64,000 nt of DNA. Origin: an uncultured Bacteroidales bacterium. Its GTDB lineage: Bacteria; Bacteroidota; Bacteroidia; Bacteroidales; ML635J-15. The notes beneath the pieces were generated by a model. The model did not search any database. It was given only the letters and a program-made list of their open reading frames with translations, and was not told the origin of the DNA. Shown here in pieces: positions 1 to 64,000 of the stretch. How positions within the stretch are numbered: the first letter of the stretch is position 1; each line of letters opens with the position of its first letter. The stretch spans positions 635 to 64,634 of the forward strand of contig CALJNE010000008.1 of NCBI GenBank assembly GCA_937982115.1, given 5' to 3'. The translations under genes and the position numbers were made by a program.

Positions 1-2277
1 TCTATTCCTTATGGAACATCTACAACACTCACAGGATCAGCAGCCGGAGGTTCAGGTTTCTATAATTACTCATGGAATCCTGCCGTTCTGGTTGTAAATC
101 CTACTTTGAGTACAACAAATACTGTTAATTTAAATACCACAACTATATTTACACTTACAGCCACAGATCAAGTAACAGGATGTATCGGATCTGATCAGGT
201 TACTGTTACAGTTACAGGTGGTCCTTTGTCAGTAAATGCTTCAGCAACTAATACCGAAATATGTTTCGGTTCATCAACTCAATTGAATGCTTTAACATCA
301 GGAGGTTCAGGAACTTATTCATTCACATGGTCTTCAACTCCTGCAGGATTTAATTCCAATTACCAAAATCCAACAGTAAACCCGACAACTACCACAATCT
401 ACTCTGTAACTGTTTATGATGGATTTAATACAGCTTCTTCGAGTGTAACGATTACTGTTAATCCTCTTCCTGTTGCAAATGCCGGTGAAGACCAGGTAAT
501 TTGCGAAGGAAACAGTGCTACTTTAGTTGCTTCAGGAGGTGACAACTACTTGTGGAGTACTTTTGAAACAACAGCAAGCATTGTGGTTTCACCTGCAGTT
601 ACTACAACTTATACTGTAACAGTTTCTACAGTTAATGGTTGTACTGCAACTGATAACGTAACAGTAACAGTAAATCCGACTCCTGTTGTAAATGCAGGTG
701 ATGATGTTACTGTTTGTGAAAACGTTCTTGTTACTTTGAATGCTACCGGAGCTCCTACATTGACATGGAATAACGGTGTTGAAAATAACGTTCCGTTCTT
801 CCCGCCGTTAGGAACAACAGTTTATACCGTTGTTGGTACTAATGCGTTTGGATGTAGTGCTTCTGATCAATTAACTGTAACAGTTAATCCAAATCCTGTT
901 GCAAACGCCGGAGATGATGCTGCAATTTGCTTCGGCGAAAGTATCAATTTAACTGCAACCGGTGGTGATACTTACTCTTGGAGTACAGGTGATAATACTG
1001 CTACAATTACAGTAAGTCCTGTTAATACACTTACCTATACTGTTACTGTTTACAATACTTACGGATGTCAGGCTACTGATGATGTAACTGTAACAGTTAA
1101 TCCACTTCCTGTTGCCGACGCCGGTACAAATGAAACTATTTGTGAAGGCGGTGTTGTTACATTGAGTGCAGACGGTGGAGTAGATTATCTCTGGAGTACA
1201 AATGAAAATACTCAATCAATAACAGTAGCTCCTCTTACAACAACTACCTATCAGGTTACCGTTACAAATGAATATAACTGTTCAGCTGTTGATTTTGTAA
1301 CAGTATTTGTTAACGAAGTTCCTGATGTTCAGTTGGTTGTTACCAACGCTCAATGCGGTTCTTCTGACGGTGCTATTGAAGCTGTTGTAACAGGTGGATC
1401 GGGTACTTATATTTACACCTGGGATGAAAATACCGGATATCAAACCGGTCCAATAGCATCAAATCTTGGTGCAGGTATTTACTCAATCACTGTAAATGAC
1501 GGTAATTGTCCTGTTGTTGAAAGTGCTGAAGTAATTGAAGGAGCTCAACCTGTAGTCCTTATTGATGCTTCATCAACAGTAATTTGCGAAGGTGAATTTG
1601 TAACTTTAACAGCATCAGGTGCAGATTCTTATGAATGGATTCCTAATACCTACCTCGATACTAATGTTGGCGAAACAGTTGTTTCTACTCCTGCTCAGTC
1701 TATTACTTATACTGTTGTAGGTTATTCAGGAAACTGTTCTTCCACAGCATCTGTAGATATTACTGTAAACAGCTATCCAGTTGCATATTTCGTGTACAAC
1801 GATTTAGGAATGGGAGAATTTGAATTCTCAGATCTGTCATTAAATGCTGAGTCATACTTCTGGGATTTCGGTGACGGAACTAATGCTAATGTTCAAAATC
1901 CGGTACATGTTTATACAGAAGAAGGTGAATATACCGTTAGCTTAACAGTAACTAACTCTTGTGGTACCAGCTCTTATGATGTAGTCATAAATGTTGTTAT
2001 TACTAACATTGTAATTACTAATTCTAATGTAGCTCTAATGGTATATCCAAATCCGAATAACGGGCTATTCAACATAAATCTCGAAGGTGAATATACCGGT
2101 AAGATTTATCTCGAAGTATTCGATCTTGCAGGAAGAAAGATTATGATTGACGAATGGAATAAAGAAACATCCGAGTTTAATATTCCAATGGATTTCACTA
2201 CTCTTGCAAGAGGTGTTTACAACCTGAGAGTAATTGTTGGTGATGACGTTATCAACACTAATGTAATCTTTAGATAG
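1..2277 (+). CDS. T9SS-secreted large repeat surface protein/adhesin (Ig-like repeats, SprB-like repeat, PKD domain, type A CTD); 5' end lies outside the window
   Basis: Frame is open from base 1 (SIPYGTSTTLTGS...). Contains Thr/Val-rich beta repeats, an SprB-like unit (VTNAQCGSSDGAIEAVVTGGSG), a PKD motif (YFWDFGDG...NPVHVY) and a C-terminal YPNP...G.Y sorting domain. Confidence 0.85.
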   Translation, partial: SIPYGTSTTLTGSAAGGSGFYNYSWNPAVLVVNPTLSTTNTVNLNTTTIFTLTATDQVTGCIGSDQVTVTVTGGPLSVNASATNTEICFGSSTQLNALTSGGSGTYSFTWSSTPAGFNSNYQNPTVNPTTTTIYSVTVYDGFNTASSSVTITVNPLPVANAGEDQVICEGNSATLVASGGDNYLWSTFETTASIVVSPAVTTTYTVTVSTVNGCTATDNVTVTVNPTPVVNAGDDVTVCENVLVTLNATGAPTLTWNNGVENNVPFFPPLGTTVYTVVGTNAFGCSASDQLTVTVNPNPVANAGDDAAICFGESINLTATGGDTYSWSTGDNTATITVSPVNTLTYTVTVYNTYGCQATDDVTVTVNPLPVADAGTNETICEGGVVTLSADGGVDYLWSTNENTQSITVAPLTTTTYQVTVTNEYNCSAVDFVTVFVNEVPDVQLVVTNAQCGSSDGAIEAVVTGGSGTYIYTWDENTGYQTGPIASNLGAGIYSITVNDGNCPVVESAEVIEGAQPVVLIDASSTVICEGEFVTLTASGADSYEWIPNTYLDTNVGETVVSTPAQSITYTVVGYSGNCSSTASVDITVNSYPVAYFVYNDLGMGEFEFSDLSLNAESYFWDFGDGTNANVQNPVHVYTEEGEYTVSLTVTNSCGTSSYDVVINVVITNIVITNSNVALMVYPNPNNGLFNINLEGEYTGKIYLEVFDLAGRKIMIDEWNKETSEFNIPMDFTTLARGVYNLRVIVGDDVINTNVIFR
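457..1308 (+). repeat. Four intragenic 213-nt (71-aa) Ig-like repeats
   Basis: VNP.PV..AG units start at 457, 670, 883 and 1096, and the next VN is at 1309, giving an exact 213-nt period. Each unit has two Cys and a conserved Trp. Confidence 0.9.
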
Positions 2278-2297
2278 AAGATAAGTTAAACAATTAT

Positions 2298-2330
2298 AAA
2301 AAAGCTGCTCATCCGGGCAGCTTTTTTATT
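2298..2330 (+). terminator. Intrinsic terminator, probably bidirectional
   Basis: aaaaaagctgctcatccgggcagcttttttattt: GC-rich stem flanked by A and T runs directly after the adhesin stop. Confidence 0.85.
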
Positions 2331-2348
2331 TAAACGGCAATTTATATA

Positions 2349-2461
2349 ATGAATGTAATGCAGTAATCTTTAATAGCTTAGTCAAAGCTGTGGATAGGCT
2401 AGGCTCAATCACCTGTAAATGCCGGCATATTTGACATTTCAAGACTGATAGTTGGGTTCAT
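2349..2461. ncRNA. Candidate rod-shaped small RNA (6S/Bacteroidales-1-like by position)
   Basis: Nested stems ATGAA/TTCAT, CAG/CTG, TCTT/AAGA and GTCAAA/TTTGAC, plus G-U-containing stems on the + strand. It lies between two terminators downstream of rplT. Confidence 0.4.
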
Positions 2462-2478
2462 ATTGATAGGATAAAAAC

Positions 2479-2506
2479 AAAAAAGGCTGTAAAAACAGCC
2501 CTTTTG
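2479..2506 (-). terminator. Terminator of the thrS-infC-rpmI-rplT operon
   Basis: On the minus strand, GGCTGT-TTTT-ACAGCC is followed by TTTTTTGTTTTT. Confidence 0.8.
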
Positions 2507-2536
2507 TATTACCGGTAAGAAAATAATTTAAAATTC

Positions 2537-2881
2537 TTATTTAATTTTGTTGCAGATAGCTTCAAAAGTTTTAGGATGATTCATAGCTAAATCAGCTAAA
2601 ACTTTACGATTTAACTGAATGTTATTAGCATGAATTTTTCCCATAAACTGCGAATAACTCATTCCATGTAAGCGAGCGCCGGCATTGATACGCTGAATCC
2701 ACAATGAGCGGAAATTGCGTTTCTTTGTTTTTCTATCTCTGTAAGCATACTGTAAAGCTTTTTCGTATGCGTTTTTTGCTACTGTCCAGACATTTTTTCT
2801 GGCTCCGAAATAACCTTTTGTGCGGGCAAGAATTTTTCTTCTTCTATTTCTTGCAGCTACAACATTTACACTTCTTGGCAT
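2537..2881 (-). CDS. rplT: 50S ribosomal protein L20
   Basis: MPRSVN...[11 protein letters not shown]...[24 protein letters not shown]. Confidence 0.99.
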
Positions 2882-2959
2882 AGTTTTACGTTTTGTGAAT
2901 GTTCAGCGTTCACTCTATTGTGACTCTTTTGGGCTGTAACATTCGGTTAATACTAATTT

Positions 2960-3157
2960 TTACTTTAATCCTAAACACTTTTTAATGTTGTTAACATCAG
3001 CCTTATCAACTAAAGTTGTATGAGTTAAGGCTCTTTTACGCTTTGTTGTCTTTTTGGTTAAAATATGACTTTTGTAAGCGTGTTTTCTCTTAATTTTACC
3101 GGTTCCTGTTAAAAAGAATCTTTTCTTTGCACCGGATTTTGTCTTCATTTTTGGCAT
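2960..3157 (-). CDS. rpmI: 50S ribosomal protein L35
   Basis: [34 protein letters not shown]. Confidence 0.99.
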
Positions 3158-3182
3158 CGCTTCTTAATTTTTAAAGTTATTA

Positions 3183-3719
3183 CTATTTTTTCTTACCGGA
3201 TTTTGGTGTTATTATTATTTGCATTCTTTTTCCTTCGAGTTTTGGCATCTGATCTATTTTACCATATTCTTCCAGATCTTGAGCAAGTCTAAGCAATAAT
3301 ACTTCGCCTTGTTCTTTGTATAATATAGATCTTCCTTTAAAATATACTGCTGCTTTTACTTTGTTACCTTCAGAAAGAAATTTTTGAGCATGTTTTAATT
3401 TAAAATTGTAATCGTGATCGTCGGTATTTGGTCCAAACCTGATCTCTTTTATCTGTACTTTTTGAGTTTTGCTCTGAATTTCTTTTTGTTTTTTCTTTTG
3501 TTGATATAGAAATTTTTGATAATCAATAATCTTACATACCGGAGGATCAACATTAGGCGAAATTTCGACTAAATCCAATTCCATTTCATCAGCCATCTGT
3601 AACGCTTCTCTTAATCTGTAAATCCCCTGATTGGGAATATTGTCTCCAACTAATCTTACAAATGGAGCTTTTATATATTGATTTATTCTGTACTCGTCTT
3701 TTTTATCGTCTTTCTTCAT
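3183..3719 (-). CDS. infC: Translation initiation factor IF-3
   Basis: YRIN..I...[38 protein letters not shown]; sits between thrS and rpmI. Confidence 0.98.
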
Positions 3720-3744
3720 GCTTAAATTTTCTTCTACCTCCTTT

Positions 3745-5688
3745 TTAATTATTAAAATATTTTTTTATCTCATCATTTATAAATTCTGCAAACTTTTCTA
3801 CAGCCATCGAGCCTAAATCTCCATGACCTTGTTTTCTGACAGAAACTGTTTCTTCGGCTTCCTCTTTTTCTCCTACTATTAACAAATAAGGAATTCGTTT
3901 TAATTCGTTATCGCGAATTTTACGCCCTATCTTTTCATTTCTGTCATCAATTTCGCCGCGAATATCGTATTTTTTTAACAAATTCACAACTTTTTTTGCA
4001 TAATCATTATATTTTTCACTGATTGGCAGCACTACAAACTGTTTTGGCGTGAGCCATATAGGAAATTTTCCGGCTGTATGTTCGATTAATACTGCAACAA
4101 ATCTTTCCATTGAACCAAAAATGGCTCTATGAATCATTATCGGACGATGCATTTCATTATCCGAACCTTTGTATTCTAGCTCAAATCTTTCAGGTAAATT
4201 ATAATCTACTTGAATTGTTCCCAATTGCCAATTTCTTCCTAAGGCATCTTTTACTATAAAGTCAAGTTTTGGTCCGTAAAATGCTGCTTCGCCTAATTCA
4301 ATTGTTGGGTTTAATCCCATTTCGGTTGCGGCTTCTTGTATAGCTTTTTCTGCTTTTTCCCAGTTCTCTTCGCTTCCGATGTATTTGGTTTTATCGTTAG
4401 GATCTCTTAATGATATTTGTGATTTAAAATCATTGAAATTCAATGACTTAAATACATATAAAACAAGCTCAATGATTTTTTTAAATTCATCTTTTACCTG
4501 ATCCGGACGGCAAAATACATGAGCATCATCTTGTGTAAAGCATCTTACTCTGGTAAGCCCGTGTAATTCTCCGTGTTGCTCGTAGCGATATACTGTGCCA
4601 AATTCAGCTATTCTGTATGGTAAATCTCTGTATGAAAATTGTCTGGATTTGTAAATCTCAACATGATGAGGACAGTTCATGGGTTTGAGCATGAAAGCTT
4701 CGCCTTCTGCCGGTGTTTGTATGGGTTGGAATGAATCCTTCCCGTATTTTTCGTAATGTCCTGATGTTTTATATAAATCAATATGCCCGATATGAGGAGT
4801 TTTTACCATCTCATAATCGCGTTTTTTCAGTTCTTCGGTAAGCCAGGATTCTAATTTTTCGCGAAGAAGAGTGCCTTGTGGCAACCATAGTGCCATGCCG
4901 AGACCTACCTTTGGCGAAAAATGAAATAATTCAAGCTCTTTGCCTATTTTTCTATGATCGCGTTTTTTTGCTTCTTCGAGCATTAAAAGATATTCTTCGA
5001 GCATCTTTTGTTTTGGAAAACTTATCCCATAAACTCTTGTTAATTGCTTACGAGTTTCGTCTCCTCTCCAATATGCTCCGGCAAGGCTTAAAACTTTTAT
5101 GGCCTTTATATATCCGGTCGAAGGAAGATGGGGACCACGACATAGGTCAACAAAGTTTCCTTGCGAATACAAACTTATGGTTCCGTCTTCAAGTTCTGAA
5201 ATAAGCTCTAATTTGTATTCGTCATTTTTTTGTTTAAAATAATTTATAGCTTCTTCTTTACCGACTTCTTTGCGAACAATTTTATTGTTTTGCTGGCATA
5301 TTTCCATCATTTTTTTGTTAATCGCCTCGAAGTCGTTTTCAGAAAGAACTCGTCCGTTTGGCAATTCTATATCATAATAAAATCCATTCTCTACTGCAGG
5401 ACCGATTCCGAATTTTGTTCCCGGAAAAAGAGATTCTATTGCTTCGGCCATAACGTGAGCTGACGAGTGCCAGAACGCATGTTTGCCTTCCTCTTCCTCG
5501 AATTTGTGCAATTTTATTTTTGCATCAAAATCAATTGCACGGGTTAGATCCCATACTTCTTCATTTACGCTTATTGACAAAACTTCTTTTGCCAATCTCG
5601 GGCTGATGTTTTCAGCTATTTCGAGACCGGTAACACCTTTTGGGTATTCTCGTACTGATCCATCCGGTAATGTTATTTTTATCATCAC
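3745..5688 (-). CDS. thrS: Threonine--tRNA ligase
   Basis: TGS domain (ITLPDGS), [35 protein letters not shown]. Confidence 0.99.
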
Positions 5689-5701
5689 AAAAAAATTTTT
5701 G

Positions 5702-5709
5702 CAAAATTA
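5702..5709 (-). promoter_or_regulatory. Bacteroidota -7 promoter box for thrS
   Basis: Minus strand reads TAATTTTG (consensus TAnnTTTG) just upstream of the start codon. Confidence 0.6.
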
Positions 5710-5806
5710 CAAAAAGTTTTTGATATTGAAATAGTCTAATTGTTATTATCGGTAATATTTTAATTACATTATTTGGTGATTTTATCCAAAATACTATTTT
5801 TGTTAA

Positions 5807-6826
5807 GTGAAAATTTTAATTTACATATCAAGTTTGCTGCTATTTTTGTTTTATTGCAATTGTTTGATTGCCCAGCAGCAAGAGGAATTAATATCTGTTG
5901 TTGCTCAAAAAGGTGATGGAATTTATAAAATTTTACGCGAAAACGATTTAATCCCAATCAAAGATTATTACGATGCTTTTATTGAACTCAATAAAGATAA
6001 AATCAAAGATAATCATTCATTGATTGTGGGGGAGAAATATTATTTGCCGGCTAAAGTTGGACAAACTCCCAATGTTACAAATGACACAATCATAAAATCA
6101 AACAATCTTGGGAAGTCTGAATTAAAGTACGCCGATACTATAGTAAGCGATAAACTGAAAGGTGCTGTTTTTTATTTGATTCCTGGTCATGGAGGTCCGG
6201 ATCCGGGAGCAACTGCTTTTGTGGATGGAGTTATGATTTCCGAAGATGAGTATGCTTATGATATTTGTCTGAGGTTAGCCCGCCAGATCGAAATGAACGG
6301 AGGAGTGGCAAATATGATCATTATTGATCCGAATGACGAAATAAGAGATGACAGAATCCTTAAAATTGATTATGATGAACTTTGCTATCCCGACCTGGAG
6401 ATTCCTCGCGACCATAACCAGAGATTATTGCAGCGTTCAAAAGCAGTTAATGATTTATATAAACAAAATTCGCAATATAAATATCACCGTGCAATAGAAA
6501 TTCATCTTGACTCCAGAGGAAGCGGAGTTACTACTGATGTGTTTTTTTATTATTTTCCTAACAGTGCAAAAGGCAAAAAAACCGCAGAAAATATTCATAA
6601 AACTTTTACCGAAAAATATGCAAAACATCAACCTAACAGAGGCTACAACGGAACTGTTTCGGAACGAAATCTTTTGGTAATGCGTAAAGTTTTACCTCCA
6701 TTGGTATTTATCGAACTCGGGAATGTACAAAACGAAAGAGATCGCAAAAGGTTTTTGGATTACAACAATCGAGAAGCTTTAGCTAAATGGATTTGCGAAG
6801 GATTAATAAAGGATTTTTCGAATTAA
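5807..6826 (+). CDS. N-acetylmuramoyl-L-alanine amidase (Amidase_3) with an N-terminal LysM-like domain
   Basis: Signal peptide; LysM-like AQKGDGIYKIL...LIVGEKYYLP; Zn/catalytic motifs PGHGG.DPGA, SEDEY, IHLD, IELG. Confidence 0.88.
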   Translation: MKILIYISSLLLFLFYCNCLIAQQQEELISVVAQKGDGIYKILRENDLIPIKDYYDAFIELNKDKIKDNHSLIVGEKYYLPAKVGQTPNVTNDTIIKSNNLGKSELKYADTIVSDKLKGAVFYLIPGHGGPDPGATAFVDGVMISEDEYAYDICLRLARQIEMNGGVANMIIIDPNDEIRDDRILKIDYDELCYPDLEIPRDHNQRLLQRSKAVNDLYKQNSQYKYHRAIEIHLDSRGSGVTTDVFFYYFPNSAKGKKTAENIHKTFTEKYAKHQPNRGYNGTVSERNLLVMRKVLPPLVFIELGNVQNERDRKRFLDYNNREALAKWICEGLIKDFSN

Positions 6827-6877
6827 AAATTTAAAAAAATAATACCTCCAAAAAAATATCATGTAAAATTTTTAGTT

Positions 6878-6885
6878 TATATTTG
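6878..6885 (+). promoter_or_regulatory. -7 promoter box
   Basis: TATATTTG 14 nt upstream of the ATG at 6900. Confidence 0.55.
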
Positions 6886-6899
6886 TAAAAAAATAGAAT

Positions 6900-8438
6900 A
6901 TGAAAAAACAGCATTTAATTTTTAATTTGATTTCTGCAGTTTTTTTTTCAGTTGTATTTTATAGAAATTATTTAGGACTGAATGTATTTCTTTTTTCTAT
7001 TTTGGCAATTATTATTATGGTATATTTGAACAAACCATTACGCCGTACCTTTCTTACAGATTTTCTTTTTGTAGCAACAGTTTTGAGTTCTATAATGTTT
7101 GTAATACACAATTCTTCGTGGAATTTGTTTTTAAATATAATATTTCTTCTTTGCCTAAGTACAGAATTGTTTTATGGAGGTTTTAGGTCTTTTTCTAATA
7201 ATTTAGCCGAAAGTATTGTCAGATTATTTACTTCTCAGATAAGCATATTTTTACCTTGGATTAAACAATCTAATTATATTCAAAAAAACCAAATTCCGAG
7301 TTCTCAAAATAAAATTAGCTTTAGCAAAATATTTTATTTAATTTTAATTCCTTTTATAATTTTTATACTATTCTTTATAATTTATTCTAATGCTAGTTCA
7401 ATATTTTTTGATAAATTTGAATTAATTATATATTATGTTGTCCATTTCATAACAAATATAAATCTCGTTTTTGTATTTCTTTTTATTTTTGGTTTTATAA
7501 TAGGAAATGTTTTATATATGAAAACAATTCCCATAGGTTTTAAAAAGATAGATTCTTTTACAGAGGATACTTTACAAAGAAGGAGGAAGATGCATTACAA
7601 AAAATTTAAAATTACCGGTATTAGAAATATTTATTATAGTGGTTTAGTGATATTTGTTTTATTAAATCTTTTGATATTATATTTTAATATTTTAGATATC
7701 ATATATATATGGTTTGGGTTTAAATGGGATGGAAGTTTCTTAAAAGAATTTGTACATGAAGGAACTTGGTTATTAGTTTTTTCAGTATTTCTTTCTGCTA
7801 TTATAGTTATGATATTTTTTAAAGATAATATAAATTTCTACTCTAAAAATAAGTGGTTAAAAGTATTAGCTGTAGTATGGTTATTGCAGAATATGATAAT
7901 GGTAATTTCCGTATTTATACGAAATTATTATTATATTTATTATTTTGGGCTTGCTTATAAACGAATTGCTGTAATGTTTTTCCTCTTATTAGTATTTTTT
8001 GGATTATTTACAGTTATAATAAAAATATTAAAACTTAAGTCTTCATTTTATTTATGGAGAATTAACGGATGGGCATTTATTATTGTAATTTTTTTATCAG
8101 GATTTATAAATTGGGATGTATTTATTGCAAGATATAATTTTAAAAATGCAGATAGATCTTTTATAGATTTTAGATTTATGTCAGAATTAGGATATGCCGC
8201 ATTGCCATATACCTATAAATCTGATAAGGAATTGGATGAAATTATGAAAATGCAGGAACAAGCAATGCCTTTTAATATTCATCATAAATACTTTTATACC
8301 ACCAATATTTATAAATTCAAATTACTAAAAAAATTAAAGAGTTTTGAATATAAATATAATAGAAATAATTTACTTGGTTGGAATTATGCTGACTATAAAA
8401 CTATAAAAATACTCAAAGAACGAGGTATTTTAAAATAG
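6900..8438 (+). CDS. DUF4153/DUF4173-family multi-pass membrane protein
   Basis: Many TM segments; VHEG...L.FS, Y...YGLAYKRI.V..F, INWD.FIARYN motifs. Confidence 0.75.
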   Translation: MKKQHLIFNLISAVFFSVVFYRNYLGLNVFLFSILAIIIMVYLNKPLRRTFLTDFLFVATVLSSIMFVIHNSSWNLFLNIIFLLCLSTELFYGGFRSFSNNLAESIVRLFTSQISIFLPWIKQSNYIQKNQIPSSQNKISFSKIFYLILIPFIIFILFFIIYSNASSIFFDKFELIIYYVVHFITNINLVFVFLFIFGFIIGNVLYMKTIPIGFKKIDSFTEDTLQRRRKMHYKKFKITGIRNIYYSGLVIFVLLNLLILYFNILDIIYIWFGFKWDGSFLKEFVHEGTWLLVFSVFLSAIIVMIFFKDNINFYSKNKWLKVLAVVWLLQNMIMVISVFIRNYYYIYYFGLAYKRIAVMFFLLLVFFGLFTVIIKILKLKSSFYLWRINGWAFIIVIFLSGFINWDVFIARYNFKNADRSFIDFRFMSELGYAALPYTYKSDKELDEIMKMQEQAMPFNIHHKYFYTTNIYKFKLLKKLKSFEYKYNRNNLLGWNYADYKTIKILKERGILK

Positions 8439-8458
8439 TGGTTTTATTTTGAAATAGT

Positions 8459-9892
8459 TTAATCTCTAACAAGTCCGAGCTTATTCCCTAATTCAATCAT
8501 AAGTTTAAATGCAGACTCTTTTTCGTTTGGAATTTCACCGTCGAGAATGGCATCTTTAATGGCATTCTTTATTTCACCAACAGTTTTGCAAGGCGGGATA
8601 TTAAAATATTGCATAATTTCTTCGCCACTAATAGGTGGCTGAAAATTTCGGATTTTATCTCTTTCTTCGACTTCAACGATCTTTTGTCTAACAATTTTAA
8701 AGTTCTCTAAGTACTGAGCAACTTTCTTCTCGTTTTTTGAGGTAATGTCGGCTTCGCAAAGTGTCATTAACGAGTCAATATCGTTACCTGCATCAAAAAT
8801 CAAGCGACGAATGGCAGAATCTGTAACTGTTTCTTCAACCAATGCTATTGGTCGCATGTGAAGTTCTACCATTTTTTGCACAAAATTCATTTTTTCGTTC
8901 TGCGGCAGTTTCAATTTTTTGAAAATTTCCGGAACCATTTTAGCTCCAACAAAATTATGTGCATGGAAAGTCCAGCCTGTTGCTTCGACGAATTTCTTTG
9001 TTCGCGGTTTTCCGATATCGTGCAATAGAGCAGCCCATCTGAGCCATAAGTCGTCGGAAAGTAAGGCGATATTGTCAACAACTTGTAAAGTGTGTAAAAA
9101 ATTGTCTTTGTGGGAAATGTCGTTTTGAGTGCTTACGCCTGACAGTGCATGAAGTTCCGGAAAAATTATATCCAGCAGTCCGCTTTTAAATAATAGTTTA
9201 AAACCTACCGAAGGTTTAGGGCTTAATAATATCTTATTGAGTTCTGTATGAATTCTTTCGGCAGTTATAATCTTTATTCTTTCTTTATTTTTTGCAATGG
9301 CTACAAAGCAATTTTCATCTATCCTGAAATCAAGCTGAGTGGCAAATCTTACAGCCCTAAGCATTCTTAACGGATCATCCGAGAAGGTAATTTCGGGGTC
9401 AAGGGGAGTTTTTATTATTCTGTTTTTAAGGTCTTCAACTCCATTGAAAGGGTCAACAAGTTTACCTAAAGTTTCTTTATTCAGGCTTATTGCCAGAGCA
9501 TTAATGGTAAAATCCCGCCTCTTCTGGTCATCTTCGATAGTACCTTGTTCTACTTTCGGATTTCGCGACTCGGGAGAGTAAGATTCTTTTCTGGCACCGA
9601 CAAACTCGTATTCAGCATCATTCCAAACAAACATTGCAGTGCCGTAAGTCTTGAAAATACTAACCTTTTTTATTCCAATATTTTCGGCAACTTTTTTAGC
9701 AAACTCAATACCGTCGCCTTTTACAACAAAATCAATATCTTTAGGTTCACTACGATTTAACAACCTGTCTCGAACATAACCACCAATCACATAAACCTCA
9801 GCAGATAAATCCTCGGCTACCTCACCAACAATTTTAAAAATTGGCTTATCAATAAAACTTAAAATATTTTGTTCATCAAAAATCACAGCCAC
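8459..9892 (-). CDS. cca: CCA tRNA nucleotidyltransferase with HD domain
   Basis: YVIGGYVRD, DIDF, DQKRRDFTINALA, FSDDPLRMLRAVRFA, LLHDIGKP. Confidence 0.93.
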   Translation of the reverse strand: MAVIFDEQNILSFIDKPIFKIVGEVAEDLSAEVYVIGGYVRDRLLNRSEPKDIDFVVKGDGIEFAKKVAENIGIKKVSIFKTYGTAMFVWNDAEYEFVGARKESYSPESRNPKVEQGTIEDDQKRRDFTINALAISLNKETLGKLVDPFNGVEDLKNRIIKTPLDPEITFSDDPLRMLRAVRFATQLDFRIDENCFVAIAKNKERIKIITAERIHTELNKILLSPKPSVGFKLLFKSGLLDIIFPELHALSGVSTQNDISHKDNFLHTLQVVDNIALLSDDLWLRWAALLHDIGKPRTKKFVEATGWTFHAHNFVGAKMVPEIFKKLKLPQNEKMNFVQKMVELHMRPIALVEETVTDSAIRRLIFDAGNDIDSLMTLCEADITSKNEKKVAQYLENFKIVRQKIVEVEERDKIRNFQPPISGEEIMQYFNIPPCKTVGEIKNAIKDAILDGEIPNEKESAFKLMIELGNKLGLVRD

Positions 9893-9909
9893 AAAATAAA
9901 AACAGACCG

Positions 9910-9917
9910 CAAAGTTA
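9910..9917 (-). promoter_or_regulatory. -7 promoter box for cca
   Basis: Minus strand reads TAACTTTG. Confidence 0.55.
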
Positions 9918-10001
9918 CAAAAGATAAAAGATATTTGAAAGAGATTACACCAATCTTCCCCATGTTACTTTATATTTTAATCTTTCTGAACAAAAATTAA
10001 T

Positions 10002-10009
10002 TATATTTG
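10002..10009 (+). promoter_or_regulatory. -7 promoter box for trxA
   Basis: TATATTTG upstream of the thioredoxin gene. Confidence 0.5.
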
Positions 10010-10073
10010 TTAATATATTGAAATTAAAATTTAGAATTAAATCAATTATTAGCTAACATAAAAAATTGAAAAA

Positions 10074-10430
10074 ATGACAGAACATCTTACAAAAGAAACT
10101 TTTTTAGAAAAGATTTTCGATTACGAAAAAGAAACAGAATGGAAGTACAAAGGCAGTAAACCGGCTGTAATTGATTTTTATGCAGACTGGTGTGCTCCCT
10201 GCCGTATGGTAGCTCCTGTGATTGAAGAGTTAAACAAGGAATACGGCGACAAAATTGATTTTTATAAAATTGATACCGAAGCTGAACAGGAATTGTCAGC
10301 TGTGTTTGGAATTAGAAGTATTCCATCTCTATTGTTCATTCCTGTTGAAGGTCAACCTCAAATGGCAATGGGCGTAATGCCCAAAGACGGCTTTAAACAC
10401 GCCTTTGAAGATATCTTCGGAATAAAATAG
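10074..10430 (+). CDS. trxA: Thioredoxin
   Basis: VIDFYADWCAPCRM...FGIRSIPSLLF. Confidence 0.95.
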   Translation: MTEHLTKETFLEKIFDYEKETEWKYKGSKPAVIDFYADWCAPCRMVAPVIEELNKEYGDKIDFYKIDTEAEQELSAVFGIRSIPSLLFIPVEGQPQMAMGVMPKDGFKHAFEDIFGIK

Positions 10431-10455
10431 CTTTTGTTTTAGTGGTTTGGTTTTC

Positions 10456-10500
10456 CGGTATAACCTGTTAGTGCTCAATAGGTTATACCGGTTTTTTTTT
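10456..10500 (+). terminator. trxA intrinsic terminator
   Basis: CCGGTATAACCT...AGGTTATACCGG 12-bp stem followed by a T9 run. Confidence 0.9.
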
Positions 10501-10659
10501 ACATAATCCGTAAACTTTCAAAATGTGATTTATTGCAATTTAAATCTTATTTTATTAATTAACTGATTGTAAAAAATCAATGAGAAATTTAAATTAAATT
10601 TTTATTGACCACAAAATTGATTTTAATTTTTTTTGATTTTTTTTCTTATCCAGTTTTAA

Positions 10660-10795
10660 GCAACAGAAATGTAATAAACTAATGTTTGGAGTTTTCATAT
10701 ACGTTGGTTGATCGCAGCCGAAACCACAGTATATGTTTGCCTTCAGGTAAATTTTTATATGTTGTTGAAATACAGTGCTTTTAACAGCAAAGATA
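10660..10795. ncRNA. Candidate orphan small RNA (long hairpin) with an adjacent leftward promoter box
   Basis: Core hairpin CATATAC/GTATATG, TGGTT/AACCA, TCG/CGA (10696-10735). Minus-strand TATCTTTG at 10788-10795 has no plausible gene downstream. Confidence 0.35.
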
Positions 10796-10871
10796 CGCAA
10801 AGTACCCCCGAGAAAACTTAATCATGTTTTTGTGTTAATTTTTTATATCATGGAAGTTTCATAATTAATGG

Positions 10872-13800
10872 TTATTTCACTACGAACTTATTGCTGTAAT
10901 TTTGATTCCTTGTTCTAACCTCAATTAAATAAAGTCCGGGAGCAAAATTATTTATATCTATTTTTAGCTTATTTGTATTAGCAGTTTCGTTATATATTTT
11001 TCTCCCTGTAATATCATAAATTTCAATTTTTACTATTCTGTCATCGCTGCTGATGTTTAAGAAATCACTTGCAGGATTTGGCCAGCATAAAATATTGTTT
11101 GATGATAAATTATTTGAGTTAATGTTAGGTTCTTCAACAATAAGGCTGATTGGAATGCTTCTGTTTTCGATGTTTGAGAATATTTTTAGCAAGCAGTTAT
11201 ATTCTCCTGGCAGCATGTCTGTTGTGTTAAATTCCAGAAGAATTTCGTTTTCGATACCGATTCCGAGTGATCCTCCAGTATTAGGTGTATATACCCAATT
11301 TATGTGTCGTCCGAAATTGGTTATTTCGATAGTATCTAAAACTGTATGAGGTTCAGCTCCATAGATTTCTCCTTGTAAAACATAAGGAATTCTAAGATTA
11401 CCCTCAAAATCAGGAGATATGCTTCCATAAACATTAAAATATGCAGTTTCGTTAACGTGAATAAGTCCCCAACCGGAGTTGTCTTGACCAAACCAGACAA
11501 ATTCTCCGCCATTACCGGGAATTCCGCTAATTAAATACAAAGTGTCGTTGGATTGGTCGAACATGTGTGTTATTGAATCAATTATTATTCCTTCAGGAAA
11601 ACTAACTCTTACTTCTTTAATCCATTCATTATCGGGAGAAAGATTTTTTGCAGTAAATTTCCAGGCGAATTGGTCTCCTGCAAAAAACGAATTTGCATTT
11701 GTCCACATGTAGGATCCTGAAATATTTCTTTGATTACGTAGCCAGGGCACATCTTCGAGTATTTGGAGAGTATAATTTATAATCCCTCCTCCCATATTCG
11801 AAATAGTTATAATTTCTTGTTCTATGTTATTCGGAGCCATGACTTTATTTATATCTTCGGGAATTACTGTAAGCAATGGGGCAGGATCATAAATTGGAGG
11901 AAATTCGATGTCGTCAATCCAGACTCTGTCAAGAAATGAATTAACAGATCCGTCTTTTTTATACACCCACTTGAAGGTTCGTATTCCCGGCTGAACGGGA
12001 TATGTAAATTTTTGCCATATTGTTTGTCCATCCCAACGAGCTTTTTCTTGTCCGTCAATATAAAATGCAAGATAATCATAGTTATTGTTGGCATCGTCTT
12101 CGCAGGATGTTTTTCTGTAAAAACTTATGCTTCCCGGCGACATGACCTGTACTTGAATCATAATTTCGGAAGTTTGATTATGTGTTATTGGTCCTGACCT
12201 TAAAGAATAAATCCCCGACCACGCTGTGTCAGTTGTAAATTGCCATGGAAGATCACCGCCGTGCACCCAGTTGAAGTTGTCGAAACTTGCTGATTCCCAG
12301 TCTTCAATAATTTGACCAATGCTTATATGTCCGGTAATAGTTTTGGAATATCCGTTATTACCTGTTAAATAAAATGTCATTGTAGCAACATGACCCGGCG
12401 GGCATAAATCAGATGCCGTGATATTGAAAACTGATTGTATTGTTTGGTTTGCGATTATGTTTCCGGCTGAAAATGTATTTTGATTTATTGTAAGAAATGG
12501 ATTATTTGTATTTACTGTAATGTTAAGATTTTCGATGCCGGAGCCTCCGTTATTTACAAAGTAAAAACTCACGTCACTTGTTTCTCCAATATCAAGACGT
12601 AAATTGTCATTGTCATCAACCACATAATGACTTAGTATTAAGTTTGCGGTATAAACAGGATATTGAAGGTCAATTTCCCAGCTTCCCTGGTCTGATAGTG
12701 CAGTTAGGTGGAATGTTAGAATTTGTCCATTTGTGAAATTGTAATTCAAATTAAACACAAAAGCTGAATTAACGGCAATTTCCTGCAAAGGATTTAATTG
12801 ACCGATTTGTTGGGAATTTACAACAAATTGAACATTCGGATTTTGACAGCTTAAATTTATGGAAAGATTAGTAATTGGTTGTTCTGTGGCATTTCTTAAA
12901 TTAACATTTATGGTGCCTGTTTCGCCCCATTCCAGAAAGTTATTGTTTGGAGTTGTTAATTGGGTGGAGATTATCAATCCTTCGGTGGAGATTGGGATAG
13001 TCTTTTTATTTACTATTCCTTTTGCGTCGGTAACTTTAAAATTTAATGGGTATGCTAAAATTTCCTGATCAGGAACTCCTGTAAGCAGCCCACTTGGACT
13101 TAAGTTAAAATATTCGGGAGTAAATTTAGGCTCGAAACTATAACCGATATTTGAAAGCGGGTAGTAAGTGCCGCTGACAGGACTTAGAAAATAGCCATGC
13201 AGGTCGCCGTTTGAAACTCCGGATGACCAAACAAGATTATTTACCGGTGTACAGTTATTATAATATATTGAAATTTTTCCGTTACTTTCAAGTTTTACAG
13301 AAACATCAATATTTGTTCCTACCCAACGAACAATATAATAATCGCTTCCTTGCAGAAAATACTTTGTACAAGATTGAGTGGAATAAAAGGCTGCGATGGA
13401 TCTTCGGTTAGCAAATCTTGTTTGATAATTACTTAAAGCAATATTACTATTCATATAGGGGAGATTATAAGATTCTCCCGAAAAATCAATTAAGCCATAA
13501 TTTGTAATCCAGCATGAAGTGTATTTTCTGTCAAAAAACGGAAATTCAAAAGGCAAAGTAATTTGTGTGGCAGAAAGAGTATTGGTAGCTAAGGGTATTG
13601 GAGTTTCAGCAGTTGAAATTTTGTAATCAGTATCAAATTCCCATAAATATGGTGGAGTGCCTCCTGCAGCTTCCATCTGATAGTTGTAGTTATGATAAAC
13701 ATTAGCATTAGGAAGAGAATTTGTAGTTATCTGGGGTTTTTGAAAATTTAGAGTATGGTTTACATAAACTGTTGTAACTCCATTTTGAATTATTGGGACA

Positions 13801-15149
13801 TTAGTTTGCGAGCTTTGAACTTCAGTGGGCATTGTTCCGGTATAATCTAAAACCGAAAAACTGATAATATTTCCATCACCCCAGCCCTCTGGATCGTTTT
13901 CGTATATGCTGAAAAAGAATCTTGCTTCTTGTCCGGGATTTAGAAAATTAACAAATTCGGTAAGGTCGAGACCAAACTCAAGGTAGCAGAAATTTTCTTC
14001 GTTTTCGCCCTGCAATCCCCAATCATTGCCTTGATAGTCAATTATGGGATAAAACATTGTATATTCAGGTTGTGTGGCAGCAGGATTTGCACTCATACCT
14101 GCCATAATTTTTATTCTTTTTCGTTTAGTGTAATAAAGATTAACTTTTGCTGTTAGGGTAGGAGAGTATTCTTTTACCGGAATAAGAACGTTAACTGTAT
14201 GATTCCATATTCCTCCTTCGTTTGAGGCTAGGGCAAGGGTGCGATACATCATCCATCCGTTATAAGCACCTCCGAATGTATTGCACATTTTAAAACCTCC
14301 GATTTCCCAATCGCTAACATCAATTATTCCATCATTATTTAAATCAATATGATTTGTGTAAATACCATCATCATTGTAGTCCCATCGAATAGAATCATTA
14401 TATCCTGTAATGGTCATAGCATGATTTGGATTGCTTCCCCATAGTGTTATCACTTTTTCGCCTTCATGTTCAGTACCGGGCGGTAAAACTGTTGTAGGAT
14501 TCTGATGTTGAGAATAAAAGATAGCAATACCTCCGTCGGGGCTGCCGTCGAGATGGTCATTAAGCCAGTGTTTTAAGGTTAATATTCCTTCTTCGGTAGA
14601 GCAGTTTATGGCATAGGCTTTAAAAAGACGGTTTTGCATTGCAATATAATAATTGTCGTAGCCTGTCATCCATCGTTTTGGACCACCATAGGCATGAGTG
14701 CCTCCATAAGTTTGCATATCAGGTGTGCCGACTTTTTTTAGTAATACAAAAGTGTGATAATAACTTGCTCCATAATATCCGTCACCTCCGTTTTCCCAGT
14801 TCCATGCAAAATGTGTAGGGTATTTGTTTTGAACCAAACTACCGTTTCTATTTCGCAATCTGTTCATTTCGTACGTAAAAGCATTCCCTACACAAGCTGC
14901 CTGCCCGCATGAAAGCCCGTCTTGATTAAAAAGCCCACTGTAATATGGTAAAACAGTATTATCAACAGCATAAGGCAGAGATTTATTTTTATATGAAGGA
15001 GGTAATTTTAATTCAGGTAAACTCATTAATTCGATTTGCTCCTTTTCACTAAGAGGTTGTATAATTTGGAGCGGTGCTTCCACAACATTTTGAGCCTGAA
15101 TACTATAAATACAAAAAAACAAAATCGCAATCCCCAAAAACTTTTTCAT
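10872..15149 (-). CDS. T9SS-secreted papain-fold (C1-like) cysteine protease with multiple accessory beta domains
   Basis: Signal peptide; LPYAVD; NQDGLSC (Cys81); NHAMTITGY (His243); CNTFG (Asn290); Ig-like and other beta modules; C-terminal WPNP...GLY type A CTD. Confidence 0.8.
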   Translation of the reverse strand: MKKFLGIAILFFCIYSIQAQNVVEAPLQIIQPLSEKEQIELMSLPELKLPPSYKNKSLPYAVDNTVLPYYSGLFNQDGLSCGQAACVGNAFTYEMNRLRNRNGSLVQNKYPTHFAWNWENGGDGYYGASYYHTFVLLKKVGTPDMQTYGGTHAYGGPKRWMTGYDNYYIAMQNRLFKAYAINCSTEEGILTLKHWLNDHLDGSPDGGIAIFYSQHQNPTTVLPPGTEHEGEKVITLWGSNPNHAMTITGYNDSIRWDYNDDGIYTNHIDLNNDGIIDVSDWEIGGFKMCNTFGGAYNGWMMYRTLALASNEGGIWNHTVNVLIPVKEYSPTLTAKVNLYYTKRKRIKIMAGMSANPAATQPEYTMFYPIIDYQGNDWGLQGENEENFCYLEFGLDLTEFVNFLNPGQEARFFFSIYENDPEGWGDGNIISFSVLDYTGTMPTEVQSSQTNVPIIQNGVTTVYVNHTLNFQKPQITTNSLPNANVYHNYNYQMEAAGGTPPYLWEFDTDYKISTAETPIPLATNTLSATQITLPFEFPFFDRKYTSCWITNYGLIDFSGESYNLPYMNSNIALSNYQTRFANRRSIAAFYSTQSCTKYFLQGSDYYIVRWVGTNIDVSVKLESNGKISIYYNNCTPVNNLVWSSGVSNGDLHGYFLSPVSGTYYPLSNIGYSFEPKFTPEYFNLSPSGLLTGVPDQEILAYPLNFKVTDAKGIVNKKTIPISTEGLIISTQLTTPNNNFLEWGETGTINVNLRNATEQPITNLSINLSCQNPNVQFVVNSQQIGQLNPLQEIAVNSAFVFNLNYNFTNGQILTFHLTALSDQGSWEIDLQYPVYTANLILSHYVVDDNDNLRLDIGETSDVSFYFVNNGGSGIENLNITVNTNNPFLTINQNTFSAGNIIANQTIQSVFNITASDLCPPGHVATMTFYLTGNNGYSKTITGHISIGQIIEDWESASFDNFNWVHGGDLPWQFTTDTAWSGIYSLRSGPITHNQTSEIMIQVQVMSPGSISFYRKTSCEDDANNNYDYLAFYIDGQEKARWDGQTIWQKFTYPVQPGIRTFKWVYKKDGSVNSFLDRVWIDDIEFPPIYDPAPLLTVIPEDINKVMAPNNIEQEIITISNMGGGIINYTLQILEDVPWLRNQRNISGSYMWTNANSFFAGDQFAWKFTAKNLSPDNEWIKEVRVSFPEGIIIDSITHMFDQSNDTLYLISGIPGNGGEFVWFGQDNSGWGLIHVNETAYFNVYGSISPDFEGNLRIPYVLQGEIYGAEPHTVLDTIEITNFGRHINWVYTPNTGGSLGIGIENEILLEFNTTDMLPGEYNCLLKIFSNIENRSIPISLIVEEPNINSNNLSSNNILCWPNPASDFLNISSDDRIVKIEIYDITGRKIYNETANTNKLKIDINNFAPGLYLIEVRTRNQNYSNKFVVK

Positions 15150-15152
15150 GAA

Positions 15153-17654
15153 TTAAATCTTAATAAAATTGAATAATATAGTATCTTCTTTGTTTTCAAT
15201 CTTTAATATATACTTTCCTGCCGGTAAATCGGAAATATTTATCATACTGGAAACGTAGCTAATACGTCCGGACTTTATGGGAGTTGAATTCAAATTATAA
15301 ATTATATAATCATAATCGAAATGAAAATTCTGATCAGCATTTTTGATGCTTATAAAGTCTTTTGCCGGATTTGGAAAAATGCCAAACTTGTTATTAACAG
15401 TGTTTTGTATTCCTGTATACAGATAAAAAGTGCGAACGTCGCTAATGTTGTTTGCATCAGTAATCTTTACAGAAATAGGGTATCCGTAATAGTCCATCAT
15501 ATTGCCATAAATTACTCCGTCTTGATTTATATTTATGGTTGCAGGTTTAGGGTATGGAGTAATTGTAAATTTAGTTCCATTAGGAGGTATGTCGTTTAAA
15601 AAGCAGAGGATGTGATTATTTTTGTAACCAAATGAAACTCCTCCCAGGTCGGGATATTTCCTTTTAAGAGATTGCGGACCGTAATGAAATTCTATTTTCC
15701 CATCGTTGTAAAGTGTTGCCATAAATTCTGCACTTGTCCATTGTTCAGCCCAAAGTTCAGAAACTTTCCATCTTATTTTAACATTATTGGAATTGTTTTG
15801 ATACCATATTCCTTGTTCTTTTGAATGATCGCATACAAAATTACATCTGAAAAAAGGAGCAATCATCATCTCGTTGATGAACATTGGGTAAACCAAATGA
15901 AAAAACTGCGTCCAGTGTGTTGTGTTATGGTTTGGAAGAATAATCCCATTAGTATGTACTTTAATTTTATTTGTGTAATAATTATTTATTGGAAAATCAA
16001 AATTCAAATTTAAGCTCAATTCTCCGTCAAAATACTCATTTGGGGTAAGCTTGGTTCCGGTGAAACTCTGATATTCCTGAGTTTGTTTGTCAATTTCGTA
16101 ATAAGTAATTAATTCCCATTTATATGGAGGTGTTCCACCTTGAGCCTGAAGCGGAAACCAGATTTGCTGGTTTATATCATGTGTAGGAATCGAAGTCGAG
16201 AGTATTTTTGGCGAATTTACTTCTATTACTTCGATTTTCATTGTAAATGTGGTTTTAGCATTGTTTACAAAATTTACCGGCAATTGCTGATAAACTTTTT
16301 CGACAGGAATATTTCCTGTATAATCAATTAAAGAAAAGTTTTCAATTTTTCCACTAAAGGAATTATTTGGGTCAAATTCATAAAATGTAATGAAAAACTT
16401 TGCGGATTTTTGAGAATTAAAATACTGTAAATACTCTGTGAGATCTAATCCGAATTCTATGGTTTTGTCTTGTTCGGATGTTCCACCTTGCATAAATTTG
16501 TTTCCACCTTGAAAATTAAAAATCGGAAAATCGCTGATGTATTCCGGTTCGTTTGCAGTTGTGTCTGAACTAATACCAATCATTATTTTAACGGCTTCAC
16601 GAGATGGATGGCTTATTTTTACTTTGGCAGTGAGCAAAGGTTTGTATCCGATATTTGGTTCAATTATATGCACACTGTTATTTAAAATTCCACCGGAACC
16701 ATAAGCATCAGCAAAAGTTTTATACATTATCCATCCGCAACCGTTTCCCTGCCAGGTTGGTCCATTGCTTTCGGCAAATTTGAAAGCTCCTTTTTCCCAG
16801 TCACGAATATCCACAATCCCGTCGCCGTTTATGTCAATGTTATTTGTGAATTGTCCGTCTCCATTATAATCAAAACAAATATTATCATCATAACCTACCA
16901 GCGTACGAGCATGTAAAGCATCATTACCACATTTAGTAATAACATATTCTCCTGCATGTGGAGTTCCTTGCGGAAAATGAGCATCGCCGTTTTGAGCAAT
17001 ATTTGCCATAAATGTTGCTAATCCTCCCATATCAGAAGATCCGCTATGGTTATAAATCCATGATTTTAAAGTAATGATTCCTGCTTCGGTATTTGTTTTG
17101 ATGAGATAATAATCTTTAATTCGATTGTGCATAGCTTCGTAATAAAGGTCATATCCGCTTGCCCACATAGAACTGTCCCTTACAACATCTGCAGGTGACC
17201 TGTGGAGAAGAAGCACTCCGAATTTTTTCATCATTTCCATTGTTAAAATATAGTGCCCGCCATACCAACCACTTCCGCCGTTATTGAAATTCCATGGAAA
17301 ATAAACAGAAAAAACATTGTTCGGATTTTGAGAACTTATTCCTTTGGCTAAATTTGTTTCATAAGTCATCATATAATATGAAGCCGAAACCTGATTGCAA
17401 ACCCAATGCGTTTGCTGGTAAATCGGAGGAAAATATATCGAGCTTGTTAAATCAACACTTGAAGGCAAGTTTTTTCGGTAAAATTCCAAAGCTTCTTCAG
17501 AAAGCTCGTAATAATCTCCTTTTTTTTCCAGCATTGAGTTTGAAATACTGCTCTGGGAAAAAGAATGGCTTGTAAAACAATTTAAACTTATAAAAGTTAT
17601 TCCTATGAATAATATTTTTTTTGCTTTAATTTGCATGAATATAATTTTATGCAA
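15153..17654 (-). CDS. T9SS-secreted papain-fold cysteine protease paralog (shorter; start may be MQIKAKK at 17636)
   Basis: LPSSVD; QQTHWVC (Cys86); LHARTLVGY (His248); FAESNG (Glu295); FPNP...GKY CTD. Collinear with the N-terminal half of the neighbouring 1425-aa protein. Confidence 0.78.
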   Translation of the reverse strand: MHKIIFMQIKAKKILFIGITFISLNCFTSHSFSQSSISNSMLEKKGDYYELSEEALEFYRKNLPSSVDLTSSIYFPPIYQQTHWVCNQVSASYYMMTYETNLAKGISSQNPNNVFSVYFPWNFNNGGSGWYGGHYILTMEMMKKFGVLLLHRSPADVVRDSSMWASGYDLYYEAMHNRIKDYYLIKTNTEAGIITLKSWIYNHSGSSDMGGLATFMANIAQNGDAHFPQGTPHAGEYVITKCGNDALHARTLVGYDDNICFDYNGDGQFTNNIDINGDGIVDIRDWEKGAFKFAESNGPTWQGNGCGWIMYKTFADAYGSGGILNNSVHIIEPNIGYKPLLTAKVKISHPSREAVKIMIGISSDTTANEPEYISDFPIFNFQGGNKFMQGGTSEQDKTIEFGLDLTEYLQYFNSQKSAKFFITFYEFDPNNSFSGKIENFSLIDYTGNIPVEKVYQQLPVNFVNNAKTTFTMKIEVIEVNSPKILSTSIPTHDINQQIWFPLQAQGGTPPYKWELITYYEIDKQTQEYQSFTGTKLTPNEYFDGELSLNLNFDFPINNYYTNKIKVHTNGIILPNHNTTHWTQFFHLVYPMFINEMMIAPFFRCNFVCDHSKEQGIWYQNNSNNVKIRWKVSELWAEQWTSAEFMATLYNDGKIEFHYGPQSLKRKYPDLGGVSFGYKNNHILCFLNDIPPNGTKFTITPYPKPATININQDGVIYGNMMDYYGYPISVKITDANNISDVRTFYLYTGIQNTVNNKFGIFPNPAKDFISIKNADQNFHFDYDYIIYNLNSTPIKSGRISYVSSMINISDLPAGKYILKIENKEDTILFNFIKI

Positions 17655-17714
17655 AATAATGAATAAATATTTTAATAAAGTTTTGTTGGTGTTATTTTAT
17701 ACTAATCAATAAAA

Positions 17715-19751
17715 ATGGATTATAAACTTATTTCAGAATACAGACCAACCGGCGATCAGCCCGAAGCAATTAAAGAACTTACTGAGGGAATCCTGAAAGG
17801 GCTGAAGCATCAAACATTGCTTGGTGTTACAGGTAGCGGTAAAACTTTTACTATAGCGAATGTTATTGCCAATGTCAATCGTCCGGTTCTGGTAATGTCG
17901 CACAATAAGACTTTAGCTGCACAATTGTATTCTGAATTTAAGGAATTTTTTCCCGAAAATGCTGTGGAATATTTTGTTTCGTATTACGATTATTATCAAC
18001 CGGAGGCTTATTTACCGGTAACGGATACTTATATTGAGAAAGATTTGTCAATAAATGATGAAATTGAAAAACTCAGGCTTAGTGCCACATCGGCGTTGCT
18101 TTCGGGACGGAGAGATGTTATTGTGGTAAGTTCTGTTTCTTGTATTTACGGCATTGGTAATCCGGAAGATTTTCATAATAGTACCATAGTTTTGAGTCGC
18201 GGACAAAAAATTGAACGTGATGCCTTCCTTAGAATGCTGGTTGACGCTCTGTATTTTCGATCCGACATTGACTTTAAACGTGGCAGTTTTAGAGTAAAAG
18301 GCGATACGGTAGATGTTTTTCTTGCTTATCATGATATAGCCATTCGTATTGTTTTCTGGGATGACGAAATTGATGAAATATATTCTTTTTATCCTTTCAC
18401 AGGAGAAAAAATCGAAAATCTTGACATTGCCAAAATTTATCCCGCAAATATTTTTGTAACCTCAAAAGAAAGAATAAAACAGGCTATTATTAACATTCAG
18501 GATGATCTTGAAAAACAAGTAACATTTTTGCAATCTCAAGGGAAATATCTCGAAGCAAAACGCTTGAGGGAAAGAACATTGTTTGATATTGAAATGATTA
18601 AAGAAATTGGGCATTGCAGCGGCATCGAAAATTATTCCCGCTATTTCGACGGTAGAAAGCCCGGTACTCGTCCTTTCTGTTTGATTGATTATTTTCCCGA
18701 AGATTTTATTACCATAATAGATGAAAGTCACGTTACTATACCTCAAATTGGTGGCATGTACGGAGGAGACCGATCCCGAAAAGAGAATCTTGTTAACTAC
18801 GGGTTTAGACTTCCCGCTGCTCTGGATAATCGCCCTCTTAAATTTTATGAGTTCGAAGCACTGATGAACCAGGTGATTTATGTTAGTGCCACACCTGCCG
18901 ATTACGAGCTGAGAATGTCGGGCGGTGTTATTGTTGAACAGGTTATCAGACCTACCGGACTGCTCGATCCGGAAATTGAAGTGAGACCATCACTCAACCA
19001 AATTGACGACCTGATGCACGAAATTGAAATGCGAGTAAAACGCGATGAACGAGTACTTGTTACAACACTCACCAAAAGAATGGCTGAAGAACTTACTAAA
19101 TATCTTGAGAAAAATGGAGTAAGATGCAGATATATTCATTCCGATGTTGAAACTCTGGAACGTGTCCAAATATTGTCTGATTTACGAACCGGAATTTTTG
19201 ATGTTCTTGTGGGAGTAAACCTTTTGCGTGAGGGACTTGATTTGCCAGAAGTTTCTCTTGTTGCCATCATTGATGCCGATAAAGAAGGATTTTTACGTTC
19301 GGAAAGGTCCCTCACTCAAACAGCAGGTAGAGCAGCCCGTAATATAAATGGAAAGGTGATAATGTACGCTGATAAAATTACTGCCTCAATGCAAAAAACA
19401 ATTGACGAAACCAATCGCCGCAGACAAAAGCAATTGAAATATAATCAGGAACATGGCATTATTCCTCGACAAATTGTAAAAGCTCAACGAGACGCCCTAT
19501 CCAAAAAATTGGCTGATTTGAATGCAGAAAGACTACAACCTGAACCGGTGGAATATCAAAATGAAGTTATTTCGGCAGTAGCAGCAGATCCTGTTGTTAA
19601 ATATATGAGCGATAAAGATTTAGAAAAAGCAATTAAAAAAACTAAAAAACAGATGGAAGAGGCAGCGGCAAAATTGGATTTTCTCGAAGCTGCCCGCCTC
19701 AGAGACGAAATGTATGCTCTCCAGAAAATTTTAAAAGCGAAAAGGGGATGA
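17715..19751 (+). CDS. uvrB: Excinuclease ABC subunit B
   Basis: [42 protein letters not shown]-terminal UVR motif. Confidence 0.99.
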
Positions 19752-19764
19752 TATTGTAAAAATT

Positions 19765-20550
19765 TTATCTACCGTAAATATGAATGCTTTGAGAAGCTGT
19801 TGGCAAATACTTTAATCCCAGCCATGTTATCATTAACATCACAAATGATATTATGATTAAAGTTTGCAAAATAGAATATTTTTGAGGGTGTCTATTGTGT
19901 ATATGAATCAACATCAAATAGAATAACCATGTTATCAATGCCCATATTTCCTTAGTATCCCATGCCCAGTAGTCTCCCCAGGCAATTTTGCCCCAAAACG
20001 CTCCAAACAACATTCCAAATGTAAGCAACACGAACCCCGGATAAATTAAAATCATAGCTTGATTGATGTTTTGATTCTTAGTGTTCTTATTTATATTTCC
20101 GCTTATAGCCAGAATAGTTGCAGATCCTAAAATTGCGTACGAAATCATATACACAGATACATGAGGGATAAACCAAATACTTTGCAATGCCGGCATCAAA
20201 TTACGAGATTGATATTCCGGATGTAAAATATCAGAAATTAAAAATGCTGATGCCATTATTAGCCCTAAAATTAAAACCAATTTATTTTTTAAAAATCTGT
20301 ATATAGCAACATTTACAACACTTACCAAAAAAGAATACCATAATCTTGTTTCAGCCATAGACCGCATTGGAGGTCTTTCAATTTCTATCCAATATTGCAC
20401 AATAAACAGCCCTAATATAATTATTCCTGTAATTGCGAAAATGATGGATAAATTTATGAACCAATTTTTATTGAGAAATATCATTATAATTGAAATTACC
20501 CAAAGAGCAATACTTAAACCGGCGAAATATACAAAATACGTCCACATCAC
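19765..20550 (-). CDS. ccsA: Cytochrome c biogenesis protein CcsA (system II heme lyase)
   Basis: PALQS.W..PHV; WWD-type motif WGKIAWGDYWAWDTKE.WALITW; downstream H residue. Confidence 0.9.
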   Translation of the reverse strand: MMWTYFVYFAGLSIALWVISIIMIFLNKNWFINLSIIFAITGIIILGLFIVQYWIEIERPPMRSMAETRLWYSFLVSVVNVAIYRFLKNKLVLILGLIMASAFLISDILHPEYQSRNLMPALQSIWFIPHVSVYMISYAILGSATILAISGNINKNTKNQNINQAMILIYPGFVLLTFGMLFGAFWGKIAWGDYWAWDTKEIWALITWLFYLMLIHIHNRHPQKYSILQTLIIISFVMLMITWLGLKYLPTASQSIHIYGR

Positions 20551-20553
20551 AGA

Positions 20554-21753
20554 TTATTTTTTTAATAAAATTAACATAAAAACAACTCCGCATAACATCA
20601 TTATAAAACCAGCATAGATAATATAAAGCCATGGATCATACACAGCTTTAAAGTTACTTATTGTAGAATCAGCTCCTGCCGAAGAATCATAAGAATATTG
20701 ATAAATCCACCAATTATCTAATTTTAAAGGATTGTTTACCTCAACAGTTCCATGGAGTATGCTAGAAGATTTTTGAGAATATAGCTTTATATCTGACCCG
20801 AAATAAGAAGGTTCGGGATTAAGCATGCGAATAATTTTTCCATCACCAAGTAAAATCGATTTTTCGTTGTAAAGAACTGTTGAATGACAAATCCAATCTG
20901 AAGCAATCAAATTATTGTTTTTATCATATATTTTAATTAATGCAGCGGCTCCTGTTCCGTGAATACCCCGGGCATCAATAAATCCTTTTTCGGTTGGGTA
21001 GCTGTTTTTATAGAACTTTTTTATTTCAATTAATAAATCCTCGATTTTTAAATATTTACCTTTTTGTTGCGAATATTTCAACTTATTGTTTTTATCAATA
21101 AGTACGATTTGAGGGTCATAAAACTCAGCTTTGAATTTCAATAATTCTATAGCGATTGGGAGTTCTTCAATTTGCCCTTTAAAGTCTTTGCTATACCATA
21201 CAATATCACCTTCTCTAACCGATAATATTGCTTCTTTTTTATCAATAGAACCAAAGTATCCTGCTGATAATACAAGCCATAATCCAAAATGATTTAGGAA
21301 AAATGTTAAATTTTTTAAATTAAAAGGAATCAATCTTGAAATTGTAGCATTGCCTAATGCTAATAACAAAAAAATAATTGTTATAAAAAAAAACCACGTA
21401 TTTGAGATGTTAGTAATAAAAGCTGTTTTATTTGATGTGGTAGTTTTTTGTGGGATAATTCCCATTATTATTATAAGTAAAAGAAAAAAACAAATGGTTG
21501 GAATGGCAGCCTCTGCTGAAGCTAACCATTTGAAAAAATACAGCTTTTTTCTGAGTATAAAAATTAATGCTACTACGAGAAACAGAATAATTAAACAAAA
21601 AAGGTTTGTAGGGAAATATGGTTTGGGTATTGAGTTAAACGGAACAATAAGCTCTAAAGCAAAAGAAACCACAAACAATCCCAGACATATTAAAAACCCT
21701 TCGGAATAGCCCCATGGATGCGTCCATAGGGCTTTTTTATCATTGTTTTTCAT
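20554..21753 (-). CDS. ResB/Ccs1-like cytochrome c biogenesis protein
   Basis: N-terminal TM helices, LNHFGLW, VNNPL...W.IYQYSYD, final TM; lies between nrfA and ccsA. Confidence 0.75.
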   Translation of the reverse strand: MKNNDKKALWTHPWGYSEGFLICLGLFVVSFALELIVPFNSIPKPYFPTNLFCLIILFLVVALIFILRKKLYFFKWLASAEAAIPTICFFLLLIIIMGIIPQKTTTSNKTAFITNISNTWFFFITIIFLLLALGNATISRLIPFNLKNLTFFLNHFGLWLVLSAGYFGSIDKKEAILSVREGDIVWYSKDFKGQIEELPIAIELLKFKAEFYDPQIVLIDKNNKLKYSQQKGKYLKIEDLLIEIKKFYKNSYPTEKGFIDARGIHGTGAAALIKIYDKNNNLIASDWICHSTVLYNEKSILLGDGKIIRMLNPEPSYFGSDIKLYSQKSSSILHGTVEVNNPLKLDNWWIYQYSYDSSAGADSTISNFKAVYDPWLYIIYAGFIMMLCGVVFMLILLKK

Positions 21754-21764
21754 TATTGAAATGA

Positions 21765-23276
21765 TTACATTATTCGTTGAGGCATTGGCATTTCTTGTTC
21801 ACGTTTTTTTGCAATTTCGAGCCATTTAGGAAGTGTATTTTTTTTCCATTCCTGCTTTTCGATTCGGAATTTGTTGTAATCTATACCAATGTATTCCTGT
21901 GCTTTAGCTTTTGTGCTTATGTCAGGCATATTAACTGGCTCATTATACCCAAGCGATGCCAAAACGCGACTTAAAATAAGTCTGGCTTCTGAAGCCTTGT
22001 CTATTCCATCCGCTAAAATTCTCATTGATTCAAGAGGAGCATGGAATGAGGCTCCATGACTTGCTGCAACAAAATCCCAGCGCCATTGAGCCTGGCGAAT
22101 AAGTTTTAGTATAGGTTTCATCATTTCTTCAGTAGCTCCCTTTTCCCATGCAAATTTGGCTTCGATATGTAGTTTTACCAAAATTTCTTCTAATGCAATT
22201 TTTTGTTGATGAACTTTATCTTGTCTTTCGTAAACATTACGAATTAAATCATCTTTATTTTGACGATGACATACCATACATGAATTTTCGATATTGTTTA
22301 ATGGGCTTTGAACTTTATGATCGGATATTTTCATGCTTCCTTCTGTTTTATAGGGCATGTGGCAATCGGCACAAGATACTCCACGCTGAAAATGAATAGA
22401 ATACTGGAACAACTCATAATCCGGATGTTGAGCTTTTAACATAGGAGCTTTGCTTAATGGATGTATCCAGTCGTAAAATTCATATTCATCATAATAGCTC
22501 TCAATTTCTTCTACACTCATACCTTTATCCCATGGAAAGACAACGTACTTTTCAGAACCTTTAAAATAGTATTCAACATGGCATTGTGCACAAACCAACG
22601 AACGCATTTCGTTTAACGATTTTTTACTAATGTCTATATTTTTTCTTTGGTAGGCTTCCTTAAGTGGTATTTGAAAAATCCTGAGTGTCATATCTTTGGG
22701 ATTATGGCAATTTGCACAACCAATTGGATTAACCATTTCTGATAAATAATGTGCCCATGTTTTTGAATAGAAATCTTTTGTGTCCATGTTATTCATAATT
22801 CGAGGAACATCAGCACTTTTACATGTCCAACAGCTGGCATATTGAGGTCCTTGAGTTTCGTCAGCTGGTGTTCCAGTTCTGAGAGTATTGTATAAATCTT
22901 CAATTGCATACACATGTCCACGTGCTTGATTGAAATCCCTCGAAAATAGATATCCCGCAAAAAGAATAACAATTCGCGGATCCTCTTCCAAAAGGTCTCT
23001 AAATGCACTACCTCCGTGCTTTGAACGAAATGAGGTATCCGCCATCTGTGAATATGTTTGATATTCTCTTGGAAAAGCTAATGCCCAGGCTTCATTTCTA
23101 GGCTCAAATTCATCTATTGCATATCTGGGAACATTTAGCAAATTAGCCTCTGCTCGTCTTTGAATTATACTTGAGGCTAAAATTCCAAGAAAAAAAACAA
23201 GTATCATCGTTATTCCGAAAATAGCCCATCCGAGCCATGGACGCCTTGTTATTAATTCATTTAAGTTTGTTTTCAT
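21765..23276 (-). CDS. nrfA: Ammonia-forming cytochrome c552 nitrite reductase
   Basis: Active-site CWTCK plus CANCH, CAQCH, CADCH, CMVCH; KAQHPDYE; WRWDF..ASHG. Confidence 0.97.
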   Translation of the reverse strand: MKTNLNELITRRPWLGWAIFGITMILVFFLGILASSIIQRRAEANLLNVPRYAIDEFEPRNEAWALAFPREYQTYSQMADTSFRSKHGGSAFRDLLEEDPRIVILFAGYLFSRDFNQARGHVYAIEDLYNTLRTGTPADETQGPQYASCWTCKSADVPRIMNNMDTKDFYSKTWAHYLSEMVNPIGCANCHNPKDMTLRIFQIPLKEAYQRKNIDISKKSLNEMRSLVCAQCHVEYYFKGSEKYVVFPWDKGMSVEEIESYYDEYEFYDWIHPLSKAPMLKAQHPDYELFQYSIHFQRGVSCADCHMPYKTEGSMKISDHKVQSPLNNIENSCMVCHRQNKDDLIRNVYERQDKVHQQKIALEEILVKLHIEAKFAWEKGATEEMMKPILKLIRQAQWRWDFVAASHGASFHAPLESMRILADGIDKASEARLILSRVLASLGYNEPVNMPDISTKAKAQEYIGIDYNKFRIEKQEWKKNTLPKWLEIAKKREQEMPMPQRIM

Positions 23277-23293
23277 AAGCTTTATTTTTTAAT

Positions 23294-23878
23294 TTATTTA
23301 TAAATTTTTTCTAGCCAATCTGGAATATCTGGTTTTGGGATTGGTATCGTTCCGTAGGGCGATGAAGATAAACTTTTTACTGTTCCGTGTGGAACTTCTC
23401 TATGACAATCCCAACATCTTTTTCCATTTCCTTCAGCGATTTCATCAAGAGAAACATTAGTTCCTACCATAGAGTTTAAACTACCATGACACCGGATACA
23501 ATTTTCCTGTACAACTCTTTGGCCGGCTTGATGCATTCTTATTACTTGAGGATAAGTATTCAATGTGAAAATTGTGGCATGTCTTAGCCCATCATTTGCT
23601 TTGAAATAATATTTTCTAAAAATATTGTCATGTGGAACGTGGCAATCTACACATGTAGCATACTCCCTGTGCGAAGAATGATGCCAGGTTACATATTGGG
23701 TTCTCATTATATGGCAATTTACACAAGTAGAAGGTTCTTCGGATAAATATGACCAACCTCTTGAAATGTAGAAAACAAAAATAACGCTTCCGGTTAATAT
23801 TCCATAAGCTATAATAAAAAGTAATCTCCATTTCTGAGGTGGTGTAATGATTTTAATAATTTTTTTAAGAAGTTTCAT
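23294..23878 (-). CDS. nrfH: Tetraheme cytochrome c quinol dehydrogenase
   Basis: N-terminal TM; CVNCH, CVDCH, CIRCH, CWDCH. Confidence 0.95.
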   Translation of the reverse strand: MKLLKKIIKIITPPQKWRLLFIIAYGILTGSVIFVFYISRGWSYLSEEPSTCVNCHIMRTQYVTWHHSSHREYATCVDCHVPHDNIFRKYYFKANDGLRHATIFTLNTYPQVIRMHQAGQRVVQENCIRCHGSLNSMVGTNVSLDEIAEGNGKRCWDCHREVPHGTVKSLSSSPYGTIPIPKPDIPDWLEKIYK

Positions 23879-23906
23879 AGTAAATTAATATCAATGTTGT
23901 ACAAAG

Positions 23907-24296
23907 TTAAAATTTATATCCAACTGCAGGTGCAAAATGCCAATTATTTTTAATAGAATAAAAAATTATTCCGCAGGTAAATTTTTTATAGCATAGTTGT
24001 AAACCTGTACCCAAGACTGGTGACAATGGTCCTTTGTCTATGTTAATATCATATCTGTAATTATATTTCAGTGAAGGAAACATTCCTGCAATGAGATATG
24101 TTTTCCCGCTCTGAATTTTTAATCCCGGACCACCAAATGTGATGAAAATATTTGATTTTGTATCTTTGGCAAGTAGTATTTGTCCGGAATATTCTATTTT
24201 AATGCTTTTTTCTTCACTTAATGGATTTTTATCTTGTCCAAAATAAGAAGCAAAAATAAAAACAGTTGAAATCATCATTAAAAATTCTTTTTTCAT
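23907..24296 (-). CDS. Small exported beta-rich hypothetical protein heading the nrf operon (possibly outer membrane)
   Basis: Signal peptide, alternating hydrophobic beta strands, ends in ...VGYKF (C-terminal Phe). Confidence 0.6.
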   Translation of the reverse strand: MKKEFLMMISTVFIFASYFGQDKNPLSEEKSIKIEYSGQILLAKDTKSNIFITFGGPGLKIQSGKTYLIAGMFPSLKYNYRYDINIDKGPLSPVLGTGLQLCYKKFTCGIIFYSIKNNWHFAPAVGYKF

Positions 24297-24351
24297 AAGC
24301 CTTTTATGTATTTTAGTAACAAATTATTAATTTTATTTCGTAATAATAGTA

Positions 24352-24359
24352 TATTTTTG
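24352..24359 (+). promoter_or_regulatory. -7 promoter box for the Crp/Fnr gene
   Basis: TATTTTTG. Confidence 0.5.
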
Positions 24360-24370
24360 AACGAAAAATA

Positions 24371-24384
24371 GTAACAATTGTTAC
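24371..24384. promoter_or_regulatory. Perfect palindrome GTAAC-AATT-GTTAC, candidate Crp/Fnr (HcpR-type) operator
   Basis: 14-bp perfect inverted repeat in the divergent promoter region between the nrf operon and the regulator. Confidence 0.6.
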
Positions 24385-24400
24385 ATTTAAAAAAAAGAAT

Positions 24401-25084
24401 ATGGAGAAAAATATTATTGAATTTCTGAAAAAAAATCATTTATTTAATGGATTATCAGAAATCAGAATATCGCAAATATTGTCTAAAATAAATTACAAGA
24501 TTAAATCGTACCGGAAAAATGATTTAGTATTTTTAAATAATGAATATTGTAAAGATTTGGTTATTTTGTTGGATGGAAGTTTACGTTCAGGATTTTATAA
24601 AGACAACGGTTCTTCTGTAATGATAAATAGAGGTGCATATAGCCCCGGCTGTTATCGCTCCGGCATTTTTATTCGGGAAAAAACAATGTTTTCTGGTTTA
24701 TGTAGTCTCAGAATGTAATTCAACTATTTTGCTCATTTCAAAAAATATGTTTTTGGAAGAGGTGTTAAGTGAACGTGAAATTTTATTGAACTATCTTAAT
24801 ATAGTTTGTTCAAAAGCACAGTTCTTAGCAGAAAAAGTTAGATTTTATTCAGTTTATGATTTGAGGCGGAGGATTATTCACTTTTAATAAACAATTATGA
24901 TTTGGAGGAAGGAAAATCCACTATATTATCAATTACATTAAAGGAACTTTCAGAAATTTTAGGTGTTGAACGACCATCCATTTCCAGGATATTAAAACAA
25001 CTTTGTGAAGAAGGTTTAATTGAGTATTGTTCATAAAAAATTAAGATATTGAATTTTACTGAACTCCGTCGTGATTTAGAATAA
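24401..25084 (+). pseudogene. Crp/Fnr-family (HcpR-like) regulator disrupted by two frameshifts and a nonsense codon
   Basis: cNMP-binding N-terminus in the 24401 frame, then IEVHIAPAVIAPAFLFG in another frame after about 24626, then back at about 24884 to an HTH (LKELSEILGVERPSISRILKQL), TAA at 25034-25036, then KIKILNFTELRRDLE* ending 25084. Confidence 0.85.
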
Positions 25085-25086
25085 TT

Positions 25087-26352
25087 CTATCTCTTTTTCA
25101 ATCTTATCGCTTCCCAAAATTTTTTTGAGCTTTGCTCTTTTTGATTGTTCCCGTATTCGTAGAATTTCAGCTTTTTAATTTTTTCGGGTAGGTATTGCTG
25201 TTCGGTAAAATTATTTTCGAAATTGTGCGGATATTTGTAATCTGCACCATAACCGATATTTTTCATCAATTTTGTGGGGGCATTTCGCAAGTGCAAAGGT
25301 ACAGGCAAATTACCGCTTTCTTTTACCGCAGCTAAGGCTTTATCAATAGCTAAATATGCTGAATTGCTTTTAGGACTGGTTGCAAGATATATTGTAGTTT
25401 CTGAAAGTATAATCCTTGCTTCCGGCATACCAATTTTGCTAACCGCATCGAAACAGGCATTTGCGAGTAATAATGCATTTGGATTTGCCAATCCGATATC
25501 TTCGGCTGCTAAAATTATCAATCTTCGGGCTATGAATTTAATATCTTCGCCAGCATCAAGCATCCTTGCCAGCCAATAGAGTGCTGCATCGGGGTCTGAT
25601 CCTCTGACGGATTTTATAAAGGCCGAAATAATATCGTAATGATATTCTCCTGTTTTATCGTAAACATTTATTTTTTCTTGAAGTTTTTCTGCTACAGTCT
25701 TATTGTCAATGATTATTTCATCTCCGGTTTCGGAAGTGCAAATAATTTCGAGTATGTTGTACAGTTTTCTGGCATCACCGCCGGAAAATCGGTAGACTGC
25801 GTCTTTTTCAAGAACCTTTATGTTTTTTTTTGATAATTCTGTATCGGTTTTTATGGCTTTTTCGATTAATACATCCAGATCTTTTTCTTCGAGATGTTTT
25901 AAGATATAAACATGACATCGAGAGAGCAGGGGAGGAATGACTTCAAAAGATGGATTTTCGGTTGTTGCTCCAATTAAAATAACCGTTCCTTCTTCAACAG
26001 CTGCCAATAAGGAGTCCTGTTGAGATTTGCTGAAACGGTGAATCTCATCAATAAATAGTATTGGAGCTTTTGTATTAAACAGAGCATTCTTACGTGATTG
26101 TTCGATTACTTCACGCAAGTCTTTTACTCCACTGTTTATGGCACTAAGAGCGTAAAATCCGCGATTACTTACTGTTGAAATTATTTTTACAAGAGTTGTT
26201 TTTCCTACGCCCGGTGGTCCCCATAAAATCATGGAATGCAAATTTCCGCTTTCAATCATTTTACGAAAAGGGCTATCGGGGGAACTGAGATGTTCCTGAC
26301 CAACATATTCATCAAAATTTTTTGGTCTTAGACGTTCAGCAAGTGGTTTCAC
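25087..26352 (-). CDS. rarA: Replication-associated recombination protein A (MgsA)
   Basis: PLAERLRP, WGPPGVGKT, DEIHRF, GATTENP, ISAFIKSVRGSDPDA, VPLHLRNAPT. Confidence 0.97.
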   Translation of the reverse strand: MKPLAERLRPKNFDEYVGQEHLSSPDSPFRKMIESGNLHSMILWGPPGVGKTTLVKIISTVSNRGFYALSAINSGVKDLREVIEQSRKNALFNTKAPILFIDEIHRFSKSQQDSLLAAVEEGTVILIGATTENPSFEVIPPLLSRCHVYILKHLEEKDLDVLIEKAIKTDTELSKKNIKVLEKDAVYRFSGGDARKLYNILEIICTSETGDEIIIDNKTVAEKLQEKINVYDKTGEYHYDIISAFIKSVRGSDPDAALYWLARMLDAGEDIKFIARRLIILAAEDIGLANPNALLLANACFDAVSKIGMPEARIILSETTIYLATSPKSNSAYLAIDKALAAVKESGNLPVPLHLRNAPTKLMKNIGYGADYKYPHNFENNFTEQQYLPEKIKKLKFYEYGNNQKEQSSKKFWEAIRLKKR

Positions 26353-26407
26353 CAGTAAAAACTATTTTTTATGGGGTAAAAATAAGTAAAAATTACAATA
26401 GTTGTGT

Positions 26408-28441
26408 TTATTCTACAATTTTAAAGCAATATTCAAAGGTTGATATTTTTTCTGATGAAGCTTTGGAAGTTGTTGATGCTCCACGAGTTGTTCCTAAACC
26501 TCCGCCTAATACAGTTTCAAAAATATTTGAGCTGTCGCCACGTGATGCAGTGCCTCTGTTTGTGATTTGCTGAGTTAAATTCATAGGTTTATCTGAGCTT
26601 ATAACTTTAAAAATTTCGTTTCCATAAGGAGGACCAAACATTATCAGTGTATTTTTTAGAATTGCCGATTCTCCTGGAGCAAGTGAATACTCACGACCAT
26701 CAGTATCTTCTAACGTTGGAATAATGGGATTAATAAAACCGTCGGGTTGAATGTCAATAATGTTGAAAAATGCTTTTTTACTACCCTGGTTGGTTACTCT
26801 AATAACAGCATAATTGTCTGTGGAAAATGCCGGAGTTCCGTTTTTATCAAATATTGACATTGGTTCTAGATACTCTAGAATTTTAAAATCTCCGTCTTCA
26901 TCAACAATCGCTTTGACAGGGATAAGTTCCATTGTAATATAATACCTGTCGTCGTAGTAATCCATGTCCTTAATAAGTTTTCCCTGAGAGTAATTTTGAA
27001 TCGAGGACAGTACATTTTTTATCAGATTTTCATCGCTTTGTTCCGAAATGCTTTCAATTTCCTTGTTATATATTGCGTTAACTATTCTGAAATTTTTTGC
27101 TCCTCTTGTTTTAGAAAAGTTTAGAGTTAATTCGGGATTTTCGTTGGAAATTTTTGCGAAAAATGAGGAGTTTATTTGCTTTTCAAGTATAGTTTTTATT
27201 TCGGGGTCGGTTTTTGAATCAATCGAAACATAAATGATTTTTTGAGGTGGGGTTTTTGAAATTGGATAAGCCCATGTTTCAGCAGTTGATTTGAATTTAT
27301 ATTTTTTATCGAGAAGTACTGTTGAATAAAGATTTGTACTACTTATAACTTTACCTGTCGTTATGGTGTTATTATCGTCGGGTAAGGTAGCTCCCGGTAT
27401 TGTAAAAGCAATTTTACTTCCGGGGTTAATGCCTCCGATTTGTCCGACATTTATTTCTACAATCGAATCATTTTTTATTGATTTCAAATTGAAATAAGCC
27501 GGTGGATTATTAAAATTTCCATTGAACAAAACATAATCAATATCTCCTTCGATTGCAGGATTTTGATTAGGAGCTTTTGAACTCATTTCAGCAAGAATTT
27601 TTGCATAAATCTGCCTGTATGTTTCTTCTCCTTTGATGTTGGAAAATGCTTTGTAAATGCAATATGACAAAGAACCTACCGGATTATTTTCTTCATCAAA
27701 AGTTTCGTAATTAAGTTCATTGGCAGAAGCTCCTGAAATAACAACGAATTTTGCAAGATTGTCGTTTTTTATACCTCTGGCTTGTGTTTTACTGTTATCG
27801 TTTTGGTAAATTCCAAAACCTGTTTTGTTGTCCGAAACATTTTTAGGCGGAGTCCATCCTTGGGGGACAAGTGGAGGTGCGCCGCCGCGTACCTTTGCAG
27901 AACCTCTTGTTCCTGTTCCGGAATGGCAACAGTCAAGAAAAACCAAGACATGTCCTTGAGAACCGAGTTTAGTTCGAAATTTCATTAACCATTCACCGAG
28001 TTCATCGTCTCTGAAATGTTTGCTGCCATCATACCCGGGAATCATTTTATTGGGAGCATCATAGCAAACAAGAGCTTCATCGAGCCCGTCTATTTCGTCT
28101 CCATTATCATCAAAAATCTGTTGTCCGTGTCCGCTGTAATGAATTACAATTTGATCTCCTTCGCCAATTTTAGAATACAGTTGATTAAAAGCATTGATAA
28201 TACCTTGTTTTGTGGCTTGTTCATCAATAATGTAGATGATATTTTCGTTTGAAAAACCTATAGAAATCAATGATTTTTCAATTAATTTAACATCATTATG
28301 TGTATTTATCGGATACCATCCTGTTTTTTCCTGATCATAATTTCCTATTGCAATTATAATAACATATTTATCTCCATCGCTTTTTGCGAAGCAATGAATA
28401 AATATAGAAAATAAAGTCATGAAAATAAAACTTTTTTTCAT
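26408..28441 (-). CDS. Exported caspase-family (C14, metacaspase/orthocaspase-like) peptidase with a C-terminal DUF4384-like domain
   Basis: Signal peptide; HYSGHG (His105); DEIDGLDEAL; RDDEL; LDCCHSG (Cys172); C-terminal FNIIDIQPDG...PPYGNEIFKVI. Confidence 0.85.
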   Translation of the reverse strand: MKKSFIFMTLFSIFIHCFAKSDGDKYVIIIAIGNYDQEKTGWYPINTHNDVKLIEKSLISIGFSNENIIYIIDEQATKQGIINAFNQLYSKIGEGDQIVIHYSGHGQQIFDDNGDEIDGLDEALVCYDAPNKMIPGYDGSKHFRDDELGEWLMKFRTKLGSQGHVLVFLDCCHSGTGTRGSAKVRGGAPPLVPQGWTPPKNVSDNKTGFGIYQNDNSKTQARGIKNDNLAKFVVISGASANELNYETFDEENNPVGSLSYCIYKAFSNIKGEETYRQIYAKILAEMSSKAPNQNPAIEGDIDYVLFNGNFNNPPAYFNLKSIKNDSIVEINVGQIGGINPGSKIAFTIPGATLPDDNNTITTGKVISSTNLYSTVLLDKKYKFKSTAETWAYPISKTPPQKIIYVSIDSKTDPEIKTILEKQINSSFFAKISNENPELTLNFSKTRGAKNFRIVNAIYNKEIESISEQSDENLIKNVLSSIQNYSQGKLIKDMDYYDDRYYITMELIPVKAIVDEDGDFKILEYLEPMSIFDKNGTPAFSTDNYAVIRVTNQGSKKAFFNIIDIQPDGFINPIIPTLEDTDGREYSLAPGESAILKNTLIMFGPPYGNEIFKVISSDKPMNLTQQITNRGTASRGDSSNIFETVLGGGLGTTRGASTTSKASSEKISTFEYCFKIVE

Positions 28442-28458
28442 AAATTTTATTTAAAGAA

Positions 28459-28487
28459 GCGAACAGAACCACGATGATTCTGTTTGC
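28459..28487 (-). terminator. Intergenic hairpin/leaky terminator between the small protein and the caspase gene
   Basis: Minus strand reads GCAAACAGAATC-ATCGT-GGTTCTGTTCGC followed by TTCTTTAA. Confidence 0.6.
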
Positions 28488-28496
28488 CATGTTGAA

Positions 28497-28925
28497 CTAA
28501 AAATCCTGACCGTCAGATTTTTTTATTTCTTGTTCTTCGCTTTCTTCCATTTTTAACAGAAACTGTTCATTGCATTCTCCTTCGCTAAACCATTGATAGG
28601 TGTCGCCGATTGTGCGGCAATAAACTTCTTCGAAATTTTTTGGCAAAACTACTGATGAAGTTTCCCACGGATTTAATCTTCCTCTGTAAACTTTGTCAAT
28701 CCATACATCAATGTAAAAGCCTGTCCAGTTGTCTAATTTTACCACACATCCTCCTCTTGATAAAGCCGGTTTTTCAACAAAAACATCGGTTGTTGGGATT
28801 ACATACTCAGAAACACCTCTCGATTGAGTAACTTTTTTAGCCGTTAAAACAGTTTGTGCATTTAAACTGTTAAAAATGAAAATAAATAGCACAATAATAG
28901 CAGATAAAACAAATTTAGTTTTCAT
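28497..28925 (-). CDS. Small secreted hypothetical protein with RG motifs and a beta-sandwich-like core
   Basis: Signal peptide ending LNA-Q; QSRG and LSRG in the N-terminal linker; core CVVKLDNWTGFYIDVWIDKVYRGRL. Confidence 0.7.
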   Translation of the reverse strand: MKTKFVLSAIIVLFIFIFNSLNAQTVLTAKKVTQSRGVSEYVIPTTDVFVEKPALSRGGCVVKLDNWTGFYIDVWIDKVYRGRLNPWETSSVVLPKNFEEVYCRTIGDTYQWFSEGECNEQFLLKMEESEEQEIKKSDGQDF

Positions 28926-28950
28926 AATACAATTATTAAATTAAACAATG

Positions 28951-28958
28951 CAAAATTA
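28951..28958 (-). promoter_or_regulatory. -7 promoter box for the small protein-caspase pair
   Basis: Minus strand reads TAATTTTG, 25 nt upstream of the ATG. Confidence 0.55.
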
Positions 28959-29087
28959 ATTCGAAAACAAAAATATAACAAAAAACAAGCCAAAAATAAT
29001 AAACTTCAAAAAATATTGAAAATTATCGAGAATTAAATCTTAAAAATAATGGTAAAGAAAAATTATGTATAAATATAAATAACTTGC

Positions 29088-30164
29088 TTAATAGCGTAAA
29101 ACCAAAGCAATGTTAGAATTTATATCATTCATAAGTTCCGGTTCAAGAAAAACAGCATCGCCACCTTTTTCAAGTACAATTTCAATAATTTCATCATAAA
29201 TATCGTCTGTTATGTATTTATTATCGGTACTCTCAAAATTTTCATCAACCGGAATAACTTTATTTTCTTCAATTATTGCTCTTTGAAAAGTTCTTTTTTT
29301 GACAAATATCGTTTTAGCTCTTCCTTGATTTGCCATTTCCCAGATATCAGACAAATCAGTAATAACCTTTCCTGCTGAAACAGCTGCCCTTAATTCTGCA
29401 ATTCTACTGTGATTCTTATTGTCTATAAACTCCTTTACAACAGACCACGCATCAAAAACTATGTGAATATCTTTATCAGCATCTCTGTTTTTATTTATAT
29501 GACCAATAATAGCATCTTTATGTTTTGTGATTTCGAGATAATATTGAAAGTTCCTTTTTTCACAAGCAATTACTATTGGCAATGGATATTGTTTTGTTAT
29601 TTCTGAAAAAGTATTATCAACCTTATTGAAAAATTCTTTGATGTAATTATCAACAAGAGTAGTATTGGATAATTCAGTTTTTGATTTTGGAAATAGATTA
29701 TTTTCGAGAGGGAAAGTATCTTTAAATTCTTTAATTACATTATCATTAAAGGCTTCGATTAGTCTTGCCTGAGTTCTTGAGATTACTAATACGTAATATG
29801 CTTCTTGAGAGTGCATTGCCCGAACAATATCTCTTGTAGCAAAAGTTTTATCAACAATAGTTCTATCAACAACAGGAACAGCCAATCTGATATATTCAGC
29901 AAAATCCTTATTTGCAAATAAAAGTAGGCTTTCAAGATTATGGCTATGATCTATTTTTTGTGCTAAAACATAAATCTTATCTAAAATCGGCATGTAAATT
30001 TTCTTGTCGTATCTCGACACTAATTTTTCCTCTGCTATTTTTATGTGGTTTTTTAGGTTTAGAGGATCTTTTTCGTAATCCGGTTTTGTTCTGTGTGTGT
30101 TAATGATAATTGAAACACATACATCATCCTTAATTTGCTTGATTTTTAAAAAAAATGCTTTCAT
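29088..30164 (-). CDS. baeRF3-family aeRF1-like protein, probable Balon-type ribosome hibernation factor
   Basis: CVSIIINTHRTKPD..KD.LNLKN, FATRDIVRAM, YYVLVISRTQARLIEA, C-terminal D.I.D.IIEIVLEKGGDA; no GGQ motif. Confidence 0.75.
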   Translation of the reverse strand: MKAFFLKIKQIKDDVCVSIIINTHRTKPDYEKDPLNLKNHIKIAEEKLVSRYDKKIYMPILDKIYVLAQKIDHSHNLESLLLFANKDFAEYIRLAVPVVDRTIVDKTFATRDIVRAMHSQEAYYVLVISRTQARLIEAFNDNVIKEFKDTFPLENNLFPKSKTELSNTTLVDNYIKEFFNKVDNTFSEITKQYPLPIVIACEKRNFQYYLEITKHKDAIIGHINKNRDADKDIHIVFDAWSVVKEFIDNKNHSRIAELRAAVSAGKVITDLSDIWEMANQGRAKTIFVKKRTFQRAIIEENKVIPVDENFESTDNKYITDDIYDEIIEIVLEKGGDAVFLEPELMNDINSNIALVLRY

Positions 30165-30325
30165 ATATTACCAATTTTGTTGTTAATATGGTAAAAGTAA
30201 TAAAATATTTAAGAATTCAAAAATCAATTTTTAAAAAAACTTAAAATTGAATTAAACGAATTGTAAAATAGTATTATCAGATGTATTAAATTAGTTTGAG
30301 AGCTTAGAAAAGCAGGATTTTAGAA

Positions 30326-30775
30326 CTAAGCTCCCAAAATTCCTTTTACAGCATCAGCGATTAGTTTGCTTTCTGTTTTACCAGCCAGGCGTTTATTTGC
30401 TTCAGCCATAACTCTGCCCATATCTTTTATCGAAGTAGCTCCGAGTTCAGTTATGATTTTCTGAACTTCTTCTTTTAATTCATCCGGACTTAATTGTTTT
30501 GGCAAATATTGGCTTATTATCTGAGCTTGAAATTCTTCTGTTTCGTAGAGGTCAGGTCTGTTTTGTGAGCGGTAAATTTCTGCTGCATCTTTTCTTTGTT
30601 TTATCAATTTCTGCAAAATCTGAACCTCTTTTTCATAAGTTAAATCTGAATTTCCTGCATCTGTTTTTGCAAGAAGAAAAGCTGCTTTAACTGCACGCAA
30701 TGCTTCGAGTTTTTCTTTTTCTTTGGCTAGCATTGCCTTTTTAATGTCTTCGTTAATTTGTTCGAAAATGCTCAT
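30326..30775 (-). CDS. GatB/YqeY domain protein
   Basis: IKKAMLAKEKEKLEALRAVKAA, QRKDAAEIY, YLPKQLS, KDMGRVM. Confidence 0.93.
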   Translation of the reverse strand: MSIFEQINEDIKKAMLAKEKEKLEALRAVKAAFLLAKTDAGNSDLTYEKEVQILQKLIKQRKDAAEIYRSQNRPDLYETEEFQAQIISQYLPKQLSPDELKEEVQKIITELGATSIKDMGRVMAEANKRLAGKTESKLIADAVKGILGA

Positions 30776-30786
30776 AATAGTAAATT

Positions 30787-32088
30787 TTATATGTTAGTAT
30801 TATTCTTTTTCCTTTCAATTGCGGGCTGTTCTTCCAGGAAGTCGAGATAATCCGAATTATTCAAATCATTAATATCTTTAACGTGAGTGAAATTATTCTT
30901 GTTTGTGTCAGGAATGGCTTCGTCTTCTTCCAGATTTTGAGGGAATTCAATTTCTAATTCTATTGGTGTGCCATCGGAACTTATTACCGGATTGTTATCT
31001 GATTTTTCATCCGAAATTGTATTACTGATTACTTCGTCCGGGTCGTCACCTAGAGATATGGTGATTGTTTTTTTACTATCATTTTTTTCATTTTTGTTTT
31101 CGTACATGTGTTCATAGGTAGCAAATCCTGTAGCGATTATTGTAACACTTATTTCTTCGCCCATGCTGTCGTCGAAACCGGTTCCCCATATTACATTAGT
31201 ATCTTTTCCGACAACTTCCTTGAAGTATCCGGTAATTCTTCCGAATTCAGCCATTGTAAGTTCATGTTCACCTGTAGAGCTGATGATGTTTAGAAGAATA
31301 TTTTTTGCTCCTCTGATGTCGTTATCGTTGAGCAGCGGCCATTCGAGAGCACTTTTTATAGCTTCTAAGTCTCTGTTTTCGCCTTTTGCTCTTGAGGATC
31401 CAATTATTGCCACACCGCTGTTCTTCATGACTGTTTTTACATCTTCGAAGTCAACGTTAATATATCCAGGTATGGTGATAATTTCCGCAATTCCCTTGGT
31501 AGCTGTTGCCAAAACTTCGTCGGCCTTTAAGAAAGCCTCACTGAATTTTAGATTGTTGTAAATGTCATACAATTTTTCGTTGTTTATAACCAACAGAGCA
31601 TCTACATATTGACGCATCTTTTCTATACCTTCCTTAGCCTGATTTATTCTTGTTTCGCCTTCGATTAAGAAAGGAATAGAAACAATCCCTATTGTAAGAA
31701 TATCTCTTTTGTTTGCAGCTTCGGCAATAACAGGAGCGGCCCCTGTGCCTGTACCTCCACCCATGCCGGCTGTGATGAACACCATTTTAGTGTTATTGTC
31801 AAGAATGGTTTCAATTTCAGCCAGACTTTCTATAGCAGCCTGACGACCTCGTTCGGGGTTGTTACCGGCTCCTCTTCCTTCGGTAAGCGTTTTGCCGAGA
31901 ATTATTTTTGTTTCTACAGGGCTGTAATTCAAGGCTTGAGCATCGGTGTTGCAGACAATAAAATCAACACCTTTTACGCCCATTTTGAACATTTGATTAA
32001 CTGCGTTGCTACCACCTCCTCCGACACCAATAACTTTGATTATCGAGGATTCTTCTTTTGGTATGTTGAATTCTATTTCGTCGAACAT
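30787..32088 (-). CDS. ftsZ: Cell division protein FtsZ (start at 32088 preferred over 32130, which overlaps ftsA)
   Basis: IKVIGVGGGGSNAVN, GMGGGTGTG, INVDFEDV. Confidence 0.98.
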   Translation of the reverse strand: MFDEIEFNIPKEESSIIKVIGVGGGGSNAVNQMFKMGVKGVDFIVCNTDAQALNYSPVETKIILGKTLTEGRGAGNNPERGRQAAIESLAEIETILDNNTKMVFITAGMGGGTGTGAAPVIAEAANKRDILTIGIVSIPFLIEGETRINQAKEGIEKMRQYVDALLVINNEKLYDIYNNLKFSEAFLKADEVLATATKGIAEIITIPGYINVDFEDVKTVMKNSGVAIIGSSRAKGENRDLEAIKSALEWPLLNDNDIRGAKNILLNIISSTGEHELTMAEFGRITGYFKEVVGKDTNVIWGTGFDDSMGEEISVTIIATGFATYEHMYENKNEKNDSKKTITISLGDDPDEVISNTISDEKSDNNPVISSDGTPIELEIEFPQNLEEDEAIPDTNKNNFTHVKDINDLNNSDYLDFLEEQPAIERKKNNTNI

Positions 32089-32113
32089 GGCTATCTGTTT
32101 TTTTATGTTATTA

Positions 32114-33436
32114 TTATTCTTCATCATCAAAGAGTTTGGTCATTCTGGTTTTTAGTTTATTCAAAAAACTGTCATCCGGATTTTTCGGAGCTTTGTTTTT
32201 TGTTTTATCTTCTTCTTCGATTCTTTCTTCTTTGGTATTCAAATTTTCGATTACTGATTTTTCTTCTACATCTTTAGCATCTTCGAATTGAATTCCTTTA
32301 ATGAGTAATCCTACTGCTGTTGAATATTGTGGCTGATTTATAATTTCGGAATATTGTCCTGAAATGTAGTCAGTTGGGAGAGCTATTCTTACGTCGTTAG
32401 CTGAAATGTATTTTGTGAGTTGTTTAAGGTTTTTAAGTAGAGAGCCTCCTCCTGTCATTACTATGCCGCCCGGAAGTTTTTCGCGTATTCCGCCGGTTTC
32501 AATCTGAAACATAATGGCATGAATAATTTCCTCCATTCTGGCCTGAATAGTCTCGTTTAGTTCGTAAAGAGAAAATTCTACTGGTTCTCTTCCTTTTAAA
32601 GGTTCCACTGATATTTTAACATCTTCCTGGTGTTTTTCTGCTAAGGCATACCCGTGTTTTATTTTTAATTCTTCGGCTTGTTTTTCAAGTATTCCAAACC
32701 TGTTTTTTATATCCATTGTAACAGTATTACCGCCAATTGGTATAACAGCTGTGTGTAAAACTTTTTCATTTTTAAAAATAGCAAGGTCGCTTGTTCCACC
32801 TCCAATATCAATCAAGGCAACTCCTGATTCTTTTTCCTGAGGTGTTAGCACCGCTTCTGCCGAGGCTAATGGCTCAAGAAACAGAGCTTTAATTTTTAAA
32901 TCGGCTAAGGATACACATTTTTTTATGTTATTAACCATTGACATCTTCCCACTGATAACATGAAAATTACCTTCGAGCAAGTTAGCTGTCATTCCTATAG
33001 GATTTTCAATGCCTGTTGTTTTATCAACGATGTAACTTTGTGGTATTATTTCGAGAACTTCCTCTCCGGGATCAGTAATTTGATTTTTCATTTTGTTGTA
33101 CAACATTGTTAGATGCTCGCTCTTTATTACCTTGTCCGGAGTATCTATAACAATGCTGCAACGGTTCTTGGTGCCAATAACGTGCTGACCGGCAATACCA
33201 ACATACACTTCGCTCAACTCGATGCCGCACTCTTCTTTTATGATATTTAATACTTTTTTTATTGAGCTAACCGTATCATCAATGTTTAATACGGCTCCTC
33301 TTTTAATACCTTTTGATGGAGTGGTGGCAAAGGCTACAACTTCAATTTTATCACTGAAAATTTTTCTTCCTGCTATTGCAGCAATTTTTGTTGTACCAAT
33401 ATCAATTGCTCCGATTATTTCTGAGTTATTTATCAT
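32114..33436 (-). CDS. ftsA: Cell division protein FtsA
   Basis: AIDIGTTKI, VGIAGQH, EPLASAEAVL, DIGGGTSD. Confidence 0.97.
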   Translation of the reverse strand: MINNSEIIGAIDIGTTKIAAIAGRKIFSDKIEVVAFATTPSKGIKRGAVLNIDDTVSSIKKVLNIIKEECGIELSEVYVGIAGQHVIGTKNRCSIVIDTPDKVIKSEHLTMLYNKMKNQITDPGEEVLEIIPQSYIVDKTTGIENPIGMTANLLEGNFHVISGKMSMVNNIKKCVSLADLKIKALFLEPLASAEAVLTPQEKESGVALIDIGGGTSDLAIFKNEKVLHTAVIPIGGNTVTMDIKNRFGILEKQAEELKIKHGYALAEKHQEDVKISVEPLKGREPVEFSLYELNETIQARMEEIIHAIMFQIETGGIREKLPGGIVMTGGGSLLKNLKQLTKYISANDVRIALPTDYISGQYSEIINQPQYSTAVGLLIKGIQFEDAKDVEEKSVIENLNTKEERIEEEDKTKNKAPKNPDDSFLNKLKTRMTKLFDDEE

Positions 33437-33440
33437 AATG

Positions 33441-34223
33441 TTATTTTTTTTTACAAATTACTTGATTCGAAAATTTTAAATTTATAGATTTATATTTATT
33501 CCAATCTGTGAGCGAAAAACCTTTACTGTACATTGCCTCTAACTTCCCGAGTTTGTATTTGTAATTTTCCGGACTACCAAGTATTATTATATGTTCTCCG
33601 ACTCGTGGAACTAATTCAATGTCGTTGTTTTCAGCAATATATATCTGTTCAAATTGATGTTTCCATAAATCGTGATTATTGATATATTTCACCAATTCAT
33701 AAATTTCGTAAAACGAATAACCATATTGTTCACGAAAGGCTATTCCTTCTGATGTGAAAACCGATTTGAATAAATTTTCATCTATGTTTCCGCTTACAAC
33801 AATTACATTTGCAGTATAATCAGGACAAATATCTACGATTTTAAATTCATCATCTACATAATAGCTCTTATTTGTTGAACAAATCACTCTCATTACCGGA
33901 TTCCGTTGTTTAATTTCAATATAAACTTTTCCCTTTATATCATGATATACTTGAGCTTCTTTTACTCCATTCAGAGTTTCAATCAATTTTTCAATTTTTT
34001 CAAAATTAAGACTATCCAGTAAGGTTTGATTCAAAATTATATTATTAGTTTTCAACAAGTTTTCAATAATTTCGTTGTTAACAAACTTATGATTGTTGTC
34101 TAACAGAATTACCAGGTCCGTACATCTTTGTTTGGACTTTTGTTTGATTGCAAAGCCCAGAACAAAAAATATCCAGAGACCGATTATGAGAATCTTTAAT
34201 ATTTTAAATATCAGCTTCTTCAT
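33441..34223 (-). CDS. ftsQ: Cell division protein FtsQ/DivIB
   Basis: Single TM, POTRA-like region, ELVPRVGEHIIILG, INLKFSNQVICKK; position in dcw cluster. Confidence 0.88.
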   Translation of the reverse strand: MKKLIFKILKILIIGLWIFFVLGFAIKQKSKQRCTDLVILLDNNHKFVNNEIIENLLKTNNIILNQTLLDSLNFEKIEKLIETLNGVKEAQVYHDIKGKVYIEIKQRNPVMRVICSTNKSYYVDDEFKIVDICPDYTANVIVVSGNIDENLFKSVFTSEGIAFREQYGYSFYEIYELVKYINNHDLWKHQFEQIYIAENNDIELVPRVGEHIIILGSPENYKYKLGKLEAMYSKGFSLTDWNKYKSINLKFSNQVICKKK

Positions 34224-35598
34224 TCAGCAAAGTTGTTTTTATTGGTTGAACAAGCATATCAATATCTCCGGCTCCCATAGTAATAATTACTTCTTTGTCT
34301 AAACTTTTTAAAATTTCGGTAAGCTCTTGTTTTGAGCAAAGCATTTTGTCTTGAATATGTAAATTTTCAAGGATCAAATCCGACTCTACTCCCGGAATAG
34401 GCAATTCCCGAGCAGGATAAATCGGCAATAAAATTACTCTGTCGCACAACTCCAGACTACGAGCAAATTCTTTGTAGAAGTCCTTTGTTCTGGAGTACAG
34501 ATGAGGCTGAAAAATACCTGTTATGTGTTTTCCGGGGTATAATAATCGTACTGATTTCACAAATGCTTCTAATTCGCTGGGGTGGTGGGCATAGTCATCT
34601 ATATACACTAGATTTTTAGTGTTTATGATATAATCGAAACGTCTTTTTATTCCTTGATATGATTCCAAACCTTTTCTTACAGAATCTTCATCAATGTTAT
34701 TTACTAAACACAAAGACGCTGCAGCCAGTGCATTTTCAAGATTATGATTGCCTCCTATTTGATATTTAATATTTTTGATTAAACCTGTCGGGTGCTGAAT
34801 ATCAAAATAACAAAATCCATTTTCGTAGTGGATGTTTTTTAATGAAAAATCATAATCTTCATCATTGACGGAATAACGGAATACTTTTATTGAACTGTTG
34901 ACATTCTTTTGAAAATCAATATCAACGTGATTGCTTAACAATAAGCTTCCTCCCTGCTTTATTTGATTTGCAAATTGCAGATAAGCATTATACAGGTTTT
35001 CGTAAGTGTGATATATATCCAGATGGTCGGGTTCAATGTATGTTATTACGGCTGTAGTCGGGAATAATTGATGAAAAGACCTGTCGTATTCATCGGCTTC
35101 TGCTACGACATAATCCGATTCAGGATGGTTTATGAAATTGGAATTTATATTTTTTAATATTCCTCCTAAAAATGCAGAACATTTATTTTTGGTATGAAGT
35201 AAAATATTTGTGCAAATTCCCGAAACTGAAGTTTTCCCGTGACTTCCGGCAATAGCAATTGCATATTTTTGATTTGCAATCATTCCAAGAATCTGAGCTC
35301 GTTTGTAAATAGAAAAATTGTGAGATTTGAAAAATTCTAATTCACGGTGTTCCCCTGGAATAGCAGGAGTAAATACTACAATAGTATAGTCAGGATTTTT
35401 ATATATTTCGGGAATAAGATTTATGTTTTCTTCGTAATGTATATTTACGCCAATATTTTCAAGCATATCGCAAAGTTCGGATTTAACTCTGTCGTAACCA
35501 GCAACATTGTATCCGGCAAGTTTGAAATATTGAGCTAAACCGCTCATTCCAACGCCTCCAATTCCAAGAAAATATATGTTTTTGATATTATTTTCCAT
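34204..35598 (-). CDS. murC: UDP-N-acetylmuramate--L-alanine ligase
   Basis: GIGGVGMSGLA, AGSHGKT, EADEYDRSF, DDYAHHP, FQPHLYSRT. Confidence 0.98.
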   Translation of the reverse strand: MENNIKNIYFLGIGGVGMSGLAQYFKLAGYNVAGYDRVKSELCDMLENIGVNIHYEENINLIPEIYKNPDYTIVVFTPAIPGEHRELEFFKSHNFSIYKRAQILGMIANQKYAIAIAGSHGKTSVSGICTNILLHTKNKCSAFLGGILKNINSNFINHPESDYVVAEADEYDRSFHQLFPTTAVITYIEPDHLDIYHTYENLYNAYLQFANQIKQGGSLLLSNHVDIDFQKNVNSSIKVFRYSVNDEDYDFSLKNIHYENGFCYFDIQHPTGLIKNIKYQIGGNHNLENALAAASLCLVNNIDEDSVRKGLESYQGIKRRFDYIINTKNLVYIDDYAHHPSELEAFVKSVRLLYPGKHITGIFQPHLYSRTKDFYKEFARSLELCDRVILLPIYPARELPIPGVESDLILENLHIQDKMLCSKQELTEILKSLDKEVIITMGAGDIDMLVQPIKTTLLNEEADI

Positions 35599-36697
35599 AC
35601 ACTAACGAATAAATTTCATCGGCAATTATTTCAGCAGAATTTCTAACGGCTAATTTTTTTATGTTTTCTGAAAGCGTGTTTTTCAATTCTTCATTTTCAA
35701 CAAGTTCAATGGCTACATCAACAAGTTTTTCAGCTGCTTCATTGTCCTTAACCAGAATTGCAGCATTTTTTTCGACTAAAGCCAGAGCATTTTTAGTTTG
35801 GTGGTCTTCTGCAACGTTAGGAGAGGGGACAAGTATAACAGGTTTTCCGACCACACACAGTTCCGAAATTGTTCCTGCTCCAGCTCTGGAAATAATTATA
35901 TCGGCAGCAGCAAAAGCATAATCCATCTTATATATAAAACCGGTGATAACAATGTTTTTTAAATTATCAGGATTTGACTTTTTAGCAGTTTCAAAATATG
36001 TTTTTCCTGTTTGCCAGATTAATCCGATGTTTTTTTCGTAAATTTTATTTAATCCTGATGCTATGCTTTCGTTTATTGTTCTTGCTCCTAAACTTCCGCC
36101 AACAACAAGAATTACCGGAATGTTATGTTCTAAACCGAAAAAGTTGCGAGATTCGATTTTGTTGGCATTCAGATTTTCAATTTCCTGACGTATCGGATTT
36201 CCGGTTTTAATTATTTTATCTGCGGGAAAATATTTTTCCATATTATCATAAGCCACGCAAATTTTCTTTACTTTTTTTGAGAGCAATTTGTTGGTGATTC
36301 CGGGATAAGAGTTTTGTTCCTGAATAATACAAGGCACTCCCAGAGATAAGGCAGCACGTAGAGCCGGACCGCTGGCATATCCACCAACCCCAACAGCTGC
36401 ATCAGGTTTAAATTGTTTAACGATTTTTCGGGCTTTGAAATAACTTTTTAGAGTTTTGAAAACAAATTTTATCAAATCCGGAGAAAGTTTTCGGCTTAGT
36501 CCCATTACAGGCAGTCCGATGATTTTATATCCGGCAGCGGGGACTTTTTCCATTTCCATTCGCCCTTCGGCACCAACAAATAAAATTTCGGTGTCGGGAT
36601 ATTTACTTTTCAGAGCATTGGCAATAGAAATTGCTGGGAAAATATGACCTCCCGTTCCTCCGCCACTTATCAATATTTTAAGATTCTTTTTCTGCAT
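35588..36697 (-). CDS. murG: Lipid II GlcNAc transferase
   Basis: GGGTGGHIFP, GGYASGP, TGNPIR, GGSLGA, SRAGAGT, EDHQTKNA. Confidence 0.98.
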   Translation of the reverse strand: MQKKNLKILISGGGTGGHIFPAISIANALKSKYPDTEILFVGAEGRMEMEKVPAAGYKIIGLPVMGLSRKLSPDLIKFVFKTLKSYFKARKIVKQFKPDAAVGVGGYASGPALRAALSLGVPCIIQEQNSYPGITNKLLSKKVKKICVAYDNMEKYFPADKIIKTGNPIRQEIENLNANKIESRNFFGLEHNIPVILVVGGSLGARTINESIASGLNKIYEKNIGLIWQTGKTYFETAKKSNPDNLKNIVITGFIYKMDYAFAAADIIISRAGAGTISELCVVGKPVILVPSPNVAEDHQTKNALALVEKNAAILVKDNEAAEKLVDVAIELVENEELKNTLSENIKKLAVRNSAEIIADEIYSLVYGK

Positions 36698-37928
36698 CGG
36701 GTTCTGTATTTGATTCTTCGTTATTGATTACTTCTATAGAATTTTCTGTTTTGCTTTCGTCCTCAGCAGAAAGAGCTTCGGACTGCATCTTTTCTTCAAG
36801 TTCTTTTTGTTCAACTTCTCTGCTAACACTCAATATTATACCGAAAGCAACACCAGTGAAAAATATTGAAGTCCCTCCGTAACTAATAAATGGCAGCGGC
36901 TGACCAGTTACAGGAAAAACATTTGTAGCGACTGCCATATTTGACAATGCTTGTGTAACAATTAAAATAGACATTGAGGCGGTGATATAAATTCCAAACT
37001 TTCGTCCGGCTTTTTTGATGATTCTTTTGGCTCTTAAAAACAGAAACAGATAAAACGCCATTATGGGAATTACACCAAAAACAAGCCCAAGTTCTTCGGT
37101 GATAATTGCAAAAATGTAATCTGAATATGGATTGGGAAGAATATTACGTTGTATTGATTTACCGGGACCTTTGCCAAAAAGTTTTCCTGTTGCTACTGCT
37201 ATTTTTGAATGTGTTTGTTGTATGTTCTCGGGTTTGTTAGGGTCCATGAATGTTTCAATACGGTTGTTCCAGGTTTCGAATCTGCCCACGTCCTTAAATG
37301 TTTTTATAGCGGCAAAAAGTAATAATGCAAAACCTACGGTTATTAAAAACGTTATAGCCAGATTTTTAAACCCGACTTTTCCAAGGAAAACTAAAATCAT
37401 GCTAACCCCAAAAAGCAATAAAGCGGTTGACAAATCTGCCACCATTATCAGTCCGCATGTAATAACAATAGGGAGAAAAATGTTTTTCAGATAATTCAAG
37501 GTGATTTTATTTTCTTCTTCTTTGAGTGTAAGATTTCTTGATAAAAACATCAGTAATGTAATTTTTGCAAAATCGGAAGTTTGAAAAGTTATTCCTCCCG
37601 GCAATAGTAACCATCTGCGAGCATCGTTAATGTTTAAGCCCCAGATTAAAGTTATAATAAGTAAGAAAATAGAAAGATACCATAGAAAAACGGAGGGTTT
37701 ACTAAAGTATTTGTAAGGCACTTTTGAAATCATTAAAGCAGCTCCGGTACCAATTCCTAAAATTATTATTTGTCGGAATAAGTATTTGGTGGCGTTAATG
37801 CCGCTGGCGTCGTAAGCCAATTGAGACGAGGCACTATAAACCGAAAGTATGGAATAAAAGCCAAGGAGTAGCATTATTCTCCATATACCTTTATCGCCTT
37901 CGAATATTTTTTGTCTTTTTTCTTCCAT
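36678..37928 (-). CDS. ftsW: SEDS peptidoglycan polymerase FtsW
   Basis: ARRWL, FQTSDFAK, GKGPG.S, SDYIFAII.EE, GQPLPFISYGGTS. Confidence 0.95.
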   Translation of the reverse strand: MEEKRQKIFEGDKGIWRIMLLLGFYSILSVYSASSQLAYDASGINATKYLFRQIIILGIGTGAALMISKVPYKYFSKPSVFLWYLSIFLLIITLIWGLNINDARRWLLLPGGITFQTSDFAKITLLMFLSRNLTLKEEENKITLNYLKNIFLPIVITCGLIMVADLSTALLLFGVSMILVFLGKVGFKNLAITFLITVGFALLLFAAIKTFKDVGRFETWNNRIETFMDPNKPENIQQTHSKIAVATGKLFGKGPGKSIQRNILPNPYSDYIFAIITEELGLVFGVIPIMAFYLFLFLRAKRIIKKAGRKFGIYITASMSILIVTQALSNMAVATNVFPVTGQPLPFISYGGTSIFFTGVAFGIILSVSREVEQKELEEKMQSEALSAEDESKTENSIEVINNEESNTEPDAEKES

Positions 37929-39271
37929 TACAACGACCTCACTGCTAATTTAAATTGAGTTCCACGGTCTTCGTAATTATTGAACAAATCGAAACTTGCA
38001 CAAGCCGGAGAGAGTAGGACAGTGTCTCCTTTCTTGCCAAGACGATAAGCTGTCATAACTGCTTCGGGCATACTTTTAGTATCAACAATTACAGGAACAA
38101 TACCTTCGAAAGCCTTGTGTAAAGGCTCATTGTTTAGACCCAGGCAAACAATAGCTTTTACTTTTTTCTTAACTAAATCTGTAAGCATCGAGTAATCGTT
38201 TCCTTTATCTATTCCGCCGGCAATCCAGATAATCGGAGCTTCAACAGACTCAAGGGCATACCATGCTGAATTTACATTAGTTGCTTTGGAATCGTTTATA
38301 AACATAATTCCGTGAACGCAAATAACCGGCTCTAAACGATGTTCAACATTTTTGAAATCCATCAAACTTTCACGGATAACCTCTTTTGTGATGTTTAAAG
38401 CTCTTGCTACAATTCCGGCTGCCATTGAATTGTAAACATTGTGTTTTCCTTTGATTGAAATTTCGTCTATAAACATTTTAAAATCTGATTTTTTGTTAAA
38501 TACATAATTTATTTGGTCGAACTCTAAGTATGCTCCATTTTCGACATTGGTTTTTCGTTGGGAAAATTCAAATTGTTTTGCTAAAATTTCTCTTTTGTTT
38601 ATTTCGTTGATTATGGTTTCATCGTCGCTGCAGTAAATAAAAAGGTCGTCTTTTGTAGTATTATTGAGGATTCTGAATTTAGAGTCAACATAGTTTTGAA
38701 ATTTGTAGTCGTACCTGTCGAGGTGGTCGGGTGTAATATTTAGCAAAACAGAGAGTTCACTTTTAAAATCGTACATATTGTCGAGTTGAAAACTGCTGAG
38801 TTCTATTACGTAGTAATCAAAATTTTCTGTGGCTACCTGATATGCAAAACTTTTACCTACATTTCCTGCCAAGCCTACATTTAGTCCGGCTTTTTTAAGA
38901 ATGTGGTATGTAAGCATAGTGGTAGTTGTTTTACCGTTACTTCCGGTAATACAAATTTTAATGGCATTGGTATATCGAGCAGCAAATTCAATTTCTGAAA
39001 TTATGGGAATATTCAAAGACTTTAGTTTTTTAATAAGGGGAACACTGTCGGGGATTCCCGGAGATTTAATAATTTCGTTTGCGTTGAGTATCATTTCTTC
39101 GGTGTGTTGTTTTTCTTCGAAAGCAATTTCGTACTTGTTAAGAATTTTTTTGTATTTGTCTGGAATTTCCGCTTTGTCGGAGACAAAAACATCAAATCCT
39201 TTTACTTTGGCCAAAACCGCAGCACCTGTTCCGCTTTCTCCCGAGCCTAAAATTACTATTTTCTTGTTCAT
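37928..39271 (-). CDS. murD: UDP-MurNAc-L-Ala--D-Glu ligase
   Basis: ITGSNGKTT, ELSSFQL, PDHLDRY, NDSKATN, LLSPACASFD. Confidence 0.98.
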   Translation of the reverse strand: MNKKIVILGSGESGTGAAVLAKVKGFDVFVSDKAEIPDKYKKILNKYEIAFEEKQHTEEMILNANEIIKSPGIPDSVPLIKKLKSLNIPIISEIEFAARYTNAIKICITGSNGKTTTTMLTYHILKKAGLNVGLAGNVGKSFAYQVATENFDYYVIELSSFQLDNMYDFKSELSVLLNITPDHLDRYDYKFQNYVDSKFRILNNTTKDDLFIYCSDDETIINEINKREILAKQFEFSQRKTNVENGAYLEFDQINYVFNKKSDFKMFIDEISIKGKHNVYNSMAAGIVARALNITKEVIRESLMDFKNVEHRLEPVICVHGIMFINDSKATNVNSAWYALESVEAPIIWIAGGIDKGNDYSMLTDLVKKKVKAIVCLGLNNEPLHKAFEGIVPVIVDTKSMPEAVMTAYRLGKKGDTVLLSPACASFDLFNNYEDRGTQFKLAVRSL

Positions 39272-39274
39272 TGT

Positions 39275-40519
39275 TTATCTGAGTTTTAGGGTTATTATTG
39301 AAATTACTGCCAACAAAAGAGAGATAATCCAGAATCTTGCAACAATTTTTGGTTCGGGATATCCCTTTTTCTGAAAATGATGATGTAAAGGAGCCATAAG
39401 GAAAATTCTCTTACCTGTTCCGTATTTTCGTTTTGTATATTTAAAATAGCTAACCTGCAACATAACAGAAACGCTTTCGGCGAAAAATATCCCGCACAAC
39501 ACAGGGATTAAAAGTTCTTTTTTGATAACAATAGCAAAAACAGCAATGATTCCCCCGATTGTTAAACTTCCTGTATCGCCCATGAATATTTGAGCCGGAA
39601 AAGAATTGTACCATAAAAATCCAATAAGAGCACCAATAAAGGCTGCCATATAAACCACCAATTCTCCCGAATTTGGAATATATAATATTTGTAGGTACTC
39701 TGCAGCTATTCTGTTACCGGAAACATAAGCTAAAATTCCAAGGGTAGCCCCAATAATCGCCGAAGAACCTGCCGCCAGCCCATCGAGTCCGTCGGTGAGG
39801 TTTGCTCCGTTTGATACCGCCGTAACTATTAATATTACTGCAAGAATAAAAACAATCCACCCTATTTTTTCGGCATTATCGCCCAAAAACCAAACAATTT
39901 TTGCATAATCAAATTCATTATTCTTGAGGAATGGTATTGTGGTTTTTGTGGATTTTATATCGCAATATTCGATAAACTCTGCACAATTTGGATTATTGAT
40001 GACTTCTGTAATTTCTTCGTTTTGATATTCAACAACCTTTTTTGTCCTTACAACAACATCATCCGAGAAATATAAAATTCCGCCAACTATAAATCCCAAA
40101 ACGATTTGTCCTATGATTTTAAATTTTCCTTTAAGTCCGTCTTTATTTTTTCTTTTTATTTTCAGAAAATCATCCAGAAACCCAATAAATCCCAACCAAA
40201 TTGTGGTAATAAGCATTAAAATTACGTAAACATTATGGATTTTTGCAAAAAGCAGAGTAGGAATTACCGTAGCAAGAATAATAATAATTCCGCCCATTGT
40301 TGGAGTTCCGCGTTTTTGCATTTGTCCCTCAAGGTCGAGGTCGCGTATTTCTTCGCCGATTTGTTTTTTTTGCAATAACCTGATAATCTTTTTCCCGAAA
40401 AATATTCCTATTATCAAGGAAAAGATAACAGCCATACCTGAACGGAACGAAATGTATTCAAAAACTCCCGCTCCCGGAACTCCCAATTCATTTAAATATC
40501 TGAATAAATAGTAAAGCAT
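39275..40519 (-). CDS. mraY: Phospho-MurNAc-pentapeptide transferase
   Basis: [36 protein letters not shown]. Confidence 0.98.
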
Positions 40520-40523
40520 AATT

Positions 40524-41975
40524 TTAATTGTTTAGATATTGGTTTAAAATTTCTTTATCGTCGAAATGATACTTTACTCCGTTAATTTCCTGATAAGTTT
40601 CGTGACCTTTACCGGCGACGAGAATAATGTCTCCGGGATTAGCCATTTTGCAAGCTGTTTTTATTGCCTGCTCACGGTTTGTGATTCGTAAGCATTTTTT
40701 TTCTGTAATTTTATTAAGTCCTTTTTCCATATCATCCAAAATATCCTCGGGATTTTCGGTTCGTGGATTATCGGAAGTTAATATTACAAGATTGCTCATT
40801 TCTGCGGCTATTTTTGCCATCTCCGGACGCTTTGTTTTATCGCGGTCACCACCTGCTCCAACAACTGTAATTATGTTTGTGTCGCCTTTGTTAATTTCTG
40901 AGATTGTTGCAAGTACATTCTTTAATGCATCAGGAGTGTGTGCATAATCAACAATTCCTGTAATGTTGTTTTTTCCGTGAATGGTTTCGAATCTGCCGGA
41001 AACAGGACTCAATTCTGAAATTGCCTGTAAAACTTCTTTTTGAGGAAAATCAAGTAATATTGCTGCCCCATAAATTGCAAGTAAATTGTAGGCGTTAAAT
41101 TTTCCCGTAAGTTTTGTCCATACTTCATTTGAGTCAATATTTAATAACATTCCTTCTGCCAGCATTTCGAGAATTTCGGCCTTGAATTCTGATAAAGAAT
41201 TTAGAGAGTAGGTATGTTTTTGTGCTTTGCTGTTTTGAAGCATAACAGCACCGTTTTTATCATCGAGGTTTGTAAGTGCAAAAGCATTTGCCGGGAGCAT
41301 ATCGAAAAACATTTGCTTAGCACGGATATATTCTTTAAAAGTTTTATGAAAATCCAGATGGTCGTGAGTAATGTTAGTAAATATTCCTCCTGCGAAATAC
41401 AGTCCGGCAACTCTGTTTTGTATTGTAGAATGCGAGCTTACTTCCATAAAACAATAATCACAACCTATATTTACCATTTCGTTGAGGTATTCATTAAGCC
41501 TGATTGGGTCGGGAGTGGTATGTGTAGAGTCAATTTTTTTTCTGTCAATAAGAACTTTAATTGTTGATATTAGTCCGGATTTATAGCCGAGTTTTTGAGT
41601 TAATTCATACAAACTTGTTGCGATGGTAGTTTTTCCGTTTGTTCCGGTAACTCCGATAAGTTTTAGTTTTTTTGAAGGATTGTCGTAAAATTCGGATGCA
41701 ATAATTCCAAGAGCGTAAGATGAATCTTTAACTACAAGGTATGATGTTTTTGAATTGATTTTTTCGGGCAGAGCCTCGCATACAATAAGTTTTGCTCCCT
41801 TTTCTATAACCTGTTCGATATAATTGTGCCCGTCGGTTTTAGTACCTTTAATTGCAATAAACGCAAAGTTTTCCTGAACTGTTCTTGAATCAAAACATAT
41901 ATTTGAAACAATGCAGTCGTTGTTTATTATCTCAGTTAAAAAATTCAGTTTATTTCTTAATTCTAAAATGTTCAT
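40524..41975 (-). CDS. murE: UDP-MurNAc-dipeptide--mDAP ligase
   Basis: [35 protein letters not shown] (DAP specificity), AGKGHE. Confidence 0.97.
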
Positions 41976-44074
41976 AAATTTAAAGTTAATGTTATTGCAT
42001 CTCCTTTTCTAAACTCAGTACCGGGAGCAGGATTTTGACTGATAACTTTTCCTCTTCCTTGTATTCTTACTTTAAGTCCCAATTGTTCGAGTACGAAAAC
42101 AGCATCTTTTGCTCCCATATTTATTACATTCGGAACTTTTGTAATATCACTGTAAGAAACCGGAGCGAAAGTAACTGTACTGTCGATCTGATTACATAAT
42201 ATCCAATCGGTATTTACAATTTTTTCGGCATTTGTTTTGATTTTCAGCCAATCATATACCTTTTGTGTTTCAGTTTTACTTCCTTTAAGAGCTTTGGGGA
42301 CTGTTTTCCCAACAGGTCCATTTAAAGATGAAGTATGGAATTTAGGATTTGTGGCATAAATTTTATCGGCAACGTCTTTAAAGACAGGTCCGGCAACAAC
42401 CGAGCCGTAAAAACCATTTTCGCGAGGATAATAAATCGAAACTATACAACTGTATTGAGGGTCGTCGGCCGGAAAATACCCAACAAAGGATGAATGATAA
42501 CCGTGCTGTTTGTTACGCCCGTAATCTATCTGAGCTGTTCCTGTTTTTCCGGCGATTTTATACTGGTTTGATTTAATATTTTTGGCAGTACCGTTTTCAA
42601 CAACGCCTTCGAGCATTGGCTTAATCTTTTGTATTGTTTCTTTTGAGCATATTTGTTCATCAATAATTTCGGGTTTAAATTCTTTAATAATTTTACCTCT
42701 GTATGACAAAGCTTCAGCAAAAATTGGTTTTACAAGAGTTCCGTTATTAGCAATAGCATTATAAAATGCTAAAATTTGCAGTGGAGTTATTTGCAGTTCG
42801 TAACCTATTGCCATTTGTGTTAGTGATAATTTAGACCATTCCTTTTGTCCTGGTTTGTGAATTACGGGAACAGCTTCGCCTCTGATAACAACGCCAAGAG
42901 GTTTATCCAGATGCAGGCGAGATAGTCCGTTAACGTATTTCATCGGTTGATGACGGTAATATTTATCAATGATTAACGATATACCAACGTTGGATGAAAC
43001 TTCAAACGCTCTTGCAATACTGATGGTACCGTAAGCAGCATCACCGGAATCTTTAACTTTTTTGCCGAAAAAGAAAGTAAATCCTCTACCAGTTTCGACC
43101 AAATCGTCGGGATTGGCATATCCGTCTTCGAAAGCGAGGATAACTGAAGCAAGTTTAAATGTTGAGCCGGGGTCAATAGCGTGAGCTATTGCAAAATTTT
43201 GTTCTTCGTAATAATAACCGTCGGGATGTTTTTTTAAGTTGGCAATAGCTCTCACTTTACCGGTTTTAACTTCCATAACAACAACAGTTCCAAATTCTGC
43301 ATTATGTTTGATGAGCTGCCTTTCTAAAGAAGTTTCGGCAACATCTTGAAGTGAAATATCTATTGTTGTTATTAAATCCAGTCCGTCTTTTGGTTCAATG
43401 TATTTTGCGTCTTCAACCGGCATCCAGATATTTCCCGGGAGTCGTTCTTTTACCGTGTACCCAGCTTTACCTCTAAGTTCTGTATCAAAAGCATCTTCGA
43501 GTCCAACGCCTTTTCTGCCTTCGCTTGCAACAGTTCCAATAGTTCTTCTTGCCAGAACTCCGAAAGGCATTTCTCTTTCATATTTTTTTTGATAAACAAA
43601 TCCTCCTTTAATTTTACCTTTACGTAATAATGGAAAATTCTGCAATTTTTTAAAATCAGAATAACTTAATTTATTGCTGAATTTTAAGTATCTCTTACCG
43701 CTATCGCGGGCATTTATTAATTCATTTTTCCATTCTGCTTTTGTCTTATTCGGTAATAATTGTGATAAGCATAAAGCCAGAGAATCTAAATTTTCATTAA
43801 ATATTTTTTGTGTAATAGCTTCGCAGTTAGGGTCCATACCTACTTCGAAATAAGCTACCGAAGTCGCCAGCAGTTTCCCATCGTAAGAATAAATGTCGCC
43901 TCTTGTTGGTTCAATTGATGTATATATTCGGGTGGATTTAAGTGATTTTTCAATTAATTCTTTGTCATAGAAAAATTGGAGATAAATAATTTGCCCTATA
44001 ATAACAAGTCCGAAAATCCCGTATAAAATATACAGGATATTTAGTTTTATCAATATGTTATTACGGTCATTCAT
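41972..44074 (-). CDS. ftsI: Division transpeptidase PBP3 with a C-terminal PASTA domain
   Basis: PGSTFK (SxxK), SSN (SxN), KTGTAQ, C-terminal VPNVINM..KDA. Confidence 0.93.
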   Translation of the reverse strand: MNDRNNILIKLNILYILYGIFGLVIIGQIIYLQFFYDKELIEKSLKSTRIYTSIEPTRGDIYSYDGKLLATSVAYFEVGMDPNCEAITQKIFNENLDSLALCLSQLLPNKTKAEWKNELINARDSGKRYLKFSNKLSYSDFKKLQNFPLLRKGKIKGGFVYQKKYEREMPFGVLARRTIGTVASEGRKGVGLEDAFDTELRGKAGYTVKERLPGNIWMPVEDAKYIEPKDGLDLITTIDISLQDVAETSLERQLIKHNAEFGTVVVMEVKTGKVRAIANLKKHPDGYYYEEQNFAIAHAIDPGSTFKLASVILAFEDGYANPDDLVETGRGFTFFFGKKVKDSGDAAYGTISIARAFEVSSNVGISLIIDKYYRHQPMKYVNGLSRLHLDKPLGVVIRGEAVPVIHKPGQKEWSKLSLTQMAIGYELQITPLQILAFYNAIANNGTLVKPIFAEALSYRGKIIKEFKPEIIDEQICSKETIQKIKPMLEGVVENGTAKNIKSNQYKIAGKTGTAQIDYGRNKQHGYHSSFVGYFPADDPQYSCIVSIYYPRENGFYGSVVAGPVFKDVADKIYATNPKFHTSSLNGPVGKTVPKALKGSKTETQKVYDWLKIKTNAEKIVNTDWILCNQIDSTVTFAPVSYSDITKVPNVINMGAKDAVFVLEQLGLKVRIQGRGKVISQNPAPGTEFRKGDAITLTLNL

Positions 44075-44427
44075 TTTTCTATGTCTATTTTATATTCAAT
44101 TTTTTGATGAGGCGATTTTGGTTCAATAAGTGTTGAATTATTTTCCCTGAGTTTTTCAATTACTTTATTTATTCGGCTGCTTTTCATCAGTTTAGCTTGA
44201 ATTTCAATTTTTTGAGCTCTTAAATCTTCTATTTCTTTTTTTGTTTTTTCTGTTTCGATAAATACCGATTCGGCATGATAGCGATTTGAAATGTATGCCA
44301 ATCCCAGAACAAAAAGCAAAAGAATATAAGGTATCTGCTTGCGAAGGAAATCGCTGGCAACAATTGAGCCTGTGATTAGCCCTTTTAAGGTTTCGCGAAA
44401 CTGACTGTTGTTTTTCTTTGCTTTCAT
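44071..44427 (-). CDS. ftsL: FtsL-like cell division protein
   Basis: Single TM plus coiled coil, located between rsmH and the PBP gene. Confidence 0.85.
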   Translation of the reverse strand: MKAKKNNSQFRETLKGLITGSIVASDFLRKQIPYILLLFVLGLAYISNRYHAESVFIETEKTKKEIEDLRAQKIEIQAKLMKSSRINKVIEKLRENNSTLIEPKSPHQKIEYKIDIEK

Positions 44428-45323
44428 ATCCTTTCTGCTATTCTTAATTTTGCACTTCTCGACCTGGGATTATTGTTCATTTCTTCATCCGAAGGAATTA
44501 TTACTTTTTTATTTACTTGTATAAAATCAGTTTGTATGTTTCCAAATCTGTCGGTAATCATATCTCCGTCAAAGTTTCCATACTTTATGAAATTTTTTAC
44601 TATACGGTCTTCGATTGAGTGATAAGTAATAGTTACAAATCGTCCTCCGATTTTTAATGATTCACGAGCAGCAACGAGAAACTCTTTTATTGAGTCAATT
44701 TCCTGATTGACTTCGATACGAAGGGATTGAAATACCTGAGCAAAAAATTTGTTTTCTCTTTGTTTTTGTGTTAAGGGGCGTATTAAATTCAAAAATTCTT
44801 CGACGGTATCAATATTTTTTGTTTCGCGATAACTTATTATTATCGAAGCAAGTTTATATGCTCGGTCAACTTCGCCGTAATTTTTAAAAATATAAGTTAA
44901 TTTTTCGTGTGAATAAGTATTGAGTATTTCTTTAGCCGTGAGTTTTTGGAACTTATTCATTCTCATATCGAGGTCGCCACCTAATCTGAAAGAAAATCCA
45001 CGGTCTTTATTGTCAATCTGATAGGATGAAATTCCAAAATCTGCAAGGATTCCGTCAACTTTTTCTATTCCAGCATAACTGAGATAATTGCGTAAAAACC
45101 TGAAGTCTCCCTGGTATAATTTAAAGCGATTGTCGTTTAAGGAGTTTTTGATAGCGTCATTATCACGGTCGAGAGCAATTAAAAGCCCGTTGTTGCCGAG
45201 TTGATTAAGAATTTCACGTGAATGACCACCTCCACCAAAAGTAACGTCAACATAAATTCCCTGAGGATTTATGTTCAGTCCGTTGATACTTTCTATGAGC
45301 ATTACCGGTACGTGATATTCCAT
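44424..45323 (-). CDS. rsmH: 16S rRNA m4C1402 methyltransferase
   Basis: HVPVM, D.TFGGGGHS, RGFSF, LRIEVN, ITYHSIEDR, NPRSRSAKLR. Confidence 0.98.
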   Translation of the reverse strand: MEYHVPVMLIESINGLNINPQGIYVDVTFGGGGHSREILNQLGNNGLLIALDRDNDAIKNSLNDNRFKLYQGDFRFLRNYLSYAGIEKVDGILADFGISSYQIDNKDRGFSFRLGGDLDMRMNKFQKLTAKEILNTYSHEKLTYIFKNYGEVDRAYKLASIIISYRETKNIDTVEEFLNLIRPLTQKQRENKFFAQVFQSLRIEVNQEIDSIKEFLVAARESLKIGGRFVTITYHSIEDRIVKNFIKYGNFDGDMITDRFGNIQTDFIQVNKKVIIPSDEEMNNNPRSRSAKLRIAERI

Positions 45324-45328
45324 AACAT

Positions 45329-45796
45329 TTATTCTTCGGTGTAAAACTTAAAATCTCCTCCAAGTATGTCGTTTGCCATATTTACATACTCTTCATTACT
45401 CAATCTACGTCTTTCGTATTCTGCCTTGTCCCAGATTTCAATTTTTCCTTCCTGTCCGGCAAAAACAAGTTCTTTTTCAGCTCCAATTTCATCCAGTAAC
45501 CTTTTGGGAATTAACATACGACTACTGTTGTCGAAAAACAATTCGGCAGTATCTCTGTAAAATTCTCTTAAAAAGCTCGAATGTTGCTTATTAAAAGGAT
45601 TTAATTTTTTCTTTAAAATCGAAGTTTGATTGTCCCATTCTTTCATGGGATAAAGCAGAAGACATTTCTCGTATATGTCTCTTTTGATAACAAATCCTCG
45701 AGCAACCTCTTCACTCGGAATTTTCCTCTTCAGAGGTGCCGGAAAGATTACTCTTCCTTTGTTATCAAGTTTTGCAGTGTATTCTCCAACAAACAT
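45329..45796 (-). CDS. mraZ: Transcriptional regulator MraZ (start MFVGEY at 45796)
   Basis: GEY..KLD.KGR, two SpoVT/AbrB repeats, KIEIW. Confidence 0.95.
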   Translation of the reverse strand: MFVGEYTAKLDNKGRVIFPAPLKRKIPSEEVARGFVIKRDIYEKCLLLYPMKEWDNQTSILKKKLNPFNKQHSSFLREFYRDTAELFFDNSSRMLIPKRLLDEIGAEKELVFAGQEGKIEIWDKAEYERRRLSNEEYVNMANDILGGDFKFYTEE

Positions 45797-45834
45797 GTTA
45801 ATCGCGATTAAACTTGTTTCAAAAATATATATAT

Positions 45835-45874
45835 TTTTCCCCACTTTAAAACATTTTACTACATTTTTATCCAC
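45835..45874 (-). promoter_or_regulatory. Candidate MraZ operator: four decamers at a 10-bp period
   Basis: Minus strand reads GTGGATAAAA ATGTAGTAAA ATGTTTTAAA GTGGGGAAAA. Confidence 0.6.
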
Positions 45875-45980
45875 ATTGTTAATAACTTTTTTTGCGGAAA
45901 TTTGCAAGTGCTTGAAAATCAATGATTTTTGATTTTTGAATTTGAATTATTTATTTTGCAGTAATTAACATTTTTGAAAT

Positions 45981-46814
45981 ATGAGTACTGAAAAGGATAA
46001 TTCCATTTTAAGTGTTGACGTTAATGAGATACTAAAACAAAAAAATCCCCAATTGCATAAAAGATTGCCGGGTTTTGTTATTAACTTGTTGAAAAGAATA
46101 ATACACGAAAAGGAAATAAATGAATTTTTAAGCAAATATCCCGGCGTACAGGATATGGAATTTGTAAGGGCTGTGTTGGAGTTTATGGATGTTAAGTACG
46201 AAGTTGAGGGTTTGGAGAATATTCCCGAAGGTGGCAGATATGTATTTGCAGCAAATCATCCATTAGGCGGACTCGAAAGTTTGGTGATGATGGAAATTAT
46301 CTCTACTAAATTCGAAAAATTTGTTTTTGTTGTCAACGATATTTTGATGGCACTAAAACCAATATCAAACTTGTTTTTACCGGTGAACAAGCATGGTAGT
46401 CAGTCTCGTGATTCTCTAAAAAAGCTTAATGAATGTTATGCGTCCGATATACAGATTTTGTTTTTTCCGGCTGGTTTGGTTTCACGCAGGCAGGGAAAAA
46501 TCATAAAAGACCTTAAATGGCAAAAGACTTTTGTAGCTAAATCTGTTGAATATCAAAGAGATATTGTGCCGGTTTTTATTGAAGGACGCAACTCGGTATT
46601 TTTTTATTTTTTGGCCAATTTTCGTAAGTTTTTAGGAATAAAAGCGAATATCGAAATGTTGTTTTTACCGCACGAGATGTTTAAACAAAAGGGCAAAACA
46701 ATTAGATTTGTATTCGGGAAACCAATATCATACAATTTTTTTGATAGCAGTAAATCATACACAGAATGGGCTGACTATTTAAGAGAGTTAACTTATTCGT
46801 TGCAGAAAAAATAA
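45981..46814 (+). CDS. PlsC-family acyltransferase, probable glycine-lipid O-acyltransferase (GlsA-like)
   Basis: NHPLGGLE, FPAGLVSR, W.KTFV.K, NIEMLFLPHEMF. Confidence 0.75.
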   Translation: MSTEKDNSILSVDVNEILKQKNPQLHKRLPGFVINLLKRIIHEKEINEFLSKYPGVQDMEFVRAVLEFMDVKYEVEGLENIPEGGRYVFAANHPLGGLESLVMMEIISTKFEKFVFVVNDILMALKPISNLFLPVNKHGSQSRDSLKKLNECYASDIQILFFPAGLVSRRQGKIIKDLKWQKTFVAKSVEYQRDIVPVFIEGRNSVFFYFLANFRKFLGIKANIEMLFLPHEMFKQKGKTIRFVFGKPISYNFFDSSKSYTEWADYLRELTYSLQKK

Positions 46815-46844
46815 GAATTTGTGAAAAAATAAAAAATATTAAAA

Positions 46845-46852
46845 TATTTTTG
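46845..46852 (+). promoter_or_regulatory. -7 promoter box
   Basis: TATTTTTG upstream of the GNAT gene. Confidence 0.45.
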
Positions 46853-46880
46853 TAACGAATAAATTTTAAAAGATTCGGAT

Positions 46881-47888
46881 ATGACGTTAATGAAACCGGT
46901 AATCCCTCCGGTAGAAAAGGAATTGCTGATATCGGAGTTGAAAAAAGATAAATTATTACGCAAGTCTAATTTTGGTAATACCGAGATATACGTTTTTACA
47001 CATCATGATTCTCCTAATTTAATGCGAGAAATTGGTCGTTTGCGAGAAATTACTTTTCGGTTGGCAGGTGGAGGTACGGGAAAAGAACTTGATATTGACG
47101 AGTATGATATATCGGAAGACCCTTATTTTCAATTGATAGTTTGGGACCCGGAAGAAAAGGAAATTATTGGAGGTTATCGTTATATTCTTGGCGAAACGGT
47201 ACTTGATGACCCTGAATCCAAACTTGCCACTTCACATATTTTCGAGTTTTCCGAAGAGTTTCTCTCCGATTATTTACCATATACCATTGAGCTTGGAAGA
47301 AGTTTTGTACAACCGAACTATCAGTATGGTTTAAATGCTCGAAAAGGAATGTTTGCCCTCGATAATTTATGGGACGGACTTGGTTCCTTGATGGTGGAAT
47401 ATCCTGAAATGAAATATTTTTTCGGTAAAGTAACTATGTATAAACATTTTAATATCGAGGCAAGAAATCTAATTTTAAGTTTTATTAAATATTATTTTCC
47501 TGACAAAAAGGGATTGGTAAAACCAGTAAAACCAGTCGAAATTAATTTTGAGAATTATATTAAATATTTTACTGCTGACAGTTATCAGGAAAACTATAAG
47601 ATTCTAAATAAACTTGTTCGTGAGCAAGGAGAAAAAATACCTCCATTAGTAAATGCCTATATGAATTTGTCTCCCTCAATGATTTCTTTTGGGACCGTAG
47701 AAAACGATGAATTTGGAGGTGTTGAAGAAACAGGAATACTTATCAATATCAAAGATATCTACGATATAAAAAAAGATAGACATGTAAAAACCTATAAACA
47801 ATTAATTAAACTTAGTCAGATTTTCCCACGACGTCCAAAAATTCTGGATTTAAAAAATTGGAAATTCAGGAAGAAAAAGAAAAAATAA
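46881..47888 (+). CDS. OlsB-like GNAT N-acyltransferase, probable glycine-lipid synthase (GlsB-like)
   Basis: EIGRLREITFR..GGGTG...DID.YD, IELGRSFVQP.YQ, LDNLWDGLG, IPPLVNAYM. Confidence 0.78.
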   Translation: MTLMKPVIPPVEKELLISELKKDKLLRKSNFGNTEIYVFTHHDSPNLMREIGRLREITFRLAGGGTGKELDIDEYDISEDPYFQLIVWDPEEKEIIGGYRYILGETVLDDPESKLATSHIFEFSEEFLSDYLPYTIELGRSFVQPNYQYGLNARKGMFALDNLWDGLGSLMVEYPEMKYFFGKVTMYKHFNIEARNLILSFIKYYFPDKKGLVKPVKPVEINFENYIKYFTADSYQENYKILNKLVREQGEKIPPLVNAYMNLSPSMISFGTVENDEFGGVEETGILINIKDIYDIKKDRHVKTYKQLIKLSQIFPRRPKILDLKNWKFRKKKKK

Positions 47889-47904
47889 AACAATATTTTT
47901 TTAC

Positions 47905-47912
47905 TATCTTTG
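47905..47912 (+). promoter_or_regulatory. -7 promoter box for the OmpA-domain gene
   Basis: TATCTTTG; its position argues for the GTG start at 47933. Confidence 0.5.
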
Positions 47913-47932
47913 TTAAAATCACAAAAATAAAA

Positions 47933-49303
47933 GTGCTGCAGAGACTTTTTATCATAGTTATATTTTTAGGCACATGTTTGGCAAGTTATACTCAGAATCT
48001 TGTACCAAATCATAGTTTTGAAGACGCATGGACTTGCCCATATAGTTTTGTTCCAAATCCGGTTGCAAAACCTTATCCCGGATGGATAAATCCCAACAAA
48101 GGCACTCCCGACCAATTCCATCCATGTAGTAAAGGTGATGCCGGCGTGCCTGAAAACTTTGCCGGATTTGCATATCCCTTTGAAGGTGCAGCTTATGCAG
48201 GAATAATATTACGAGAAATTTTCGACGACAGCGTAGGATATTATAAAGGAGTCTCAAGAGAATATATTCAAACAAAACTATTAAAGTCACTAAGCAGAGG
48301 AAAACTTTATTGCGTTAAATTATATTATATGAATGCAAACAAATCAATGTTTGCTGTTGATGCTCTCGGAGTTGCTATTACAACCGATAAAATCGGACGT
48401 AAAGATGCAGGGCTTATTATTCAACATCCTCAGGTTATTAACAAGCCCGGAAATATTATGGATAACCAAACCGAATGGAAAGAGTTGTGCGGAACATATA
48501 GAGCCAAAGGAAATGAACAATATCTGACCATTGGAAATTTTTGGGATAATAACGTAACTCAATTCATCAGGCATAATAACGAAAATACCGACACTACTTT
48601 TTTTTATGCATATTATTATATTGATGATGTTCGCATTTTTGAGATAGAAAATGAATTTGAGTGCGGTTGCCTCGAAGATAACAGTTGGGGAAGCGATTGG
48701 CTTTCGGATTTGTATGACCCAGAAACAGGATACAATTCAGGCAAAAAAACTAATGTAAATGACATTGCGTTATTAGATGCTGATGAACAAAAAGATAAAA
48801 ACGGCAACAACAAAGATAGTTTAAACGACTCCGGTATAAATAACGGAGTAAATTCAGATGATTCTAAAATTAACAATTCCCAACTCGATGAAAGAAGTTT
48901 CTTTTACGGAATACCTGAATCGGAAATTAGCGAACTGGCTTTTCGTAATGCCGAAGTTGGCAAAAAGTTTAATTTGAACAGGATTTTGTTTGAATTTAAT
49001 TCAGCTCAATTATTAACTGTATCTTTTACCGAGCTGGATAAACTAAGTGAAATTTTACTTGCAAATCCTAATTATAAAATCGAAATACGGGGGCATACCG
49101 ATAATGTAGGGACTTCGCAATATAACAAAACTCTCTCAATAAAAAGGGCGGGAGCCGTTTATGATTACCTGATTAGTAAAGGGATTGACAAATCACGTAT
49201 GAAATATAGAGGGTTCGGCGACAGAGTTCCTGTTGCAGATAATGAAACTGAAGAAGGTCGCAGGCTAAACAGAAGAGTGGAAATTATAATTATTGAAAAA
49301 TAA
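47933..49303 (+). CDS. OmpA C-terminal (peptidoglycan-binding) domain protein with an N-terminal beta-sandwich domain
   Basis: QNLVPN.SFE N-domain; IEIRGHTDNVG...N..LS..RA, GFGD..PVADN.T.EGR..NRRVE. Confidence 0.85.
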   Translation: MLQRLFIIVIFLGTCLASYTQNLVPNHSFEDAWTCPYSFVPNPVAKPYPGWINPNKGTPDQFHPCSKGDAGVPENFAGFAYPFEGAAYAGIILREIFDDSVGYYKGVSREYIQTKLLKSLSRGKLYCVKLYYMNANKSMFAVDALGVAITTDKIGRKDAGLIIQHPQVINKPGNIMDNQTEWKELCGTYRAKGNEQYLTIGNFWDNNVTQFIRHNNENTDTTFFYAYYYIDDVRIFEIENEFECGCLEDNSWGSDWLSDLYDPETGYNSGKKTNVNDIALLDADEQKDKNGNNKDSLNDSGINNGVNSDDSKINNSQLDERSFFYGIPESEISELAFRNAEVGKKFNLNRILFEFNSAQLLTVSFTELDKLSEILLANPNYKIEIRGHTDNVGTSQYNKTLSIKRAGAVYDYLISKGIDKSRMKYRGFGDRVPVADNETEEGRRLNRRVEIIIIEK

Positions 49304-49353
49304 TTTCACGATTTTATTGGAAAATTTATTACCTTTACAAAAAATTTTTTCAG

Positions 49354-50370
49354 ATGAATTTAAGCAAGGATATAATTGAATTATTAAAAGAAAACGACTG
49401 TGTGATAATTCCCTGTTTTGGTGGATTTGTTGCCAATTATTTTTCGGGAGGAGTTGATTTTAAAACTCAGGAATTTTTTCCGCCTGCACGTCGTATTGCT
49501 TTTAATCAAAATCTGAAAAATAATGACGGATTGCTTATCAATTATTTAAGCTTAAAACATAAATGCGATTGGCAGGCTGCCGGGCTAATGGTTAAAACTT
49601 TCGTTGATGAAATAAAGGAGTCTTTAACAAAATACAATTATTTTATTTTTGAAGGATTAGGAAAAATTGTTAAGGAAAAAAATTCTCTGGTATTTTATCC
49701 CGAAGTAGAAATAAACTTTCTGGAAGATTCTTTCGGACTCGAAAAATTTATTTTTCCAGTTCTCAAGTCTAATGAAATTATCCGACCTGAAGTAAAGCGG
49801 ACAGTTTCTAAGATTAAGGAAGCTAAAGCAAATCGTCCAAAACGCAAAACGGCAAACTGGGTTTATACACTAAGTGCAGCAGCTGTATTGGGAGGTTTAA
49901 TTTTCCTTACAATTAAAACCGGCATTTCAGATAAAATATTTAATAAAAATAAGGAATATGCCATTGTTGTTCCTATTGAAAATCTAAATAACAATAAACC
50001 TGAAGTTCAAACTTCTTCTGATAACAAGGAGGTAAAATCCGAAGAAATCGAAAATTTTGAAACATTAGAAACTGAAAACATAGAATCCCCAATTTCTGAA
50101 AATAATGAACATACCGTAACATCAAAATTTGACAGCAATACTTTGCATAATAACGTTCATATCATAGCCGGATGTTTTTCGATAAAGGAAAATGCTGAAA
50201 ATCTTTGTTCAAAACTCCAGAGTCAGGGTTATCCTGCTCTAATATTACCGGGTAATGATTTCTACAGAGTAAGTGTCAAATCATATTCGGATAAAAATTC
50301 TGCCGCAAAAGAATTAGAAAAACTGAAGTCTGAAACCGGAAATACATCACTCTGGATATTGACCTTGTAA
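49354..50370 (+). CDS. HU-CCDC81-like domain, TM helix and SPOR domain protein
   Basis: LL.ENDCVIIPCFGGFV...FFPP.R.I.FNQNL..NDGLL; TM segment; C-terminal HIIAGCF..KENA...YRVSV.SY. Confidence 0.8.
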   Translation: MNLSKDIIELLKENDCVIIPCFGGFVANYFSGGVDFKTQEFFPPARRIAFNQNLKNNDGLLINYLSLKHKCDWQAAGLMVKTFVDEIKESLTKYNYFIFEGLGKIVKEKNSLVFYPEVEINFLEDSFGLEKFIFPVLKSNEIIRPEVKRTVSKIKEAKANRPKRKTANWVYTLSAAAVLGGLIFLTIKTGISDKIFNKNKEYAIVVPIENLNNNKPEVQTSSDNKEVKSEEIENFETLETENIESPISENNEHTVTSKFDSNTLHNNVHIIAGCFSIKENAENLCSKLQSQGYPALILPGNDFYRVSVKSYSDKNSAAKELEKLKSETGNTSLWILTL

Positions 50371-52002
50371 TTATTCTTTTTCGGCTTCGGATATTATTTT
50401 TATTCTGCAGGTACTACCTTTTTTAGCATAAAAGCCGGGTTTAATTCTTATGCTTTCTTTAGCAGTTATGTTAACTTTAACACCGGAGTCTATCACAAAT
50501 CTATCGGTTGAGAGGCTATCAGTAAAAACAAATGGTTCTGCAAATACCGGATAGGTTTTAGTTCCGCGTATAAATCGAGGGTCTATCGTAAGTGAAGATT
50601 TCGAGAAGAAATCCTGGTCGTAAACTACATTACGGGCATATAAATTGAGGGATGGATTAAAATTAGTCAACTGGAATAAAACAATTTGAGCATGGTCGAG
50701 AGATTTTTGCCCGCCATACCAACCTGGGGTTAAATCAAGATTATTTAATTGCTCTAAATATTCTTTCATTGTAATATCTAATGCTTTTAAAGTATCGTCG
50801 GGGAAATCAAATTCGGCAAAATTCACAAATGCTATTGCATTGGTTTTTTTAATAATTTCTAATCTTTCTGCATTATATTTTTCTTCTGCATAAGTAGTTC
50901 CAATAGATCCGTCAACGGCAATTTTGTAGTTACCGTTATTATACAAATTATATACAAAGGTATTTCTAAATCGTCGTATGTCTGTTATTGAAAAATAATT
51001 TTGATTTGGTCTGAATTTGTAATATTCATAAGGAAACATCATCACAATTTTACCATGACTTACGTCTTCGATATATTTAGTGTATCCGGAATAAGATGGA
51101 GATCTACGCACTGAAAATTTTCGACAAGATGTGTATGCTAATCGCCAGCCGTTGTGATACCACCAGTAAGAATCATTTTCGGGATTGAGAATAAAAACAG
51201 GGTTTTCGTATTTTATTTTATTGCATCTGTCAAAAAAAATCACAGTTGATTTGTGCAGGTATGCAAGAGTATCAGCCATTAAAAGGTATTCGGGATTATC
51301 TGTTGATAAGCCAAGAAATAAAAGAGTTCTGGCAAAACCGGTTTGCATGTTAATTACAAGTTCTTCGCCTGGAGGTTGGAGAATGCCGCGACTATAATCC
51401 CATAGACCGCCGTAAACAAAAAAATCCAGAGTTTCACGGGTGCGTTTCTCGAGCCAATCGGCATATTCTCCGAAAGTGTTGAATTTAATTCCCGAGAAAT
51501 TACAGAATTTAGTGTTTTCCACATATTTTTCGGGGTCGAGTTCTTCAAATTGATATAGTGGAGTATTTATTAAACTTGTGTCGAGCACTCTAACAAGAAA
51601 AATAAATTTCGCAAATGATGCGGTTATATAACCATCGGCATAAGTTGATCGGTCGGTTTCTGTCCATTTTGGGGTCTTGGCTTCAGCAGCAGGATTTATA
51701 TCATTTCTGTTTTCTATTATACATAATGATTGTAATATAAATTTGTATAGGTATGCTTTGTCTCTGGTTGCAATGTATAAGTCAATAAAGCCATCCAGCA
51801 CTTTTGTAAGCCCGTCTCCGAAAGTATTCCAGTCTTTATTGGGGTCAATGGTGTATAAACTGTATCTGCGAGGCCAATCCCAATTGTAATAATCGAAATC
51901 CTCTTTTATGTTAATGTTTTCGAAAGTATTTTGAGAAAAGCTTTGCAATCCCAAAATGCTTAAAAATAAAATACAAATTATATGTTTTATTCTGAAAGGC
52001 AT
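50371..52002 (-). CDS. Secreted hypothetical protein, helical core plus C-terminal beta domain resembling the 3-coathanger stack
   Basis: Signal peptide; aromatic-rich helical region with YWWY and EDVSHG; C-terminal ITAKESIRIKPGFYAKKGS. Confidence 0.6.
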   Translation of the reverse strand: MPFRIKHIICILFLSILGLQSFSQNTFENINIKEDFDYYNWDWPRRYSLYTIDPNKDWNTFGDGLTKVLDGFIDLYIATRDKAYLYKFILQSLCIIENRNDINPAAEAKTPKWTETDRSTYADGYITASFAKFIFLVRVLDTSLINTPLYQFEELDPEKYVENTKFCNFSGIKFNTFGEYADWLEKRTRETLDFFVYGGLWDYSRGILQPPGEELVINMQTGFARTLLFLGLSTDNPEYLLMADTLAYLHKSTVIFFDRCNKIKYENPVFILNPENDSYWWYHNGWRLAYTSCRKFSVRRSPSYSGYTKYIEDVSHGKIVMMFPYEYYKFRPNQNYFSITDIRRFRNTFVYNLYNNGNYKIAVDGSIGTTYAEEKYNAERLEIIKKTNAIAFVNFAEFDFPDDTLKALDITMKEYLEQLNNLDLTPGWYGGQKSLDHAQIVLFQLTNFNPSLNLYARNVVYDQDFFSKSSLTIDPRFIRGTKTYPVFAEPFVFTDSLSTDRFVIDSGVKVNITAKESIRIKPGFYAKKGSTCRIKIISEAEKE

Positions 52003-52559
52003 TTTTGTTTTAGTTGTTGATTTTCGTTTTCGAGTTTATTTATTCTTTCATTCAATATTTCGATGTATAAATATAATTCTTCGATGTTTTGCAAAAGTCC
52101 TTTCATTGTTTCGGTGATTTGAATTCCGTTTTCTGTTACGGATTTTTCAGGTTTCATGTATGGAAGATGCTTTTGTTCTTTTATAAAACTTATTCTTTCC
52201 GAAAGTGGTTGTAATTTATAGTTTTCGTTGAAAACAAAGTCACACCATTCATTTGTTTCAACAATTAATTCTTCGCTGGCTCTAATAGACCCGCACACAT
52301 CAAGTTTATACTTTGGTGAATTTTTTCCAAAAGAGAATCTTCCAATGCTGTCAATAGTTAGTATTGGTTCATCGTTTCGGAAAAGTGTAAGTGATAAATT
52401 AGCGGAGTCGGCCTTGTAACTGATGTTGAATTGAGGATTTTTATAAATTTCTACAGGATCGTAGATCTTCTTTTGCTTGATCCTTGTTGTATTTTGACCA
52501 AAATATTGATTTCCAAAAGCAAGTAGTACAAAAATTGTTAACAAAACTTTTACTTTCAT
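51987..52559 (-). CDS. Secreted protein with a tail-fibre/S74-chaperone-like C-terminus
   Basis: KLDV.GSIRA.E, W.DFVF..NYKL.PL, KHLP, LLQNIEELYLY, terminal coiled coil. Confidence 0.7.
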   Translation of the reverse strand: MKVKVLLTIFVLLAFGNQYFGQNTTRIKQKKIYDPVEIYKNPQFNISYKADSANLSLTLFRNDEPILTIDSIGRFSFGKNSPKYKLDVCGSIRASEELIVETNEWCDFVFNENYKLQPLSERISFIKEQKHLPYMKPEKSVTENGIQITETMKGLLQNIEELYLYIEILNERINKLENENQQLKQKCLSE

Positions 52560-52581
52560 AAGTTATATATTTTATAATTAA

Positions 52582-54219
52582 CTACCTGAAAATTTCTTGT
52601 AAAGTATTACCTGTACTCAAAGGGGGAACAGGAGTACCAATCATTACCGAAATTGTGGGGGCAATATCGCTGATGCTGATTTCGCGATAAAGAGTTTGTT
52701 TTTTTACTTTCCATCCGTAAAAAATTAAGGGGACATGAGTGTCGTACCTGTAGCCGGTGTTGTGGTCGGAGCAATAAGGAATGTCTTCTATCCAGCCGGC
52801 ACGCAACGAAATCATTATATCTCCAGATCTTTTAAGGTTAAAAGAGTTTTGCATTTTCTGCGGCATTCCGGATGTGTAATTAATGTTTAAAAATTGATTG
52901 GAACTTATTGCATTTGCAATTCCTGCAGAATTTATTATGAATGTAACCACTTTTTCCTGAAACTCGGCTAAAGAAATTTTTGAATCTTCAATTAAAACTC
53001 TGTTAAGATAAATTTGACTGTTATTAAAATCGAGAATCCAGTCGCCTTCGCCATAAATAGCTCTTAAGTATGATTTCAAAAGCGCGATAATATAATGTTG
53101 TCTGAAAGATCCGGCAGGTAATTTATTATCGAGCAGATATTGAGGAGGATCGGCCATGCCGTGATTTGACGTAAGATAAATAAGTACATTGTTTTTACCA
53201 ACAACATCTTCGATAACTTCTATTAGATGTCCAAGGTCTTTGTCGAATCTAATTAACAAATCTTCAATTTCCAGAGATTGAGGACCGAACAGACGTCCAA
53301 TTTTTTCGGGAACAGAATAATTTACAAACAAAAAATCGGTGTAATCATCTTTTCCGAGATTTTCGTAATAAATAGTTGCAATAGCGAGGTCGTTAAGGTG
53401 TGTGTTACCTTCGGGAATCATTGTCATCAATTCATAATCCCTCACAGTTTTGGTTATTTCGGAATAAATGTATGGGAAAGTTTTGTACATACCGTCAATA
53501 CCGAATTCGTAGTCGTTTCGGTCGGGAAGGAGGCTTGTGTATTTTTCTTTTTCGAGCGATAAATCCCATTGTCTTTTTAGATAGTCGTCGCAATTTTTGT
53601 TTTGGTTAATGTCTTTTATCCAAACAGGCAAATCGTTCACGTAATAAGTTGAACTTGTCCAGGCACCGGTAGCAATATCGAACCAATAAGCAGCATCGGC
53701 TGAAAAACCGCCTGAAAGTACCGCAGCATAAGGGTTAAGACTAATACTGATAATTTTTGATTTTCCGTTATAAAATAATTTGGCTTCGTCGGCAAATGTA
53801 GTCGAAAGCATTTTTAAAGGCGAAAATGAACCTTTTTCTTTTTTACGGGCAAGAGTATTGTAATTATAATCTTCAATACAATCTTCTTTTTTTGAAGTTA
53901 TGGGATTAAACCAGTAATTGCTTACAATTCCGTGTTGGGCAGGTTCGGTGCCGGTAGAAATAGTGGCATATCCGGGGGCTGTTTGTGTGAGGCTGTAGTT
54001 AATTACAGTATTGCGACAATAAGAACCGTTATTTGCAAGTTTTTTGAAACCTTTATTGCCGAAATTATTCCAGAATCTGTCGAGATAATCCTGTCGCATG
54101 CCTTCAACAACAATTCCTACAACTAATTTTGGTTTCTCTGATGGTATTGTGGATTCTAATTGTGTGAAAGCTTGTGCCGTAAGTAGCAGTAATATAAATG
54201 TAAAAATAGTTTTTCCCAT
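52582..54219 (-). CDS. Alkaline phosphatase superfamily (PafA/NPP-like) protein with a degenerate metal site
   Basis: KPKLVVGIVV.GMR.DY, TAPG.ATISTG, GIVSN.W, GP.S.E..D, T.NHG, YDTHVPLIFYG. Confidence 0.85.
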   Translation of the reverse strand: MGKTIFTFILLLLTAQAFTQLESTIPSEKPKLVVGIVVEGMRQDYLDRFWNNFGNKGFKKLANNGSYCRNTVINYSLTQTAPGYATISTGTEPAQHGIVSNYWFNPITSKKEDCIEDYNYNTLARKKEKGSFSPLKMLSTTFADEAKLFYNGKSKIISISLNPYAAVLSGGFSADAAYWFDIATGAWTSSTYYVNDLPVWIKDINQNKNCDDYLKRQWDLSLEKEKYTSLLPDRNDYEFGIDGMYKTFPYIYSEITKTVRDYELMTMIPEGNTHLNDLAIATIYYENLGKDDYTDFLFVNYSVPEKIGRLFGPQSLEIEDLLIRFDKDLGHLIEVIEDVVGKNNVLIYLTSNHGMADPPQYLLDNKLPAGSFRQHYIIALLKSYLRAIYGEGDWILDFNNSQIYLNRVLIEDSKISLAEFQEKVVTFIINSAGIANAISSNQFLNINYTSGMPQKMQNSFNLKRSGDIMISLRAGWIEDIPYCSDHNTGYRYDTHVPLIFYGWKVKKQTLYREISISDIAPTISVMIGTPVPPLSTGNTLQEIFR

Positions 54220-54236
54220 AATCTTTCAAATTGTCG

Positions 54237-54244
54237 CAAATATA
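54237..54244 (-). promoter_or_regulatory. -7 promoter box for the PafA-like operon
   Basis: Minus strand reads TATATTTG. Confidence 0.55.
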
Positions 54245-54285
54245 CACTTTTAAAATCATGGATGTATATTCTTAACGAAAAAATT

Positions 54286-54442
54286 CAGAATGCGACAGTA
54301 ACTCGTTGGACATTCTGCAAATTATCTACGATAATTTAGTAGGCTTCGTACTCTGACAGACTTTTTGTTGAGTAGTTTTCAGTTCGTCGTTTTAATGTTT
54401 GTGCAGGAGTAAGTTGTTTGCGTTGTATTATTTATTTGCTCC
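54286..54442. other. Structured intergenic element (five hairpins); sRNA, terminator region or repeat element
   Basis: Hairpins at 54286-54317, 54319-54337, 54338-54352, 54353-54372 and 54406-54442. Confidence 0.35.
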
Positions 54443-54462
54443 ATGTACCATGTACCTTTTCC

Positions 54463-55689
54463 CTACCACCTTTTTATTATCATTAATACTTTTTTCAAGG
54501 CCTCAATAAACATGTCAATCTCATTGAAGGTATTGTAGAACGCAAAAGAAATTCTGACGGTACCGGGAATATTAAATTCTTGCATTATGGGTTCGGCACA
54601 ATGTGTACCTGTTCTTAAAGCTATCCCCATTTTATCAATTAATATTCCTATATCCGAAGGATGTACATCGTCAACACTGAAAGATATTACAGCAGATTTT
54701 TTTTCAGCTTGACCGATAATTTTTATTTCGGGAAATTCTTTTAGCCTCTCCGTTGCGTAGTTTAAAAGTTCTGTCTCGTAATTATAGATATTGTGGAGTC
54801 CGATTTTTTCGATGTATTTAATAGCTTCGGCAAGAGCAATTGTGTCAATATAATTAGGCGTTCCGGCTTCGAATTTATATGGTAAAACATTGAAAGTAGT
54901 TTTTTCGACCGTAACTTTCGAAATCATTTCTCCTCCACCTTGATATGGAGGCATTTTTTCGAGTAATTCTTTTTTTCCGTAAAGAACACCTGTTCCTGTA
55001 GGACCATAAATTTTATGTCCGGAAAAAACATAAAAATCACAATTTAACTTTTGAACATCTACTTTAATGTGTTGAATAGCCTGTGCTCCGTCAATAAGAA
55101 CAGGAATATTATGATTATGAGCAATTTCAATTATTTCTTCAATGGGATTTATTGTTCCGAGAGCATTCGAAACATGAGTTACTGCAATGATTTTAGTTTT
55201 TGGTGTGATAAGTTTGGGAAGTTCATCAATAATAAGTTCACCTTTGGTGTTAAAGTTTAAAACTTTCAGTTCAGCTTTTTTTCTTTCGCAAAGTAATTGC
55301 CATGGAACAAAGTTAGAATGATGTTCCATTTTAGAAACGATTATTTCATCTCCTTCATTTATAAATGCTTCTCCGAACGAAAAAGCCACAAGGTTTATGG
55401 ATTCTGTAGTTCCTTTGGTTAAAATAACTTCTTTAACCGATGAGGCATTAATAAAATTCTTGATTACTTCGCGAGCTTTTTCTGTTGCTTGTGTTGAATA
55501 ATCACTCAAAAAATGTACTCCTCTATGAATATTTGCATTATAATTTGAATAAAAATCTGCAATCGTGTCAATTACAATTTTTGGTTTTTGTGTTGTGGCT
55601 GCATTATCAAAATATACCAGAGGTTTGTTATATATTGTTCTGCTCAGGATTGGAAAGTCTTTTCTAATATCTTCTATTATTTCTTTCAT
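54463..55689 (-). CDS. sufS: SufS-type (group II) cysteine desulfurase
   Basis: YFDNAATTQKP, EHHSN, DGAQ, FSGHK, RTGTHCA. Confidence 0.95.
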   Translation of the reverse strand: MKEIIEDIRKDFPILSRTIYNKPLVYFDNAATTQKPKIVIDTIADFYSNYNANIHRGVHFLSDYSTQATEKAREVIKNFINASSVKEVILTKGTTESINLVAFSFGEAFINEGDEIIVSKMEHHSNFVPWQLLCERKKAELKVLNFNTKGELIIDELPKLITPKTKIIAVTHVSNALGTINPIEEIIEIAHNHNIPVLIDGAQAIQHIKVDVQKLNCDFYVFSGHKIYGPTGTGVLYGKKELLEKMPPYQGGGEMISKVTVEKTTFNVLPYKFEAGTPNYIDTIALAEAIKYIEKIGLHNIYNYETELLNYATERLKEFPEIKIIGQAEKKSAVISFSVDDVHPSDIGILIDKMGIALRTGTHCAEPIMQEFNIPGTVRISFAFYNTFNEIDMFIEALKKVLMIIKRW

Positions 55690-55720
55690 CTCAATATTTT
55701 TTCATTATTAACCTGCAAAA

Positions 55721-55759
55721 TAAAAAAAATGTTGGCATAACTGCCAACATTTTTTTTTG
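55721..55759. terminator. Bidirectional terminator after the Omp28-type gene
   Basis: A-run ATGTTGGCA-TAAC-TGCCAACAT T-run. Confidence 0.85.
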
Positions 55760-55775
55760 AAACGAAAATAGGGTA

Positions 55776-57668
55776 TTATTGTTTAATGAATTTTTGAATT
55801 TCAGTATTTCCGTTTTTATTTATTTTAATGAAATAAATACCGGCTTCAAGTTCAGAAATATTAACAGTAGCATAACTGTCTGATAAATCAATGTATCTAA
55901 CGACCTGACCGCAGATATTTGAAATTTCAATATTAGAAATAATTTCTTTAGAATAAATGTTTAAAATTTCATTAGCAGGGTTTGGATAAATTGAGCTGAG
56001 AGTGTTGTTTTGATTTATATTAGTTGTAGAGAAAAGTTTTTTAGTGTCGGCTTGCATGATTTCGGCAGTATTCATATTTTGAACAAATGCCACGAGTTCG
56101 CATTTGTCAACATTATATGAAGGGTTAATTTCTAACTCAAATGTGTGGTTGTATGTGCTTTGAGATGAAAAATCCAGTAATAATCCGTTAGGATTTGGAT
56201 ATAAAGCTCTGTTAACAAAATTAACTTTTGGTTGTCCTTGCCAGGTATAGGCAATATCAGTTTCGGTAAGAGCAATGAATAATCTCATTTCGTCGGAGTA
56301 ATAGGGGAAAGTTTCCTCTATACCAACACTAACATTAAATCTGTATGGATTAGTAGATATTTGCTGAGCATCAATATTAACATCGAAAACAGCAGGTTTT
56401 GCCATTAATTCGTTGTAATAAAACAAAAAAGCATTTTTCATTGTTTGAACGTTTGTAGCGGTGCCTTCGTTGCCATAAAATCCGTTGGTGATAGTTGTTG
56501 GATAACCGAAACCATCGTTTTCAACATCGAAGAAAGGACGATAATATAAATCTCTTACATCAGTAGCTGTGGTTGAGAATTGGTCAGGACCAAGTCCGTT
56601 ACCGTGATATTCAATAATGCCTACATTATAATTTTCAGCTGCAATTTGGTCTAATGCTTGAGCTACGTAAGGACAATAAGGACAGTTAACACTGGTGAAT
56701 ACTTCGTAAACAACATATTTACGTGGAGTTCCTCCGTCAATTGAAAGTTCAAGTGTTTGTGGAGCTGAATATCCGGAGCTTGTTCCGTAGAATGCTAATA
56801 AAGAATAAGTATAGTTTCCGGGATATACATTCAAGTCAGTAAAAGTTAATTGGTCAGTTGTTCCAATCACAACACCATTACGTGCAATTGAATAGCTTTC
56901 TGGATTTCCTTGAGTAGGAGCGTCCCAGGTTAAAACAACATCATTAAGGTTTTGAATTTGATATGAAAAGTTTTGTGGAGGATAAGGAGTTTCAACTTCT
57001 TCAATTAAAAAGTTATCCATGTAGTATTCCGGAGTACCGCCTTGATTCCATGCATAGAAATCAAAAGCATCAAGTTTATTGATACCTGTTCCATCGTTAA
57101 AAGTTCCTTTACTCCATTGATAAGCATGAACAAGTTGATCGTTAATGTAGAGGTCAACCCAATCGCTGTTGAGATCAATAAAATGTTGTACTTTTACCCA
57201 TTCTCCGTGGTTAAATGGTACAGTTGCAGCAGCAGCTCCTGCTCCATCAATGGTAATAGTTCCGTTTTTCATAAAGATTTGCATACCCCAAATTAAACCT
57301 TGCCCTAATGGGTTGAAGTTTTGCATAATGTTCCAGTATGCTTGTCTTCCTGAAGGAACATAAATGTAAAATTCTACGCGGTAACGACCTGTTGTGAGAT
57401 CATTAAATTCAATAACACCATCAACAGTACCGGAAACTTTAATTGATTTTGTTCCACTGTAAGCATAAGTATCTGATACTTTTGGATCTTCTGCCGAACC
57501 TGGAAGTCCGCTCCATGTGTTCCACCATGTTGGTTGCTGAGCAGCAATACCTTGCCCAACAGTGTATGATTCAAAATCATCCGAATATAATACCTGTGCA
57601 TTTAAGGCGAATGTAAAGCACAATGAAATGAACAATGTTCCAAATAAAAATTGTAGTGATTTTTTCAT
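55776..57668 (-). CDS. T9SS-secreted Omp28-related protein (beta-sandwich, FN3-like, thioredoxin-like CxxC, type A CTD)
   Basis: E.FTSVNCPYCP, IIEYH, GYPT, LVAFVQN, C-terminal IYPNP...GIYF. Confidence 0.8.
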   Translation of the reverse strand: MKKSLQFLFGTLFISLCFTFALNAQVLYSDDFESYTVGQGIAAQQPTWWNTWSGLPGSAEDPKVSDTYAYSGTKSIKVSGTVDGVIEFNDLTTGRYRVEFYIYVPSGRQAYWNIMQNFNPLGQGLIWGMQIFMKNGTITIDGAGAAAATVPFNHGEWVKVQHFIDLNSDWVDLYINDQLVHAYQWSKGTFNDGTGINKLDAFDFYAWNQGGTPEYYMDNFLIEEVETPYPPQNFSYQIQNLNDVVLTWDAPTQGNPESYSIARNGVVIGTTDQLTFTDLNVYPGNYTYSLLAFYGTSSGYSAPQTLELSIDGGTPRKYVVYEVFTSVNCPYCPYVAQALDQIAAENYNVGIIEYHGNGLGPDQFSTTATDVRDLYYRPFFDVENDGFGYPTTITNGFYGNEGTATNVQTMKNAFLFYYNELMAKPAVFDVNIDAQQISTNPYRFNVSVGIEETFPYYSDEMRLFIALTETDIAYTWQGQPKVNFVNRALYPNPNGLLLDFSSQSTYNHTFELEINPSYNVDKCELVAFVQNMNTAEIMQADTKKLFSTTNINQNNTLSSIYPNPANEILNIYSKEIISNIEISNICGQVVRYIDLSDSYATVNISELEAGIYFIKINKNGNTEIQKFIKQ

Positions 57669-57733
57669 AATTATTGATTTTTAGGATTTCAAATACAATA
57701 TTAAACAATTATTTAATAACTCAAAAAAATTTT

Positions 57734-59794
57734 TTATTTTTGATTAGCAAGTCTGCTTTTTGCAACATTAATGTTCTGAATAATACTTTGATTTTGTGGG
57801 TCTAAAGCCAGAGCTTTTTCAAATAATTCAAGGGCTTTAATGTCATTGTTCTCAATACCGTAGGTTATACCGATATATTTATAAACTTCGGCATCTTCTT
57901 TAATTTTAGCAGCACTATAAAGGTTTTCTCTTGCAATGTTATATTTACCTATATTCCCATAGCTTACTCCCAGCCTGAAAAGAAGATCAAAATTATTAGG
58001 ATTCACGGACTTAGCTTTTTCGTAATAAAATATTGCAGAATCTGCGTTGGCAATAGTGGAAAAATAATACAGGTTAGCAATTTCAAAATATGATAAGAAA
58101 TACTTAGGAGCAGCTTTAGAAAATTCTATCCAGACCGATTTTTCATATTCGGGTTCGTCAACATTATAAGTTAGAATTCCGTAAGCATTATTCCAGATAT
58201 CTGCATTTAAAGGTGTTTCTTTTAAAGCTCTGATGTAATATTCAAATAGTTTTTTATAATCTCCGTATAATTTGTAATATGCATTGCCGAGTCTGATAAG
58301 AGGTTCGCTGTAATACGGATAGATTTCTATTGCTTTTTGGAAATAAGGAATTGCTTCTTTGAGATATTTATTTCGTAATACTGTATCACCTGCAGCTTCA
58401 GCATCTTCGGAGAGTTTATAAAGTTCGCTGGCATAGGAGCTGTTTCCTTTTGCAGAGTTCTTACTTATTTTTACGTCATTTGCAAATAAAGTAAGATTAT
58501 CTTTCCACACTGTATTACGGGATATGGTTTTAATAGAGAAAAGCAATAAAATTATAATCGAGATAAAATAAGCAGTTATAATGTAATGATTTCGATTTTT
58601 TATCACTAAAGGCAATTTATCTGTTAAAACGTAAGCAACTATTATGCACCATCCCAATAATGAAACGTAAACAAATCTTTCGCTCATAAAAGCTCCGATA
58701 TTGAAAACTATGTTTGAAGTAATTGAAAGTGTTATGGCGTAAAATAATATACCGTACGAAAAAATACTTTTTTTTCGTAATCCGTAAATTGCAATAAATC
58801 CTAAAGCTAAATAAATTATTAAACTCAAAATAGCTCTCCATTCGGTCCAATTTACTAAAGGAATATGATAAGGGTAATAATCCCAGGTGAGAGGATGAGG
58901 GAAAAACAAAAGCTTTAAGTAAATTAAAAGCGTAAGGAATATGGTTGCATATTTTTCCGATAATGTTGCATACAGAAACGGGTTATTCATCAATTGTGTA
59001 GCTTCGATGGAAGTTTGATCTTTCAGAACAATAGAACGAATAAAAAGATATAAAGCCGCTCCAAAGAAAGCCGGAATTGAAGCAAAAATAATTTTTCCGG
59101 TTTTGACATTTCTGAAAAAATAAATGCTTAATGGGATTATGGCAATAAAAGTAATACTTATTTCTTTGGACATTGATCCTAAAAACAGAAATACAAATGA
59201 ATTAATAAGTTCTATGCTTTTATTTTTATCAATATAATTTAAAACAGAGTTAAGGGCTGCAATAGAAAACAAGAATGCTAAAATTTCGTCGCGGCTTTTT
59301 ATGTTTGCAACGATTTCGGTATGCAAGGGATGGGCAGCAAAAAGCAATACTGATATAAAGGGGATGTTTAACCATTTGTAGGTTGAATGGAAATTCTTAA
59401 AAAGTTTGCAAAGAACATTATAAAGTATGATTAAAGAGATGCAATACAACAGAATATTAAAAAAATGACTTAAAGCCGGATTCCCTTTAAATGAAGCCTT
59501 AGCCGAGCGGTCAGTTGTATTTTTGCCGAAAAACTCAACTTCCATAGCAAAAGTTATCAGGGATAATGGTCTGTATCTGCCGCCTTCGAGTTCTTTGCTG
59601 TCTTTACCGAACATCCCGGCAAAAGAATCGTAAGCTAAAATATCTGGAATCCCGTCAATTCCCTTTTGAACAAATTCATTTTTCCAGTAAGTAGCTTTGT
59701 CGTCGAGAGCGTACTTGTGCCCAATGGTATTGGCATACAATAAAAAAGCAAAAACAAATATTATGATTTTTTCAATATTTGATGAGAGCTTCAT
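57734..59794 (-). CDS. TMTC-like GT-C glycosyltransferase (DUF1736 plus TPR); start MKLSS at 59794
   Basis: YANT.G..YALDD, YRPL, HPLHTE.VANI.SRDE, SKE, YLKLL.FP.PL..DY, ERF.Y, W.DNLTLF, several TPRs. Confidence 0.8.
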   Translation of the reverse strand: MKLSSNIEKIIIFVFAFLLYANTIGHKYALDDKATYWKNEFVQKGIDGIPDILAYDSFAGMFGKDSKELEGGRYRPLSLITFAMEVEFFGKNTTDRSAKASFKGNPALSHFFNILLYCISLIILYNVLCKLFKNFHSTYKWLNIPFISVLLFAAHPLHTEIVANIKSRDEILAFLFSIAALNSVLNYIDKNKSIELINSFVFLFLGSMSKEISITFIAIIPLSIYFFRNVKTGKIIFASIPAFFGAALYLFIRSIVLKDQTSIEATQLMNNPFLYATLSEKYATIFLTLLIYLKLLFFPHPLTWDYYPYHIPLVNWTEWRAILSLIIYLALGFIAIYGLRKKSIFSYGILFYAITLSITSNIVFNIGAFMSERFVYVSLLGWCIIVAYVLTDKLPLVIKNRNHYIITAYFISIIILLLFSIKTISRNTVWKDNLTLFANDVKISKNSAKGNSSYASELYKLSEDAEAAGDTVLRNKYLKEAIPYFQKAIEIYPYYSEPLIRLGNAYYKLYGDYKKLFEYYIRALKETPLNADIWNNAYGILTYNVDEPEYEKSVWIEFSKAAPKYFLSYFEIANLYYFSTIANADSAIFYYEKAKSVNPNNFDLLFRLGVSYGNIGKYNIARENLYSAAKIKEDAEVYKYIGITYGIENNDIKALELFEKALALDPQNQSIIQNINVAKSRLANQK

Positions 59795-59883
59795 AAATTG
59801 AAATTTTTGCGAAAAATAATAAAATGATTTTAAAAAACTGAAAATTAATAAAATGATAATTTTGAAAATATGAAAGAATTTAA

Positions 59884-59891
59884 TAATTTTG
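59884..59891 (+). promoter_or_regulatory. -7 promoter box for rplY
   Basis: TAATTTTG. Confidence 0.6.
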
Positions 59892-59908
59892 CAGGCTGAA
59901 TGTCGAAC

Positions 59909-59947
59909 GTGTGATGGGGCTTCCGAAGTTTCGGAGCTTAGTAGCAC
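59909..59947 (+). promoter_or_regulatory. Candidate bL25-binding leader hairpin in the rplY 5' UTR (loop E-like motif)
   Basis: GUGU-GAUG-GGGCUUCCGA-AGUU-UCGGAGCUU-AGUA-GCAC. Confidence 0.55.
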
Positions 59948-59964
59948 AAAAAAATTATTTTGTT

Positions 59965-60540
59965 ATGAAACATTTTGAATTAATTGGTGAATTAAGAGAA
60001 GATTTAGGAAAAAAAGCTTCACAAAAGTTGAGAAAAGAAAACAAAATTCCGTGTGTATTGTACGGTAATGGAGAAAACTTACATTTTTTCGTAACTGAAA
60101 ATGCAGTAAGAAAACTTGTTTATACTCCGGACGTTATGTTTGTAGATTTAAAAGTTGGAAATAGCATGAAATATGCTGTTTTAAAACAAATTCAGTTTCA
60201 TCCGGTAAGTGATAAAATTATTCACATTGATTTTCAAGAAATTACTGAATCAAAGCCTGTTTCAATCCATATTCCATTAAAGATAACAGGAAATTCTCCC
60301 GGTGTTAGAGCAGGTGGTAAGCTCAAACAAAATATGCGTATGATTGGTGTAAAAGGTTTAATGAAAGATATTCCTGATTTTTACACAGTAAGTATTGATA
60401 ATTTGAAAATAGGTGATTCAATTAGAATCAGGGATTTACAATCTGATACGCTGGAATTCACCGATAACAAAAACAGCTTTGTAGTATCGGTATTGGCAAC
60501 AAGAGGAGCTTCAGCTGCTGCACAAGATGCAACTGAATAA
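59965..60540 (+). CDS. rplY: 50S ribosomal protein L25/general stress protein Ctc (start MKHFEL at 59965)
   Basis: GKKASQKLR...IPCVLYG, QFHPVSD.IIHIDF, G.SPGVRAGG. Confidence 0.97.
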   Translation: MKHFELIGELREDLGKKASQKLRKENKIPCVLYGNGENLHFFVTENAVRKLVYTPDVMFVDLKVGNSMKYAVLKQIQFHPVSDKIIHIDFQEITESKPVSIHIPLKITGNSPGVRAGGKLKQNMRMIGVKGLMKDIPDFYTVSIDNLKIGDSIRIRDLQSDTLEFTDNKNSFVVSVLATRGASAAAQDATE

Positions 60541-60557
60541 TTTCCTTCAATGGTTTT

Positions 60558-61121
60558 ATGAAATATCTCATAGTAGGATTAGGGAATCCCGGCGAAAAAT
60601 ACAAAAATACACGTCATAATATAGGATATAGAGTGCTGGACTTTCTTGCTGAAAGTGCCGGCTTTTCTTTTTCTGATAAACGCTATGGCTATGTTTCTGA
60701 AATGAAGCATAAAGGTAAAACTTTAATTCTTGTAAAACCAACTACATACATGAATTTGAGCGGTAAAGCTGTAAATTACTATTTGCAAGCCGAAAAAATT
60801 CCAATTGAGAATTTAATGGTAGTTGTGGATGATTTATCTCTGGAACTTGGAAAAATTCGCATCAAAGCAAAAGGCAGTAGTGGTGGACATAATGGACTGC
60901 AAAATATTCAAGATATACTCGGAACCGTAAATTATAATCGTCTGAGATTCGGTATAGGAAATAATTTTCATCAAGGCGGACAGGTAGATTATGTTTTAGG
61001 AGAGTGGACAGATGATGAATTGAAAATTTTGCCCGAAAGAATAGAACTGGCTGCAGAAGCAATTAAAAGTTTTCCCATTATCGGTATAGACAGAACTATG
61101 AACTATTATAATAATAAATAA
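60558..61121 (+). CDS. pth: Peptidyl-tRNA hydrolase
   Basis: LIVGLGNPG..Y..TRHNIG, KPTTYMNLSG, VDDL, GGHNG. Confidence 0.98.
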   Translation: MKYLIVGLGNPGEKYKNTRHNIGYRVLDFLAESAGFSFSDKRYGYVSEMKHKGKTLILVKPTTYMNLSGKAVNYYLQAEKIPIENLMVVVDDLSLELGKIRIKAKGSSGGHNGLQNIQDILGTVNYNRLRFGIGNNFHQGGQVDYVLGEWTDDELKILPERIELAAEAIKSFPIIGIDRTMNYYNNK

Positions 61122-61921
61122 TGCAACAAAAACAAAATTATAGAAACTTTGCTTCTAGGTTAGCCGGCTATGTTTCAAATGTCAAGAAACCACGGTGTTT
61201 TGTGAAGTTTTTGATTGCATTATTTCGACTTATTTATCGTATAAAACTTGATGAATACATTGTTCCGACAGGTGGTTTTGTGAGTTTTAATGATTTTTTT
61301 ACTCGAAAAATAAAAACGCAATGCAGACCTTTAAGTGATGCAAAAATAATTTCTCCTGTTGATGGAAAGATTGTTGATTACGGTATTATTGATAAGGAGA
61401 AAAAAATTTTCGTAAAACATAACTTCTATTATCTCGAGGATTTGATTTCTGATAATCACAATCTTAATTACAATTCTTACATAATAATATATTTGTCTCC
61501 GCGAAATTATCACAGAGTTCATACTCCGTTTAGTTGCAAGATAAACACAGTGGATTATTTTCCGGGAACTCTTTTTTCGGTAAGGAACAAAACCGTGATG
61601 AAACGAGATAACGTGTTTTGTCGTAACGAAAGAATTGTGATCAATGGGACATCTGAAAACGGAAATTTTCGTCTGGTTATGGTGGGAGCGATGATTGTGG
61701 GAAAAATAAAATTATCTTTCGACGATGAAATTCAAACTAACATTAAAAAGGGAAGCCGGATTCACAAACATTACATGCCCGAAATAATTATTGAAAAAGG
61801 CGAGGAGCTGGGTTTATTTGAGTTAGGTTCAACAGTAATTCTATTGATGTCGGATGATTCTTTAAATAAGGTTATAAGAGCAAAAAATTCTGAAGTGAAA
61901 GTGGGAGAGGCTATTGTTTAA
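61121..61921 (+). CDS. psd: Phosphatidylserine decarboxylase proenzyme
   Basis: SFNDFFTR, SPVDG, YLSP.NYHRVH, NER, self-cleavage motif ELGSTV. Confidence 0.93.
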   Translation: MQQKQNYRNFASRLAGYVSNVKKPRCFVKFLIALFRLIYRIKLDEYIVPTGGFVSFNDFFTRKIKTQCRPLSDAKIISPVDGKIVDYGIIDKEKKIFVKHNFYYLEDLISDNHNLNYNSYIIIYLSPRNYHRVHTPFSCKINTVDYFPGTLFSVRNKTVMKRDNVFCRNERIVINGTSENGNFRLVMVGAMIVGKIKLSFDDEIQTNIKKGSRIHKHYMPEIIIEKGEELGLFELGSTVILLMSDDSLNKVIRAKNSEVKVGEAIV

Positions 61922-63444
61922 AAAGGAGACTCTTTTTCCGAAAATGAAGTATCGAAATCGGTATTGTCCATAAGGTCGTTATTAGAAGATAAACTGTTGA
62001 GTTTTGATTGATAAATATTTCCGACTAATTCTTGATAATCTTCGGACTCATCATAATCAGAAAATTTTGCAAATTGTTTAATAAATTTCAAATAAGCAGA
62101 ACCTGTAGCTCCGTTTCTGTGTTTTGCAATAATTATTTCGGCTAATCCTGCGGTAGGTTTACCATCTGCGTCTGCTGTGATTCCGTAGTATTCTGGACGG
62201 TGTATAAACAAAACCATATCAGCATCCTGCTCAATAGCTCCTGATTCTCTGAGGTCGGAAAGTTGAGGTCGTTTATCTCCGGATCTTGATTCTACCGAAC
62301 GATTCAACTGCGAAAGAGCCAGAATAGGTATGTTTAATTCTTTAGCAATACTTTTCAGAGAGCGTGATATTGTACTAACTTCCTGTTCTCTGTTCCCTTT
62401 AAGGTCAATGCCGGCTGTCATCAATTGCAAATAGTCAATAATAACACATTGGATATTATGAGCTTTTACAAGTCGTCGTAGTTTTGCTCGAAGTTCAAAA
62501 ATCGAAATTGCCGGGGTATCATCAATAAATATTGGTGCTGCTTCCAATGCTTTTAGCTTATTTTCGAGTTGGTTCCATTCGCTTTCTGCAAGGTCTCCTG
62601 TGCGTAATTTGTCATTAGGAATTTCGGATTCTGCTGCCATCAAACGATTAACAAGCTGTAGGGACGACATTTCGAGCGAGAAGAAAGCTATCGGACGGTT
62701 ATGTTGAACAGCCATGTTGCGAGCCATAGATAGCACAAATGCAGTTTTTCCCATAGAAGGTCTTGCAGCTATAATAACGAGGTCGGATTTTTGCCAACCC
62801 GAAGTGTATCTGTCAATTGCCGTAAAACCGCTTGGTACACCGAGAAGTTTATTTTTGTTTTTACTGGCTTCTTCAATTTCGGAAATAGCTTTTGCGACTA
62901 AAGAATTAATTTGAACGGTTTCACTTTTGATAGTTCCTTGTGAAATATTGAAAATTTCGGATTCTGCGAAGTTCAATAACTCGTCAACATCCTCGGATTC
63001 TTCGTAAGCTTTTTGTTGAATTTCAATAGCAGACTTAATAAGTTCTCTTTGAATGTACTTTTGTTGAACCAGCTTAGCATGAAATTCAAGGTGTGATGCC
63101 GAGGCAACTTTATTTGTAAGCTCAGATAAATACAATTCGCCGCCAATAATGTCAAGTTTATCTTTTGCTTTAAGTTCATGAGCAACAGTAATAATATCAA
63201 TGGGTCTGTTTGATTTTCCAAGATTTTGAATTGCTTGATAAATTTCTTGGTGTATCTGATCATAAAACGATTCCGGTTTTAGAGTTTCCACCACCAGATG
63301 AAAAGAATCCGGCTGAATTAATAATGCTCCCAGCACTGCTTGTTCTAATTCGGGCGATTGTGGAGGAACTTTTCCGTAAAGTGAATTAATGTTTTCTAAA
63401 ATATCTGTCTGATTATTAGTCTTTTTTCTTTTTGTTTCTGCCAT
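61918..63444 (-). CDS. dnaB: Replicative DNA helicase (start MAETK at 63444); no intein
   Basis: PPQS.E.EQAVLG, AARPSMGKT, FSLEMS, IDYLQL, LSQLNR, SDLRESGAIEQDAD, KHRNG. Confidence 0.99.
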   Translation of the reverse strand: MAETKRKKTNNQTDILENINSLYGKVPPQSPELEQAVLGALLIQPDSFHLVVETLKPESFYDQIHQEIYQAIQNLGKSNRPIDIITVAHELKAKDKLDIIGGELYLSELTNKVASASHLEFHAKLVQQKYIQRELIKSAIEIQQKAYEESEDVDELLNFAESEIFNISQGTIKSETVQINSLVAKAISEIEEASKNKNKLLGVPSGFTAIDRYTSGWQKSDLVIIAARPSMGKTAFVLSMARNMAVQHNRPIAFFSLEMSSLQLVNRLMAAESEIPNDKLRTGDLAESEWNQLENKLKALEAAPIFIDDTPAISIFELRAKLRRLVKAHNIQCVIIDYLQLMTAGIDLKGNREQEVSTISRSLKSIAKELNIPILALSQLNRSVESRSGDKRPQLSDLRESGAIEQDADMVLFIHRPEYYGITADADGKPTAGLAEIIIAKHRNGATGSAYLKFIKQFAKFSDYDESEDYQELVGNIYQSKLNSLSSNNDLMDNTDFDTSFSEKESPF

Positions 63445-63629
63445 TGATTTTATAATTTTCGTTTCTTTCAAATTTAGATATTTATCTTTTAAGTTTTCTT
63501 AATGTTAATTTTTTTATGAGGAGTTTTTATAAACAATTTTTTTTTGATAAAATGTTTATAACTTTTATGTTTTAAATTTTGTTTTGACAATATTTTTAAA
63601 AAGTCTATATTTACATAAATATTATTTTT

Positions 63630-64000
63630 ATGATTATTGCCGAAAATATCCATAAATCATACGGAAAACTTGAAGTGCTTAAGGGCATTACGCTTGAGGT
63701 AGAAAAGTCGAAAGTAGTTTCTATTCTTGGAGCAAGTGGAGCCGGAAAGACAACTTTGTTGCAAATATTAGGGACGTTATTGAAGCCCGATCAAGGAAAG
63801 GTTTTTATCAACGGAGTTGAGGTTTTTGGAATGAACGAAAAAAAAATGGCTACCTTTAGAAATTCTGAGATAGGTTTTGTTTTTCAGTTTCATCATCTTC
63901 TACCGGAGTTTACCGCACTCGAAAATGTAATGATACCTGCTTTAATTGCCAAAAAAAATAAAAACCAAATTAAAAACGAAGCTCTCGAAATTATGGAAGC
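63630..64000 (+). CDS. lolD: ABC transporter ATP-binding protein, LolD-like; runs off the window end
   Basis: [12 protein letters not shown]...GASGAGKTT (Walker A), [23 protein letters not shown]. Confidence 0.75.

Follow-up and report, generated by a model that had tools for sequence, protein, structure and literature searches.

The locus

We know of almost no natural substrate for the caspase homologs of bacteria, and the locus described here raises the question of whether one such enzyme is encoded together with its own target. These homologs are abundant, and according to a 2017 review (PMC5756287), MaOC1 was the sole orthocaspase with a biochemical characterisation at that time. In the literature, we did not come across an exported caspase homolog described together with a dedicated partner. 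The window, a stretch of 64,000 nucleotides from an uncultured Bacteroidales bacterium, holds two minus-strand open reading frames of 677 and 142 aa (Table 1), exactly where an earlier, sequence-only reading had placed them. That reading took the longer product for an exported metacaspase and the shorter one, the partner, for its candidate substrate.

A separate promoter for the two-gene unit is plausible. Three candidate TAnnTTTG boxes were located 5' of the partner gene by pattern match (28951-28958, 28968-28975 and 28991-28998 on the minus strand), in an AT-rich window in which 113 such matches, against 101 expected, are no enrichment over chance, and a sigma-70 promoter scan gave no more sites than chance. 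The spacer between the two genes contains a terminator-like hairpin, and a strong hairpin was found in the same spacer at all six loci that were folded (z -3.1 to -6.4), with differing sequences. Because the partner gene lies upstream and the hairpin stands before the protease gene, the partner is probably made in excess.

Table 1. Features of the two-gene locus, with positions in the window.
Feature	Positions	Strand	Basis
Candidate promoter region, 5' of partner gene	28951..28998	-	Three Bacteroidota-type -7-like TAnnTTTG boxes; suggestive
Partner gene, 142 aa	28497..28925	-	ORF; belongs to an exported small-protein family that lacks annotation
Partner signal peptide, aa 1-23, ...SLNA/Q	28857..28925	-	Sequence; Q24 at least 90% conserved
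Partner site 1, S35-R36-G37	28815..28823	-	Invariant in 23 close relatives; family consensus K-[ST]-R-G-x-N-P-N-I-K
Partner site 2, S56-R57-G58, with conserved Cys60 three residues further on	28752..28760	-	Invariant in close relatives; family logo K-[ST]-R-G-x-x-C
Partner beta-rich domain, aa 59-125	28551..28751	-	Bounded by conserved C60 and C118; alignments
Terminator-like hairpin in the 55-nt spacer between partner and protease genes	28462..28484	-	
Metacaspase-type protease gene, 677 aa, exported as judged by inspection of the N-terminus	26408..28441	-	ORF, Pfam, Yca1 alignment, AF2, Foldseek
Protease signal peptide, aa 1-20	28382..28441	-	Sequence; AF2 helix 2-18; homolog N-termini look alike
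Caspase (C14) domain, aa 25-299: p20 with H105 and C172; acidic Ca-site-like cluster; p10-like aa 231-299	27545..28369	-	Pfam, Yca1 4f6o alignment, Foldseek
p20-p10 linker, aa 174-230, with T-R179-G, V-R185-G, A-R222-G	27752..27922	-	pLDDT <50 at 174-185 and 206-224; conservation
Middle beta and alpha/beta region, aa 300-495, with T-R446-G in a hairpin turn	26957..27544	-	AF2 strands 438-445 and 448-455, high pLDDT
DUF4384-like beta-sandwich, aa 500-616	26594..26944	-	AF2 strands; PF14326 matches in homologs
Flexible C-terminal tail, aa 617-665, with N-R629-G, S-R634-G, T-R653-G	26447..26593	-	pLDDT <50 at 630-636 and 648-662; R634/R653 conservation
Conserved terminal beta-strand, aa 666-677, TFEYCFKIVE	26411..26446	-	AF2 strand 666-675, pLDDT ~90; consensus TxExxFxI

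A probably exported metacaspase

By sequence and modelled fold, the longer product, of 677 aa, is a cysteine protease of the metacaspase type (MEROPS C14B). Peptidase_C14 (PF00656) was matched in Pfam at residues 25-298 (E 6e-18), and the His105/Cys172 dyad and the acidic motifs DEIDGLDE and RDDE, as reported before, are all present. H105 within HYSGHG and C172 within DCCHSG are invariant among 107 protease homologs. The protease motifs align with HYSGHGGQ, DGDEEDGMDD and DSCHSGT of Yca1 (4f6o), which is the closest by sequence among the known systems compared (E 4e-20) and to which both the p20 and the p10-like parts align; the acidic Ca2+-site cluster, DDNGDEIDGLDE, is aligned to EDLDGDEEDGMDD of Yca1, and its D111, E116, D121 and E122 are invariant in the protease homologs. 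With the AF2 model (pLDDT 84), Foldseek returned a probability of 1.00 to GSU0716, AtMC4, AtMC9 and TbMCA2, the closest by fold being GSU0716 (3bij; E 3e-13), with E 1e-10 to 1e-9 for AtMC4 and AtMC9. D50 and D170 are also invariant, and D170, two residues N-terminal of the catalytic Cys, may, by motif position and not by superposition, be the equivalent of the acidic S1-pocket residue D211 of TbMCA2. From the sequence we infer a cleavage specificity for Arg.

Signal peptides had been claimed for both products. Our own assignment, made by eye from the N-termini, agrees with this, as do the AF2 helix of the protease and the conserved Gln of the partner. The latter fits the Q-rule for signal peptidase I substrates of Bacteroidetes (PMC5837995). 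The protease is probably exported by Sec and likely periplasmic, as judged from its sequence. Anchoring as a lipoprotein through Cys17 was considered and rejected, because this Cys is not conserved among the homolog N-termini. Por_Secre_tail, the domain of T9SS cargo, had no Pfam match in either protein, and the C-terminus of the protease is modelled as a flexible tail and then one strand, unlike T9SS cargo.

The description of the C-terminal part as DUF4384-like holds only partially. The modelled beta-sandwich and the occurrence of PF14326 in many protease homologs (in the L040 homolog, residues 534-614, E 1.4e-3) are in favour of it, but the window protease itself has no PF14326 match at E <= 0.01.

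Arg-Gly sites in flexible loops

A recount reproduced the Arg-Gly numbers of the sequence-only reading. Half of the 14 Arg in the protease are followed by Gly (R179, 185, 222, 446, 629, 634 and 653) where about 1.1 would be expected (shuffle p = 6e-5), and so are three of the five in the partner (R36, R57 and R81; shuffle p = 1e-3). In the 2036 ORFs of the genome, Gly follows 5.4% of the Arg, and the protease ranks first (binomial p 3e-6) and the partner sixth for this enrichment. The positions are kept in homologs. Among 34 protease homologs, R179-G and R185-G are invariant, R222, R634 and R653 are conserved to about 90% and R446 to about 75% (25/34), while R629 is variable; in the clade of the partner, neither of its two linker sites varies. 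The P2 residue of the conserved protease sites is mostly Ser or Thr, with Val at R185 as the exception, and six of the seven sites are retained as [ST]-R-G in homologs to 35% identity.

The AF2 model of the protease has four disordered segments only, in the p20-p10 linker (three Arg-Gly sites) and the C-terminal tail (two sites), and a further site lies at the edge of one of them. Within the low-pLDDT segments, all five Arg and none of the five Lys are followed by Gly, at a Gly frequency of 21%. The sites had been described as lying mostly in apparent linkers between domains. Five of the seven are indeed in disordered segments, but the linker sites are inside the caspase domain and the others are in the tail. 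This layout does not support the earlier idea that the enzyme processes itself into catalytic, middle and DUF4384-like pieces, as the flexible sites fall within the caspase domain and after the DUF4384-like domain. The sole Arg-Gly site between the middle and C-terminal domains is R446, in a confidently modelled beta-hairpin turn, which means that one or more of the conserved [ST]RG may have a structural role. We know of no metacaspase preference for Gly at P1'.

The partner family

The partner belongs to a family that is, by our sequence searches, unannotated and without earlier description. It comprises 43 close relatives and, more widely, 131 clusters at 50% identity. The partner had no match in Pfam, NCBIfam, PADLOC or the known protease-inhibitor families and no credible PDB profile match, the PDB profile giving only short matches to designed repeat proteins; Pfam searches with 60 members of the family and seven longer or multi-repeat relatives yielded no family beyond noise. 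For the protease, the PADLOC defence models gave only a generic caspase-domain match. It was also considered whether the partner is a detached DUF4384, and this was rejected, because a profile-profile comparison with the whole protease, its DUF4384-like region too, showed similarity in the signal peptide only.

In the linkers of the family, Gly follows 48% of the Arg versus 7% of the Lys, with Ser or Thr at P2 and Lys at P3. Site 1 is in a low-pLDDT stretch without secondary structure in a low-confidence AF2 model (23 close sequences, pLDDT 47), in which strands are predicted at residues 61-124. It resembles a tail site of the protease, T-R634-G-x-S-[SN]-N-[LI] compared with S-R-G-x-N-P-N-I in the partner. 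The third site, R81, is Lys in most relatives, and C103 is conserved in a part of the family only.

Linkage of the two genes

The association of the partner with caspase genes extends well beyond the window; with the conservation of the sites, the idea thereby withstood the two computational refutation tests named in the sequence-only reading. The partner is directly upstream of the protease in 12 of 12 close loci, a C14 gene was present within 2.5 kb at 33 of 34 partner-first metagenome loci (a sample gathered with a four-sequence partner alignment), and all three partner-bearing genomes in a sample of 401 showed the linkage. Caspases adjoining the partner have Gly after 18.9% of their Arg versus 6.9% in the other genes of the same loci. 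Viewed from the protease, the linkage is not strict: no partner was found within 5 kb at 57 of the 80 loci of the protease family, and family members without a nearby partner also keep the [ST]RG sites. The protease motifs are therefore independent of the partner.

In one partner subclade that lacks the Arg, no caspase was found nearby in three contexts, each of them short (2-6 kb). This subclade represents one evolutionary event and keeps a Lys-Gly (GKKGK), which a metacaspase could also cut.

At distant loci, one operon combines the pair with genes for a TPR protein, a Trypsin_2/PDZ protease and an output-less CHASE2 protein, and in these larger operons the Arg-Gly enrichment is limited to the partner and the caspase. 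No HtrA, TPR, CHASE2 or FecR-like gene adjoins the pair at the window locus or the 12 closest loci. The CHASE2 gene of this genome is on contig C12 beside a 277-aa FecR-like gene, and CHASE2 and FecR-like genes are adjacent in 6 of 80 protease-family loci.

Discussion

Because the same conserved Ser/Thr-Arg-Gly occurs in flexible loops of both proteins, the two resemble a dedicated pair of protease and target. Starting from the fold, the catalytic residues, the motif conservation, the position of the sites in flexible loops and the gene linkage, we favour, with slightly less than even confidence, the view that a Sec-exported metacaspase cuts itself between Arg and Gly of [ST]RG and that this motif also mediates its action on the partner. 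Both cleavage at Arg-Gly and the direction of the interaction are what we infer from sequences and models. The enzyme would cut after Arg at the conserved sites in its own disordered segments. Cuts in the p20-p10 linker (R179, R185 and R222) would bring about activation, as in type II metacaspases and orthocaspases, and those in the tail (R634 and R653) would free or loosen a C-terminal element. The partner would be the dedicated target, most likely a pro-protein that loses its N-terminal region, because two copies of K-[ST]-R-G are in a disordered N-terminal region ahead of a Cys-bounded beta domain. The conserved intergenic hairpin would ensure that more partner than enzyme is made.

Several known systems bear parts of this arrangement. 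The type II enzymes AtMC4 and AtMC9 (PDB 6w8r/6w8s, 8a53 and 9n3d) have the fold, the His and Cys motifs and the acidic cluster in common with the protease, and AtMC4 frees a signalling peptide from a dedicated pro-protein, PROPEP1. However, these plant enzymes are eukaryotic and cytosolic, their linker is much longer, they have no signal peptide, fused beta domains or RG-type site, and the substrate gene is not adjacent. Self-cleavage of type II metacaspases occurs in the p20-p10 linker, behind an Arg or a Lys (PMC5756287). In bacteria, MaOC1 of Microcystis aeruginosa cleaves after basic residues and needs autoprocessing for its activity (PMC5756287), and it cleaves the product of a neighbouring gene (PMC7935541). 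MaOC1 is a bacterial C14 enzyme like the protease here, but it is cytoplasmic and consists of p20 only, without extra domains, and the antitoxin that it cuts is unrelated to the partner. The p20 and p10-like parts of type I Yca1 (4f6o), Candida glabrata MCA1 (7qp0) and T. brucei MCA2 (4afp) and of bacterial GSU0716 (3bij) align with the protease. Type I metacaspases do not cleave themselves between p20 and p10 (PMC5756287). In comparison with them, the protease has a signal peptide in place of the N-terminal prodomain and about 380 extra C-terminal residues.

The Arg-gingipains RgpA/B of Porphyromonas are extracytoplasmic, Arg-specific cysteine proteases of clan CD that trim an N-terminal segment from small, exported, beta-rich type V pilins. 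They belong to family C25 and are T9SS cargo with a CTD, and the pilins are lipoproteins, whereas the protease here is a C14 enzyme without a Por_Secre_tail match, and in the partner a Gln follows the predicted signal peptidase I site. Here, the DUF4384-like region is fused to the protease, and CHASE2 is elsewhere in the genome.

An alternative to which we give roughly one chance in four is that the partner is a pseudo-substrate inhibitor or regulator. Its K-[ST]-R-G loop by the probably disulfide-bonded Cys60 would sit in the active site or in an exosite of the exported protease and restrain it until a signal arrives, while the protease would still cut itself at its own Arg-Gly sites. An upstream partner gene followed by a conserved terminator-like hairpin would suit an inhibitor, and R57-G-G-C60 sets a P1 Arg beside a conserved Cys, an arrangement reminiscent of the reactive loops in ecotin and other canonical inhibitors. 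The likeness of partner site 1 to the protease tail site is what a competitor would be expected to show, and the linkage is strict from the partner side and not from the protease side. However, the partner resembles no inhibitor family, two conserved sites in a disordered region would be expected of a propeptide rather than of a rigid reactive loop, and the known targets of such canonical inhibitors are serine proteases and not enzymes of clan CD.

It is also conceivable, but unlikely, that the [ST]RG motifs are not sites of the caspase itself. They might be read by another envelope protease, such as the HtrA-type enzyme of the larger operons, or serve as binding or turn motifs, and the two proteins might be linked otherwise, perhaps by forming a complex within a CHASE2-associated envelope module. 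The confident beta-turn around R446-G, the distant operons that join the pair with TPR, Trypsin_2/PDZ and output-less CHASE2 proteins, and a primed side, N-P-N-I-K, that is conserved beyond the need of a P1-driven protease all point in this direction. Against this explanation, HtrA-type proteases prefer aliphatic residues at P1, the pair stands alone in the window genome and its 12 closest relatives, the Arg-Gly enrichment is limited to the caspase and the partner, and an Arg-specific protease beside conserved, exposed Arg sites is the simpler reading. It is very unlikely that the enrichment is a chance product of composition in Gly-rich loops and that the two genes are neighbours without functional meaning, since, although the disordered segments are rich in Gly and both proteins have few Arg, Gly follows the loop Arg and not the loop Lys, the sites persist in distant homologs, the two proteins rank so high in the genome and a caspase gene is present at all but one of the partner-first loci.

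Returning to a protease that acts on its partner, the pair may, in a wider and rather improbable extension, be the minimal core of an extracytoplasmic caspase switch so far undescribed in Bacteroidota. The protease would be inhibited by its tail (T-R-G-x-S-S-N-[LI]), and the partner would bear a copy of the tail motif (S-R-G-x-N-P-N-I) at its N-terminal side. Activation by Ca2+ or envelope stress in the periplasm would lead to removal of the tail and processing of the partner, whose beta domain would be the output, as a signal, an envelope-binding or a polymerising unit, and the larger operons would wire this core to HtrA-type proteases and output-less CHASE2 sensors.

The locus is a compact two-protein system in which the candidate cleavage sites are conserved, exposed and common to both proteins, and the Arg-less subclade, which is also without a caspase neighbour, offers a natural negative control. 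If our proposal is true, it would provide the first substrate code for an envelope metacaspase and a function for a new family of small proteins, and it would open an entry to the wider, unstudied modules of exported caspases, DUF4384 and CHASE2.

Results

The two ORFs occupy the coordinates that the sequence-only reading gave them, both on the minus strand, and a 55-nt spacer separates the small partner gene from the protease gene that follows it. Residues 25-298 of the protease form a Peptidase_C14 domain (E 6e-18), for which the best solved relative by family profile was the yeast metacaspase Yca1 (E 4e-20). In the profile alignment, HYSGHGQQ, DDNGDEIDGLDE and DCCHSGT of the protease line up with HYSGHGGQ, DLDGDEEDGMDD and DSCHSGT of Yca1, and the alignment extends to the p10-like part in a second block. 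Foldseek confirmed the metacaspase fold for the AlphaFold2 model (107 homologs, mean pLDDT 84), with matches to GSU0716, AtMC4, AtMC9 and TbMCA2. The genome has a second C14 protein with a signal peptide (locus L094), which combines WD40-like repeats with a caspase domain at the C-terminus and in which no GTGTRG motif follows the catalytic Cys.

Features of the gene pair, its surroundings and related loci
Feature	Position	Strand	Size	Basis
Partner ORF	28497-28925	(-)	142 aa	
Protease ORF	26408-28441	(-)	677 aa	
Signal helix	protease residues 2-18			AlphaFold2 model
p20	protease residues 25-173			AlphaFold2 model
Flexible linker	protease residues 174-230			AlphaFold2 model
p10-like part	protease residues 231-299			AlphaFold2 model
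Middle region, beta and alpha/beta	protease residues 300-495			AlphaFold2 model
DUF4384-like sandwich	protease residues 500-616			AlphaFold2 model
Flexible tail	protease residues 617-665			AlphaFold2 model
Terminal strand	protease residues 666-675			AlphaFold2 model
Terminator-like hairpin	window 28462-28484	(-)		
rarA/mgsA	window 25087-26352	(-)		
baeRF family 3 gene	29088-30164	(-)		
Two overlapping ORFs	window 24401-24887	(+)	105 and 84 aa	
L092, region with the sole CHASE2 gene of the genome	contig C12, about 51500-55130	(-)	427 aa (CHASE2 product)	
L094, second C14 gene	contig C62, 11279-14308	(+)	1009 aa	
L086, region of the Arg-less partner	6001-7444			
L090, region of the tandem partner paralogs	2316-5007		146 and 145 aa	

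Searches of Pfam, NCBIfam and PADLOC gave nothing for the partner, the PDB gave no credible match, and a profile comparison showed no similarity to the protease. The partner family, as collected by an exhaustive profile search, falls into 131 clusters at 50% identity, with lengths almost always of 125-160 aa, and has a common plan: a signal peptide ending at an Ala/Gln junction, the conserved Gln agreeing with the Bacteroidetes Q-rule of Gln after the signal peptide (PMC5837995); a basic linker rich in indels; and a beta-rich domain bounded by conserved C60 and C118. The linker motifs are K-[ST]-R-G-x-N-P-N-I-K and a K-[ST]-R-G directly ahead of C60. At least one linker RG was present in 84 of the 114 representatives with a recognisable domain, and in the linkers of these 114, Gly followed 126 of 263 Arg versus 51 of 720 Lys. 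The protease tail site T-R634-G-x-S-[SN]-N-[LI] is similar to the first partner site.

A recount gave the same Arg-Gly numbers as the earlier reading, namely 7/14 Arg in the protease (R179, R185, R222, R446, R629, R634 and R653) and 3/5 in the partner (R36, R57 and R81). This enrichment exceeds chance by shuffling (p = 6e-5 and p = 1e-3, respectively), by genome ranking and by conservation of the sites in each protein. Among 2036 long ORFs from this genome, in which Gly follows 5.4% of Arg, the protease was the most RG-enriched (p 3e-6) and the partner ranked sixth. In a set of 34 protease homologs with identities as low as 35%, R179-G and R185-G never varied, and conservation was about 90% at R222, R634 and R653 and about 75% at R446 (25/34). 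P2 was Thr or Ser at five of these six sites, the exception being R185 with mostly Val. S-R36-G and S-R57-G were invariant within the partner's clade. The RG positions thus hold in homologs for six protease sites and both partner linker sites, and not for R629, the only variable protease site, or R81, which is Lys in most relatives.

Only four segments of the protease model had pLDDT below 50 (174-185, 206-224, 630-636 and 648-662; 53 residues in all). They contain R179, R185, R222, R634 and R653, while R629 adjoins the third. Within them Gly follows 5/5 Arg versus 0/5 Lys at a Gly content of 21%, and the seven protease Arg without a following Gly all lie in parts modelled as ordered. Because the low-pLDDT segments hold RG sites, the sequence-only reading was right about their flexible location, except for R446-G, located at the turn of a beta hairpin modelled with confidence. 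The catalytic, middle and DUF4384-like fragments predicted by that reading do not fit the positions of the flexible sites, where cuts would yield p20, a piece comprising p10, the middle region and the DUF4384 block, and a small C-terminal piece.

In a survey of 80 Bacteroidota loci from the protease side, the partner was immediately upstream of the protease in 12/12 close relatives (52-60% identity) and within 5 kb in 23 of the 80. The linkage was much stricter from the partner side. Among 401 sampled genomes of the phylum, the protease family was present in eight and the partner in three, with a C14 gene adjoining the partner in 3/3. A metagenome search with the partner gave 80 loci, 34 of them flanked on each side by 2.5 kb or more; a C14 gene lay within 2.5 kb in 33 of these 34 (several are near-duplicates, all counted), and the other has a 1506-aa gene where sibling loci carry a 1390-aa caspase. 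The linkage of partner and caspase genes is borne out at other loci. The neighbouring caspases show several architectures in the dereplicated set, and Gly follows 18.9% of their pooled Arg, compared with 6.9% for the remaining genes at those loci.

In one partner subclade Lys replaces Arg (GKKGK...K-T-K-C), and no caspase is nearby in three different contexts (L086, L175 and L176). This joint loss is suggestive only, because it represents a single evolutionary event observed on short contigs. The genes neighbouring the L086 partner encode a lipoprotein-like protein of 145 aa, a BON-domain protein and a Crp-type regulator. On the short contig of L090, two tandem partner paralogs adjoin genes for a membrane protein of 426 aa and a protein of 274 aa, perhaps CHASE2-like and FecR-like genes that escaped annotation.

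Distant protease loci have a larger operon for the partner, a TPR protein, a Trypsin_2/PDZ (HtrA-like) protease, the caspase, an output-less CHASE2 protein and another protein of about 300 aa; RG enrichment there is confined to the partner and the caspase. The CHASE2 gene of the present genome, also output-less, forms a row with two other genes, one lipoprotein-like (484 aa) and one whose 277-aa product is similar to the roughly 300-aa protein after CHASE2 in those operons, so that pieces of the larger module are scattered in the genome.

Three -7-like boxes lie upstream of the partner, but their pattern is no commoner than chance. The spacer hairpin recurs as a strong hairpin in 6/6 loci folded (the window, L001, L004, L005, L006 and L010; z -3.1 to -6.4), conserved in position and different in sequence, with a U run mostly after it. 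This suggests attenuation, and therefore the partner is probably made in excess over the protease, which would be expressed by read-through. No terminator was detected between the protease gene and rarA/mgsA (AAA+ ATPase), 55 nt downstream. Because rarA/mgsA follows the protease in the relative L005 too, the pair lies in a conserved chromosomal context and not in a mobile island. The upstream baeRF family 3 gene is outside the conserved pair; NCBIfam places its product in the equivalog 'AOC03_06830 family ribosome hibernation factor' at E 1e-103. By eye, the two overlapping ORFs on the plus strand resemble the halves of a split Crp/FNR-type regulator, perhaps through a frameshift or as a pseudogene.

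Discussion

Surveys have pointed to possible signal peptides among the N-terminal helices of some prokaryotic metacaspases, and to operons with several metacaspases in Bacteroidetes (PMC3501461). Our full-text literature searches found no account in which an exported C14 enzyme has its own dedicated partner, and no description of the partner family or of an RG code.

Our results establish that a metacaspase-type protease and a new small protein, both predicted to be exported, are a conserved functional pair, and that they have in common a conserved, exposed [ST]-R-G motif. In the simplest mechanism, an Arg-specific protease would recognise the motif both in its own chain and in that of the partner; self-cuts in the p20-p10 linker would activate the enzyme and those in the tail would remove the tail. 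Such self-processing has a precedent in orthocaspases and type II metacaspases, for which self-cleavage is required (PMC5756287), and action on the partner has one in MaOC1, which cuts a protein encoded by a neighbouring gene (PMC7935541). The partner might act as a pseudo-substrate regulator, a reading that we consider less favourable; we prefer that it is a pro-protein substrate of the protease.

Follow-up and report, generated by a model that had tools for sequence, protein, structure and literature searches.

The 5′ untranslated region of rplY in the window (the whole stretch of 64,000 nucleotides of Bacteroidales DNA that was analyzed) contains a small conserved hairpin, linked exclusively to rplY, whose core is identical to part of loop E of 5S rRNA, the binding site of the ribosomal protein bL25 that rplY encodes. 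Going by sequence comparison, the element is likely a translational operator that bL25 would bind through mimicry of 5S rRNA, and the hairpin is probably a previously undescribed feedback switch for bL25 synthesis. The initial annotation of this DNA had proposed such rRNA mimicry for feedback control, and the analysis supports this reading, in which the binding of bL25, the repression of translation, and the orientation of the bound protein are what we infer.

The rplY locus and its leader hairpin

The rplY gene (59965..60540, + strand) encodes a two-domain bL25 of the CTC/TL5 type, 191 aa in length, with the Pfam domains PF01386 and PF14693 (L25p + TL5_C). Among solved structures, its best relative is bL25 from the P. 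gingivalis ribosome (9i5t); with the 9i5t protein as a query, identities in the genomes sampled did not exceed 74%. The pth gene (60558..61121, +; PF01195) begins 17 nt after rplY and is probably co-transcribed with it, and psd (61121..61921, +; PF02666) overlaps the pth stop codon. The only ribosomal protein encoded 3′ of the hairpin is bL25. The gene on the 5′ side of the leader is divergent and encodes a TPR-repeat membrane protein. The list of open reading frames held a 737-aa GTG frame (57734-59947, − strand) spanning both promoter and hairpin, which was rejected as over-extended, the start of the TPR protein most likely being the ATG at ~59797. A large group of Bacteroidales bL25 proteins (~216-230 aa; for example, locus L135, 1562-2212) carries an insertion of ~25-30 residues within the N-terminal domain, which binds 5S rRNA, and the leaders of this group share the form GUGUGAUGGGAAAUUAAGG...CUUAAUUUUGAGUAACAC.

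A Bacteroidetes-type promoter is predicted from the sequence upstream of rplY, with a −33 element TTTG (59861..59864, +) located 19 nt 5′ of a −7 box, TAATTTTG (59884..59891, +; consensus TAnnTTTG), whose position would place the transcription start at ~59896-59899. The TTTG box is found 17-19 nt 5′ of the hairpin in most relatives. The hairpin itself occupies 59909-59947 (+) and reads GUGU-GAUG-GGGC-U-UCCGA-AGUU-UCGGA-GCUU-AGUA-GCAC, with its 5′ edge 17 nt past the −7 box and its 3′ edge 17 nt short of the ATG at 59965. These distances are as given in the initial annotation, and the minimum free energy (MFE) fold (RNAfold) returned the structure described there, in which a closing stem of 4 bp leads through a symmetric 4x4 internal loop into an inner stem that has a bulged U. 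In the sequence, the MFE fold, and the alignment alike, the closing stem is formed by GUGU (59909..59912, +) and GCAC (59944..59947, +). It is followed by the internal loop, with GAUG on the 5′ strand (59913..59916, +; RAUG in all members) and AGUA on the 3′ strand (59940..59943, +; invariant in all members), and by the inner and distal helix, supported by covariation, with the segments GGGC, the bulged U, UCCGA, the loop AGUU, UCGGA, and GCUU (59917..59939, +), in which pairing is kept and sequence is variable. Between the hairpin and the start codon is a 17-nt spacer (59948..59964, +) that by sequence and fold is A/U-rich, unstructured, and free of a Shine-Dalgarno sequence, and that is likely the landing region of the 30S subunit. 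The absence of a Shine-Dalgarno sequence is expected in Bacteroidota (PMC10931766). A terminator or attenuator was also considered and ruled out, since no U-run trails the stem and the upstream gene, encoding the TPR protein, is divergent.

The fold energy of the hairpin, −16.1 kcal/mol, corresponds to a z-score of −1.67, and 12 of 200 shuffled sequences were equally stable. The lone fold of 59909-59947 is not statistically significant by itself, and a single sequence therefore proves nothing.

Conservation, covariation, and distribution

A bL25 search over 40 relatives yielded 30 loci, drawn from the genus and from five further families, and the same element was present 5′ of rplY in 30/30, at 8-35 nt and mostly 14-16 nt from the start codon. 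Its conserved form, GUG[U/C]-[G/A]AUG-GG...[U/G/A]-AGUA-G[C/U]AC, encloses a distal helix whose sequence is unrelated between members. The closing stem (GUGY/RYAC) and the loop (RAUG/AGUA) are essentially invariant, and the hairpin varies from 39 to 60 nt in length. The initial annotation had suggested looking across rplY 5′ UTRs for an invariant GAUG/AGUA with covarying flanks, and the outcome was as predicted there, with RAUG/AGUA kept and the distal helix covarying.

A covariance model (R1) was built, and alignment A2 comprises 77 instances of the element, 64 of them distinct. In A2, 91% of cells were paired, compared to 74% in shuffles, and 163 cells carried double changes, compared to 46.5 ± 10 in shuffles, none of 500 of which reached 163; when the pairing partners were slid, only 18-38 double-change cells were counted. 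All six pairs of the distal helix covary among the 64 distinct sequences. In the closing stem, pairs 1 and 2 are G-C and U-A in 64/64 each, pair 3 is G-C in 58, G.U in 5, and A-U in 1, and pair 4 is U.G in 37, U-A in 18, and C-G in 8; the leader of Rikenella microfusus, with GGUAC/GUACC, shows a compensatory change in this stem. The first inner pair is G.U in the window's copy and G.G in most relatives, the corresponding alignment positions (13/74) having G opposite U in 17/64 sequences and a non-standard combination in 44/64, in most cases two opposed Gs and in some a G facing an A. The second inner pair is G.U in 61 of the 64. On the other strand, these conserved G.U pairs (61/64 at the second inner pair, 37/64 at closing pair 4) would be A.C, indicating that the structure forms on the mRNA sense strand. 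Judged by this pattern of substitutions, the leader hairpin is almost certainly a genuine conserved RNA structure. In one Rikenellaceae MAG (L043, ~540-590), the 3′ half, CUGAGUAGCAC, is kept and the 5′ half, CCCGAUGAU, has no matching closing stem; this sequence may be a leader copy that has decayed or diverged.

The distribution of the element was determined by an exact-pattern search (GTGYRATGRG-N14-44-AGTARYAC) over 401 genomes of the order. The pattern was present in 163/401 genomes (100/236 genera), nearly always as one copy, compared to ~17 matches for a reversed-pattern control in the same search. Among 30 matches that were fetched, 26 had rplY on the same strand starting 13-35 nt to the 3′ side, 3 were helix-less chance matches, and 1 was at a contig end, and with coordinates cross-checked by hand, ~89 of 97 matches were located 9-35 nt 5′ of rplY. 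In the window's own genome, a search with R1 found a single copy, the rplY leader. Among named records, the element was identified in 23 Bacteroidales loci, labelled Rikenellaceae, Marinilabiliaceae, Porphyromonas sp., Bacteroidaceae MAGs, and Rikenella, and was not found 5′ of rplY in the records examined from Maribacter, Chryseobacterium, other Flavobacteriales, and Chitinophaga.

A phylum-wide covariance-model search gave matches in 3/401 genomes, a figure that reflects the low sensitivity caused by strict filtering, which left 15 candidates per genome to be scored, and the exact-pattern search was used in its place. In this phylum-wide sample, genuine copies were confined to the same order (6/8 genomes), and the other 393 genomes produced 11 pattern matches, none of which had a helix. 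On the genomes searched, the element is confined to Bacteroidales and absent from other classes, so that the range first proposed, the Bacteroidota as a whole, holds for Bacteroidales and fails for the rest of the phylum, including the Flavobacteriales and Chitinophaga. Within the order, about half of the Bacteroidales, those with a prs-rplY arrangement, are without the element, as are all Flavobacteriales examined, which weighs against the regulatory reading. In element-less Bacteroidales and in the Flavobacteriales examined (L146-L152; L063-L115), rplY directly follows prs after a short A/T-rich spacer; in genome G283 (L155), the hairpin lies within a spacer of ~100 nt behind prs. One genome of another class (G340, contig C1) has a 40-nt sequence, GTGCGATGGGGGTTCGGGGAACACTGGTATCCAGTAAYAC, at four places that fits the search pattern and has no helix, and this repeat probably belongs to an rRNA operon or a multi-copy element.

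Correspondence to loop E of 5S rRNA

The 5S rRNA of the window's own genome contains CCGAUGGUAC...GGGAGAGUAGG (in a fuller stretch, ...GCGCCGAUGGUACUGCGUUCAGCGGGAGAGUAGGUCGC...), and its loop E strands are CCGAUGGUA and GAGAGUAGG (CCGAUGG/GAGAGUAGG), as in E. coli. That the E. coli strands are GAUG and AGUA, a point made when the hairpin was first noticed, agrees with the sequence of the 1DFU fragment (PMC1920249). The leader core, YGAUGG/[G/U]AGUAG, equals the loop E of the organism's own 5S rRNA, with the polarity of its strands toward the hairpin end also unchanged. In E. coli 5S numbering, the internal loop strands correspond to G72-G75 and A101-A104, and the copied pairs are the closing C71-G105 and the non-canonical G72.A104, A73.U103, U74.G102, G75.A101, and G76.G100. 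The remaining loop E pairs are U77.A99 and A78.G98, where the leader has G.U (61/64) in the first case and R-Y, which covaries, in the second. The leader thus does not contain the complete bacterial loop E motif, with its seven non-canonical pairs and two pseudo-symmetric submotifs; at the sequence level, it contains one submotif and the center, GAUG(G)/(G)AGUA closed by Y-G/R. The initial annotation had spoken of half of loop E, and here the mimicry stands and the extent was understated, because the 4x4 loop is followed in most members by G.G, as in 5S G76.G100, bringing the copy to five of the seven non-canonical pairs along with the closing Y-G.

The likeness is local, covering 6+6 nt. Model R1 gave loop E no significant score when run against 5S rRNA loci, the resemblance amounts to only 12 nt, and the leader had no match to RF00001 (5S rRNA), indicating that it is not a 5S rRNA. 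By a rough estimate, the probability that a conserved 6+6 core would match by chance the opposed strands of the encoded protein's own binding site is ~1e-4. The sole variable position of the leader loop, G or A, varies likewise in the 5S rRNA of relatives, with CCAAUGG in 2 of 7, and this shared alternation fits isosteric G.A and A.A pairs. The two genomes with CCAAUGG instead of CCGAUGG are G031 and G027 (L163, L168); G031 has A in both its 5S rRNA and its leader, and another genome, G038, has G in the 5S rRNA and A in the leader.

Reportedly, bL25 occupies the minor groove of loop E and the major groove of helix IV. Given such contacts to helix IV, bL25 may mainly touch the half that the leader does not copy, unless it binds in the flipped, pseudo-symmetric orientation. 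Loop E is pseudo-symmetric, with its center of symmetry at G75-A101 (PMC1976436), and this permits a second, flipped reading of the leader, which lays the 3′ strand AGUAGYAC onto G75-U82 and the 5′ strand GUGYGAUG onto A94-A101. Read in this way, the invariant 4-bp closing stem would take the place of 5S helix IV. The organism's own 5S rRNA (L001 1501-1595, contig C13; L002) has a very short helix IV of 4 bp and a loop D of 5 nt, and helix IV and loop D are likewise short in the P. gingivalis ribosome (PMC12123416).

Proposed function and comparison with known leaders

Given the identity of the core to the bL25 site, a model for the leader can be proposed. The rplY mRNA would begin ~11-13 nt 5′ of the hairpin, the predicted 5′ end, and the core (the 4-bp GUGY/RYAC, the loop RAUG/AGUA, then G.G/U, G.U, and R-Y) would fold into a non-canonical stack like that of loop E. 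When in excess over free 5S rRNA, bL25 would bind the leader as a decoy, and the bound, stabilized hairpin, ~15 nt from the AUG, would block or trap the 30S subunit, resulting in less translation of rplY and probably also of the tightly linked pth. Competition between a hairpin at about −15 and 30S loading is proposed by analogy with E. coli, where bL25 represses its own translation via a hairpin before a weak ribosome-binding site (PMC4408793, PMC10931766). We lean, with some reserve, toward the more specific view that this would be the first autoregulatory operator for a long two-domain (CTC/TL5-type) bL25, a minimal copy of loop E, maybe bound in the flipped orientation, that would block the 30S subunit on an mRNA with no Shine-Dalgarno sequence.

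The alternatives differ in how much of this model they retain. A chance hairpin, the reading to which the z-score of −1.67 would point, is refuted by the conservation, the covariation, and the positional specificity of the element, and its probability is negligible. Very improbable, too, is a DNA-level palindrome, such as a transcription-factor operator beside the promoter; the hairpin does lie 17-19 nt 3′ of the −7 box, but its distal arm conserves pairing and not sequence, its conserved G.U pairs form on the sense strand only, and the GAUG/AGUA loop, being asymmetric, does not make a palindrome.

The other two alternatives accept an RNA structure. In one, the leader would be a 5′ stabilizer or translation element that bL25 does not recognize, its loop E module being read by another factor or serving an architectural role. 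Submotifs of loop E recur in many RNAs, and the likeness to 5S rRNA is partial, at 6+6 nt only; set against this, the element is restricted to the region before rplY, with one copy per genome, in ~100 genera, and its invariant nucleotides match the site bound by the product of the gene that it precedes, a coincidence with the low chance probability estimated above, so that we regard this explanation as unlikely. In the other, which we consider rather improbable, bL25 would bind the hairpin, and the effect would be to control how the mRNA decays from its 5′ end or to store bL25 locally. A distance of ~11-13 nt from the predicted 5′ end is typical of stabilizing 5′ hairpins, and the spacing to the AUG widens to 29-35 nt in a few lineages, but the tight clustering of that spacing at 14-16 nt fits competition with the 30S subunit, and in the E. 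coli precedent control acts on translation. We prefer the reading in which bL25 represses translation.

The element was proposed to be undescribed, and this held: Rfam 15 returned nothing relevant for the leader at E ≤ 10 or for the whole window at gathering thresholds, and a full-text search of the literature did not find a Bacteroidales rplY leader element. A survey of 20 candidate leaders (Eckert & Weinberg 2020, PMC7247131) includes an L25 leader for Enterobacteria only and none for Bacteroidetes. Three features of a ribosomal-protein leader are present: a conserved structure backed by covariation, a location in the 5′ UTR between the promoter (predicted, like the transcription start, from the −7 box) and the start codon of a ribosomal protein, and likeness to the rRNA site of that protein. 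Among ribosomal-protein leaders, the element forms a new class with a distinct structure. If the proposed function is correct, autoregulation by bL25 extends to the two-domain protein and to the Bacteroidales, a large order whose hits carry labels such as Porphyromonas, Rikenella, and Bacteroidaceae. The leader also offers a natural loop E module of 40 nt for studying RNA recognition by bL25 and a model for translational operators on mRNAs that have no Shine-Dalgarno sequence, and its covariance model could join genome annotation.

The closest known system by function is the rplY leader of E. coli and other enterobacteria (Aseev, Bylinkina & Boni 2015, PMC4408793), which likewise places a 5′ UTR hairpin before a weak ribosome-binding site. 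Autogenous repression by bL25 has been demonstrated for the enterobacterial leader and is proposed here for that of Bacteroidales. As had been noted at the outset, the known leader looks different: its operator hairpin, HII, is unlike loop E according to the authors (PMC4408793) and is structurally unrelated to the Bacteroidales hairpin. The enterobacterial leader has the hairpins HI and HII and a GAGA Shine-Dalgarno-like element, whereas the Bacteroidales spacer is A/U-rich with neither GAGA nor a Shine-Dalgarno sequence, and the window's element does not belong to the enterobacterial L25 leader class. The proteins differ as well, a short single-domain bL25 accompanying the enterobacterial leader and a two-domain bL25 the Bacteroidales one; according to a 2024 review, the features of bL25 autoregulation occur only in species with a short bL25 (PMC10931766).

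In its core, the leader is closest to 5S loop E and helices IV/V, the bL25/TL5 site (1DFU, 9i5t), with which it shares the Y-G closing pair and the succession G/A.A, A.U, U.G, G.A, and G.G, and from which it differs in the last two non-canonical pairs and the flanking helices. In its general design, it resembles the rRNA-mimic leaders of other ribosomal proteins (L1, L20, S8, S15, S6:S18), in which a small 5′ UTR structure copies nucleotides of the rRNA site. The Bacteroidales rplY leader differs from these in copying rRNA sequence with unusual literalness, and it is an unusually clear case of rRNA mimicry at the sequence level.
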